The position numbers were made by a program, and so were the translations under genes. From NCBI GenBank assembly GCA_024679065.1, contig JAGIQG010000005.1:107198001-107262000 (forward strand): 64,000 nucleotides of DNA, written 5' to 3'. This stretch comes from Sphyrna mokarran (lineage: Eukaryota). The notes beneath the pieces are model-generated. The model did no database searches and was not told the DNA's origin. It saw nothing but the letters and a program-made list of their open reading frames with translations. Of the stretch, positions 1 to 64,000 are shown in pieces (within the stretch, counting starts at the first letter, position 1; each line of letters starts with the position of its first letter).

Positions 1-1858
1 AGCAGAAATACAGCAGAAGGAGCTGTTTTGAGGCTGAAAGGAAACAGCAGTGTTACTCTTAGCGATCCAATAAGATCATATCCCAAGTGTGCTGTGACCA
101 CACCTATTATCACTTTCCCTATTGTTGATAACAGGCTAAATCAGCCTATTGTTCCTGATTTCTCTTTCTCTTCTTTCATGAATAATATTTATTACCTACC
201 AACTCACAGGGACCATTCAAGAATTTAGGAAATATTGGAAGTTCACTTCTTTTAAAGCTGATGTGGTCCATTAGGTCCAGGGAATTTGTTAAGGTTTTGA
301 GTTCCAAAGATCTCTCCAATAATACTTTGTACTAATGCTTGCTTGTCTAAGTTCCTTAATTTCAACCCATATATGGTGCTGCTTTTAATGACTTCACAGA
401 ATTAAGAGAGGGACATCATACAAAACATTTCCTAACTCTTGCTGTGCACAAAGATTTTTGCAGTGCATTCAAGTGTCTGACAGAAACTGCCATTTCACAA
501 AATAGCAATTTTCACGTCTGTTTTAATGGCTTCAGCCAAGATCCAATCTGATGCATTGAGTTCAGCCATTTGAGGAGGGTTTCCCTGCAATTTGTAGAAT
601 TTGCTAAAATCAAAATTCACCACTCCTAACCTCAAAATAAGCTTGAGGTTACAAATGCAGGCAAAAGGAAGATGTGTCTTCTTTCCTCGCATTAGATTCA
701 TCCTCCGGATGGTCGCTGTGCAACTTTATCTCATCAATATTAGCAAAAAGTGAATAAGCATTTCTTTACAGCCTTATTAAGGTCATTACTATAAATATCA
801 GTGCATATAAAGCCTGAAGTGACTGTTATTACATTTGTAAATGTTATCACTAACATAATGAGAAGGAAAAAAAAAATTAAAGTTAAATGACAAAAAAAAG
901 ACATTTTTCCTTTACGGCGAAATGACTATTTAACCAGCGTCAATGTTGTCTTTGTAATATCCTCTTGGTTAGACCAATTCAAAACTGCAAGGAGTTGGTA
1001 AATTAGGTTTTCAACTGAGATGTGGCTGAATATTGTGGATATTGTTTGCACTCCCTTCCCCAACACCCCCATTGAGGGGTTGGAGGGATGTGTCAGGTCG
1101 GGTTTCGATGGTCAGAGATGAGTGGAGGTACCATCTTGGGGAGATATCCTGATTTGGAATAGCACTCCTCAAAGAGGCAACCCATCCACTTTTTCAGCAA
1201 TTGATATTAAAGGGCCTGTTCACTTGCCTATGCTTTTACCAACCATAATATGGCAGTGGAGACAGAACAATCAACCTCCAGAATGGCAGGCAGGCTCTGT
1301 GCACCTCACCAACTCACTGTAGTATGGGAATCAGAGCTGTGTGGGTGAGGAAGGCAACGGGTGAGCCATCCACCAAAACTACATGCCACTCTCCTAAAAC
1401 ATGCATAGTAGGGGGCAGCAAAATCTAGTTTGTGACTTTTTTTTCCAGTTTGTGATTCCCTGGGAGGATAGGTATCAACTTATTTGGAAAAGCAAGAGTA
1501 TGCTGATTTTAATCATGGTCGCATATGAAAATGGTGTTTGGGGCTTAGTTTGCCATAAAGCAAGTGAACAACTGTTCCACCTGAGATGATTGCTGAGGGA
1601 AATGCCTGGAGAAAGTTACTTGGGTAGTGAGGGCAATGGAAGACCAAATGTGGATGTAATTTTCTGGAAAACACATTGTCTTGGGGTTATATTTTTAATA
1701 GTAGAGATGTTAATATATGTCTGTTAATTCTAGTAAAATGGAAAGCTCTGCTGTTACCTTTTCTGGCTACATTTATTCTTTTTTAAGCGAATATGGGGGC
1801 CGGTAAGCATGTTTGACTTGAAGGTTAACATAAGGTTCAGAATACACCAACAGTTATT

Positions 1859-2210
1859 GGACGGCACGGTAGCACAGTGGTTAGCACTGCTGCTTCACAG
1901 CTCCAGAGACCTGGGCTCGATTCTCGGCTCGGGTCACCGTCTGTGTTGATTTTGCACATTCTCGTCGTGTTTGCATGGGTTTCCTCCGGGTACTCTGGTT
2001 TCCTCCCACAGTCCAAAGATGTGCGGGTTAGGTTGATTGCCCATGCTAAAATTGCCCATTAGTGTTCTGGGATGTGTAGGTTAGAGGAAATAGAGGGTAA
2101 ATATGTAGGGATATGGGGATAGGGCCTGGGTGGGATTGTGATCGATGCAGACTCGATGGGCCGAAGGGCCTGTTTCTACACTATAGGGTTCTATATTCTA
2201 TGTCTATGTT
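1859..2210 (+). mobile_element. HE1-type V-SINE, full length, CR1-derived tail
   Basis: tRNA-like head (GGTAGCACAGTGG A box, GGCTCGATTC B box), V-domain GGGTTTCCTCCGGGTACTCTGGTTTCCTCCCACAGTCCAAAGATGTG, tail GGGCCGAAGGGCCTG...TTCTATG. Confidence 0.92.
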
Positions 2211-2487
2211 CAGTGTGTGTTCAATTCCCATTTTGGCTGAGACAAAGCTGAGACCTGCCTCCTCACCCTGCCACTGAGTGTCAATGACAATGGAAAATCA
2301 CTGTTTACAAAACTGCTGAGAAAACGGCTCAAGTTGAAGCAATAGCAGACAGTGAGCTAAGCACCTGCTCCAGGCAGAGTACACATAACACAACATGGTA
2401 ATTGAACCTCTAGACACTTTCTCCCACTGAAAGTTGTTACTATAGAAACCTCTTTGGCCTTCAACATGGATTCCATTGTTACTTCTT

Positions 2488-2795
2488 AGAATCCCTGAAG
2501 TGCAGAAGGAGATCATTTGGTCCATCAAGGCTGCATGACCAAATCCCAGCCAGGCCCTATTTTTGTGACTCCACAAATTTACCCTGCTAGTCCTGCTGAT
2601 GCTAAGGATCATTGTCGATCAACTTAACCCATGCATCTCTGGACTGTGAGAGGAAACTGGAGCACTCAGAGGAAACACATGCTGACACAGGGAGAGTGTG
2701 CAAACTCTGCAGAGGCGATTTCCAAAGACCGGAATTGAACCTGGGTCACTGGCATTGTGAAGCAGCAGTACTAACCACTATTCCACCTGTGCAGC
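2488..2795 (-). mobile_element. V-SINE, diverged
   Basis: Reverse-complement head, V-domain and CR1-type tail. Confidence 0.82.
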
Positions 2796-3621
2796 TTAGA
2801 AATATGGAATGCCTAACTGCGATATTTCCCAAACTCTTCTCTGGTATCTGTGCCTATTAGAAACTGATGAGCTGTTCAGAAATAAGGCCCGGCTTCATTT
2901 AAATCCTGTTATCAACTTCCCATCTGTTCCTGCTCGGAAATAATAGTAAATTGCCGAGACCGGAAGTGGCTTGCTAAGATCAGGTTGGTGATGGGGCTGG
3001 CCACTGTGGCAGAATGTGGCACAGCTGGGCAAGTATTTTCCTGGTGTCCTGAGGAAAATATATAAAAAAAAACTTCCTTTTTTGTGCATCTTTGGAATTT
3101 CCTTTAGCCTGCTGCTTCCATCAAATAGGAAATTAAGAACCTTCTTAGGCTGCCAAACTAAATTGTAAATGGGCCTCAAGACTTCATCGCTCTGTACATA
3201 AAGAAAGGGACTTGGCCAGTTTTGAATTGGTAACCTTATCAGCTACCCAGTTCTGTAAGTTAAAATCAGGAATTGTAAGCTCCTCGCATCTTTAGGATAG
3301 ATAAATAATCCAATGTTTTTAACTGCCCAATAGTCTCCCATCTTTCTCCTGAGCCCTGACTTGACCTATTTCAGTTTTTATTTTTTTTATTCTAATTTTA
3401 ATGAAAGCCTGATACCAGATTTTAATCTACCATTTACTTTTAGTTGCTTGTTGATTTGCTGTTATGTTTCCAGCATTTTATATTTTTTCTTTTAATCTTT
3501 AAGCTTACTTAATCAAACAATACCTGCCCAAATTCAGGGAGTAAGAAGATAACTTGGGCAAAGGAAATAATCCCAAATGACCACTGCCAAGTTCCCAATC
3601 CATAAAATGCCTCTCAAGTTC

Positions 3622-3937
3622 TGTCACAGTGGTACAGTGATTAGCACTGCTGCCTCACAGCTCCAGGGACCCATGTTCAATTCTGGCTTCAGGTGACTGT
3701 CTATGTGGAGTTTGCACATTCTCCCCATGTCCTTTGGGTTCCCTGGTTTTCCTCACACAGTCCAAAGATTTGCAGGTTAAGTTGGTTGGCCAGGATAAAT
3801 TGTCTCTTCCTGCCAGGGAAATTAGGTGAGTTAATTTGTGGGATTACAGAGATTGCACAGGACCTGGGTGGGATTGTTGTTGTGCAGGCTCGATAGGCCA
3901 AGTGGCCTCTTTTCGCAATGTAGATTCTCTGATTCTA
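3622..3937 (+). mobile_element. V-SINE
   Basis: Head with GTTCAATTC B box, V-domain, GATTCT tail. Confidence 0.87.
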
Positions 3938-4764
3938 AATTACACTGACTGTCAATACTATTGCTGCTCTGAATTTTCTATCTGTAAATGTGTAGCCCAT
4001 GAGTAATGCTAACCGATAGCTTTCTGCAATTAATGGGTGTTACACTGGAAGCTGCCATGCTTCTACTGGTCTCTGACAATCAAAAATAACTAATCCTTCA
4101 TCCAGATCAGTGTGGCAGCATAGTTGCTTTGAGACTAAGATTAATCAACAACTGTGACTGATGAAAATATGGCACCATATATATAGGCTGACAATGATGA
4201 CAAACTCAAGGAAACCTTGTGTGATCTACACATGTTTCACTAAACAGATTACTGCTACTCTACGTCTATTAACTGGATAGGTTTACAGTTTAGGTAATCA
4301 ATCCTCTCTATAAATAAAGGTACCCAAAAGAGTGTGGTACAGGACAATCTACTACTAGCGGTGTAAGAAACTTCTGAATTATTATTTCCAGTGGAAAAGA
4401 ACTCCCAACTCGAAATCCTATAATTCTATTGATGGACCTTTGCATTACTCACAAGTACCATGACTCAAATCACCAAAATATTTCAAATCCTTTCAGACAA
4501 AGGACCTTCACAAGTCTTCATCAACAAATAAAGATGGAACTGAAAACCTCCATTAATTTAATCCACAAGCACCAATCTGCCAAGGAGTTCCACACTTACA
4601 TTTTGTCCTTCCATTGACCTTTTATTATTGAAATCTTATTCTCTTGAGACCACCAAAATAATTAAACACTCACCTCTTTAATCTCCTATTTGAATGGGGA
4701 GGCTGCAAGGAACATCTATAGTGCCCACAGGGACCACAGCAGGAAGCTACATCCCATTATTTCA

Positions 4765-4935
4765 GGAACATAAGAACATAGGAATTTGGAGTAGAAGTAG
4801 GAAATTCAGCCCTTTGAGCCTGCTCCACCATTCAATCAGAGCATAGCTGATCTCTCCCTGGTCTCAGATCCACATCCCCACCTGTTCTCCATATCCCTTT
4901 ATCTCTTTTTTATCAGAAATAATCTATCACCCTAC
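4765..4935 (-). mobile_element. Old CR1 3' end
   Basis: GAACATAAGAACATAGGAA tail and CAGCCCTTTGAGCCTGCTCCACCATTCAAT UTR. Confidence 0.75.
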
Positions 4936-6234
4936 TTCTGCCCTGTATCATCAAGTAAAATTTCCTTTAATACATGAAACAAAATCCCAGTAAAATCACT
5001 TAATACCATGTTGATTGACTCTTCCACAAAATCAGTTCAATGTCTAGTTGGTAAGAGGATTGAAACCTATCGGCACAATTATAGGCTCAAATGATCAAAT
5101 TAAATATTCTGTTACAAAAAATGTTCCTGAGGGATTGCATGAAGAAGGAGAAGTCCTTTGAGAGCAATGAATAGTGCTGATGTGAGGACTAGTGAGAGTG
5201 GATTGATAACCTGGAGGTTTACCCACTAAATATTAATTAACCCTGGAGATCAGAGAAGTATTTATGTAAAATCTTCCCTCAGTTAATGAAATAAATGGAA
5301 TAGAATCAGTGGTTGACACAGTTGGTTGAACAAGTGAGGTTAATGGATTGAGTGCAGGTTTCTTCTTCCCTTTTTATACATATATTAAATGTTATCGCTC
5401 TAGACTATGTTAAAATGAATTGACTCTCATCTGTAGTTGCATCAAAGTGCAGGGTCAGCAATGTTGATGAATCATTCATTGATCTTTGAAACATCTATTA
5501 CCACTGTAAGAATGATCCAAGCCTCTTATCAAAAAGCCACAAAGCTTTTGTGTGAGATGTGGCTGACATCCAGATAATGCACTACCACTGTTACGATTAA
5601 TGAGTGCCATTCATGCATTTTGTCAGGGTCCCCATTCCTATATTTATAGATGAACCTTTTTTTTTGTTAAGTATTGACAAATATTATATGAGTCATTTAA
5701 AAAAAAGTATTGGCTAGAATTTTATATTCTGGGGTCAGAAGCACACTTGACCTGACTGAACGTGAACTAAAGTCAGGTGGACATCACAATGCCATCGCAA
5801 TGAAACCTGGTCTTGTGGTCAGCAGGTGTATGTAACAGTTGGTAAAGCACCCACCAACTATTAAAGTGGCAACTAAGAACACAATTGTTCACCATTTTAC
5901 ATTGTCTCTACGATTTAGCAGTCGGCCCATGGGCATGCAGTTATTTTCTAATAATTTCTTCGTCAAGTGTGATTAAAAGCAGACTGCAGAATTGGCAGTG
6001 TGAGTCGCTTAAGTAAGAGTTTGTTGTTTGCTGGTTTACTCCTGAGAGTTCATAGCATTTTCTGTGTTTTCTGCTGGAGTCTGTGCATTTTCAGCTTTTT
6101 TTTTAGGACTCTTTTTTCACAAACTTGCTTGAAAGATTTCAAATGAGAGCACCCTTCAGTGCGAGAATCAGTGCCATTTTTATTTCTGCAAATGGGGATT
6201 GGGTACTTCACTGCTGGGATCTCTTCTGAAGTCA

Positions 6235-6543
6235 ATCATGGAATCATAGCGTCCCTACAATGCAGATGGAGGCCATTCAGCCCATCAAGTTTGCACTTGA
6301 CTCTCTGACAGACTATCTTACACCGGACAATACCTTGCCCTATCCTCATAACCCCATACGTTAACCCCACTAACTCCCCAGAGTTCACAGTTTCGGATAG
6401 TGGAAAATAACCAGAGAATCCAGCCAGACATAGAGAGAATGTACAAACAAAAATGTACAAAGCAGCCACCCAAGGCTGGAATCAAACCCAAGTCCTAGTG
6501 CTGTGAGGCAGCAGTGCTTACCACTGTGCCACCGTGCTGCCCC
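6235..6543 (-). mobile_element. V-SINE nested in the Harbinger remnant
   Basis: CCACTGTGCCACCGTGCTGCCC head on minus; CR1-type tail at 6235. Confidence 0.85.
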
Positions 6544-7573
6544 TAAGGACAGAAGGAAGAGGAGGCTGGGTGTCTGCACTCTACATTCCAGAGAATGCAG
6601 TGTAGCATCGCCACAAGTTGTGCACGTCCAGTCGGAAGTGCAAAATGGAAGATTTCACAGAAGGGAGGACTTTGCTGCATCAGAGACCACAGGCAATGCT
6701 CCAGCTACCTCAACATGTCTGAGATACGGTCCCAAAGAAGTTTCACCTCTCTAGGGAAAATGTTATCTCCTTACACCAAATGATTGGAGTGGAGAACATC
6801 TCCAACTCTGTTTGTTCTAGGGATTGATGGGGGATTAATGTGGTGTGTCCCAATCTGTGGCCCAGTGTTGTGTAAAATTGAACATTGACAATATCTTCTG
6901 ATGGGCTACGACTTTCATTCATTTTTGGACAACCAGGCTGAGCAGACCAGATGCTTTGTAGCAATTGCTGTGTTCCCCCTGTATCCAGATTGCTATGGAC
7001 TACATTCATGTGGCCATCAAGGTGTCAGTTGATGAGCCGTGTGCTTCCATGAAATAAGTTCCATGAAAATCCTCTGTTGTGCTTCGTGTGCCTTAAACTT
7101 GTGTTTATGAGTGATGCAGTGTGACAGTACCAAAGGGAAAACAATGAGATACCTTTGCAACGAAGAACCATACAAATGTTGGGACTTATCTGAAGAATTT
7201 CTGAGGCTGTTTCTGGAGTTCAAGATGCTGTCTGCCCACAATTCTGGGCCTGGAACACAAAAGCAATGGTCAGAGTGGCATCTGCGATAGATCTTTCAGG
7301 TGAGGTATGCTGGAGGGAGTCCAGCTTCAACCCGCAGAATGTTCTTGGAAATTCATCTTCATTCTCGGGAAATCCATAGTCTGGCCTCAGAATGCTCTCA
7401 GAGACCCATTTTCATATGCAGAAGTTCCACTTTCTTTCTTCAATCGTGAGTCAGCGATGTCGGACACCTTCCCAATCTGGATGTAAAAGCAGACTGTGCG
7501 CCATCCAATTCTGTCATGTCTCTGAATACAACATAAAACACTCAGGTGTATAGTTAATGAGGTCGAAGCTGGA

Positions 7574-9809
7574 AGAACATAGAACATAGAACATTACAGC
7601 ACAGAACAGGCCCTTCGGCCTTCGATGTTGTGCCGACCAAAATAAAAAGCAATGCCCCTCCAAACTAAACCATTCCCTTCTCTTCCATATACTTATCAAT
7701 TAACCTCTTAAACGCCACCAAACTTGGCGCATCTACAACAGCTGCAGGCAGGGCATTCCACTCCCTAATCACTCTTTGAGTAAAGAACCTACCTCTGATA
7801 TCCGTCCTATAACTCATACCCCTTAATTTAAAGCTGTGTCCCCTCGTGCTAGCTTTCTCCATCCTAGGAAAAAGGCTATCACTGTCCACCCTATCTAAAC
7901 CTCTAATCATCTTATATGCTTCAATAAGATCCCCTCTTAGCCGCCTCCTTTCTAACGAAAACAACCTCAAATCCTTCAACCTCTCTTCATAGGACCTGCC
8001 CTCCATACCAGGCAACATCCTGGTAAACCTCCTCTGTACCCTCTCCAATGCCTCCACATCTTTCTTATAATGTGGCGACCAGAACTGCACACAATACTCC
8101 AAGTGCGGCCGCACTAGAGTTTTGTACAGTTGCAACATGATGCTGCGGCTCCTAAATTCAATCCCCCTACCAATAAAAGCTAAGACTCCATATGCCTTCT
8201 TAACAACTTTATCCACTTGACTGCCTACTTTCAGGGATCTATTGACACATACACCAAGATCCTTCTGTTCCTCAACACTATTAAGAGCCCTACCATTAGC
8301 CCTATACTCTACACATTTATTGTTCCTGCCAAAGTGCATTACCTCACACTTTTCCACATTAAACTCCATTTGCCACCTCTCGGCCCAGCTCTGCAACTTG
8401 TCCAAGTCACTCTGTAAACTATAACACCCCTCTTCACTATCTACCACTCCACCAACTTTAGTGTCATCTGCAAATTTACTGATCCATCCCTCAATACCCT
8501 CATCCAGATCATTTATAAAAATTACAAACAGCAGGGGCCCCAAAACAGACCCCTGAGGCACACCACTTGTCACCGAACTCCACGATGAATATCTCCCATC
8601 AACCACCACCCTCTGTCTTCTATCTGCCAGCCAATTCCTAATCCAATTAGCTAAATCACCCTCTATTCCACACATCTGCATTTTCTGTAGAAGTCTTCCA
8701 TGGGCCACCTTATCAAACGCCTTACTAAAGTCCATATATACTACATCAACCGCCTTACCCCCATCCACCTCTTTGGTCACTTTCTCAAAAAACTCAATGA
8801 GGTTAGTAAGGCATGACCTACCCTTCACGAAACCATGCTGACTATCCCCAATCAATTCATTTCTCTCTAAATAACTATAAATCCTATCCCTAATAATTCT
8901 CTCCAATACCTTGCCCACAACAGAAGTAAGACTCACTGGCCTATAATTCCCTGGAAGGTCTCTCTTCCCCTTCTTAAACAATGGGACCACATTCGCTATC
9001 CTCCAGTCCTCCGGAACCACACCCGTAACCAACGAGGACCTGAAGATCAGAGCCAGAGGCTCTGCAATCTCCTCTCTTGCCTCCCAGAGAATCCTAGGGT
9101 AAATCCCGTCCGGCCCAGGGGACTTATCCAACTTCAAACCCTCGAGAATTTCTAACACATCCTCCCTATCTACTACCATACTTCCCAATTTGCAACCCTG
9201 TACCTCAGTGTTCTCCATAGCTACATTTCCAGCACTCTGCGTGAATACCGAAGAGAAATATTTATTCAGTGCCTCACCAATCTCTTCAGGCTCCACGCAC
9301 AACTTCCCACTGCTGTCTATGACTGGCCCTAATCTTGCCCTAACCAATCTTCTATTCTTAACATATCGAAAGAAAGCTTTAGGATTCTCCTTAATCCTAT
9401 CAGCCAACATCTTCTCGTGTCCCCTCTTAGCTCTCCTCAATTCACTTTTTAGCTCCTTCCTGGCTAATCTATAGCTATCCATTGCACTAACTGAGCCTTC
9501 AAGCCTCATCCTGACATAAGCCTCCTTTTTCTTCTTAACCAGCAAATCAACTTTTTTCGTACACCAAGGCTCTCTTACTCGACCATTTCCTCCCTGCCTG
9601 ACAGGGACATACTTATCAAGGACTCGCAGCAGCTGCTCCTTGAATAAGCTCCACATTCCAGATGTTCCCAGTCCCTGTAGTTTCCTAGTCCAATCTATGC
9701 ACCCTAATTCTCTCCTGATGGCCTCATAATTACCCTTCCCCCAGCTATAACTACTGCCCCCAGCTTCATGCCTATCCCTGTCCATCACTAAGGTGAACGT
9801 AACCGAATT
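7574..9809 (-). mobile_element. Young CR1/HER1-type LINE, 5'-truncated at the end of the endonuclease domain (variant A)
   Basis: Uninterrupted RT ORF, ~90-bp 3' UTR ending GGCCGAAGGGCCTGTTCTGTGCTGTAATG plus (TTCTATG)n tail at 7574-7597; 3' part near-identical to copies at 12600, 36578 and 47018. Confidence 0.97.
7665..9788 (-). CDS. CR1 LINE ORF2 fragment (linker + reverse transcriptase + C-terminus; APE endonuclease missing), 707 aa
   Basis: Motifs KSPGPDGIYPR, NYRPVSLTSVVGK, QHGF, YMDFSKAFD, GVPQGSVLGP, FADD, RPHLEYCVQFWSP; no stops or frameshifts. The Met is internal, not the native start. Confidence 0.93.
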   Translation of the reverse strand: MMDRDRHEAGGSSYSWGKGNYEAIRRELGCIDWTRKLQGLGTSGMWSLFKEQLLRVLDKYVPVRQGGNGRVREPWCTKKVDLLVKKKKEAYVRMRLEGSVSAMDSYRLARKELKSELRRAKRGHEKMLADRIKENPKAFFRYVKNRRLVRARLGPVIDSSGKLCVEPEEIGEALNKYFSSVFTQSAGNVAMENTEVQGCKLGSMVVDREDVLEILEGLKLDKSPGPDGIYPRILWEAREEIAEPLALIFRSSLVTGVVPEDWRIANVVPLFKKGKRDLPGNYRPVSLTSVVGKVLERIIRDRIYSYLERNELIGDSQHGFVKGRSCLTNLIEFFEKVTKEVDGGKAVDVVYMDFSKAFDKVAHGRLLQKMQMCGIEGDLANWIRNWLADRRQRVVVDGRYSSWSSVTSGVPQGSVLGPLLFVIFINDLDEGIEGWISKFADDTKVGGVVDSEEGCYSLQSDLDKLQSWAERWQMEFNVEKCEVMHFGRNNKCVEYRANGRALNSVEEQKDLGVCVNRSLKVGSQVDKVVKKAYGVLAFIGRGIEFRSRSIMLQLYKTLVRPHLEYCVQFWSPHYKKDVEALERVQRRFTRMLPGMEGRSYEERLKDLRLFSLERRRLRGDLIEAYKMIRGLDRVDSDSLFPRMEKASTRGHSFKLRGMSYRTDIRGRFFTQRVIREWNALPAAVVDAPSLVAFKRLIDKYMEEKGMV

Positions 9810-10764
9810 TTGATGAGTTCTCCACCAGCCTCCACAGTGGGAAACACATCACTTTCCCAACCATGATACTCAGTCTCAGAATTGAAGAATTCCACTCAAC
9901 TTGTCAGCAATATCAATGTTCACATCGTCAATGTTAGATGGGCTGCAGAGACAATGGATATTTGTCTCATAAAGACATTGTGATTGGAGGATCACTGGTT
10001 GCTCTTGCTTAGAACTTTTCATCTGAGATACATACAATGTCCGTACTATCCACCCATCTCACTCCGGACTCTTCCTCAGAGACCTCTGCCTTTCCATGAC
10101 CTCACTCTACAATGGCATCCTAGCTCCAGGATAGCCATCTTATATATCATCAGGATTAATAGCTTGGCCACTCCACCAAGTGCTCTTGATCACTCCTGAA
10201 TGGGCAAATGAGAAATCTTTACTGCACTCTCTACCTGCAGCACCATTCCATCTTGGCCCACTCCTCTGAGAACGAGGAAGAGGCATAGCACCTCATCATT
10301 GAATGCATCCAGGACAAATGGGCAGATTGCCCAGTCTTGGTTGGTGCAGATTTCAATGCCATTTGGCACAGACTCTCATACCCCGAAAGCCAATCTGTTG
10401 TATTACAATGTCACGCCTGGCGCTGCCTGCTTGTATAAGCATGCCCAGTCAGTCAGTGGAAAGTTAGGGGGCTGAGTGTCCACTGGCTTTGCTCTCCCAC
10501 CGAAGTATCTTAGTTATATCTTCAGTTGACCTGCATGACTGCTCCTTCTGTAGTTCCCAGCAGTCTTCAGGGAGCAGCCTATGCTTGCTTTGAATCCCCC
10601 CTTAGGTCTCCATTGGACTGGTGCTCGATAAGCTCCTGCCCCCACCCAGACCCCTGCCTCAGTGAAATGATGTGTTTCATGTTGGGCAGGCCTTAATTGG
10701 CCAGGCAGTGTGAAATGGCATTTCTAAACTGATGTTGCTTGGAGCAGATTCCACATCTGCTTCC

Positions 10765-10986
10765 AAGTAGAATCCATTACCACGGGAAGTAGTTGATGCC
10801 AAATCATTGAATTTATTCAACAGGTGGCTGAATATAGGAGTTAGGATAGATGGGATCAAAGGTTATGGGGAGAAAGCAGGATTAGGCTATTGAATTGGAC
10901 GATCAGCCAGGATCGTAATAAATGGGAAAGCAGGTTTGAAAGGCCAAATGGCCTCCTCCTGCTCCTATCCTCTATGTTTCTATGTA
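10765..10986 (+). mobile_element. Old CR1 3' end
   Basis: GGGATCAAAGGTTATGGGGAGAAAGCAGG...GGCCAAATGGCCTCCTCCTGCTCCTAT...CTATGTTTCTATG. Confidence 0.75.
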
Positions 10987-11270
10987 AGCCTTTTGTCTGG
11001 CTCTAGCCATATTGTTCAGTTGTAGGAAAACGTCAGGTTAAAAGTGTTCACATTTTACTTGATTGTACAGATCACCTTCTCGAGAGCAAATTAGAATGTA
11101 CAATAAACACTGGCCTAGCCAATGGTGCCCACCCTATGAATGAATAAAAATAAGCCCAATATTATGCAGTGTCAAGTAAGTGCTTATGACAAAGTTGATA
11201 GCTCATTAAATCTTCAAACACATATTTCAGGTATGACTAATACAAGGTGATAATTCTTGTTGTACAATAA

Positions 11271-11508
11271 GCATTTTGACATATGTATGAAAATCTATAA
11301 ATAGCTTTATACATCAGATGACAGTGACAGCACATTCAGAAAAATAATTTGTCACATGCAGTTTGTTTAAACTTAATAAATGTTGACATATATGGCATTT
11401 TGACATATATATGAAAATCTATAAATAGCTTTAATATATCAGATGACAATGACAACACATTCAGGAAAATAATTTATCACATGCAGTTCGTTTAAACTTA
11501 GTAAATGT
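11271..11508. repeat. Tandem duplication of a ~113-bp unit (11271-11383, 11395-11508)
   Basis: Direct alignment of the two units with a few substitutions. Confidence 0.93.
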
Positions 11509-12599
11509 AGAAACTTGCCTTTACCTTTTGTTGAATTACTTGTTACCTTATCACTGAAATGAAACAGTAAATGTTTTTTTTGCATGGAATGCAATCAATA
11601 AATGTAATGAAAATCTTTGTAAAACAATGCTCAGCACTGTCAACAGTGTGATGTACTATCTCACTCCGAAATATAACTGGATATCAAAACATTTGTAATA
11701 AGAATTACAGCTCCATTCTCTGTCCAAAGTGACAATAATTTGCTACAAATCTTATTAAAGGCATAAAAGTGATTGTTTTTATTTAATGAGATTTAATGTT
11801 TATTTCAGTCATCTTATTGGATCTCGCGTAATCTTATTGATAAATTCAAATTGATTTGGCTTTACTCTCTGCAGCTAATGCTGATGATTTGCTGTATTAT
11901 CATTGGAAAATTGTGTTGACTCCTGACTAGCAGATTGGATACAGTCCAGCTTTGGTGGGTAGTATAAGTTGCGAGGGAGGTGGACCTGGGGCTGGGAGGG
12001 GGGCGGTTGGGGCTGGGGGGCAGGGGTGAAGGAGAGGGGAGGTAGTGGCAATTAAAAAGAATAATCAGGGAAAATAATTTTAATTTTAATTTATTTGCTG
12101 CTGGCTCACCCTGCTCCAGGCACCGTTGCAGAAGCAGGTATCAGTTTCCTGAGGTTGAACGCTGGAAGACAGAGAGAGGAAAAGAGTAGCTAGTTAGTCA
12201 AAGTCAGGAACGCTCACTGGGTGATCCATCTAAAGTGCTGTGGGATTGATTAACAAGAGCGAAATGAAACTTCCACCCCTCACTAAGGAAATTTCTTTCT
12301 CTCCAGAGCTGCTGCTCAATCATGCAGGTCCATCAATCCCACTACTGCCAGGAAGGTGTCAGTGGCCACTGCCAGGATTGCAGGAGGAGAAGAAGAAGAA
12401 GAAGAAGACGACCAAAGTCCTTGGATCTTCAGAGCAGGTAATCTAGGGCCAGGAGTGTTTGGGTTGGTTTGTCAGTGGGATGAATGTTGGGTTTAATGCA
12501 TGAAGTGGGCAGGCAAGATTAAATTTAACTTTAGGAGGCTTGCCCCATCATTGACAAAGGGCAGTTTCCCATTCAGAATGAAAAATTCCCATTCAGAAT

Positions 12600-13026
12600 G
12601 CAGGTCCTATGAAGAGAGGTTGAAGGATTTGAGGTTGTTTTCGTTAGAAAGGAGGCGGCTAAGAGGGGATCTTATTGAAGCATATAAGATGATTAGAGAT
12701 TTAGATAGGGTGGACAGTGATAGCCTTTTTCCTAGGATGGAGAAAGCTAGCACGAGGGGACACAGCTTTAAATTAAGGGGTATGAGTTATAGGACGGATA
12801 TCAGAGGTAGGTTCTTTACTCAAAGAGTGATTAGGGAGTGGAATGCCCTGCCTGCAGCTGTTGTAGATGCGCCAAGTTTGGTGGCGTTTAAGAGGTTAAT
12901 TGATAAGTATATGGAAGAGAAGGGAATGGTTTAGTTTGGAGGGGCATTGCTTTTTATTTTGGTCGGCACAACATCGAAGGCCGAAGGGCCTGTTCTGTGC
13001 TGTAATGTTCTATGTTCTATGTTCTA
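12600..13026 (+). mobile_element. Young CR1 3' fragment (variant A)
   Basis: Nearly identical to the reverse complement of 7574-8000; (TTCTATG)n tail. Confidence 0.96.
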
Positions 13027-13267
13027 AAACAGTTCAGACCTGTTTTCTTACTTCCCCATTTTATTATTGTTCCATTTTAATGTACTCAAGACAATTTCAG
13101 ACCAGATTTTTATTTCCCTGTTTTATTGTTTTTTCCAGTTGGGTAAAGGTGACACCCTCTCTTCCTTTCCACCTTTATACATTTGTGCAAAGATCTATCT
13201 GCCCTACAGCAAACATTTTTTTGCATGGGCAACATATTATCGGGGTCAATTTGCTTAACAACAGCCT

Positions 13268-13447
13268 TGGTGGCACAGTGATTAGTACTGCTGCCTCACA
13301 GGGCCAGGGACCTGGATTTGTTTCACGGTTTGGGTCACTGTCTGTGTGGGGTCTGCGTGTTCTCCCCTTGTCTGTGTGGTTAGGTGCATTTTGACCCAAA
13401 CATTGCTGCAGTGTTAATGTAAGCCTCACTTGTGACCATTAAAAATT
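13268..13447 (+). mobile_element. V-SINE, internally deleted, with the alternative (Rex1-like) tail
   Basis: Standard head, then GCAGTGTTAATGTAAGCCTCACTTGTGACC. Confidence 0.78.
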
Positions 13448-14569
13448 TAAAAAATACTTTAAATTGACCCTTGATTATTAATTTAAATGCGGCAGGCAAG
13501 CTACAAACTTCAGTGCTCACCTGACCCTCCCGCCCCCACCACTTCCTCCAGTATTATGATAGTGAACTTGGTGGGAAGGTATTGAGGTGGGCACTTGCCC
13601 TATTTTACATGTCCCTACTCCCCACCGCAGGAAACATACCCACAGAGGACACATAACATTCAACCTAACTTAGAGAGAGGGAAAGGATTTGGCATTCCTT
13701 CACAGAAGCTGACTGGAAGTGACTGAATACTTCAGAGTTATGACAGTAAGATTTCAGAGGTATTTTTCACAAAAGAAATATTTGTCCTGGCATTGATTTT
13801 CAGCAACATTGTGGAGGCAGAGTCCAAAGCAGCAGACAGGGATAGTCTGCATTCCAAGATAAAGGCACCAAGAGGACCCATTGGGATCTCCAGTTTCACT
13901 ACTAGTTGATGTTCTGTGGGAAGTTAGGAGAAAAGCTAGAGGCAGCGCTTATGGCCATTGACCATGTTAAGTTCAAACCGTAAATATTTTGCTCAGATTT
14001 GTTCATAGCGGTTGCTTTGTACGTTGTCATATCTAACTAAGGGATTGACTGTGCACTCATTCCATTCAGAGTTATTAGTGTAGACCTATCTCCATTACTT
14101 CCTTTCCAACAAAAGTGCCTGCTCATTCTTGACCTAAGGAAAACAGTCCCAGCTTCTCCAATGTATCTACATTAGTGAAATTCCTCAACTCTGGCACCAT
14201 TTTGGTGAATCTTCACTGCGCACTCTCTGATGCTTTCATATCTTTCCGAAAATATTGTGCCCATAAATGGAGGCAATTGAGGCCAAAGCTTTCTCTGCAA
14301 GAACTTGATTGTAATCTTCCTGCACTTCAACTTGATTCACAGAAAATTATGTCATCTGCCACAGCATTAAATATTGATCTTTTTCCTCAAGATCCATTGA
14401 AAGATGTGGGTTGATGACGTGGACCTGGATTTTCTGCCTAGTTGCTTGTGGAAAGATAAGCAGCAGTGCAGTGAGCTGGATAATGATTTAAATGATCTAA
14501 GACCATATTACAGAGTCAGTTCACTCAAATAATTATTTATAGCTGCCCTTGGGGTGCCTTTTAGGAATT

Positions 14570-16270
14570 TTTAAAAAATTCATTTGTGGGACACAGGCGT
14601 CCTTGGCTGGCAAAAATTTATTTCCCATCCCCAGTTGCCCTTGCAAAGATGGTGATGAGCTGCCTTTTTGTATCGCTGCAGTTCCATGTTCTGTGGGTTG
14701 ACACACAATGCCGATTGGGAGGGAATGCCAAGGTTTTGACCCAGTGACTGTGAAGGAACAGCGATATATTTCCAAGTCAGGACGGTGAGTGGCTTGGAGG
14801 GGAACTTGCAGGTACTGATGTTACCAATTATCTGTTGCTCTTATCCTTCTAGATGAAGTGGTTGTGGGTTTGGCTAAGGATCTTTGGTGGATTGCTGCAG
14901 TGCATCAAGCAGATAATACACACTGTCACTATAGAGCATTGGTGGGAGGATTGAATATTTGTCGATGTGTGCAAATCAAGCAGGCTGTCTTGTCCTGGAA
15001 AGTGGCAAGCTTCTTGATTGATATTAGAGCTACACCCATTCAGGCAAAAGGGGAGTATTCTATCACATTTCTGACTTGTCCCTTGGAGATGGGTAGATAG
15101 TCTCTGGAGTGATAGTCAGGAGGTGAGTTAGTCGCTGTAGTATTCCTAGCTTCTGACATGGCCTTGTAGCCACTGTGTTTATGTGGTGAGTCCAGTTGAA
15201 TTTCTGGTCAATGGTAACCCCAAGGATGTTGACATTTGGGAATTCATTGATGGTTGCACTATTGAATGTTAAGGGTTAGTGTACCTCTTATTGGTAGTGG
15301 TCATTGCCTGACATATCCCCGCATTATAAGAAAGATGTGGAGGCTTTGGAGAGGGTACAGAGGAGGTTTACCAGGATGTTGCCTGGTATGGAGGGCAGGT
15401 CTTATGAAGAGAGGCTGAGGGATTTGAGGTTGTTTTCGTTAGAAAGGAGGCGGCTAAGAGGGGACCTTATCGAAACATATAAGATGATTAGAGGTTTAGA
15501 TAGGGTGGACAGTGATAGCCTTTTTCCTAGGATGGAGAAAGCTAGCACGAGGGGACACAGCTTTAAATTAAGGGGTGATAGTTATAGGACGGATATCAGA
15601 GGTAGGTTCTTTACCCAAAGGGTGGTTCGGGAGTGGAATGCCCTGCCTGCAGCAGTTGTAGATGCGCCAAGTTTGGTGGCGTTTAAGAGGTTAGTTGATA
15701 AGTATATGGAAGAGAAGGGAATGGTTTAGTTTGGAGGGGCATTGCTTTTTATATTGGTCGGCGCAACATCGAAGGCCGAAGGACCTGTTCTGTGCTGTAA
15801 TGTTCTATGTTCTATGTTCTATCTGTGTGACATGAAAGTTATTTGCCCAAGCCTGGATATTGTCCAGATCTTGTCGTATTTGAACATGTAATGCTTCAGT
15901 ATCTGAGGAGTTGTAGATGGTGCTGAACATTGTGCAATCATCGGCGAACATCCCCACTTCTGACCTTATGATGGAGGGAATGTCATTGATGAAGCAACTG
16001 AAAATTATTGAGCCTAGGATACTACCCTAAGAGACTCTTGCAGAGATGTCGTGGAGCTGAGATGACTGACCTTCCACAACCACAACTATCATCTTATGTA
16101 CAACATATGACTCCAACCTGCAGAGAGCTTGCCCCCTGATCCCGTTGATTCCAGATTCACTAGGGCTCCTTGGTGCCACACTTGGTCGAATGCGGCCTTG
16201 ATGTCGACAGCTGTCACTCTCATCTCATCTCTGGAATTCAGCTCTTTTGTCCATGTCTAAACCAAGGTTG
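14570..16270 (-). mobile_element. Older CR1-clade LINE of a distinct family, split by a young CR1
   Basis: Minus strand reads PSIIRSEVGMFADDCTMF around 15925-15980; 3' end ...CCCACAAATGAAT; a short 3'-end fragment of the same family lies at ~11100-11150 (+). Confidence 0.8.
15316..15822 (+). mobile_element. Young CR1 3' fragment (variant B) nested in an older CR1
   Basis: ORF 15304-15729 matches the ORF2 C-terminus (RGDSY, ETYK, RLVDK); tail present; host element resumes on both sides. Confidence 0.96.
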
Positions 16271-17389
16271 GGTGATTCACACCATCAAATGTTGGGTAAG
16301 CAGTCTAAGATTGTCCAGTAGAAAACACTAACTTTCAATAAATAAACTCTGGCCTCGTGCCAATCACTCATCCAAACTCCAATTGCTTTTATTGGATCAC
16401 ATGAATACCTTTACCTCAGGGTGGTGTATTTTCAGGATCAAGATACAATTGAAAATTTAGGCACACATTTATTTTCCAAGGACTTTATGCCTCATATTAT
16501 TAAACAAAATCTATCTTCATAATATGTTGTCACTTACTGAAATCCAACTTGGTTTGCATGAAAAATTAGGAAGATCACTGTTTTCTATTGCTTGCTTTAA
16601 CTGCACCATTTCATGAATGGGGCAACAAGATGACACAGGGAAGTCACACTCCTATCTTGGTGAAATCACTCCTTTGTGAAATGCAGGTGACAAGAAAATA
16701 CATACATTTCACATATATCCATATGGCTCTGTAGAAATGCCCATTGCTTGAAATAACTTTTGATATATATTGCTTGAAAGACATTTTAGACTCCCCTAAA
16801 TTTTATATCATGAGAAACAAAAGTGAATATAAAAACATTTTAATCACAAAATGTGGGCAGGACCTGTGACTGTAACCACATTCTTGAGGCCTGAAAAGGC
16901 TATCTCTACATGATCCAGGAAGTATATTGGGAAATCACTTGTTTGCTGAATTAAATTTTTTTAGCACCCCATACCAATGCTATGCATTATTAGCATGCAA
17001 TTCCAACATCGCATAACTGCATAAAACAATGAGGCCATGTGATCCCACCTGAAGGGCCTACTCTAGAATTCCACCCCGTCCACACTGATCACATCCTGGC
17101 AACCAAAACAATTAATTGCCATAGTACTGTTGATGTTAAATGGGGTTGGTGAATAATTAAACAGGGAGGGAAATGACATCGTGGACTTTTGGATGGAAAA
17201 ACTAATGATTGTAGATAACTACCGCTATGTCACTGGAGCAGAAAGTTATTGGACATTTTTTGCCCTAGAATTTTTAATACTCCAGACATGAATGGAAGAC
17301 GTATGGCTGATGAGTGAAAGTGAATAATGTTCTGAATGGTGTGAAGTTAAGCAGTAATACTATGATTGTGCTTAATTAATGAAGTATTC

Positions 17390-17600
17390 TTTATATGACT
17401 GTATTAGACAGTGACATGTTTGACATGTAAAGATCAATATATAAACATGGATATCCTCAAGTGACTGATGCAATTTGACTTTCGTTAATTTGATTTATCT
17501 GTCAAGGGAATGACAAACCAAAATGTTCAAGCTTTCAATTTTCAAACCCTATGTCTGGATTATTTAAAGATTCATCAGACCAATCAGTTAATCATAAAGC
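17390..17600. promoter_or_regulatory. Candidate enhancer / conserved non-coding element with Pbx-Hox + Meis motif pair
   Basis: TGATTTAT (17491-17498) directly followed by CTGTCA (17499-17504), several further TGACA sites, in repeat-free AT-rich DNA. Confidence 0.3.
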
Positions 17601-18198
17601 AGTGTGCAATAAAAAGAAAAGATCAAAACTGCCAATCGCAAGTTATAAGACATGCACATTCATTCGTGGAGATAAAATTTCTTCCTCAATACAGGTTAAA
17701 ATGAAAAGACCTCAACTATTGCATTGGAAGGAAAAAAGTTCTTCAAATATAATTTGACCATAGAAACAATGTGACAATTAAATCTTATAGTTACTGAAAA
17801 TAAGCTGGTTCTCTGCACAAGTAATAGAGACAGTAATAGAGTGTTTAACTTAATTCATTCAGCATTTATAGTCAGGAAATTGAGCCAATGGATTTTGTTC
17901 TTTAGTGCTGTGATTTTCAAAAAGTTATTAAAAAATGTTCCTCGTTCTTCGGTTATTCCAGATACTTCCACTAATGATGCATAGTGACAGTCCTTCAGGC
18001 ATACTATCTGCAGAGGCCTAACAACCAAAAAATATTTGCACAGTTCAGTTCAGATTGCACAAAAATTAACTCGGGGGCATTTCTTGTGTCCATATCAAAT
18101 ATTCTCAATTCATACATAACATAACACAAGAGTGCCTTTTTAGCTTCAGGTGAGCGTATCCATCACATCAGAAGCACTAAGATTGGGGAATACAGCTG

Positions 18199-19473
18199 AT
18201 GTGCATCGTACCCGCAGAACACATCGCATACCTGGAGAGAATAATTAGGGATAGGATTTATAGTTATTTAGAGAGGAATGAATTGATTAGGGATAGTCAG
18301 CATGGTTTTGTGAAGGGTAGGTCGTGCCTTACTAACCTCATTGAGTTTTTTGAAAAAGTGACTAAGGAGGTGGATGGGGGTAAGGCGGTTGATGTGGTAT
18401 ATATGGACTTTAGTAAGGCGTTTGATAAGGTGGCCCATGGAAGACTTCTGCAGAAAATGCAGATGTATGGGATAGAGGGTGATTTAGCTAATTGGGTTAG
18501 GAATTGGCTAGCAGATAGAAGACAGAGGGTGGTGGTTGATGGGAGATATTCATCGTGGAGTTCGGTGACAAGTGGTGTACCTCAGGGGTCTGTTTTGGGG
18601 CCCCTGCTGTTTGTAATTTTTATAAATGATCTGGATGAGGGTATTGAAGGATGGATTAGTAAATTTGCAGATGACACTAAAGTCGGTGGAGTGGTAGATA
18701 GTGAAGAGGGGTGTTATAGTTTGCAGAGGGACTTGGACAAGTTGCAGAGCTGGGCCGAGAGGTGGCAAATGGAGTTTAATGTGGAAAAGTGTGAGGTAAT
18801 GCACTATGGCAGAAATAATAAATGTGTAGAGTATAGGGCTAATGGTAGGATTCTTAGTAGTTTTGATGAACAGAGGGATCTTGGTGTGTATGTGCATAGA
18901 TCCCTGAAAGTAGGCAGTCAAGTCGAGAAGGTTGTTAAGAAGGCATATGGAGTCTTAGCTTTTATTGGTAGGGGGATTGAATTTCGGAGCCGCAACGTCA
19001 TGTTGCAACTGTACAAAACTCTAGTGCGGCCGCACTTGGAGTATTGTGTGCAGTTCTGGTCCCCGCATTATAAGAAAGATGTGGAGGCATTGGAGAGGGT
19101 ACAGAGGAGGTTTACCAGGATGTTGCCTGGTATGGAGGGCAGGTCTTATGAAGAGAGGCTGAGGGATTTGAGGTTGTTTTCGTTAGAAAGGAGGAGGCTA
19201 AGAGGGGACCTGATCGAAACATATAAGATGATTAGAGGTTTAGATAGGGTGGACAGTGATAGCCTTTTTCCTAGGATGGAGAAAGCTAGCACGAGGGGAC
19301 ACAGCTTTAAATTAAGGGGTGATAGTTATAGGACGGATATCAGAGGTAGGTTCTTTACCCAAAGGGTGGTTCGGGAGTGGAATGCCCTGCCTGCAGCAGT
19401 TGTAGATGCGCCAAGTTTGGTGGCGTTTAAGAGGTTAGTTGATAAGTATATGGAAGAGAAGGGAATGGTTTAG
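18199..19473 (+). CDS. CR1 ORF2 RT fragment (424 aa); the first ~11 codons come from flanking DNA
   Basis: QHGF, YMDFSKAFD, GVPQGSVLGP, FADD motifs; N-terminal MCIVPAEHIAY does not match the 707-aa copy. Confidence 0.85.
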   Translation: MCIVPAEHIAYLERIIRDRIYSYLERNELIRDSQHGFVKGRSCLTNLIEFFEKVTKEVDGGKAVDVVYMDFSKAFDKVAHGRLLQKMQMYGIEGDLANWVRNWLADRRQRVVVDGRYSSWSSVTSGVPQGSVLGPLLFVIFINDLDEGIEGWISKFADDTKVGGVVDSEEGCYSLQRDLDKLQSWAERWQMEFNVEKCEVMHYGRNNKCVEYRANGRILSSFDEQRDLGVYVHRSLKVGSQVEKVVKKAYGVLAFIGRGIEFRSRNVMLQLYKTLVRPHLEYCVQFWSPHYKKDVEALERVQRRFTRMLPGMEGRSYEERLRDLRLFSLERRRLRGDLIETYKMIRGLDRVDSDSLFPRMEKASTRGHSFKLRGDSYRTDIRGRFFTQRVVREWNALPAAVVDAPSLVAFKRLVDKYMEEKGMV

Positions 19474-19566
19474 TATGGAGGGGCATTGCTTTTTATATTG
19501 GTCGGCGCAATATCGAAGGCCGAAGGGCCTGTTCTGTGCTGTAATGCTCTATGTTCTATGTTCTAT
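18233..19566 (+). mobile_element. Young CR1, 5'-truncated within RT (variant B), 8-bp TSD ATACCTGG
   Basis: Intact ORF to stop at 19473, tail, ATACCTGG at 18228-18235 and 19565-19572. Confidence 0.97.
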
Positions 19567-19998
19567 ACCTGGTATATCCTTTCAGCTTGCCAGGCCTACC
19601 AAAATGGTAAAATATATTCTTTTCTACACTCTTTCTCTTCAGTTGTTTGGGTTTGGAGGAAACAGCTATGACTAATTTGGTCAAGAGTTGAACTTTTGGC
19701 AATGGAAATCAAGTGTCATGCATGAGGTCTTCTCAATGATCCTTACAGCTATTGGAGAGAAAAGAGTTTCATTTTATTTACCTGAAGTGAAATCAAGACT
19801 CCAAATCCAGATTAAAATTAAAAGGTTCTGACCGAAATATTGTCCAGTTGGTCTTTCACACCTTCCTTGTTGCTTTTCCTCACTTGATTTGGTTACTACA
19901 TCAAAAAAATTGCTGCCAAAGATCAGAAGAAATAGGAGCAGAATAAGAAGGCTATATTGACTTCATCCATCATTCAATCATGGCTGATTTTAGCTCCA

Positions 19999-20201
19999 TG
20001 TATAACTTGGGTCCACCTGTTATTAACGAACAAAGAACATTTATTACGGGAACAAATTTATATAGAGCAAGGTAGATTTGATGCTTACAGTCATGCCACT
20101 AGAATCTAACTGCCGGGACAAGCCCAGACAAGTTGGAGTGATGCCTCAACTTGGTTCTGGATTGTTCAGAAGATCGCCCTTTAAAAGGATCAAACTCCAC
20201 A
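19999..20201 (-). mobile_element. 203-bp solo-LTR-like element (TGT...ACA, 5-bp TSD CTCCA) inside an old CR1 3' end
   Basis: CTCCA at 19994-19998 and 20202-20206; minus strand has TTTAAA/TATATAAA upstream of AATAAA. Confidence 0.65.
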
Positions 20202-20569
20202 CTCCACTTTCCATCAGCTCCCCAAGTCTTTTGATTCTCTTAGAAACTAGGAATCTGTCTTTCAGCCTTTGGTAAATTTAATGATGGAGCATCGACACCC
20301 CTCTAGGGTAGAAAGTGCCAAAGCTTCACAAGTATTTCAGTGAAGACATTTTTTCTCATCTCAATCTAAATGATTGGCATCTTATTCTCTGACTCTGCAC
20401 TCATGTTCTAGATTTCTTAGCCAAGGAAATCAATCTTCCAGTGTCCAGCTTTTAAACCTCTTCACACTCTTGTATATTCCAATAAGATCAACTTTCATTC
20501 TTCTAAACCTCAGAGCACATAAACACATTTACTCAGCCACTCATCATGGGCAATTCTTTCATCCAGGAA

Positions 20570-20711
20570 TGAGGTGGAGATGCCAGTGTTGACTGGGATA
20601 AACACAGAAAGAAGTCTCACAACACCAGGTTAAAGTCCAAGAGATTATTTGGTATCAAGCACCACTAGCTTTCAAAGCTCTACTCCTTTGTCAGGTGAGT
20701 GGGGAGTTCTG
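20570..20711 (-). mobile_element. Penelope-like terminal fragment
   Basis: Reverse complement of the 38745-38888 region. Confidence 0.8.
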
Positions 20712-21603
20712 ATCCTTAGATTATGACCCCTGGTTCAGGTCACCCTCACCATCAGTAATATCTTTCCTGCATCTACTGTCTCTAGTTCTGTTGGAATTTT
20801 ATAGGTTTCTATACAATCCCCCTCATTGTTTTAAATTCCAGCAAATATAATCCTAACCGACTCAATCTGTTCTCATGTCATTCCTGCCTTCTCAGAAATC
20901 AGTCTAGTAAACCTTCTCTGCATTCCCCCTGTAGAAAGAACCTCCTCTCGAATAAGGAGACTAACACTGCACACAATAGTCCAGGTATAGTCTCACCAAG
21001 GCCCTACATAATTGCAGCAAGTCTTCCCTACTCCTGCCCTCTAATCTTTCCCCAGGAAGGTTACCGTATCATTTGCCTTCTTCATCACTTGCTGCACCTG
21101 CATGCTTGCCTTCAATGACTGATATACAAGGACACCCTCGTCTCTTTGCATATTCACTTATTTTTCATTTTTAGCCGTTCAGATAATAATATCTCCCTGT
21201 TTTTGCTACCAAAGTGGAGAAGCTCATATTTACCACATTATGCTGCATCTGCCATACAAATGCCCACTCATTTAGCCTATCCAAATCACACTGAATCATC
21301 TCTGCATCTTCTTCAATACTTCAGATTGTTTAACAGCACAATGTGGAATTATCTGAATTATATACTGCTGTACCAGAGACAACTACTTGCTCATTAAGCT
21401 ATAGATGACTCTTTCTTGCTGAGGTTTTTTTTTGAATGAAATGTATTTTTGTTGAATATTTCAAATTGTTTTTTTTTAAATGCTTACTGATTGTCATACC
21501 TTAACTTTATTTGCTCAATGAACTCTATCCAGTTTTTCCCTCATGAACCACTGTAATTTGCTTTGGTTAAATTTAATATTCTTGTTTGGGAGTGAAGTAT
21601 GAA

Positions 21604-23792
21604 CAGCATGGTGACACTGCTGCTTCACAGCACCAAGGGCCAGGTTCAATTCCTGACTTGGGTCACTGTCTGTGCGGAGTCTGCACGGTCTCCCTGTGCC
21701 TGAGTGGATTTCCCCTGAGTGCTGTGGTTTCTTCCCACAGTGTGAAAGACATGCTAATTAGGCACATTGCTCATGCTAAATTCTCCTCAGTCTACCAAAC
21801 AGGCACCGAGATGTGATGACTAGGGAATTTTCACAGTAACTTTGTTGCAGTATATTTGATTTGAATTGATTTATGATGATGATACAATGAAAAGTATTGT
21901 TTCTTGCATGCTATACAGTTAAAACATGCCATTCATAGAGAAGGAAATGAGAGAGTGCAGAATGGAGTGTCACAGTCATAGCTAGGGTGTAAAAAAAGAT
22001 CAACTTAATGCAGGGTATGTAAGTCCATTCAAAAGTTTGACAGCAGCAGGGAAGAAGCTGTTCTTGAGTCAATTGATACGTGATCTCAGACCTTTGTATC
22101 TTTTTTTCTGACAGAAGAAGGTGGAAGAGAGAATGTCCAGAGTGAGCAGCGTCCGTAATTATGCTGGCTGCTTTACCAAGGCAACAGAGAGTGTAGACAG
22201 AGTCAATGGATGGGAGGCTGGTTTGCTTGGTGAATTGGGCTACATTTACAACCTTTTATAGTTCCTTGCAGTGTTGGGCAGAGCAGGAACCATACCAAGC
22301 TGTGTTACAACCTGAAAGTTTGCTTTTTATGGTGCATCTGTAAAGGTTGGTGAGAGTCATAGCTGACATGCCAAATTTACTTAGTCTTCTGAGAAAGTAA
22401 AGGCATAGGTGGGCTTTCTTAACAATTGCATCAGCATGGAGGCGATATGGATATCTAAAAATTTGAAGTTCTTGACCCTTTCTACTTCATTCCCCTGGAT
22501 CTAGACAGGGGCATGCTCTCCTTCACGCTTCCTGAAGTCAATGACAATCTCTTCCATTTTGTTGACATTGAGGGAGAGATTATTGTTGCCAAACCAGTTC
22601 ACCAGATTCGCATCCCTGTACTCTGTCTCGTTATTGTTTGAGATCCAACCCACTAAGGTAGTGTTGTCAGTAAATTTGAAAATCAAATTGGAGGGGAATT
22701 TGGCCACATGGTGATAGGTATTTAAGGAGTATAGTAGGAGGCTGAGAACACAGCCTTGTGTGGTAATGATATTGAGGATGATTGTGGGCGAAGTGTTGTT
22801 ATCTATACTCACTGATTGTCGTCTGTGAGCAAGGAAGTTCACCCAGTCACAGAGGGAAGAGCCGAGGCCCAGGCCATACAGTTTGGAGATGAGTTTCATA
22901 GGAATAATGGTGTTAAAGGCTGAGTTGTAATCAATAAATAGTAGACTGCCTTCAGTGTCCTTGTTATCTAGGTGTTCCAAGATGGAGTGCAGGGCTAGGA
23001 AGATGGCGTCTGCTGTAGAAACTGTTATGGTGATAAACAAACTGGGAAGCTGCAATTGATTTGTGCCGTGACTAGCCTTTTGAAGCACTTCATCATGATG
23101 GATGTCAGAGCCACCAGCCAGAAATCATTAAGGCCTTCCTTGGTTTTTCTTAGGTACCGGGATGATGGTCATGAAGTAGACAGGAACTTCAGGTTGTGGC
23201 AGAGAGGTTGAAGTTATTTGCGAATACTCTCACCAGCTGATCCGCACAGGATCTGAGTCTGGGTACTCCATCTAGGCAATAGCTTTCTGTCGGTTGACCT
23301 TTAAGAAAGCTGCTCTGACATCTGCAATGGTGACTTCGGTTACAGCTTCATCCAGGGCTCCAGGGTGATGGGCATGTTCTCGCTGATCTCTTGCTCAAAA
23401 CAGACGCATAATGAATTGAGCTTATCAGGGAGGGATGTGTTGGAGCTGGTGATGTTACATGCCTTCATCTTGTAGCCTGTTATGTCTTGCAGACCTTGAC
23501 ATAATCAGCAGGGGTCAGTGTGGCTAGCCTGGGACTCTAGCTTTGTCCAGTACTGTCTTTTGGCATTTTTGATGGATCACCTTAAATCATATCTAGCCTT
23601 CTGGTATCAGTGTCTCCTGGCTTGAACACCTTAGACAGACCTGGATTTCAGCAAGCAGTGGATATCCCTGTTCATTCATGGTTTCCAGCTGGGGAGCACA
23701 TGGATTTGCTTCTTTGGCACAATGTCTTAGATCAGGAAATAGAATAGTAAAAGTGTGATGTAAGTCTACTTATGACTCTAACAAACAAACTA
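21604..23792 (+). mobile_element. V-SINE with Rex1-like tail, split by a Rex1 LINE (21604-21851 and 23752-23792)
   Basis: Tail TTTTCACAGTAACTTTGTTGCAGT resumes as AGTGTGATGTAAGTCTACTTATGAC. Confidence 0.78.
21855..23728 (-). mobile_element. Rex1/Babar-type LINE, decayed and 5'-truncated
   Basis: ORF 22501-23088: STADAI.LALH..LEHLDNKDT..LLFIDYNSAFNTIIP, QGCVLS, KFTDNTTLVG (degenerate FADDTT); (AATCA)n-like tail. Confidence 0.88.
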
Positions 23793-24214
23793 AAAAAACG
23801 TATGTCATTTTCAAATGTAATGTGGAATTCAATTGAATTATGATCACTTTTTTCAGTGGAATTTTTACTATGGATAATTAATTAATCCTGTCTCATATTT
23901 GGCATAAAATAGTTTTATTCCCAATCAGTTCAACAATGCGTTGTTCCAGAAAACTGTATGAAAGCATCCTACAAACATATTTTCCAGACTACCTTTGTGA
24001 ATTTAATTGGTCCAACTGTATAATGATTAACATTCCCTACAATTATTACATTTTCTTTGTTAGAAGTTTCAATTATTGCTCTGTCGAATTGTGTAACCAC
24101 AGGTCAGGGGTTACTAACTGCTTCCGCCAAGTTTTTCTGATACTTGTTATTACTAATTCCATCAGATTGATTCTACTTTCTGATTTAAGTCCTTTCTCAC
24201 AACTGTTTTTATGT

Positions 24215-25730
24215 CATCCTTAAGAATCAGGAATACCCTTTCTCTCTATCCATTCCTTGTCATTTTACAATTTGATGTACTGTAATACAGTAATTGGTCT
24301 GTGCCTAAGGTAACAACATGAGAACACTATCCACCAGGTACATGGCACATACTCTTGCAATTCGACCAACATTGCCTACCTAATATGCTGCAGGAAAGGA
24401 TGTTCTGAAGCATGGTACATTGGGTAGACCATGCAGATGCTACAACAACGGATGAATGAACACCGCTCAACAATCACCAGGCAAGACCATTCCCTTCCTG
24501 TTAGCCGACACTTAAGTGGTCACGGGTATTCGGTCTCTGATCTTTGGGTAAGCGTTCTCCAAAGCGGCCTTCACGACACACAACAGCACAGAGTCACTGA
24601 GCAGAGACTGATAGCCAAGTTCCATACAACTGGGATCTTGGGTTCATGTCACACTATCTGTAACCCCCATGACTTGCCTGGACTTGTAAAATCTCACTTA
24701 CTGTCCTGTCTGGAGATAATACACATCTCTCTAACCCATGTTAATGCTACCTCCACTCACATTGTCTGCATTTTTAAGACTTGAATAGCAGGTTAGTTGT
24801 AAAGACTTGCATTCTAATCAGTATCCTGTAAACTGTGTGTCTTTGTATGCCCTTCTCTAATCAGAACCTTCCACATACGTGACGAAGGAACGCCATTTCC
24901 AAAAGCTTGTGAGATTACTATCAAATAAACTGATTGGACTCTAACTTAATGTTGTGAGACTTCTTACTGTGTTTATCCCAGTCCAATACCGGCATCTCTA
25001 CATCATGACTACCTCAGGTAACAATCCAGAGATGGTTACCTTTTGAGGTTGTGTGTTTTACTTTGGACCTGAACTCCTCAAACCTCTCTCAGTCGAACAT
25101 CATTCCCATTGTTGCATCTAAGTCATTTGCTCCTACGTAGACCACAACAAATCACCCTGACCCTCTCCTTGTTTATCTCCAGTGCAAAGTGTCCTTGACT
25201 CAGGCACTGCGTATACAATCATTAGAACTCCCAGTCATGGCTGAAACAACATCTATCTCCTTGATTACATTGTCCCCTATCAGCCACCCATTTCTTTTCA
25301 TTTATTTGGTGTTTTTCACCATGGTTCCATGGTTAGTTTGCTAATCCATTCTGCACCCCTCATTTTCAATGAAAAAGATAACAAACAGTTTGATTCTGTT
25401 GGTTAAAATCAAGGGCTGAGACTCCTCCATCCTAACATGCTGGATCCTCATATCTGTTTGACACACACTCATATCCTCCTGTTCCTATGTATTGCCAACT
25501 TCTAAAGTTCTGCTTAACCTACGGGGTATGACTGCCTCCCAGAACAAGTGTACAGGTAACATCCTTTCTCCATTATGCCCTGCAGCATCTGTAACTCAGA
25601 CTTCAACTCAGTAACTCTGAGCCAAAGTTGTTCAAGCAGATATGATGGTCCAGAACTGCAATGCACTCCACAAACTCCCATATATTGCAGGCACACCTGA
25701 AAATTTGCTTCATGAGCGTTCACCATCTTA
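24215..25730 (-). mobile_element. Ancient CR1 ORF1 remnant (zinc finger/leucine zipper + SGNH esterase), split by a Penelope insertion
   Basis: ORF 25514-25726 LLEQLWLRVTELKSELQML; minus strand VVVYVGAND and KVTISGLLP near 25150-25015. Confidence 0.65.
24317..25011 (+). mobile_element. Penelope-like element 3' fragment (GIY-YIG endonuclease + pLTR-like region), 13-bp TSD
   Basis: HQVHGTYSCNSTNIAYLICCRKGCSEAWYIG*TMQMLQQRMNEHR; CCT(A/C)AGGTAACAA at 24304-24316 and 25012-25024. Confidence 0.88.
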
Positions 25731-28419
25731 GTTTCTGAGAATGGAAAACTAATGTTTTTATGAAAGGCCCTTTGAGAGTACTCTGATCCAATAACATGTA
25801 TGCAGCAGCAAATTCATTTAATCCTTATTCTTTTGAAGTTCATGTGATGATCGTAGGACTGGTATTCCAAGATATATTTCAGAAGCTTCTTTAAATTTCA
25901 TCAAGGAATGTGCCTGTCAAATACTCACCCAAAACAGAAAGGGAAATAACAAGGATTTAACAGCCTTGAAGATTGAAAGCTTATTGGAGCAATTAGAATT
26001 TCCTAGCCATTGGTGACCTTATTACTTTTCTAAGTTGTCCAAAATTCATTCAACTCTGAGAAAACCTTCAAAATATTTCAAGGAGAACAAAGCCCTAAAT
26101 GAAGTCAAATACCACTGCGATTGGTCTTTTCTACTATTCTCTTAAATTTTCACACATCATTGACCTCACTCTGTTCCCTAAGAGTTTCTTTTCATTTCTC
26201 TGGGTAATAGCCTGGTAATATTGCACTCAGAAACCAATTACCTGTTCAGTGTTACAGACACAGGTCACCTCTGCTGGGTTTCCTCAGTTATTTCCAGTAA
26301 GTTATAGATCCTTGTCAGATTCTTTTGATTATTCCATGACTCAATAACAATGACACGAGAGATTTCTTGGCAATCAGCTATTGTCAATCAGAATCAAATG
26401 TTTTGACCCACCTGACAGGAATTATCCTAAACCTAAAAGTTGTTCATACCAAGTGGTGCTACATTTGTAACTCATAATGCCACATATTTCCTCAACAAAC
26501 AAATTGAATGAAAGGTGGATAAAACAATCATTGTAATTAGGATTACTTTCAAGATTTGTGCTATTTTGTTTTGCTGCCATCCTTTGAGCACAAAGAAATA
26601 AAGACATATTTTTAGGCTAAGAAATCCAAAGTGACAGTTTTCTATTCCTTTCCGAACAGGATAACTAAAATAAATGAGAAAAAAAAAGAGCAATTTAATT
26701 GGGAAATGTGATGGTAGTTCATAGCTTTTATTTAAATGTTTCCTTTATACTCAAGTGTGGTCCCCAATGAAAATCGAACAGTCATTGGCATTGATCAATT
26801 ATCATTGTCCATTGTGGAGGAGAGGTGGGGGGGTGGTCTGCAGGCACAATTTCCCAGTGCACTCTTGCAAAGTGACAGCCAAGTGCTCTTAAGCTGGTTT
26901 CATGGCGCATTTAGGATCCACCTCACCTCTTAATGGCACCAAACTCCCAACTCTCCAAAAAAGTGACTGAATGTTGAAAGATTACAATGCAGAGCATGCC
27001 TTCGACCAGCATGTTTGCCTGGCCTTAGTTTTCTGACCAGTCACGCTGCTGGGATTCTTCAGTCCCACTGTAGTAAACGAGGATTTGGCTAAGCACCGAA
27101 TTGTCCATCCTCATTTGCAGTGCAGACAGGTCATGAATGGTTGGAAAATTTTAGTGCTAATGTTTCTCGCTATTGTAACAAAGTTTTGGGGAAAATTCCA
27201 CCCCAAATCTCCAAGATGCTCTCCACCATCTCGAGACTGGTACTTTACCCTGTGTTAAACTGTAAATCACTACCTGATTTTACTGCTATAATTCATCTAA
27301 AATCTTAATAAACTTGTTCTTACTTTGTCTCAATAAATTCAGGACATTGGCTGCAAAATCTGTTCCTGCCAGTAAAAGGAACCAAAAATTCCTAAAACCT
27401 AACAAAGAGGATAATTTTTACAGTAATTGTTGGACTATGCGGATATGGACAACTGAAATAGAGAAAACATTGTGCTCCAAACTGTAAATGTAATCTTATG
27501 CCTATGCATTGTCGATTAATCTATTTATCACTATTAAATGCAAAACATTTAGCATAATGCAAAGTAACACAATTACCGAAAAATGCAAAAAGAATATCTC
27601 TGATTGATACAACACAGAATCTGTGCAACAAGATAATATAACATGTTTGCAAAGTCAGGTCAGTTTAATACCTTTCCAGTAGTTTATCTCAAGCAGTAGA
27701 TTAATATTGGGCCTCAATTATAGAAGTTATCCATCTTGGAGAGAGTAAAAGAAATTGATGTGCTGACCTTTAAGTCAGAATAGCATCTGTTTGGATTGGA
27801 TTTTAGTTTGTCAAGTAATTTGAAAAGAATTTGGCTAATGAGTAATAGTTATCAGGATTTAGGAGCCAGCCGTGCTGCTATATATACTTGGTCATCTTCT
27901 CGGATGTGGTGAAAAACATATTAATATACTTTTATAAGCCTTCTCAATGCAGCCATAATATTCACCCAGGCACTTGGAGTTCTATTAATCTCCTGCTACA
28001 ATTTTAGTGGGAGACCATATTCACAATTTCAGGTTGATGATTTTAAAAATGTATGTCAACATTTTTGTTTGCTTTTACATGCAGACAATCCTTTGCAATG
28101 GCTTTACTGCTAATCCTACAGTATTATTATCCTTGGATTCTTTCTATTTCTTACCTGCATAATGATTGTCGGGGAAATAGAAATCATTTAAGTCAATTTT
28201 ATCTGTAGTGTGGTATTTGAAACAAAGGTATAAGTTTACATTTAAGCTATATGTATGTTTCTGTAAATGTGTGCAAAGAAAGGATCAACACTTTAGTTCA
28301 ACTTAATTTTTAGCAAAGCTGCTGTTACAAGTTGATCTGAGCAATTACAAGATTTAAAAAAAAATGAAGCTATTTGCTTTGCAACCAGAGACTTCCCGGG
28401 ACAGTAAGAACTTTTGAGT

Positions 28420-29990
28420 TCAGAACATAGGAACATGGGAATTAGGAGTAATAGTTGGCAATTCAGCCCTTCAAGCCTTCTCCGCTATGCAAATGATCAT
28501 GGCTGATGTCCATCTCATCCTAACTCCATTTCTCTGTCTTTTCGCCACTGCCCTTAATCCCACTTCTGATCAAATATTTATCTTTTTTCTTTAAGCCATT
28601 AATTAATTCTGCATCCACTGCACTCTGTGCGAATTAGCTTCTCCTTATCTCTGTCTTGAACCTCTCCTCTCTTATTCTACAATTATAATCTCTTGGCCTA
28701 GACTATTCTAGAAGAGGGAACATTTGGTTAACATTTATATGTACTCCAGCAAGTACAAGCCCAAGCTACTCAACTGCTCCTCATACCTGGAGTCAATCTG
28801 GTGATGAGTCTCTTCTCAAAAAAGTTAAGCAAAACTGAACACAATATTCCAAGTGCGACCTCACCAATGTCTTACACAATTGTAACAGCACTTCTCTACT
28901 TTTATACTCTAGACCTTTGCAATAAAGGCCAAGACTTAATTTGTCTTTCTGATAATATTCTGCACCAACATATACACTTTCTGAGATTTATGTACAAGAA
29001 CACCCAGATCTCTCTGCACAGATGCCTTTTGAATCTGTTTCCTATTTAAGTAGTAATTTGCCCTTTTATTTTTCCAGTCATTTTTCCTTACACTTATCTA
29101 TTTTAAACTCTATCTGCCAGATTCTGTCCATTCCCCTAGTCTTTAAATATCCATTTAAATCAGCTGTCTTCCTGAGACATCCTTTTGTCCTTGATCTCTG
29201 GTCGGCATTCCTCTGGTTCTTTTGAGAAATATGCTCTCTGTAGTTCCCCTCCTTGTGTCCAAATTTTTCTGGCTCTAGCTTACAACAATCATCCATGACT
29301 TAATGTAGTAATCAAGAATAATATAACATAATAATAATATAAGGACAAAAGTGAGGACATATTTTTATTTCCTCATCAAAACCTGCTTTCCACCTATTTT
29401 TATGTCATCAGCAAATCTTGTTATGTTATACTCTGCTCCTGCTTGTAGATCATTAATACAGACTGTAAATACTTGTGGTCTGAGAACTGACCCATGGGGG
29501 ACCCCACTAGTTATAGATCGTCAACTGAAGAAGGACCCATTTATCCCAACCCTCTGCTTTTTAACAGTCAGCCAATCCTCAATCCAAGCCACTACTCTGC
29601 CTCTTGGGATATAACCTTCTGGATCAATCTCTCGTGTGGCACCTTATCAAACGCCTTCTAGAAATTAAGATAGCTCACATTTACAGGATCCTCATCATAT
29701 ACATTGCAGAGACAAAATATTGATTTAGTGCCTCTGCCATCTCTGAGTTTCCCATTATTACCCATCCATTCTGTACATTTACTTTCACTATTCTCTTCCT
29801 TGTGATATACTGATAGAAAATTTTAGTGTCAGTGTTTGTGTTTGCAGCTAGCTTCCTTTCATAGTCCATTTTAGCATCTTTGATATTGAATTTCCCCTAA
29901 TCCTCTATGTTGCCACTAACTTTTACAGTATTATATGCTTTCACTTTTTCCCTTATATTAAGCTTGATTTCTACATTAAGCCATATGGAT
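28420..29990 (-). mobile_element. Old CR1 LINE fragment with internal rearrangement
   Basis: GAACATAGGAACAT tail; antisense FADD (GTCATCAGCAAA) at ~29405; ORF 29681-29869 YERKLAAN...K.FYQYI.RKR..KVNV. Confidence 0.8.
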
Positions 29991-30126
29991 GATAGTTGTA
30001 AACTAGAGCAGAAAATATTGTATACAAGAAGGGGAGCTACAAAACCATATTTTCCAAAAGAACCAGAGGAAGTGCCAACCAGAGTTCAAGGGCTAAAGAG
30101 TATCTCAGGAAGACAGCCGATTTAAA
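29155..30126. repeat. Diverged inverted repeat, arms about 29155-29361 and 29934-30126
   Basis: TTTAAATCAGCTGTCTTCCTGAGA...CTTAATGTAG versus CTACATTAAG...TCTCAGGAAGACAGCCGATTTAAA; also seen as similar ORFs 29078(-) and 29907(+). Confidence 0.88.
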
Positions 30127-30862
30127 GGAACAAGGATGGTAATGTTGAACAAGGTTCTGTTTTGTGAGGTTAGAAGTATGAAGCACAGAAAGGGCCCAGA
30201 GCTAAAGAAACACTTCCAAGAGCCAATTTTAAATTTCACCAGTGAGAGCCAGTTATCCAAAGTAACCCTCTGGTTGGTAATACCTTAACACAGCTTGTAA
30301 GGTAGATATGTTTTGTTGGTATGCCTGGGTACGTGAGTGGAAGTTTGAACGCACATAACAAAGGGCAGAGGAATACTGAAAGGAAAGTTTGAAATCCTGG
30401 ATGTGGATCCTTAGTGAAGCTCTCTGAGAGAGACTATTGCATGGGTGAAACTTCCAAAGTATGTTCTTCGAGAGCAGTGATTAGAAATCTTCATGGAAGC
30501 CAGAGTTCCAGTGAGACCAGTTGGATTGCAGTGTGACAAGCATCGAGTGGAGATTTGATGAGGAACCCATAGATATGGTTTTGAGTGGCATCTATTGTTG
30601 GGTTTCAGACTGTCAGACATTGATTACATTTCACCAACTAGTTTACATGTAACGTGTACCTTCTGAGAGCATTAGAGTATAAAAAGATCATGTTGGTAAC
30701 TGGTGTTATCCTTATGAATCTGTATATATCTGTAAAAGTATAGCTGTGGGAAGGAGTATTTATTATTGTCAATTTTCACTTGTTTAAAAAATGTTTTATT
30801 CCTTTGTTAGAAGTTAATTGGCAGTCCTGTGACTGTTCATCCATGTCTCCAAACAAAACTTC

Positions 30863-31490
30863 CTCATTACAGGATGTGGAAGTTATTGAAAGGGTGCAGA
30901 AGAGATTTACAAGGATGTTGCCTGGATTAGATGGAATGTCTTATGAGGATAGGTTGAGAGAGCTCAGTCTTTTCTCCTTGGAGAGATGAAAGATGGGAGG
31001 GACCTGATAGGGGTGCATAAGATGCTGAGAGGTATAGATCAGATGGATTCTCAGAGGCTTTTTCCTAGGACTGAAATGGTTGTTACGAAAGGACACAGGT
31101 ATTTATTAAGTATATGGAAGAGAAGGGAATGGTTTAGTTTGGAGGGGCATTGCTTTTTATTTTGGTCGGCACAACATCGAAGGCCGAAGGGCCTGTTCTG
31201 TGCTGTATTGTTCTATGTTCTATGTTCTATGTTCTATGTATCCTGGGGAGTAGGTATAGAGGAGGTGTCAAAGGATAAAATTTTCACTCAGCGGGTGGTG
31301 GGTGAGTGGAATCAGCTGCCATCGGTAGTGGTAGAGGCAAATTCAATAGGGTCTTTTAAGAGACTTCTGGATGAGTAAATGGGACTTAATAGGATTGAGG
31401 GTTAAAGGTAAGCCTAGGGAGGGATATGATTGGCACAACTTGTGGGTGAAGGGCCTATTTGTGCTGTAGTTTTCATATGTTCCATGTTAT
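30863..31490 (+). mobile_element. Older CR1 3' fragment hosting a young CR1 tail
   Basis: DVEVIERVQKRFTRMLPGLDGMSYEDRL; own UTR ending ~31490. Confidence 0.85.
31107..31239 (+). mobile_element. Young CR1 extreme 3' end inserted in an older CR1
   Basis: TAAGTATATGGAAGAGAAGGGAATGGTTTAG plus UTR and tail, matching the other young copies. Confidence 0.93.
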
Positions 31491-31819
31491 AAAAACATAA
31501 AAGTTAGAATCTGTTGAACAAGATACCATTCTGGGAGTTGCCTGTACAGTAATAACGTCAACTAAGATCAATACATGGCCCTTACAAACATAGTCCAAAC
31601 ACATGGCAACTCTCTCTGACAACCAACCTTCCCAACTGCTGTTTTGTTATCAGATTTCTTGCTGGATGTCAACTCATGAATGATTTACAATTTTCTCCAA
31701 TTAATTACTGAAGCCATAGGCAGAATTTCCAGCACCAATAGTGGCGCTGTCATTTCATTCAAGACTTAGGCTCAGAGCCCTCAAGTATGGGAGAGTCCTA
31801 AGCCTCCTGCCCCTCATCA

Positions 31820-32092
31820 TAGGTTCAAGATGGGGGACAGGAGGTTTAGGGGGAATTGGAAGGAAAACCTTTCTACCCAAAGGGTGATGACAGTCTGGAA
31901 TGCATTGCTTTGGAACTTGGAAGAGGTGGGTTGCCTCACATCCTTTAAAAATTTTCAGGATGAGCATCTGGCACATCATAATATTCAGGACAATGGGTAG
32001 ATGAGATTAGGTAGGAGTTCAGGTGTTTCAAATGTGTTGGTTTGGACTCATTGGGCCAAGAGCCTCTTCTGCACTGTATGATTCCATGATGT
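31820..32092 (+). mobile_element. Old CR1 3' end
   Basis: FYPKGDDSLE/TQRV.TVWNAL-like coding end and GGGCCAAGAGCCTCTTCTGCACTGTATGATTC UTR. Confidence 0.7.
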
Positions 32093-33225
32093 CATGCTGG
32101 CAATCAAAACCTGCCCCACCAGCAGCTTAGTTTTTCTAAGATTGGGCCACCATTTTTAAAGACTGCCCCTAGTTCGTACAGAAACTTCCATGAGGCAAAC
32201 CCCAACATCGTCCTGGCACTGTCCCATGGCACTGTCCTAGGGCCGGGGAAATATCCGGTTAGTGCCTGGGCAATGATTAGTGTAGGCATAGAGACCTGGC
32301 AATTATATGCTAATGTGTGAAAATGATGTTCCTAGATGTAACATAACATCACTGGCTGTAAAGGGGATACACTTTTGTTCACTTGAAATGCAATTTGGAT
32401 TTTTTATGAGATTTTCCGCTCCTGTCACCGATCCCACTTGGGAAAACGTGAGCAAAAGTTGGCTTTAACAACAAACTTAATTCCTTAGTTCTAATTCAAT
32501 CCCTCACCCTGTCCACTGTCTCAAGCTATATTGGAACGTTACCATGCGATCCTGAGCTCAAGTCCCAGTGCCTCCTTAGCCTCAGGCTTCCCTATTCTTC
32601 CCCAGTCTATCAGTTGCTGAAACCCTCATTCAGCTTTTGTAATTTCAAACTTGATTATTCCAAGGCTTTATATGGCTGATCACGCATTTTCCACCAACCC
32701 CCTCCTCATTAGCTTGAGCTAATGTAAAGTGCTGATGCTCATTCATCTATCAGACCAGTGCTTGCTGAAATACTTCAACTCCTTTTACAGAACTACCTAA
32801 ATTTAAAATTTCCATTCTTGTGTTACAAACCCTCCATCATTTCCCACACCCCACCCATAAACTCATTTACCAACTATTAATATACATCCAAGCTCAAGCC
32901 TCTCATAAAACCCCACTGCATTCATCCCATTGAGTGGCAGTGCCGTAAGTTGTCCAGGAGTTAAGCTCTTCAATGTTGACATGGTAGCACAGTGGTTCAC
33001 ATACTGCCTCACAACTCCAAGACCCAGGTTCAATTTCAGCTTTGGGTGACTATCCATGTGGAGTTTTCACATTCTCCCTGTATCATTCTCCCTTCAGATG
33101 CTCTGTTTTTCTCACACAGTTCAAAGGTGTGCAGGTTAGGTTGATTGGCCACGCTAAATTGACTCTTGTGTCAGAGAGATTAGCAGGGTAAATATGTGGG
33201 GTAACAGGAATAGGGCCTGGATGGA

Positions 33226-35629
33226 ATTGATTTTTGATTTAGTATTGTCACATGTATTAACATACAGTGAGAAGTATTGTCTCTTTAGTGCTATACAGAC
33301 AAAGCATACCATTCATAGAGAAGGAACAAGAGAGTACAGAATGTAGTGTTAAAGTCATTGCTAGGGTGTAGAGAAAGATCAGCTTAATGCAAGGTAAGTC
33401 CATTCAAAAGTCTGACAGCAGCAGAGAAGAAGCAGTTCTTGAGTCAGTTGGTGTATGACCTCAGACTTTTGCATCTTTTTCCCAAAGGAAGAAGGTGGAA
33501 GACAGAATGTCCAGGGTGCGTGGGGCCCTTAATTATACTGTCTGCTTTGCCGAGGCAGTGGGAAGTGGAGATAGAGTCAAAGGATTTGAGGCTGGTTTGT
33601 GTGATGAATTGGGCTACATTCACAACCTTTTGTAATTCCTTGCAATCTTGGGCAGAGCAGAAATTGGTGATCTGTACACTTGAAAATGTGAAGCTCTCGA
33701 CACTTTCTACTTTATCCCTATTGATGTAGACAGGGGCATGTTCTCCTTTATGCTTCCTGAGATCAATGACAATCTCCTTTGTTTTGTTGACATTGAGGGA
33801 GAGGTTATTGTTGCCAAACCAGTTCACCAGATTGTCTCTCTCATTCCTGTACTCTGTCTCAACATTGTTTGAGATCCCACCCACTACGGTGGTGCCATCG
33901 GCAAGCTTGAAAAGTGAATTTGAGGAGAATTTGGTCACACAGTCATAGGGGTACAAGAAGAATAGTAAGGGGCTGTGTGACACCGGTATTGACAATTAAT
34001 ATAGAAGTGGTGATATTGTCTATCCTTACTGATTGTGGTCTGTGAGTTAGAAATTTCAAGATCCAGTTGCATAGAGGGGTGCTGAGGCCCAGGCCTCGGA
34101 GTTTGGAGATGAGTTTCATGGGAATAATAGTGTTGAAGACTGAGCTATGATCAGTAAACAGGAGTCTGACATAGGTGTTCTTGTTATCTAGGTGTTCCAG
34201 GGTTGAGTGCAGGGTGTCTGCTGTCGACCTGTTGCAGCAGTAGGTAAACTGTAATGATCCAGGTAGTCTGGTAGGTTGGAATTGATCGGTACCATGACTA
34301 ACCTTTCGAAACCCTTCATAATGATGGTTGTCAAAGCCACCAGCTAGTAGTTATTAGGCACGTTGCTTGGTTTTCCTTAGGTACTGGGATGATGGTCGTC
34401 TTCTTGGAATCATAGAGTCGTAGAGGTAACAGCATGAAAACAGGCCCAACTTGTCCATGCTGCCCTTTTGTTTAAACCCCTAAGCTAGTCCCACTTGCCC
34501 ATATCCAATGCCTATATTGCATTTGGCCCATATTCTTCTATACCTATCTTACACAGGTAACTGTCTAAATGCTTTTTAAAAGACAAAACTGTACCCGCCT
34601 CTACTGTACTACCTCTAGCAACTTGTTCCAGACACTCACCACCCTGTGTGTGAAAAAATTGCCCTTCTGGATACTTTTGAATTTCTCCCCTCTCATCTTA
34701 AACCTATGTCCTCTTGACTTGGACTCCCCTATCTTTGGGAAAAGATTTTAACTTTCTCACTTATTTATGCCCCTCATTATTGGATAGATCTCTATAAGAT
34801 CACCCCTAAGTCTTCTTCTGCAGTCCAGAGAAAAAAGTCCCAATCTACTCAACCTCTCCTTAAAGTTGAAACCATCAAGTCCTAGTAGCATCTGAGTAAA
34901 TGTCTTCTGCACTCTTTCTAGCTTGATAATATCCTTTCTATAATAGGCTGACCAGAACTGTACACAGTACTCCAAGTGTGGCCTGATCAATGTCTTGTTG
35001 AACTTCAACAAGACATCCCAACTCCTGTATTCAATGTTCAATTTAGTCATAGTCATAGAGATTTATAGCATGGAAACAGGCCTTTTGGCCCAACTTGCTC
35101 ATGTTGTCCCTTTTTTAATTGCTAGGCTAATTCCAATTGCTCATGTTTGGCTGATACCCCTCTGTATCTATCTTATCCATGTAACTGCCCAAACTTTTTT
35201 AAAAGACAGAATTGTACCCACCTCTACTACTACCACTGGCAGCTTGTTCCAGAAACTCACCACCCTCTGTGTGAAAAAAAATGCCTTCTGGACACTTCTG
35301 TATCTGCTCCCTCTCACTTCAAATTTATGTCCTCTATAGGGACCTCAGATTGTTGTAACGAGAGATTGATGACATCTGTGAATAGCTCCGCTAGCTGATC
35401 TGTGCAGGACTTGAGTGCATGTCTGGGTACTCCATCTGGGCCAGTTGCTTTCTGTGGGTTGACCTTCAAGAAAGCTGCTGTGACACCTGCAATGGTGAGC
35501 AGAGATATAGGTTCATCCAGAGCTTGCAGGGTAGAGGGCATGATCTCGGTGACCTCGGGCGTAGAATGCATTGAGTGCATTGGGGAGAGGTGCATTGGAC
35601 CCGGCGATTTTACATATCCTCAGCTTGTA
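33226..35629 (-). mobile_element. Rex1/Babar-type LINE interrupted by two CR1 fragments
   Basis: ORFs 33444-33995 and 35314-35595 (KATGPDGVP..ALKSC.DQLA..FTD..NLSLQQSEVP); colinear with the 21855 copy. Confidence 0.88.
34408..35336 (-). mobile_element. Two head-to-tail 3' fragments of one older CR1 subfamily (about 34408-35040 and 35045-35336) nested in Rex1
   Basis: ORF 34757-35056 (RPHLEYCVQFW); same 3' UTR repeated twice; Rex1 resumes at TAGGGACCTCAG. Confidence 0.85.
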
Positions 35630-35707
35630 ATTGTGGTTGGTGCAGACTCTGTGGGTCAAATGGCCTCCTTCTGCACTGTATGGATTCAATGAATCAGTTC
35701 TATAAAT

Positions 35708-35840
35708 TATCTCTTAGTGTCCCAAAATATATAGGTTAGTGGGGCAATAAGTGGGGTTATGGAGTAAACCTGGGTAAGAGTCAGTGCTCATTCGATGGGC
35801 TGAATGGCCTCCTTCTGCACTATAGGAATTCTACGATTCT
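35708..35840 (+). mobile_element. V-SINE 3' half
   Basis: CTTAGTGTCCCAAAA...GATGGGCTGAATGGCCTCCTTCTGCACT...GATTCTA. Confidence 0.7.
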
Positions 35841-36297
35841 AGTTAAAACTTCCTACCTTCACAGCCCTCACTCCTCCTTTGTGATGCTCATTAAAATCTA
35901 CCTTTCTAACTCAACTGAACTAATATCACATCTTTGGTGCTCTCGAGTTTTGTCTGATAATGCCATCCCATTCCTCGAACACTGCTTCCATACACACTGG
36001 AGATTTACCTATACTTCTTTCAATTTGATGTGCAATATTCGCTGCTGATGACACAGTCTCCTTTACATTGCACAGATGGGTGTTATGGGGATAAAATGTC
36101 ATTTTTGTGATCATTTTGCAATCATCTCCATCCAACCCATCAACGTGATCTTCAAATTAAAGTTGACTGAATTTTAGTCCCTTACTTTTTTCCTACTCTG
36201 ATCTATTATGTCCTCTGCCTCCTGTAGTGTTCCTGAGAAGCTTAATGGGGAAAGCTCAAGGAACGATATCTCATCTTTCAATTAGACATTTTATAAC

Positions 36298-37818
36298 TAT
36301 TTCAGCAAGGCGATCGATAAGGTCCCCATGCAAAGCTTATTGAGAAAGTGAGGGGGCATGGGATCCAATGGGATGTTGTTTTGTGAATCCAGAGCTGGCT
36401 TGCCAGCAGAAGGCAAAAAGTGGTTGTAGATGAGTCTTTTCCTGCGTGGAGGTCGGTCATCAGTGGAATACCCCAGAGATCTGTTCTGGGACCCTTGTTG
36501 TTTGTGATTTTTATAAATGATCTGGATGAGGAATTGGAGGGATGGGTTGGTAAATTTGCCGATGACATGAAAGTTGGAGGATTTGAGGTTGTTTTCATTA
36601 GAAAGGAGGCGGCTAAGAGGGGATCTTATTGAAGCATATAAGATGATTAGAGGTTTAGATAGGGTGGACAGTGATAGCCTTTTTCCTAGGATGGAGAAAG
36701 CTAGCACGAGGGGACACAGCTTTAAATTAAGGGGTATGAGTTATAGGACGGATATCAGAGGTAGGTTCTTTACTCAAAGAGTGATTAGGGAGTGGAATGC
36801 CCTGCCTGCAGCTGTTGTAGATGCGCCAAGTTTGGTGGCGTTTAAGAGGTTAATTGATAAGTATATGGAAGAGAAGGGAATGGTTTAGTTTGGAGGGGCA
36901 TTGCTTTTTATTTTGGTCGGCACAACATCGAAGGCCGAAGGGCCTGTTCTGTGCTGTAATGTTCTATGTTCTATGTTCTATGTATTGTGGATAGTTTAGA
37001 GGGATGTCAGAAGTTGCAGTGCGACCTAGATAGGATGCAAGACTGGACAGAGAAGTGGCAGATGGACTTCAACCCAAATAAATGTGTAGTGGTACATTTT
37101 GGCAGGTCCAATGGGATGAAGGAATATAATATTAAGGGTAAGACTCTTCGCAGTGTAGAGGATCAGAAGAATCTTGGGGTCAGGGTTCATAGGAACCTCA
37201 AATCAATTTCACATGTACAGGATGTGGTTAAGAAGATGTATATTGTACTGGCCTTCATCAATCAAGGAATTGAGTTTAGGAGTCAGGAGATAATGCTGCA
37301 GCTGTATAAGATCCTGGTCAGACCCCACTTGGAGTATTGTGCTCAGTTCTGGTTGCCTCACTACAGGAAGGATGTGGAAGCCATTTACAAGGATGTTGCC
37401 TGGATTGATTGGCATGCCTTATGAGGATAGGTTGGTCTTTTCTCCCTGGAGAGATGAAGGATGAGAGGGGACTTGATGCCATGTATAAAATGATGAGAGG
37501 TATTGATCAGGTGGATTCTCAGACACTTTTTCCAAGGGCTGAAATGGCTGCCACAAGAGAATACAGGTTTAAAATGCTGAGGAGTAAGTACACAGGAGAC
37601 GTCAAAGGTAAGTTTTTCACTGAGAGGGTGGTGGTTAAGTGAAATCGGCTGCTGTCGGTGGTGATGCAGGTAAATTCGATAGGGTCTTTTAAAAGATTTC
37701 TGGGTGAGTACATGGGACTTAATAGGATTGTGGGTTATAGGTAAGCCTAGTAGGTAGATATCGGCACAACTTGTGGGCCGAAGGGTCTGTTTGTGCTGTA
37801 GTTTTTCTGTGATTCTAT
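36298..37818 (+). mobile_element. Older CR1 fragment (same subfamily as 30863) hosting a young CR1
   Basis: FSKA.DKVP, SGIPQRSVLGPLLF, FADD, RPHLEYCAQFW; UTR ends GATTCTATG. Confidence 0.88.
36578..36983 (+). mobile_element. Young CR1 3' fragment (variant A) inserted just after the FADD motif of an older CR1
   Basis: Host reads FADDMKVGG|IVDSLEGCQ across the insertion; insert near-identical to the 12600 copy. Confidence 0.95.
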
Positions 37819-37994
37819 GAATTCAGCAATCTCAAAATACTACTCCCCAGTGGTTGCTGGCAATCATTTTGTTTTTGTCATTTTCACCTCTTCTAGGCCC
37901 ATCTCTTGTTTCTTTACTTGTCCCATTGCCTTTGACTTTTTTGTCATTCCATACTCCCACAGACCTTTTCTTTTCTTCTATACTCCTCTTCTCT

Positions 37995-38261
37995 GGGGAC
38001 ACAGTAGCACAGTGGTTAGCACTGTGCTTCACAGCTCCAGGAACCTGGGTTCGATTCCCTGTTTGGGTCACTGTTTGCGGAGAATTTGCACATTCTCCTC
38101 GTGTCTGCGTGGGTTTTCTCTGGTTGCTCCTGTTTCCTTCCACGATCCAAAGATGTGCAGGTTAGGTTGATTAGCCATGCTAAAAAAATGCCCCTTAGAG
38201 TCCTGAGATGCATAGGTTAGAGTCCTGAGATGCATAGGTTAGAGGGATTAGCCAGGTAAGT
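37995..38261 (+). mobile_element. V-SINE lacking its tail, fused to a Penelope fragment; internal 22-bp tandem duplication
   Basis: Head and V-domain present; TTAGAGTCCTGAGATGCATAGG x2 at 38195-38238. Confidence 0.87.
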
Positions 38262-38888
38262 ACGCTGCAGGGAAGGATATCCTGAGACATGGTACATTGG
38301 GGAGACTATGCAGACGCTACAACAATGAATGAACACCGCTCAATAATCATCAGGCAGGATGATTGCTGCTGGGGAACACTTCAGCGGTCATGGGCATTCA
38401 GCCTCTGATCTTAGGTTAATTAACAAGATCTTATGATCTCCAAGACAGCCTTCACGATGCATGACAGCGCAGAGTCGCTGAGCAGAGACTGATAGCCAAG
38501 TTCTGCACATATGAGGATGGCCTCAACCGGGATCTTGGGTTCATGTCACACTGTCTGTAACCCCCACAACTTACCAGGAATTGCAAAATGTTACTAACTG
38601 TCCTGCCTGGAGACAATACACATCTCATAACGCTCTCTCCACTGACATTGTCTGTATCTTTGAGACTTGATTACTTGTAAAGACTCACATTCCAATCATT
38701 ATTTTGTAGCTTGAGTTTATATCTTTATATGATCTGTTTGTGAATAGAAATCCCACTTACCTGACGAAGGCACAGTGCTCCGAAAGCTAGTGGCTTTTTC
38801 TACCAAATAAACTTGTTGGACTTTAACCTGGTGTTGCGAGATTTCTTACTGTGTTTACTCCAGTCCAACACTGGCATCTCCACATCAT
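38262..38888 (+). mobile_element. Penelope-like element 3' fragment
   Basis: WYIGETMQTLQQ..NEHR; colinear with the 24317 copy; hammerhead motif at ~38761. Confidence 0.87.
38755..38794 (+). ncRNA. Minimal hammerhead ribozyme motif, partly decayed
   Basis: AC-CTGACGA-A-GGCACAGTGCTCC-GAAA-GC-TA-GT. Confidence 0.6.
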
Positions 38889-39769
38889 TTGAGTGATCCC
38901 AGCTTTTTCCCATGCTGAAACATTTTATCAATCTTAGCACAAAAAGAATTTTGTTTGTAGTTTTGTATCTTGCTTTATTAGGATGATATTGGCATCTCAC
39001 AAACATGAAAATGTTGACTTGTTAATTGGATTGTAATGAGCTTGCATTCTTGTATGTGCATTTATTCACATCATTGTATGAAGCTTATTCTATTCCCTAT
39101 GTGTTGTCTGTGTTCAGGGAACATCTGTAAACATCTACATTTGCTTGTTAGAGGAAGCCACTATATTCTCCCAGAGCTGATAATTCAGAGATCCCAACAG
39201 GTTCTAAGTTTCTTACATTCTCCAATTTTTTTTTGTAATCTCATATACGTGCAGAAGAATTTTTATATAACAATGGGGGTCAGAAGGAGAAGCTGTTTCC
39301 AATATCAAAAGTGTCACTGATGTAGATTGAACTCAAAGTACCAGAAGCAAGAATTTTTGAAGTAGAAAATACATATTTCTTCAAGAAGAAGTATTATGAA
39401 ATATAAATAACTATATATAAACTATTTGGTCCTGTTGCTAGTATGTATAGAATGCTTGCTGCATCATATTGTTAATTGTTAATTAACAAGTTAGCTATTT
39501 AGACTGTAATCCTGATCTGTGTTCTAATAGCTTCCCAGTTAAAGAGATTGTTATAGCTAAGTACACAGTATGCATGATGAAACAAGAGGAACTGAAGAGG
39601 ATAAAACATTATGTGGCAGTAATAATTACTGAAACGTAGCTACACAATCAGGGCTTGGGATTAAATACTACAAATTGCAATGCTTTTGGACAAGATAGGA
39701 AATACAAACATTAGTTTACAAACTGCGTTTTTAGCAGATAGCATAATAGAAGTAGAAACAAAATGACAG

Positions 39770-40084
39770 TGGGCGGCACAGTAGCACAGTAGTTAGCACT
39801 GTTGTCTCTCAGGTTCAATTCCCAGCTTGGGTGACTGTTTGTGTGGGGTTTGCATATTCTGTCTGTGTCTGTGTGGGTTTCATCCAGGTACTCTGGTTTC
39901 CTTCCATGCTCCAAAGGCATGTGGGTTAGATGGATTGGCCATGCTAAATCCCTGCTTAGTGTCAGAGTGATTAGAAGGGTAAATACATGGAATTCCGGGA
40001 TAGAGCTGGATAGGATTGTTGTCAGTGCAGGCTTGAGGGGCCAAATGGCATCCTTCTGTACTGTCAGGATTCTATGGTTCTATG
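39770..40084 (+). mobile_element. V-SINE
   Basis: GGGCGGCACAGTAGCACAG head, V-domain, TTCTATG tail. Confidence 0.87.
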
Positions 40085-40094
40085 ACACATTGAG

Positions 40095-40960
40095 CAGTAA
40101 GATAGAAATAGAATTCATGTGGATTGAGATAGTGAAAGATCAGTCATACTAATAGAATGATTACAGACCACTCAGTAATGGAAGAGAGGCAAAGTAAGAA
40201 TATGCGGACAAATTAGGAACATTATTTAAAACATGAGACTAATTATCGTGAGGGATTTCTACTAACCTAACATTAGTTAGCCAGCAGACATGGCTAAAGA
40301 AGGTAAGAGATTGGAGTTTCTAGAATGTGTTCAGAACTCCTTCCAACACTTTATATAAGGAGGCCAACAAAGGGGAATTTACAATTGGATTTAATAATGA
40401 AACAGAACAAATAAAGAAGGCAAAAATTTGGGGATGTCAAGACAACAGTGATTATAATATAACATACTTAAAAATAATAACTGATAAGGACATCAGCAAG
40501 TTCTGCCAAAGGTCCATCCTGACTCGAAATGTTGGCTCTATTCTCTCTCCACGATGCTGTCAGGCTTGCTAAGCTTTTCCAGCATTTCTTGTTTTTGTTT
40601 CAGATTCCAGCATCTACAGTATTTTGGTTTTACCTCAGCAAGGTTATTGTGTTGGAGAAAAGTTGATTAAAGGACTAAGAAAGGACTTGGGAAAATAAAG
40701 TGGACAACAGTATTGTTAAACAAGAATGTGGAACAGCCACGGTAAATGTTTACACTAATGATCAACAGAGTCCAGGAAAAACATATTCCCATACAAACAA
40801 GAGCAAATTCATCATCAATCAGATACCATAGATAAACAAAGATATCAAGGTAAAAACTGAGGGAAAAGAAAGAAACGTACAGGAAGAATGTGAAAACTAG
40901 AAGAAAGCATGTTAGGAAGAATACAAGATCAATCTAAGCAAGATGGTTGAATCGAGTTTA
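40095..40960 (+). mobile_element. Very old CR1 ORF2 endonuclease/linker remnant
   Basis: EFMWIEI...YRP, EFLECVQ..F..LYI, SDYNITY (SDHN-like) in broken frames. Confidence 0.55.
40501..40634 (+). mobile_element. Short non-autonomous Penelope-like repeat (second family) with decayed hammerhead-like 5' end; TSD TCAGCAAG
   Basis: TCAGCAAG at 40493-40500 and 40635-40642; related copy at ~49399-49530. Confidence 0.65.
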
Positions 40961-41267
40961 GAGGTTATTCTAAAGTACCCAGACAAGGGTCAAACAGAGG
41001 TTGATTTATACTGAAATTTTATTATGGTTTTATAAAACCAAAATGAGGCTAGTTACTTGGGATATTGAAGAGAAACTGGGTGATACAATGTTGGAATGGG
41101 CTGTATGACAGCTGGAAGGGTAATATTTAAAATCATTTTAGATTTTTTGCCACTTACTCATGGGAAGATGGATCCATCAATATAAGGGCCAGCATTCTCC
41201 CAAACAAAAGCGCTCAACAGGTGGGAGAACAAGAGATTTTCCTGCCTGTTTTCTGGGCATGTTTATG

Positions 41268-42220
41268 CTTCTGAAGAGAAAGTTTGGCCAATTTCTAAAA
41301 ATTGTCCATTATAAAAAGCCCTTTTCATTACCTTCTTTGGGCTTTTAAATGGTGCCTGCTTCAGTTAAATGCGTTCTTTCTGAATGAATCTCTGACACAT
41401 CCAATTGCTGGCCTCATGACGAATGCAAACCCCCCCCCCTGAGTGGAGGCCTAACAGGTTACACTCTCAAACCCTGTCTACCTCTCCAACTACCTCAAAT
41501 CTCCTGCTATCTCCCCAATTTCCTAAATACTTTCCCCATGCCCAGAGTATCTCACCATTAATTATTCTTTCACCTCTTCTAATGCCCTCCACACTCCAAC
41601 TACCCCTCATATCAACCCAAATACCCAACCCCCACTTTGCCCGACTTCCATCTTAAATACCGAACTAATCCCATGATTACATCCCACCACCATCCTCCCA
41701 AATTTCTCTGAAAACCCAAACTACCCTCACCCACTATACTTGACTAGCCCCCAACTATTAGTGCTTCCCCAAGCATCATCCTGGACCCGACTACCCAAAT
41801 CTCCTGATGTCCTATCCTCTGACTAACTCCTAATCCTCAAACTATTCCTACATATCCACAACTCCCCTGACTCCCCCAACAACATTCCTAACCCCCATTA
41901 CCCTCTGCAGCCTGTTTGTCCCATTACTACCATCCCACACCCCAACTCTTGACTCCCAACCATCCTGATATCCCCAAATCCAAGTATACCCCAAGCTCCA
42001 ACCTCAACTAGACCCGAGAGCCAAAATGTCTGAACTACATCCCCACTCTCAGTTACTTTCCCAACACATCTAACTACACCCTATTACCATCAGCCATCCC
42101 ATACTTCTGAAGAGAAAGTTTGGCCAATTTCTGAAAATTGCCGATTACAAAAAGCCCTTTTCATTACCTTCTTTGGGCTTTTAAATGGTGGCTGCTTAAG
42201 TTAAATGCATTCTTTCTGAA
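41268..42220. repeat. 117-bp direct repeats (41268-41384, 42104-42220) flanking a C-rich low-complexity tract
   Basis: 7 mismatches counted by eye in 117 bp; partial third copy at ~42332-42388. Confidence 0.92.
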
Positions 42221-44286
42221 GGACTGGCTATAGGATCTGACCCCAGTAACTGGTATTTTGACTCCTGGAGCATCAGTCATTTTTAAGCCAAGTTCTCCTG
42301 TTCTTGCTGAGCCAAGACCCTTTTGCTCTCAGCTTTTAAATATTGACTTCTTTTAAGTTGAATGTATTCTTGCTGAAGGACTGGCTTTCTCATTGAAAAA
42401 AGCTATTCAATTAGTTCTACTCCCCTGCCCTTTTCACATAGCCTGTGATTTCTTTTCCCCTTAATTCAATATCGAATTCCCTCCTTGAGTTGGACTGTCA
42501 TTTTTGTGTCAGCAGGAATTGGAAACTGTTCTGCACTGGCAACATAGCATCCGCTTAACAACATAGTTATATAGTAGATAAAAGCAGATATTATCTCTAA
42601 AATCACTGAGAGACCCTACAATTAAAGAAAGAAAATAATCATACAAAGAATGCTTATTCAGTGAGAACAGAATGGCATGCTGATGAACGAACATAAATTT
42701 CTATGTGCAACTAAATTGCTCCTGTTAAGCTTGCTCTGAATAAGGCTCACTCCATAACACAGTGAATGAGTTTGATAGATTTTATAGCAAATGTTGTTGC
42801 ACTGATTGAAGTCTAATCTTGAACTTGATTTCTTAAAGCAGGTATACAGCAGTACATCTTTGGCCACTTTTGGTTGGAACTTGAGAGGGCTGATGCCTGT
42901 AACAAGGCCATTAGTCAACTTTACTGCTAGATAAATCATGCAGCTGTTAGCTGACTTTAACCCTCTGATACTAAAATGTTGCCTCAATCTTCAGGATCAA
43001 ATATTTGCACAAAATAACTGACATTTTGAAACTAAAATGCAGTTTTCAGTATGTGTGAATGAGCAAATGCATTCATTAGCAAAATTTTCCATGGCATTGC
43101 TCACTGTATTGGCTTCCCCATGAACTGAGTGCAATGCTTGTTCAGATCATTGAGGGTGAATTCAAATTGCCTGTGGGAACAGTGGGTCTGTTCACCATGT
43201 AACTGTGAGTTGAAGCTGGCAGACCATGTTCTGACATTAGATCCACTGTGTAGTAAGGTGCAAGGTACCAGGCACCATTTCTGGCAACATTATGATCAAA
43301 AATTGATTATATGTTGATCTTGCCATCCTAATCAACTGGTTTTTATTGGAATCTGCAGCTCTTAGTCTATGCTGCACTCAATTAGACCAGAGATTTAGAC
43401 CAGAGTTTATAAGGATTCCATGAAGTACTTCAGAATCAATTAAATATTTTTAAATTGCTATTGTAATCTGGGCCAATGTGGTTACTGAGACAGGGGTTGA
43501 GAAAGGGGCTCATAAAGCATATAGGATGCTGGATTTTATAAATATGGGATCTTGCTATGCACAAAATGGCTACTACATTGACCAAGATTATAATAGCAAT
43601 TACATTTTAAAAATATTTAATTGATTATAAAGTACTTTATGAAATCCTAAGGAGCTGAACACACAATATAAAGCAAGTTCTTCCTGAATAATCATTGGCT
43701 TGGATATTCCAAATAGAAACTGAAAGTTAATATTACTCATGTCAAATGTATGAATACATAAACAGTATACATTGTAAAGCTACCAATATAATCAGTGTGA
43801 CTCTTGCAGGACCATTATTCATGTCTCTCTCTCTATGGTTTACAAACATTTTCCAGGCTGCAAACAAAAGCAAACTACTGAAGTCAGGAAGGTTCAGTTA
43901 CCCTATGTTAGAGTGAGCAGGGAAACATTAAGGTCAGATCCAATTCTGAACTTATCTTGAGCCACAGATGGCATTCTTTAGCTGTGGTTCATCATGCAGG
44001 TACAATGTACACTCTAATCTCTCTTCTCCCTCCACTGCTTCTCCTGCCCCAAATGCATTATTTTATTACACTTTAGTGTCACGTAAATGCAGCTTTCATA
44101 CTCAGGTCTGAGGCAGACCTTTCCCCCCTCTGCAGTCATTCATGTAGTGGTCTGATTTATTTCTCTTCCTCGGCATTTCCTCCTTCAGTTAACTAGTCTA
44201 TTTGCCTCCAGATTATTGCATGGGGCAGTTTGGAAAGTTGACTGTTGGTGTACGAGCTATAAGAATGCCATATAAGATGTAGACAT

Positions 44287-44411
44287 GATGTAGAGATGCC
44301 GGCGTTGGACTGGGGTAACTGCCTGACGAAGGCCACAAAGGCCGAAAGCTCACAGATTTACTATCAAATAAATCAGTTGGATTTAAAATTGGTGTTGCCA
44401 GACTTTACTGA
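44287..44411. mobile_element. Short, internally inverted Penelope-like insertion with 17-bp TSD
   Basis: ATATAAGATGTAGACAT at 44270-44286 and 44412-44428; terminal ~35 nt on minus, remainder on plus. Confidence 0.85.
44319..44355 (+). ncRNA. Minimal type I hammerhead ribozyme motif (Penelope-associated)
   Basis: CTGC-CTGACGA-A-GGCC-ACAAA-GGCC-GAAA-GC-TC-ACAG: core CUGANGA/GAAA, 4-bp stem II, palindromic AGCT stem III. Confidence 0.7.
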
Positions 44412-47017
44412 ATATAAGATGTAGACATAAGTGGTCTCTGTTTGTCCCTCAGTTGATTAAGTATTATCATTTCTTCCTCTTTCCATCTGAAGAAGTCAGT
44501 GGAAGAAAGAAAGAACAGAAACAAAAGTAATAAAACAAATTGCATTCAGTTTACTTTCTGGTCATTGTCAATAACTCTAAGGTAAATGAAGAAAGAAAAA
44601 TATTTTTAACAAATGAACAGCTTGAAATTCAGTTGAGTTTATAGGAAAGAGTAAACATTTATTTCAAAAGAGGATAGGAAGTGTCTGTTATTTCATATCG
44701 ACATACTTAGGTAAAGAAGTTTTGATCAAGAACAGTGTCATTGTTGGCTAATGCATTTCCTAGAATTGATTCTTTCATCTGATTTGCACAGACTAATCAA
44801 CAAGATGAGATAAATTCTCAAGCTCAAAATATACTTGAGTTGATCAAAATATATGTTTTTAATAACTTTAATCAGTACTCCAGGAAACAATCAATTGTCA
44901 CAGAATCTTTAAAGAAAATATTTCGCTGATAATTTTTTTAAAATCAAAGGTAAGTTTTTAAAAAAATTCAAAGGAAAAATTTCAATACAGCAACCACAAA
45001 GTGCAATTATTCATCTGTTAGAAAAAGTGTTTAGGCTCCGCATCATCTATTTTTATTCATTGCAAGACCACCCAACAATCAAAAATGGAATCCAAGATGT
45101 GAGTGTGCAATGCTAATTATAAGTGTGTTGTGTGGAGGGAATAGCACTGGCAGCACACTGATTTGGTCCAGGTATATCCCAGTCTGCTGGTACCACAATT
45201 TATTTATCTAATGAGTTCAGTCTCTGCTATTTCTTCCATAGATAGTTTTAAAAGTGCACAAATGCAATTTTGTGAGACCAGGGATAAATATGCCTCCTAA
45301 CTCAACTATTGCCAGTTTCAATTAATGTCTCTAATTAATGTCTCCTTACATGGACTGAAAAGAAACTTTAGTTAATGTCTGCCACCTACATATAATTAAA
45401 CACAACTGAAAGATAATTAATGAATTCCCTTCTTTCTCTTCAAGTAAAAATTAGGGTTAATATACATAAACAAAGTTTCAAAACAAATAAAATTTAAAAA
45501 AAGCTTCATGTTCTGCACATTGTGAGATGTCCCTCCTCCAGAATTCTAATAATTTCATCATACTAGTACTTCATTTACAAAACAACTCAACTGTCGATGA
45601 TCCACCTTTTGAATTGTCGGCATTTTCTTTCTCTCCAGCAGTTGTTTCAAACCAGCAAACTTTACTCATTCAAACCTTTTATAGAGTGTATATTATCACA
45701 CAATCAACAGTTATATGAGTGTTACATTCAAAGGGCATACTATCTTCAGTATACTCTTTGTTTGGAATTTCCATTAAAGTTATTTGAGAAATAGAATCCA
45801 ATTGATTCCATAAGAATCAGTGTTTCAACTGCTTAAATACTTTTTATAGACTTTTTATTTTCTTAGCTTCTCATTTCACCCATAAGAAATATAATGAAAA
45901 CCTGCTGCACAAGGAGATTAGCGTATGAAAAAATTCTAAAAAAATTAGCATGTAAACCTTAGTGTGCATTTCTCCAGATTTTTTAAAAAACCTTTTATTT
46001 GCCCTGAATTGTTCATTTGTGGGGTTACATTAAAATTGATTTTGCTCTTGTACAATATGTTTTTCCTGGCCTTGCAATTAAACTAGGAATTTTCTCATCT
46101 GAGCATCCAACCAGTTCAACTAACCAATCAATCTTCACAATCCTGCCATCAGTTTTTTAGCTATCTCATGATTTGGCAGCTAAATGTAATGGAATAAAAT
46201 CTAAGCAGAACTTTTGATCTAAAGTTACTGCAGATGTTCTGTGTTGAATAGTTAAACCAAAACATTTGAAAGCCCACAAGCCTGACTCCAATCGTAAATT
46301 AAACCTCAATATTATGAATAACACATTTCTCAAGATCTTCATTCACACCAGAAAAGAAATCATCAACATGCATCATGAAAATATTATTTGGTCTTATAAT
46401 ACCAATAAAATATTATGGTTGAATGCAACACTTTTAGTTGAATGCAAGTTATTTTCAGGAAAACAGATCTTACTGAAAAGTACCACACCCTATGTGTGGT
46501 ATCATTCCAACTGTGAACATACTTTTTGGGTTTTCATAGTTTGCTTCTGCATCTGCTGCCTCTTTGGGTATTTCAAAAACAGTTTGTTTTGAAAAGTATC
46601 ACCATGCACATCTTCTGGGGTTCATCTGGTGTACAGCTGGAGGATCAGAGCCATTAATACAGGTTAACGTATGCTATACAGCCAGCATATTTAAACGTGC
46701 CCCCACATTCTTTGGAAATGCTAATCCCACTGAACTTTTTGATTGGAATGACACTTGATGATCTGATAACCAGGACTTTCAGCATTGAAACACTTTTATA
46801 TGTTGAAAAACTATTCATGAAACCAAGGTCTAAGATTGTTGCAATACGTAAGGAGATTTGGAAAGGTGTTTGTGGTTATCATCATCATGGATGTGAATTA
46901 TAGAATTTCTTCAGCGCTTCAACACTAGAGACTCACATCAGAAAATTGTGATTTTTCTGTCCTGTCTTTCCTGTCTCTCCTCTGAATATGCTCGTTCTCC
47001 ATGAGAGTGGTAGATTC

Positions 47018-47332
47018 TAGCCTTTTTCCTAGGATGGAGAAAGCTAGCACGAGGGGACACAACTTTAAATTAAGGGGTATGAGTTATAGGACGGATATCA
47101 GAGGTAGGTTCTTTACTCAAAGAGTGATTAGGGAGTGGAATGCCCTGCCTGCAGCTGTTGTAGATGCGCCAAGTTTGGTGGCGTTTAAGAGGTTAGTTGA
47201 TAAGTATATGGATGAGAAGGGAATGGTTTAGTTAGGAGGGGCATTGCTTTTTATTTTGGTCGGCACAACATCGAAGGCCGAAGGGCCTGTTCTGTGCTGT
47301 ATTGTTCTATGTTCTATTGTTCTATGTTCTAT
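47018..47332 (+). mobile_element. Young CR1 3' fragment
   Basis: ORF 47001-47231 matches the ORF2 C-terminus; UTR and tail present. Confidence 0.95.
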
Positions 47333-48056
47333 TCCTTAGCCATTTTTGAACTCCTGGCATGTTTCTGTAGTGTGCCTCTTAAAACTATTCAGTAATTTTA
47401 TAATAGAGCTGATGAGCTACACCATTGCTATTCGCTCTCGATAGACACTGCTGCCTACTGGCTTTTTTCCATTTGTTCTCTTTTAAAGAATGGCTTTGTC
47501 TGTTGAGGACTAATGAAACAATTACCAAATGAAAAATCCCCGCTTGAGAATTTTACACCTTGTGTAAGCAATGAAGCCCCACTGTTAATTGGTTGCTTGT
47601 AGTTACCAAAATCTGCCTCCCTGAACAAGAACCCTCACCATTTACACCACCGCTGCATATCCCAAACAGTACTCATATCAGACAAAAATATACTGTTTTC
47701 CATTACGTTCATTAACAAGTTTCACTTTATTTGTATTGAATAGTAGTGTCAAAGATAGTCTGCTATTTCAGACATTTCAAATAGATATTTGCACCATCTA
47801 GCAAAATAAATACCAGCAAAAATGATAGAAATATTCAGCAGGTGCGAAAGGTGAGAAAGAAACAGAGTTAAATGGGATTCCCCCTTTTCCTACACCTTGT
47901 TTTGCAGCAGCTGAGGTAGCCTGCCTTTGGGTGGAGGTAATATTTTCCAGTCCCACCACTGTTAGTGGGGTTTCCTGGAAGATCCCACTGGCAGGCACAG
48001 CTAGAATATTCCATCTACTGTTTTAGGTCAGCAACCTTCTGATATAGCACACAATT

Positions 48057-48585
48057 GGGCTGGATTTTACTTTACCAAATCAGGGATGCTGACGTTTCTC
48101 CCTGATGAAAGAAATTAGATGGAGGGTCAGCGCCCCAATATCATCACTTCAACCCTGATAATATTTAAAGGTGCTGAAATTGACAGGCAGCTGCTGTTTT
48201 GAATTTATTAATTAGCAAGCAATTATTAATAAGCCAATCATCTACACTTTTTTTCATTGTTTGTTGCATATTTTAGGAATTGGATGTTAAAAGAATTAGA
48301 CCAGCTACAGCAAGGTGGCACAGTGAGGGGACAGGAGAAAGATTCTGCTGTTGGGGCCATAATTAAATGCAAAATTAGTATGATTTTTATTGACGTTTTA
48401 AGAATCTTTTTTGTGCATTCACTGAATGATAAAGACTGTTCCTGTGCTCAAGCGGCCTTTCCAATTCTAACCGCAACCGTGGCAATACTCCTGTCACCTG
48501 ATGTGCCCGGCCTGATGTGCCAATTCTCAGAACCCACAAGTTATATATTCTGTTTACTTTGACTCATAGTCACAAAATCCCGCCC
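48057..48585. mobile_element. MITE / non-autonomous DNA transposon with GGGC.GGATTTT termini
   Basis: GGGCTGGATTTT ... AAAATCCCGCCC; further small relatives follow at 48610-48826. Confidence 0.5.
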
Positions 48586-48848
48586 CAAGATTTTGCTCAA
48601 TTCACTTCATGGCTGGGATGTTACTACCGTTCACATCGGAGGGATTTTTCCATCCTGCTGCAGTGAGCAAAGATTTGGTGTCAAATTCTCCGACCTCACT
48701 GTTGCTGGAGTGTGGCATGAATAGCCAGTAAGATCGTGTTCCATGTGTGGAATTTTACCCCCTCGAGGCTGGCCTCGGGCAGAATTTTATGAGCCTTGCT
48801 CGAGAGAGGTCGTAAAATCCCGGCCCATTTCTCCTGATGTGGTTCATC

Positions 48849-49143
48849 TTAGAAATCTGATGGTACAGAAGGAGGCCATTTGGAACATTGAGTCTGCACC
48901 GCCAGCAATCCTACCCAGGCCCTATCCCCATCTATTTACCCTGCCACTCCTTCTATCCTAAACATCCCAAGACACTAAGGGTTAATTTAGAATGGTCAAT
49001 CAACCCTAAGCCGCACATCTTATGAGAGGAAACTGTTATGTGCAGACATGGGGAGAATGCGGAAAATCCACACAGACAATGACCCACCAAGGATTAACCC
49101 CGGTTCTTGGAGCTGTGAGGCAGTACTAACCACAGTGCCATCC
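48849..49143 (-). mobile_element. V-SINE, diverged
   Basis: CTGTGAGGCAGTACTAACCACAGTGCCA head on minus; CR1-type tail. Confidence 0.8.
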
Positions 49144-49398
49144 TGTAATATACATTGTATACATTATAATGCTCTTGTAAAGCACCAGAAGATTTTTCAT
49201 TGCATTAAAGGTTCTGTACCTTTAATGTACCGAAGTTATTCTAAAGGCTTACCCCATTCATCATTGTTGCCCTTTTCCAAGCCCCTTCCTCTCTCTCTCT
49301 CTCTCTCCTCTCCGCGCCCCCCCCCACCCCCCCAATCCCTCTCACCTTTGATTTGTGCTGTGCTTGTTAAAAAGCTGCCCATCCCTAAGACCGACTTC

Positions 49399-49530
49399 TT
49401 CTGAGAAGGATCATCGGTCTGAAAGGTGAACACTCCTTCCCTCTTCGCAAAGGCTGCCTGACCTGTCGGGAAATTTCAGAATGTTCTATTTTTATTTCAA
49501 ATACCCACTGTCTGTAGTGTTTTTGCTTTA
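49399..49530 (+). mobile_element. Copy of the same short Penelope-like repeat
   Basis: Colinear with 40501-40634 (CTGA..AAGG.TC...GAAA..., GCTG.C.G.C.TG, TTTTT.TTTCA.AT). Confidence 0.55.
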
Positions 49531-50929
49531 GGCCCATATGGGGTCATGTGGGCCTAAGCTGCTTCTGTAATCACAGTTCCAATTATCCTCGCCATGGCAG
49601 GAAGTGTGAGGAAGTCCTACAGATTTAATATAAATGTTAATGCTGCTGATATCGATTTTAAATAATTTTGGTTGATCTTCCTCCGTGTGACCTTCAACAT
49701 TTCATAATAATGAGAGCGAACCTTTGGTAGTAATCATAATGGAGAAGTGTACTTCTTGCTTGTCAAATTGTAACACTTTCACCTTTGCTGAAGGAAATCC
49801 TAATCTTTTATTAAACATTACAGCACTTCAGAGTCTACATGCTGCCTGCAGCAGTTTTAATTTTATTAGCTTCTGTCAGTCAAACCGTGTATGAGAAATA
49901 ACGAGAGGCTGTACAGGTGAGGCTGAGAGAATTTTAACTCCTCAAATGAATGGGCTTCTGCTGGTTCAGAAGTTAAGTTTGAATCATGACTCCCAATAAG
50001 CCTTTGTGACTTTAATGGAATAACTCAGCAGGCAACTGACTTGCTTGCAAAAAGGCGTGCTGGTAATTTAAATATTCTAATGAGATTGCATGCCTTCTGC
50101 TTAATCACCATTTTGCATTTTAATCTGCCTGACTGAGTTTTCTGAGCTTCGGGAAACCTGTAAGCCAAAGGGAGGTGAGGATCGCTGGATCCGAGTTAAG
50201 TGTCTTTTCACCTTTCTGCTAAGGGGTCCAGAACATTTGCCTCACATCCTCACTCTGAGTTAACCATGAGCTCCCCATGTCCCTACCCCTGGGTCCAACA
50301 GACCTCCTTCCTGAGGCCTCCAATTATGATCTTTCCCAAAGCCAGCCTGCGATCGCCCCTGCATCCCTGCCTCCCTTATCATATCTGACTCTGCACCCCC
50401 ATCACAATGGCTGTTTGTTTTCTTTTTGACTCTTTCCACTCTTGCTGTGAACGGAATTTAATATTTCAATCAAAGTGGGCCCCGACAGGCTCGATATTGA
50501 CCTGGAGGTGGGAGTGATGAGGATACAGGTAGGCTGGCAATGGGTTTGATGTGGGTGAACTTAGAAAAATGTTGTTTAAATTCAGCAGGACCTGATAACC
50601 ATTTTTTTTGCCTCAGTTTTGTGGCATTTGCTAGCAAGATTGAAAGGCTGGCTGGCTATTGAGCAGGTAGGTCTTTAGGAAGGGAGTGATAAGGAGCTGC
50701 TGAGGTGGGCTTGGGCTTCCTGGAAGCACCGGGGTGTGAGCTGCAGGATACGCAGTCAGGCAACATTAGGAAGACAGTGGTCAGCAGTGATTGGACTGGT
50801 TGAGACTGGATCACAAGTGTCAATGTTGGGTATGATTGTGAGGAATAGAGGCAGGAAGAAGTGAAGCAAGTAAGCTGAATATCTAACATGTAAGTAGAAA
50901 GACCCTAACTTCCCAAATTAAACAATCTT

Positions 50930-52100
50930 CATTCCTCTTTTGCTGTTGAGTTTCCCCAAGATCTGGAAAAAAACCTATTGGAAAAGTTTAAATTTAAAAT
51001 AGTGATTAAATCTAAGGCCAGTCATGATCATACAGATTGGCCCGAAGAGCTGTAGGTCTATTCCTGCTTTTATTCTTTCGTTCTTGAGTAATGTGTTGCA
51101 GTTAGTGGTTCACAGGTTTTCAGGCCCACAGTCTAGTGGGCCAGATTATGTAGGCCTTGGTGAATCATGCCCAGTATGGGATCCCTGAAAAATTGTATGC
51201 TGAATTGCTGAAGCGACTGAGAGTACAGGCACTCGTAGACAATTAAGATGTGATATAATAGGGGTGTTTATGATGGATAAAGAATTGAGTAAGATAAATA
51301 AAGAGAAACTATTTCTCTGGTGGGATGTCTGCAGCAAAGAGTTATAGCCTAAGATGACCGTTGGATCATTCAGACATAACATCAGGGAGAACCTCCTCAC
51401 ACAGATGGCAGCAGAAATCTGGAATTCTCCCCCCACACCCGGACCACGGAATCTCACCGCAGAATAACCAGAGAATTCTGGCCTTTGTGTCTTAATGTGT
51501 CGATGAAAAGGCAATAAGTGCATGGGGTGATTGTGCAGGAAGAGCAGAAGGGCCCAAAATGTTGTTTAGGGCTCCAAGAATTCTCAAGAGGGCTGTACTT
51601 ACGTAGACATTTTCAGATCATGTGTACAGCAAAGATTTCCAAGCATGTCCCATTGTTGACGGACTTCAGTTAGATGGATAGATTGGAGAAACTGGAGTTT
51701 TACTTTTTACATGAAACAAGGATAAGGGAAGATGTGATAGAAGTGCCTAAAAAAATGTGAGAGTCTAGGCAGAGTAGATATGGAGAAACTTTTCCCATTG
51801 GCAGAAGAGTTGAAAACTAGAAGGCACCAATTGTAAATGACAAAAGAACCAAAGGTGACTTTGGAGAAATAAAATGATTTATACAGTGCGTGGTTAGGAT
51901 ATTGAATACACTGTGACTGTGATGGAGGTTGATTCAGTAGTACCTTTCAAAAGGGAATTAGATAATTACTCGGAAAAAAGACTGCAGAGCCCTGGGTAAA
52001 GGGCAGAGGGAGTGCAACAAGCTCAGTTGCTCTTGCAGGAGAACCAGCACTGACACAATAAGCTAAACAGCCTCCTGTACTGTAGCTACTCCACGATTCT
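50930..52100 (+). mobile_element. Cluster of old CR1 3' fragments
   Basis: Degenerate ORF2 C-terminus and UTRs at ~50930-51090, 51230-51430 and 51560-52100. Confidence 0.6.
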
Positions 52101-52680
52101 ATTTACTAATTATGTTTTTCACAGTATTCGGGCTGATCTCTTCATGAACAGATAATTTTTAGTAATGTATTGAACAATAGCAAAACTAAGGGTAACCATG
52201 GCTGAACTGAAATGAGAAAGGTCAGTGCTTAATTTTCTGGTGCATGCTGTGATCAGGGAGTTTCACCCATTGGCCATATACACTGGGAAATGATCGAAAT
52301 TCTGTCTGCAATCTTTCACTGATTGAACTAAAGCAAAAGGCACAGTTACGTTTATTCATGATTATGTTACAAGTAGGCTTACATTAACACTGCAATGTAG
52401 TTAACTGTGAAAAGAGTTGGAGATGAGAATGTCCACTGCAAATACTGGAAAAAACTGATCCTATTATCTTGACTTAATTCCATTAATATTTTGATTTATT
52501 TCTGAAGTAATGCTCTACTTCAGGTGAAATACATCAAGGCTGGAGAATTGAATCCTTTCCATTCTTGCGTACAATTAGAACAGTTGGAATAATTGCAGGT
52601 TTTAGTCTGTTTCAGCAATCCATCTTAATTCTTACCTCAGAAGAATCATTTCTGTTGCATTGTATATCATTTTAATTTCC

Positions 52681-53284
52681 CATAGAACATAGAACATTAC
52701 AGTGCAGAACAGGCCCTTCAGCCCTCGATGTCGCGCCAACCAATTAAGAAAAAGCAATGACCCTCTAACCTAAACCATTCCCTTTTCATCCATAAACTTA
52801 TCCACGGACTTCTTAAACGCCCCCAAACTTGGCACATCTACAACTGCAGCAGGCAGGGCATTCCATACCCTTACTACCCTCTGGGTAAAGAACCTACCTC
52901 TGACATCCGTCCTATAACTACCACCCCTTAATTTAAAGCTATGTCCCCTCGTGCTAGCTTTCTCCATCCAAGGAAAAAGGCTATCACTGTCCACCTTTAA
53001 TCATCTTGTATGTTTCAATAAGGTCTCCTCTTAGCTGCCTTCTTTCTAACAACCTCAAATCCCTCAGCCTCTCCTCATAAGACCTTCCCTCCATACCAGG
53101 CAACATCCTGGTAAACGTCCTCTGCACCCTCTCCAATGCCTCCACATCTTTTTTATAATGTGGGGACCAGAACTGCACACAATACTCCAAGTGCGGCCGC
53201 ACCAGAGTTTTGTACAGTTGCAACATGACATTGCAGCTCTGAAATTCAATCCCCCTACCAATAAAAGCCAAGACTGCGTATGCC
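52681..53284 (-). mobile_element. CR1 3' fragment, slightly older sister variant of the young family
   Basis: ORFs 52984-53286 and 52770-52994 (RGGSY, VVRVWN) with small deletions; CATAGAA tail. Confidence 0.93.
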
Positions 53285-53329
53285 AATTGCCATGACAGCC
53301 ATTCATCTATAGCCCTTGAATAAGATTGC

Positions 53330-53570
53330 TAAGGTACTAAGTGTCTTTTATGTCGTAAAACATTCCAAGGAGCTTTGTGGAAGTATAATCAGACAAGTAC
53401 TGACCGAGAGTCAAGAAAAGTTAGGAACTTCTTAAAGGAGGTGATAAAAACAGAAACGGAGAAGGCTTGGGGAATTCCACAGTGTGGGGACCTTGATCAA
53501 TGAAAGCACAGCCATCAATGGTATAGCAAAGGAAGTAGATAACATGCAAGAGGCTAGAACAAGCTGAACT
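53330..53570 (-). mobile_element. Old L2-type 3' end
   Basis: Minus strand IDGCAF..QGP.LWNSP...SFK-like end plus L2-like UTR. Confidence 0.5.
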
Positions 53571-54578
53571 CACAACCTTGTAGCAGCATCAATTATTCTC
53601 CACGCTTTTGCATAAGGAGTTCTAGGACACGAGATTAATATGATTTCATATAAAGCTAACTTTTAAATGTTGGGTGAAATGGAGAAAAATGTTAAATTTG
53701 CTAGCAAAGAATACGGCCAGTTACAGGAGTCATATTTGGTCCATTTTACCTGACACTCAGGAGACATCAATCCTTTGTCCCTTCTAAGTACACAATTCAT
53801 GGCTGAGCCTATGAAAATAAACAGAATCTGAGTGACATTTTTTTACCAGTTGCAACCAATGAAAATTGACATTTACTTCCAAGCAAGAATATTCAGCAAA
53901 TACACCTTCTGATTTCACATGATTTTTGAAAATCATTACAAGCGTTGTAATTTTTGTGCTGCATAAGAATGAAGATACTTCGATTTGCAAATGGGATCAC
54001 AGTGTATCTGACAAAAAAAAAAGGACTCTGTCAGTTGGTTATCTCTCTGCTTGTATTGTTAGTTGTGGATGATAAATGATGAGTTTCTTTTTGTGACCCA
54101 CATGGCAGCGATTTCTCATAGCTGACATAGAGTGGTCATGGGAACAATGATGATGAATTGTCTCTGAAGTAGAAGACTTTTTCATTGTTTTGAAAAAAAG
54201 AATTGCTTCATATGTATCCAGTTACAAGTTTAAGGTTTTTGCTTTGATATTCTCTTAGTCACATTGATATTAGTCAAGTCCATGAAAAGTTGAGTATCAT
54301 CTGCTCAGGAATATATCTTTCACTGCCCAATATCTAACTATGTGGAAACATAAAGTAGGGGCTTTTACACTTGCTTCTTTCTTCCCTGTATAGGTGGATC
54401 ACATGATGAGACTAGACTAAGCTGCTTTATTTTACAGTAAGTGTGCATAGAACAGCAGTTAAAAAATCAATTTGTTTATGAAACTTGTTCTAATGAATAA
54501 CTAAAAGCAAATAAGTGTGATATACTTCCCCAATCAATGGATTGTTTTGTTTAACTCCTCATTGCTTTTCCAGCTAGT

Positions 54579-54790
54579 TAAATGCGCCAATCTGAACAGT
54601 GGTGGAGTGTGGCGACTAGGGGAATTTCACAGTAACTTCATTGTAGTGTTAATGTAAGCCTTGGTCTCTATATGTCATTAAGACGTTAGGATGGCGGCGT
54701 GAGCTCATTGGGCCGAAGGGCCTGTTTCCCGTGCTGTGTTGTTCTTTTTTCTTTGTTCTTTGTTCTTTATGTGTGACTAATAAATAAGCT
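54579..54790 (+). mobile_element. 3' part of a Rex1-tail SINE, interrupted by a CR1 tail
   Basis: GGAGTGTGGCGACTAGGGGAATTTCACAGTAACTTCATTGTAGTGTTAATGTAAGCC...TGTGACTAATAAATAA; an isolated minus-strand tail lies at ~52355-52413. Confidence 0.75.
54661..54768 (+). mobile_element. 3'-terminal fragment of the (TGTTCTT)n-tailed CR1 family inserted in a SINE tail
   Basis: From ~54682 matches the last ~85 nt of the 63774 and 57295 copies; host SINE tail split as AATGTAAGCC|ATGTGTGACTAATAAA. Confidence 0.8.
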
Positions 54791-55039
54791 TTAACTTTTA
54801 TCATGCCTCTTGCAACCTTTTCTGTTCCAAGAACTTGACAGTGGTACAACAGCACTTATAATGTTTCTGACCTGAAAACAGGCCTGGCTTCTGTTTCTCA
54901 CCAACCTGGTGAGAAAATTCAGGCCTCAATCTTCAGCCTCGTGCCTTTTCTTTCGGGACTTAGCAACAACAGGACATATTCTGCATTTATATACCCTGTC
55001 TTAGCCATTTATAAGGTTAATCGCTTCTATTAATGTGTC

Positions 55040-55640
55040 TTCATAATATGTGTTGTAGAAAGAAAATTGGTTTCTTTGTCTATTCTTGTATTGGGCAGTG
55101 AGCATATTGTACTCTTCCTAAAGATTTAAGATCCTTCTTGTAATGTGAAGCCAAATACTTCACACAGTACTCGAACTGAGATCTTTTTAAAGTTTAATAT
55201 TGGCTCATCATTACCTCTTGGCTTTTACATGCTGTACTTCCTGTGTTAAAACCTGAAATTCCATTAACTCTTTTTACAGCTTTGTCAATCTGAGATGCTA
55301 TTTTTAATGCTCTGTGAACTTGTGCTCCAAATATCTCTCCTTTTTCCACAGCAGAAAGCCTGGACTGAGTATAATTGCTATCTTTATTCCTCAAAATATA
55401 TCATCTCTCATTTTCAGACACTGTCATCTTTTTGCCCATTTCCCCATTTTTCCATCATACCCCCTTACAGACTCCAGTAGTTTCCCAAAGCATTAGCTAG
55501 CTATAACTGTGATTTTGGTATCATTTATGATTTTTTCCCATTGTTCCCTCCAGGACTATAACAAAATCATTGATAACTATAGTGAACGTAAAAGACTCAG
55601 AACTGGAGGAATCTACAGGAAATTATAACCATGTCCAACA
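55040..55640 (-). mobile_element. Old CR1 fragment
   Basis: ORF 55194-55394 QVHRALKIASQIDKAVKRVNG; CACAGTACTCGAACTG (antisense LEYCV). Confidence 0.6.
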
Positions 55641-56091
55641 GCATTGAGAACAAAAACCTTTAACACCAAAGAATTTTGCAGTCCTGAAGTGAGTTCTAGA
55701 AGAAAATGGTTGCTGGTGATGAAATTGGAAACACTGCCTCTGTCTCTGGTGCACTCATTTTCACTGGTGGAGGGAAGGGAGTAGTCTGAGAACCCAATAA
55801 ACTCTATTCAAACAGTGCCATGTTTAAAGTGCACATTTAAGAATTTCTGGAATCTTCACAGAAGTCGTCCTAATACATTTCTGTAAGAGTTGAAACATGA
55901 AGCATGATTTAGAGGTGAGAAAAGCGTCAAAATCACGTTGCTTCCTTTGCAATTAATCATGAAATATTACAGCCTGAATTGTAAATGTTATAATCGGGTG
56001 AGAACAGTTGTAAGGATAGCCCCTTTTTATCCCACTCCTTAGTTGATCATAACAAGGATTTTTGAAATTTATAAGGAACAGCACTGTATTT

Positions 56092-56417
56092 TGGGGTGAC
56101 ATGGTAGCATAGTGGTTAGTACTGCTACTTCATAGCTCCAGGGACCTGGGTTCAATTCCCAGTTTGAGTCACTGACTGTGTGAAGTTTGCACATTCTCCC
56201 CGTGTCTGCATGGGCTTCCTCCGGGTGCTCCGGTTTCCTCCCACAGTCCAAAGATGTGCTGGTTAGATTGGTTGGTCATGCTAAAAAAATTGCCCCTTAG
56301 TGTCCTGAGATGCATAGGTTAGAGGGATTAGTGGGTGGATATAGGTCTGGGGTGGGATTGTGATTGGTGCAGACTGGATGGGCCAAATGGCCTCTCTCTG
56401 CACTGTAAGATTCTATG
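56092..56417 (+). mobile_element. HE1-type V-SINE, full length
   Basis: Head with GGGTTCAATTCCC B box, V-domain, GATTCTATG tail. Confidence 0.9.
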
Positions 56418-56753
56418 AACAATCTGCTAACTGCTAATTTATTGCATCTATTTAACTGTTTGCACACTAATTGTTTCCATGCATTTAAACAAGAGAGGGG
56501 TTAGTTTCATGTTGCTAAAAATCCACCCAGGTAAAATTATTAATAAGGTCAAAATGCACACACGTGACCAGCAATGCACAGAAAAAATTGCAGAGGTTAT
56601 CTTTTGGCTGAATTTAGATTCAACCATAAAAGGTAAAGTTATATGAGCCCTTCACTGTTGTTCATGACTGCGTCAATTCTTAAAACTGTAGTCTTTGTTT
56701 TTTTTAATCTCCTGAAAATGCTGTTTTGGAATTTAAAATCTTCTTTTGAATAT

Positions 56754-57295
56754 AAAATAGGGATCATGAGCCTTGGGAGTTCCCTGGGAATTGTGTAAAT
56801 TGTGAATGATATTGATGTATTTCTGTTTTATCCGACAGCTGTTTTGGCCTACCATGTTGTCTAATAAGGGGCATACACGCGATGGGTTGTGAGAGGGCTG
56901 CTCTTGGATTTTTCGAGAGTATCCTAGTGCTTCACATCGTTAGTGTATGCTTGACCTGGACCAGTTGATGGGCAACACAACAGCTCAGTGACTATCACTG
57001 TGTTGTGCAGATACATGCATTTGGGCTTGTGTCTGTGGGAGTTTGCGCATTCTCCCTGTGCTTGCGTGGGTTTTCTCCAGGTGCTCCGGTTTCCTCCCAC
57101 ACCCCAAAGATGTGGTCTTAGGCTAATTGGCAAAACGAATTCTCCCTAAATTGTCTCAAATTTGGTTCCAATGCATACATGTATAAACATAGACAGGGAT
57201 CATAGGTAGAAGTGGGAACATCGAGGTGACGACGCAGGCTCGTTGGGCCAAAGGGCCTGTTTCCTGTGCTGTTTTGTTCTTTGTTCTTTGTTCTT
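56754..57295 (+). mobile_element. Second copy of the long SINE-containing CR1 3' UTR; TSD AATAT
   Basis: Colinear with 63228-63774 along its whole length; AATAT at 56749-56753 and 57296-57300. Confidence 0.92.
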
Positions 57296-58494
57296 AATAT
57301 CTCTGGCTGCTGTCCACAGTACAATATAAACAGGCAGAGTCCAGCTTAGTTGAAAGAGATAGATAAGGGAACAGGCTTTGGACTGCCTTTAGATGTTCCA
57401 TTTCCACAAAACCACCAGGATTTTATGATTAAACAATTTCAGAAATCATAGTTTCAGTTACGTGATGACTGGCATTGATATGTGAAGGAAAACAATCAAT
57501 AGTCTATTCATTCCAGTGAGTAAGATTCCATTTTCTATAGTCAAAACCATTGACATACAATAGAGGACAATAGCTGAACTTCATACTTTCCTTGTGTATA
57601 ATCAGTTTTATTAGTACTTCTTTATTATGTGGTATTCTAGGACCTCATTGTCCTTGATGTTTTGAATTAAGTCCTGACAAATGCACATTGGACATTCCAG
57701 AATGATATGATCTACACATGTTCATTATAACCCACATTTTAAAGCTTTAAGAAGCTTGGCCGACTTGCAGTGCCAAATGTTAACCAGTTGCATCCTGTTC
57801 TTAACAGCTGAAACTGACATTTTAAAAATATGTGAGTTCATGTTTGACATCAATACACCTACGTAATGCTCTGTTCATGAAGGTAAGTGATGAGAGTGCT
57901 ATGGTTGGAAAATCTAACTGCCCATTAAATAACATCATTGCCAGGTGGTTACTTTTGACAACAGGCATTTTTCAGATGCATTAGGATAAATATTGCACTG
58001 GATAAGGTGTGATAATGAATACTATAGTATTGAAAGCATAATCCAGTGCAAACTTAATAATTAATTGTTTAAACTTTTCCAATTTCTTTCATTTATTCAG
58101 CGCAGTTTAACTGAGCCATCTGCCAGGCTCTTTTTAAACTTTGACAGATATATGAGTTTTAGGCTACTTCCAAAGTGCTAATGGATTCTGAAATATTGAG
58201 TTTATTTATTCAGTTGCTTGGGGAATATAAGGTTGATGGCTTTGGCAGATTTATGAAATTCTCAAGAGGCTAACTGTTTTTGAAGTGCCTTTTCAACTGA
58301 TGGTTACTTATTTGGACAGCTTTGTGAGCTTTTCAAGGCATTACAAATGTTAATGATGAGGATAAAGGAGGATGGAAGTAAGGGGGGAAGTGTTGTGGGG
58401 GATGAGATAGCAAAAGGGGTTGGGGTGACAAACATAAAGCAGATGGGAGTTGGGGGTGAGGTGTTGATAGTGAAGGGGCTTTATATCAATCTGT

Positions 58495-59060
58495 AGGTTT
58501 AAATTAATATGGATGAGCTATCAATGCCAGAATACCAGAGTATGGCTTTGGAGTCAATAACAGATAGGAAGGGTAATGAAATGGAGGCATTTGAAAGAAG
58601 AACAGAAAATGTTAAAATGAAGGTACTGTTTAGCCAGGAGCCAGTATAAATCAGCAAACATAAGTAGACAGGTAATGGGGGTGACACAGTGTGAGTTAGT
58701 AAGTGGGCAGCAGAGTCTGGAACAATTTCAAGGTAGACTGTGGGAATCCAACCAAGAGTACTTAGAAATAATCAATTCTAGAAGTAATAAAGGCATGAAT
58801 GAGAGTTTCAGGAACAAATGAGTTGTGGTGGGGCAAAGTTGCACAATGTTTGTGGAGTAAAAATATGGGGCTTTAATGATAGTGAGGAAATGTGGTTGGA
58901 AATTCATCTCGGATCATATATGAAACCAAGGTTGCAAACAGTTTTGTTCACCGTCAGGCAGTTGCCAGGAAAAGGGATAGAATTGATGGCTCGGGTTGGC
59001 ACCAGGGTTGAAGACACTTCCCAAAATATTGTTGATTTGAAGAGGAGAAAGGTGCAGGAT
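58495..59060 (-). mobile_element. Old L2-type LINE fragment
   Basis: Minus strand PETLIHAFITSRIDY at ~58770-58812. Confidence 0.65.
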
Positions 59061-61184
59061 TCATGGGGAGGACAGAAGAGCAGAATATTGAGATTTGTTT
59101 TGGATTAATTAAAAAAGGGATGGCACAAACAAAATGGGCTTTTTTTTGGTTCCATTGCATTAATATCTTTTCCATTCACGTGTATAAAATTAGTACCAAA
59201 ACAGCCTTCTATTTGAGAGAGAAGTCATGGGAAATCTCAGAATTGAAGAGTTCAAAATGACAATGAATGATGGGAAAAGAATCACAGAATTGGGTGCCTA
59301 AGTACATTATAAATGCTTGGTCTGCCAAAGATATTCCACAAGAAATATTTTTCAAAGTGTAGTCAGTTTTATCAACTCTCTGAGTAACTTATATTTATAT
59401 TGTGCCGATGCTGCCCAATAACAACAGAGATCGATTTGCCTTTCTCTTGTGCCTGACACAGTCTGGGAGATGCTTAGTTCCCAGACACAGCAATAGTGAT
59501 AAGGTTGAAACCTCTTGTATCAGGAGAGTGTGCACACATGTAACAATAAATAACATAAACCAAGGATGTAATGAGCGGGTTACCTTAATATTTGAACCCA
59601 ATAATAGGGGAAAAACTCAATAAGGTCTTATGTCATTGCATCAGGTCCAGCCCCATTGAGGGAGGCAACATACAATCTTTTTGCTGCCTGTTCACTTAAT
59701 TGATTAGAACCTGCAACCTCACTGCATTCATGTAACGGGAGCTATTACATCAATTCTGGGTGGCTTGTGTAGAAGATATTGGACATCAAATGGAGTACAG
59801 GCCAGAGACAGAGACTCCCATTTTTTTCTGGCGAGCATGCATCTACTGCCCTTGTCCTAAGGTTGAAGATGGAAGATGCTGTTGAAGGAATTATGGTGAG
59901 TTGCTGATGTTCTTTTGTGATATTCAAACTTCTTTTGAGGGCTCATCTATTTGAAACGTTCGTGCAAGGGAGAACAAATGGTTGTATTATATTGGGACAA
60001 GTTACGTAGATGCAAGGTGAAATATTTAAGGTATAGCATCTGGAAAAGTGTCTCCTCAAATAACCTAAGCTTAAAGAAGACAAATGACTGCGGTGAAGTC
60101 CATGATTCTTTTAAATTTGAAATTGCCCTGAGGAGTTGAACTTGGCTTTGGAAGAAATAGCTGACCTATAACAATGATGGCTTTCTGAACTCTCCAGAGG
60201 GTAATTCTTTAATTTTGATGCTGAACGTACACTGCAAATCAGGTAGTATATGGTCTTTGTATCTGTAAATTGAAGAATAGACAGTAACATAGGGCAGACT
60301 GCAAATGGCTTGATCTGGCTTTGCTGAGAAATATTATCCATTGAAGTCATATTGAATAGATGAGATTCAGTTGTTCTGACTGCTGCAATTCCATAAATAA
60401 TATTGCAGTTTTTCCCCCACCTTACACACACACATGCACAAATAATTCTTTTCTTTGCCCTTCTACATTACGGCTGCTGCAAATCACATTCCATTCTTAC
60501 CTTCAGCTGTGATTGCAGATGAATTAGTATTGGACTTGTACGGTACTCCAGATTCACTTCCTGTGCAGTATTTATTATACATGTGACCATTAAAGCATAA
60601 AATCCTATCACTTTGATTTAAGTGGTAGCTAATAACCTCCCTCGATTTATTCCTAGACTCGAGTGCAGGAAATGTTTATAGTGAATTAGTTTAAGTTAAA
60701 ATTTAACTGAAGTATTTCACACAAGAAATAAATTAGATACCCTATTTTGTTTGTGTAGCAAGGACGTGTGAAATAATTCAGATAGATTTATGATTTGCAA
60801 TTATATTTGCCATTATATTTAAAATTTTACACAATTCATTCAGTAAGAACCTTATTTCAAAAGTTCATTTCCAGGTATAAATTTAATCAATGGGACTCTT
60901 TGTTATTTTTAAAACTGCTTGGAGAGACAAAGCAGATTTTCCAGGAAGGAGATTGAGACAGATGTCATATCCCTCTCAGCTAATAAGAATATGCGCATTG
61001 GTTTCTTTGTTATTCTGCATTAATTAGAGTGGAACACTACGCTTCAGTAACCTGTCTTCTTTACAAAGAAGAATATAAATCACTTTTTAAATGTTGTTTT
61101 GCTTCAGCATTCATTCTGCAGCACCATGAATTTCATTATTGGTAGATTTGTATAAAAATTCAGCACCAAACATAACTTTTGTCT

Positions 61185-61610
61185 CTAGGTTACAAGGTTC
61201 TGGCTTAAAGTCCCGCTTTAAGACTCATGTACACAAAGCTGATCATTCAGTGTCTGACTAAGTGAGGATGGCACTGTCCAAGGTGCTGCTTTTGAATTTG
61301 ATATTAAACCAATCTGCTTGCTGGGCTGGATGTGTCAAAAAAAAACACTCCTTGGCACTATTTTGAAGAAGAGAAAGGAATTAGCTGTGGTGTCCTGGAT
61401 AATATCTCAATCCATTTCACATACAAAAAGAAATGAGATAATCTGGTCTTTATCACAATGTTATTTGGGTGAATTTGTCTATGTGCATATTGGCTGCAGC
61501 ATTTCCTACTTTACAACAACTTCAAAAAAGCACTTCATTGGCTTTAAAGCACTCTGAAACATATTGGGATCATGAAAAGTGCTATAAAAATAAAAGTCTT
61601 TGTTTCTTTG
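61185..61610 (+). mobile_element. Deu-domain SINE (SacSINE1/AmnSINE1-related), old
   Basis: GGCACTATTTTGAAGAAGAG...GGTGTCCTGG...ATCTGGTC.TTATCACA...TTGGCTGC.GCATTTCCTAC..TACAACA...CTTCATTGGCT.TAAAGC; a 3' fragment also lies at ~43545-43685. Confidence 0.75.
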
Positions 61611-61804
61611 CCAAGTTCCACTCTTAAATATGGCAAGGTATACTTTTTTGAAGAAAATTGTTTTCTTTTTAAAAGAAAACCTTAAAATGTTGCCCAATTG
61701 TATTGTTCATTTCAGATTTGGTGTTCAGCAACAAGAAAAAGAGTGGAAACTCATACTGCTCGAAATGATCAAACTCAAAGACGACATTTGAAGCAAACTA
61801 CCTT

Positions 61805-63229
61805 TTATCCCAGGCTGCTTAGGGAGTTGCAAGGTGAAATTGCTGGGCTTCTGACGCAAATCTTTGTCTCTTCCTTGGACACAGGTGAGGTTCCAGAGGA
61901 CTGGAGAATAGCTAACGTTGTACCGTTGTTTAAAAAGGGTAGTAGGGATAATCCTGGAAATTATAGGTCGGTGAGTTTGACGTCAGTGGTAGGGAAGCTG
62001 TTGGAGGGGATTCTTAGAGATAGGATGTATAGGCACTTGGAGCGTTACGGGATACACAGCATGGATTTGTTAAGGGGAGGTCATGCCTTACAAATCTGGT
62101 AGAATTTTTTGAGGAGGTGACGAAAAAGGTGGATGAAGAGCGATTGATGTCGTCTATATGGATTTTAGTAAGGCATTTGACAAAGTCCCTCATGGGAGGT
62201 TATTTGAGAAGGTCAAGGCTAATGGGATACAAGGACAGGTAGCTGGATGGATAAGTAGCTGGTTTGGTAATAGGAGACAGAGAGTAATAGTGGAAGGGTG
62301 TTTTTCTAGCTGGAGGTCGGTCACTAGTGGTGTGCCACAGGGCTCGGTACTGGGACTCTTCTATTTGTAATATATATAAATGATTTGGAAGAGGGAGTAA
62401 GCAGAGTGATCAGCAAGTTTGCAGACGATACAAAGATGGCTGGACTTGCAGATAGTGAGGACCATTGTCAGGTGATGCAGCAGGACATGGATAGGCTGGT
62501 AGCTTGGGCAGACAGATGGCAGATGGAATTCAATCCTGATAAATGTGAGGTGATGCATTTCGGGAGAAAGAATGTAGTGGGGAGGTATATGATAAAGGGT
62601 AGACCTATTAAGAGTATAGAAATGCAGAGGGACCTGGGGGTGCAGGTGAACAAGTCTCTGAAGGTGGCAGAGCAAGTGGAGAAGGTTGTGAAGAAAGCAT
62701 ATAGTATGTTACCTTTATAGGAAGGGGTATAGAGTACAAGAGCTGACCTTTAATGTTGCAGTTGTATAAAACGATGGTTAGACCTCATTTGGAATACTGC
62801 GTCCAGTTCTGGTCGCCCTACTACCGGAAGGACGTGGAGACTCTGGAGAGAGTGCAGAGGAGGTTTACCAGGATGCTGCCTGGTATGGAAGGTCTGAGTT
62901 ACGAGGAGAGATTAGGCAAATTGGGACTGTTTTCCTTAGAAAGACGTAGACTTAGAGGAGATCTAATAGAGGTGTACAAGATTATGAGGGGTATAGATAG
63001 AGTAAACAGGGTGAAGCTCTTTCCTAGGATGGACTTGAATGGCATGAGGGGTCACGGGCTTAAGGTGAGGGGGGGTAAGGTATAATTTGGATGCTAGAGG
63101 GTGGGGGGGGTGGTATGGAATGCGCTGCCAAGTAAAGTGGTGGAGGCAGGTTCTCTGGAGTTATTTAAGAAATACTTAGATGGGCACATGAACAGAATGG
63201 GTATGGAGGGGTATAGAAAACTGATTTAA
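61805..63229 (+). pseudogene. Frameshifted CR1 ORF2 (RT domain)
   Basis: YPRLLRE, NYRSVSLTSVVGK, MDFSKAFD, GVPQGSVLG, FADD, RPHLEYCVQFW spread over several frames. Confidence 0.9.
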
Positions 63230-63774
63230 GATAGGGATCATGAACCTTGGGAGTCCCTGGGAAGCGTGTAAATAGATGATGATATTGATGTACTTGTTTT
63301 TATCCTACAGGTGCTTTGGACCACCTTGTTGTCTAATGAGGGGCATACATGCGATGGGTCGTGAGAGGGCTGCTCTTGGATTTTTTTTTTTGAAAATATC
63401 TTAGTGCTTCACGTCGTTAGTGTACGCTTGACCTGGACCATTTGATGGGCAACACGAGAGCTCAGTGACTATCGCTGTGCTGTGCAGATACATGGATTTG
63501 GGCCTGTGTCTGTGGGAGTTTGCGCATTCTCCCCGTGCTTGCGTGGGTTTTCTCCGGGTGCTCCGGTTTCCTCCACATCCCAAAGATGTGCTCTTAGGCT
63601 AATTGGCAAAACAAATTCTCCCTAAATTGTCTCAAATTTGGTTTTTAATCCATAGATCTATAAACATAGACAGGGATTGCGGGTAGAGGTGGGAACATCG
63701 GGGTGGCAGCGCGGGCTCGTTGGGCTGAAGGGCCTGTTTCCCGTGCTGTTTTGTTCTTTGTTCTTTGTTCTTTG
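61805..63774 (+). mobile_element. CR1 LINE with frameshifted ORF2 and an unusually long 3' UTR containing a V-SINE; (TGTTCTT)n tail; TSD TACCTT
   Basis: RT pieces in ORFs 61698-62102, 62158-62370, 62385-62720, 62753-63085; stop TAA 63227-63229; UTR 63230-63774; TACCTT at 61799-61804 and 63775-63780. Confidence 0.92.
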
Positions 63775-64000
63775 TACCTTGATGACCACCAGACATAACA
63801 TAATAAAATCCCTTGATTCCCAATATAGAAACAGCCACAAGTACAGAATGATCCATGGAAAAGTTTGAATGCAAATATTCGGTGGTGTTATACAGAAGTT
63901 CAACCCTTAGCATCTGAGATCCTGGTTTTGTGATATAAAAGTTCTCTGTTATACAGCACAGAGTACTTTTTTCTGAATAAAACTTAGTTTATAATTAAAC

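What the first reader, a model, noticed from the sequence alone, without database searches (positions are those of the whole stretch)
61805..63780. A CR1 LINE carrying a whole decayed V-SINE inside its 3' UTR and mobilising it as one unit
Seen: after the ORF2 stop (TAA 63227-63229) the UTR is ~545 bp, versus ~90 bp in the young CR1 family here. It comprises ~215 bp of unique spacer, then GGGCAACACGAGAGCTCAGTGACTATCGCTG (from 63447), which aligns with the SINE head GGGCGGCACGGTAGCACAGTGGTTAGCACTG but lacks the B box, then a well preserved V-domain (63507-63630), then a CR1 recognition end with (TGTTCTT)n. One TSD (TACCTT) brackets ORF2 and UTR together, and an independent copy with its own TSD lies at 56754-57295, so this is a propagated chimeric family rather than a one-off nesting. 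The V-domain is visibly better conserved than the Pol III head. Established: SINEs normally borrow LINE tails, and the function of the V-domain is unknown. Inference: here the host LINE captured its parasite, lost the Pol III promoter and kept the V-domain, which suggests the domain has a cis role in retrotransposition.
Basis: partly seen in the sequence, partly recalled or inferred. Interest (0 to 1): 0.82.

Follow-up and report, generated by a model that had tools for sequence, protein, structure and literature searches.

The report
Jumping gene carrying its parasite's core
A self-copying DNA element, probably from a shark or ray, appears to have absorbed one of the short parasitic elements that normally hitch-hike on it. 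The parasite's promoter has decayed while its ancient conserved core has hardly changed, which could give a way to test what that core does.

Summary
The anatomy is real. A 5'-truncated, frameshifted CR1-type ORF2 (61805-63229) runs into a 545-nt 3' region: a 217-nt spacer, a decayed V-SINE head without its B box, a V-domain (63507-63607, not to 63630), and a CR1-type stem-loop with (TGTTCTT)n. One TSD brackets it all. A second insertion (56754-57295, 88% identical) and a tail-only third (54676-54767) show the 3' region was retrotransposed repeatedly.

Neither carries ORF2, and copy 2 starts at the stop codon. LINE linkage therefore rests on 1 of 3 copies, and no outside copy could be found. 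A LINE family is still the likeliest reading (~0.8).

The V-domain is well kept: 12/96 differences from the local SINE consensus against 17/50 in the head, and about 8/101 from human MER6 by eye. Between the two copies it differs at 4/99 sites against 48/413 elsewhere (p=0.025), but this is not significant after scan correction. A cis role is suggestive, not shown. Whether the tail is the SINE's own is unresolved.

The closest precedent is MER6, a DNA transposon with a headless V-SINE. A 2016 paper states that such domains were not found in LINEs.

The parts
61799..61804 (+). 5' target-site duplication TACCTT of copy 1
   Evidence: ORF2 homology starts at 61805/61806 (tblastn)
61805..63229 (+). 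5'-truncated, inactivated CR1-type ORF2 (RT domain to C-terminus), stop TAA 63227-63229; deletions near 62049, 62135, 62360, 62716, ~63090 and an in-frame stop at 62744-62746
   Evidence: Pfam RVT_1 on 2 of 5 pieces; 66% nt to the young CR1 family over its 3' 500 nt; clade with P0007 (94% aa) and P0001 (81% aa), FastTree support 0.95; lesions
63230..63446 (+). 217-nt spacer of unknown origin, shared only with copy 2
   Evidence: nhmmer of a two-copy profile hits only the two copies at E<5; no Rfam match at E<=10
63338..63432 (+). ~92-nt imperfect hairpin in the spacer; strong in copy 2 (56864-56955), damaged in copy 1
   Evidence: copy 2: -39.3 kcal/mol for the hairpin; z -3.4 (117 nt) and -5.3 (100 nt); copy 1: z -0.45 and -1.1; background 6 of 160 windows reach z<=-3
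63447..63506 (+). decayed tRNA-derived V-SINE head; A-box-like motif 63458-63468, B box removed by an 18-nt deletion
63507..63607 (+). V highly conserved domain
   Evidence: 84/96 identical to the consensus of 11 free SINE copies; about 93/101 to MER6 V by eye
63608..63704 (+). post-V segment; only marginally alignable to the local SINE, origin (SINE or LINE) unresolved
   Evidence: shuffle p 0.02-0.03; the nhmmer alignment to the free-SINE profile runs through it
63705..63774 (+). CR1-type 3' stem-loop (63705-63750) and (TGTTCTT)n tail
   Evidence: z -2.24; same fold as the young CR1 end; 81-85% to CR1 ends over ~50 nt
63775..63780 (+). 3' target-site duplication TACCTT
56754..57295 (+). copy 2: the entire 3' unit without ORF2; TSD AATAT; 5' end at the ORF2 stop codon
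54676..54767 (+). copy 3: last ~80 nt of the same tail family; TSD TATGT; inserted in another repeat's tail
   Evidence: 89% over 75 nt

Best explanation
A distinct CR1 lineage acquired a V-SINE (head, V-domain, perhaps tail) in its 3' UTR and has since been copied as one Pol II RNA.

Shown: one insertion spans ORF2 and the unit; the unit recurs in independent insertions; the B box is gone.

Inferred: ORF2 protein binds the terminal stem-loop and primes reverse transcription at (TGTTCTT)n. Ordinary 5' truncation then gives long (copy 1), medium (copy 2) and short (copy 3) insertions.

Inferred origin: RT primed on the downstream recognition end of a transcript joining LINE, spacer and SINE. 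This could arise by read-through into a same-strand SINE, by SINE insertion into the UTR, or by a template switch; these cannot be separated here. The Pol III head then became useless and decayed.

The V-domain more likely than not (~0.5-0.55, conditional on the family being real) stayed under selection in the source elements, most plausibly as an RNA-level cis element that helps the transcript survive or be used as template. That last step is untested.
For: - A single 6-nt TSD brackets ORF2 and the unit.
- The ORF2 is its own lineage, with no other copy in the window (tblastn), and the (TGTTCTT)n tail has no other ORF2 partner.
- The sister protein P0001 ends at the same codon, four residues after the EGY motif. 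The stop is therefore at the lineage's natural position, not at a random fusion point.
- The unit has no promoter of its own: no B box in the head, and T-runs of 4 or more in the spacer of both copies.
- 543 nt is a typical truncation length here: 5 of 8 other CR1 copies are 313-607 nt.
- V conservation: 12/96 vs head 17/50, p=0.004. Differences shared by both copies: head 20/61, V 11/96. Free copies decay evenly across segments, 16-19%, so V is not simply slow-mutating. Copy vs copy: 4/99 vs 48/413, p=0.025; non-CpG 2/89 vs 32/375, p=0.04.
Against: - Only 1 of 3 copies is ORF2-linked, and copy 2 begins within ~5 nt of the stop, a roughly 2% coincidence by my estimate from 8 truncation lengths.
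- No outside copy was found. 0 of the 24 listed relatives that reach the C-terminus (of 120 listed, 3291 found) end like this ORF2; the closest, P0007, stops short. Searches gave no family member with the unit.
- The V signal weakens with the canonical 80-nt window (4/80 vs 48/432, p=0.11) and is not significant in a scan-corrected permutation (p 0.12-0.53).
- V shows no unusual folding (z -0.26 and +0.36).
- The donor differs from the local SINE family, which inflates the head contrast.
Confidence: 0.72

Rival explanations
1. The LINE family with the cassette is real, but V is a passenger. It looks conserved because V is conserved between all V-SINE families and the donor had a divergent head. 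Alternatively, an old decayed head and a younger V were joined, or V was refreshed by template switching with active SINE RNA. This overlaps with the best explanation on anatomy and differs on function.
For: V variants are shared with MER6/Ac1 rather than the local family (vs 66). The copy-vs-copy signal is not significant after scan correction. MER6 carries V in a DNA transposon, where an RNA role is not needed (PMC6887750). HCDs are proposed recombination hotspots (PMC5804259).
Against: The head is collinear with the usual V-SINE head, yet about one third diverged from both the local head and a frog head, while a teleost head differs from the local head at only ~14/59 (by eye). Both copies keep 11 shared V differences from the local family, so there was no conversion towards it. 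Nominal p is 0.01-0.04 for the 99- and 124-nt windows.
Confidence: 0.38
2. The 545-nt unit is a non-autonomous element with its own fixed 5' end, and copy 1 is a one-off chimera made when RT switched from unit RNA to a CR1 mRNA.
For: Copy 2 starts at the stop codon; only one ORF2-linked copy exists. Template-switch chimeras of retroposons are known (PMC5499810 passages).
Against: There is no promoter for the unit. The switch would have to land on the last codons and put a stop where the sister lineage has it. No copy of this ORF2 with a short UTR occurs in the window.
Confidence: 0.15
3. Both exist: the LINE carries the cassette, and a UTR-only derivative is also made preferentially (RNA processing or an RT stop near the stop codon), acting as a Pol II-dependent SINE.
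For: It would explain the position of copy 2's 5' end without chance.
Against: No stable structure at the junction (z +0.26 and -0.35); n=1.
Confidence: 0.1
4. Later nested insertion beside a dead CR1, or segmental duplication.
For: The window is rich in nested repeats.
Against: One TSD surrounds both parts, there is no CR1 UTR remnant after the tail, and the flanks of the copies are unrelated, with best local matches of 13 and 10 nt.
Confidence: 0.03

Closest known systems
MER6/MER6A (Tc1/Mariner MITE; PMC6887750)
   Same: A V-SINE captured by another transposable element and spread as its cargo without a working head; V-domain about 92% identical by eye.
   Different: MER6 is a non-autonomous DNA transposon with TIRs and a TA duplication, and lacks the head. 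Here the host is a retrotransposon of the clade that mobilises V-SINEs, the cargo passes through RNA each cycle, and a decayed head remains.
HE1 V-SINE / HER1 CR1 LINE pair of sharks and rays (listed in PMC3747384)
   Same: tRNA head, V-domain and CR1-type tail; the 11 free copies in the window look like this kind (the HE1 sequence itself is recalled, not compared by tool).
   Different: There the SINE borrows the LINE's tail and stays a separate Pol III element; here SINE modules sit inside the LINE's 3' UTR.
Coelacanth composite CR1/SINE insertion 26 (PMC4255032)
   Same: CR1 RT fragment followed by SINE sequence in one insertion.
   Different: Single copy, parts with their own TSDs; a nested cluster, not a propagated unit.
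Canonical vertebrate CR1 (young family in this window; PMC13343379 passages)
   Same: ORF2 RT, 5' truncation, short TSD, stem-loop plus microsatellite end.
   Different: 3' UTR of 545 nt vs ~76-95 nt, with SINE-derived modules. The 2026 survey mentions UTRs once and describes no such cassette in the passages seen.
LINE-derived SINE bodies (PMC5786205)
   Same: Module traffic between LINEs and SINEs.
   Different: Opposite direction (RTE/Vingi 5' UTR into SINEs). A few LINEs with Ceph-like sequence in the 5' UTR are noted, one possibly by recombination with a SINE; no V-domain in a LINE in the passages seen.

Membership tests
CR1-clade LINE | ORF2 reverse transcriptase of CR1 type | tested here: met
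   RVT_1; 50-64% aa to bird RT gene models; 66% nt to the window's young family. The label 'CR1' for these relatives is from established knowledge; no call names the clade.
CR1-clade LINE | 5' truncation, short TSD, 3' stem-loop plus microsatellite | tested here: met
CR1-clade LINE | APE endonuclease, ORF1 and 5' promoter; an intact source copy | not testable with these tools
   The copy is truncated at 61805 and no source genome is available.
V-SINE superfamily | V central domain | tested here: met
   by-eye match to published MER6, Ac1, Pyad and Racla sequences
V-SINE superfamily | tRNA head with both A and B boxes | tested here: not met
   Head homologous but B box deleted; box patterns recalled.
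V-SINE superfamily | Stand-alone unit starting at the head, with its own TSD | tested here: not met
   Both V-bearing copies extend ~217 nt 5' of the head and the TSDs lie outside. It is V-SINE-derived, not a V-SINE.
V-SINE superfamily | Tail inherited with the SINE ('whole SINE') | tested here: inconclusive
   post-V p 0.02-0.03; terminus 0.64-0.65 to young CR1 ends vs 0.57 to the SINE consensus
Propagated LINE-SINE chimeric family | Independent insertions sharing the cassette | tested here: met
   2 of 3 copies carry it, with different TSDs and flanks
Propagated LINE-SINE chimeric family | Two or more ORF2-linked copies with the same junction | tested here: inconclusive
   1 of 3 in the window; outside searches found none but hold almost no such DNA
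MER6-type MITE | Terminal inverted repeats and TA duplication | tested here: not met
   No terminal inverted repeats in either 3' unit; TSDs are 5-6 nt

The most novel reading that the evidence does not exclude
An autonomous CR1 family has carried a V-domain in its 3' UTR under purifying selection long after the SINE promoter died. This would be a counter-example to the statement that SINE conserved domains are absent from LINEs. It would show that V works at the RNA or retrotransposition step independently of Pol III, and would offer a shared sequence through which LINE and SINE RNAs can exchange tails.
Probability: 0.4. Interest if true: 0.85.

Novelty: new variant of a known kind. Interest (0 to 1): 0.62.

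Why it matters
Why SINE central domains stay conserved for hundreds of millions of years is an open question with three untested hypotheses. [quoted passage not shown]

A LINE carrying V removes the usual confounders. The domain is separated from Pol III transcription, sits beside internal neutral controls (dead head, spacer), and lies in cis to an ORF2, so both a rate test across subfamilies and a simple deletion assay become possible. It also reverses the usual direction of SINE-LINE module flow.

If V proves to be a passenger, the element is still a neat but modest composite retroposon.

Tried and rejected
Searches for other family members:
- ORF2 C-terminus as protein query: 3 candidates, none significant.
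- 112-aa piece, near lengths: 3291 hits, 120 listed, 24 reach the C-terminus, none ends like this copy.
- Same piece, longer proteins: all 120 listed were bird gene models at 50-64%.
- Minus-strand frame over V, head and spacer against 1.84 billion representatives: 3 hits. The two I read match only the V part; the third is 28% identical and was not read.
- GTDB genomes: 0 matches to a unit-specific 27-mer; 4 short contigs at 55-57% aa, none matching the unit.
- The cluster look-up for P0001/P0007 could not be made, so further members and DNA downstream of P0001 stayed unseen.

RNA families: Rfam gave 0 hits in the window at gathering score, 0 for copy 1 at E<=10, and one chance hit for copy 2 (E 2.7).

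Ideas rejected:
- Spacer as a decayed ORF2 duplicate: one 34-nt match at -1.1 bits in copy 1 only; shuffles reach 0.9.
- The 10-nt direct repeat at the UTR start and in the tail as a TSD or old UTR remnant: about one such match is expected by chance (my estimate).
- Selective retention of the head hairpin: 10-32% of neutral simulations fold as well.
- A T4 run in V as a sign of Pol III release: the same run is in MER6 and one free copy.
- A hairpin at the stop as cause of copy 2's truncation: not more stable than shuffles.
- A conserved V structure: weak consensus fold with an unfavourable covariation term.
- Host gene: none found; 2 of 115 non-repeat frames hit Pfam, both retroelement-type.

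Literature: ten searches found no report of a V-domain in a LINE 3' UTR. Repbase, Dfam, the Ogiwara 1999/2002 papers and subscription journals were not searchable, so prior description is not excluded.

Full report
Setting. The window is repeat-rich vertebrate DNA (40% GC). It holds several CR1-type families and 11 free tRNA-headed SINE copies with a V-domain. That it is a shark or ray is an inference from the resemblance to HE1/HER1, which is recalled; PMC3747384 lists HE1 as the V-SINE and HER1 as its LINE in sharks and rays. No host exon was found: 2 of 115 non-repeat frames hit Pfam, both retroelement-type.

The element. ORF2 homology begins at 61805-61806 and ends at TAA 63227-63229. Two of five pieces hit RVT_1. 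The copy is dead, with about five frame-changing deletions and one stop. TACCTT abuts both ends; 3 of 300 random pairs gave a duplication of 6 nt or more with +/-2 slop. The 3' region is 545 nt, against about 76-95 nt in three other CR1 ends. It ends in a stem-loop that folds like the young family's, followed by (TGTTCTT)n, a repeat found at only three places in the window.

SINE content. Against a consensus of the 11 free copies, 63447-63506 scores above 5000 of 5000 shuffles and above all 16,798 background windows. An 18-nt gap removes the B box wherever the aligner places it. The V-domain spans 63507-63607 and matches published V sequences (supplements of PMC6887750 and PMC5804259). By eye it differs from MER6 at 8 of 101 aligned sites and from the local consensus at 12. 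Several variants are shared with MER6 or Ac1 and not with the local family, so the donor was another V lineage. The segment after V aligns only marginally (60 and 41 of 2000 shuffles), and the terminus is slightly closer to CR1 ends than to the SINE consensus. Head and V are certainly SINE-derived; 'whole SINE' is not established.

Other copies. Copy 2 (56754-57295) is 88% identical, has TSD AATAT and unrelated flanks. It has no ORF2 and starts at the stop codon. Copy 3 (54676-54767) is the last ~80 nt with TSD TATGT. The 3' unit is therefore mobile, but ORF2 linkage rests on 1 of 3 copies.

Family or one-off chimera? For a family: the ORF2 is a separate lineage, with P0007 and P0001 (support 0.95 in a 61-sequence FastTree tree), and no short-UTR copy of it occurs in the window. 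P0001 ends at the same codon. The unit has no promoter. Five of 8 other CR1 copies are truncated at 313-607 nt. Against: copy 2's start at the stop is roughly a 2% coincidence (my estimate), and no outside member with the unit turned up, though these collections hold little such DNA. A one-off template switch needs a rarer event and its own coincidence. I put the LINE family at about 0.8, including the variant in which a UTR-only RNA is also made.

Is V constrained? Unit against local consensus: V 12/96, head 17/50 (p=0.004), post-V plus tail 44/125. Differences shared by both copies: head 20/61, V 11/96. Free copies decay evenly (16, 19, 16, 19, 17% across five segments), although they also built the consensus. 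This comparison is confounded by donor identity. However, by eye a teleost V-SINE head differs from the local head at about 14 of 59 sites, while the unit's head differs by about a third from both the local and a frog head, which suggests real decay. Copy against copy is free of that confound: spacer 23/211, head 6/60, V 4/99, post-V 11/94, tail 8/48. A scan-corrected permutation gives 0.33, 0.12 and 0.53. V has no unusual fold. Constraint is slightly more likely than not; its nature is untested.

Mechanism. Established knowledge: stringent LINEs recognise a 3' stem-loop and prime at terminal repeats, and SINEs share that end (PMC3747384 passages). Inference: a transcript joining ORF2, spacer and SINE was primed at the downstream end and fixed as a new source element. 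Read-through, insertion into the UTR and template switching give the same anatomy. With Pol II driving the LINE, the head decayed. V was either kept as an RNA-level cis element or carried as a passenger, possibly refreshed by recombination.

New detail. The spacer holds a ~92-nt hairpin, strong in copy 2 (z -3.4 to -5.3; 6 of 160 background windows reach -3) and damaged in copy 1. One double-sided change keeps a pair, but both sides are CpG-type changes, so it is weak evidence. Rfam has no match.

Comparison with what is known. MER6 is the precedent for V riding in another element without a working head (PMC6887750; parts 1-3 of 5 read, supplement passages seen). PMC5804259 (passages and supplement passages) states that no such domains were found in LINEs. 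PMC5786205 (passages) covers the LINE-to-SINE direction and notes Ceph-like sequence in some LINE 5' UTRs, so the 2016 statement is already softened for that domain. PMC4255032 (passages) reports a single-copy CR1/SINE composite. PMC4824008 (passages and section 13; one supplement unsearchable) says the domain's function is unknown. PMC13343379, PMC5499810, PMC11481361 and PMC5753468 (passages) showed no such element. Ten searches found none; Repbase and Dfam were not available and may already hold an unannotated consensus.

Verdict. A real composite retroposon, probably a CR1 family with a V-SINE-derived 3' UTR: a new variant of a known kind. It works like a CR1 and is not a V-SINE by membership. 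The functional claim is an attractive, testable hypothesis resting on two copies. Interest 0.62.

Noticed in passing
window 56864-56955 and 63338-63432: Long imperfect hairpin in the spacer, strong in copy 2 and damaged in copy 1; no Rfam match; origin unknown.
   Followed up: partly
window 63290-63311 and 56815-56837: Pyrimidine tract followed by CAG in the spacer of both copies, resembling a 3' splice site; could hint at captured intronic flank or be chance.
   Followed up: no
window 21600-23474 and 32975-35691: Two free V-SINEs each followed by a related (72-75%) minus-strand repeat with a PF09004 hit at 22259-22486, probably a LINE; the second SINE resumes at 35629 after about 2.4 kb.
   Followed up: partly
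window 21600-21860 and 54600-54800: A V-SINE variant with a different tail; the same tail type hosts copy 3. At least two free V-SINE tail types occur in the window.
   Followed up: partly
window 7572-9716, 12600-13028, 15316-15826, 18233-19570, 31107-31232, 36573-36985, 47018-47330: Young CR1 family, copies 94-99.8% identical to each other, (TGTTCTA)n tail; an older relative lies at 52678-53284.
   Followed up: partly
window 54676-63774: All three copies of the (TGTTCTT)n family lie on the + strand within 9 kb of a 64-kb window; chance or local insertion preference.
   Followed up: no
L001-L004: Short contigs (736-1256 nt; three named with coverage below 0.4) in bacterial reference genomes encode CR1-type ORF2 at 55-57%; probably vertebrate contamination.
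   Followed up: no
window 11271-11511 and 41265-42223: Local direct duplications of about 120 nt (91-93% identical).
   Followed up: no
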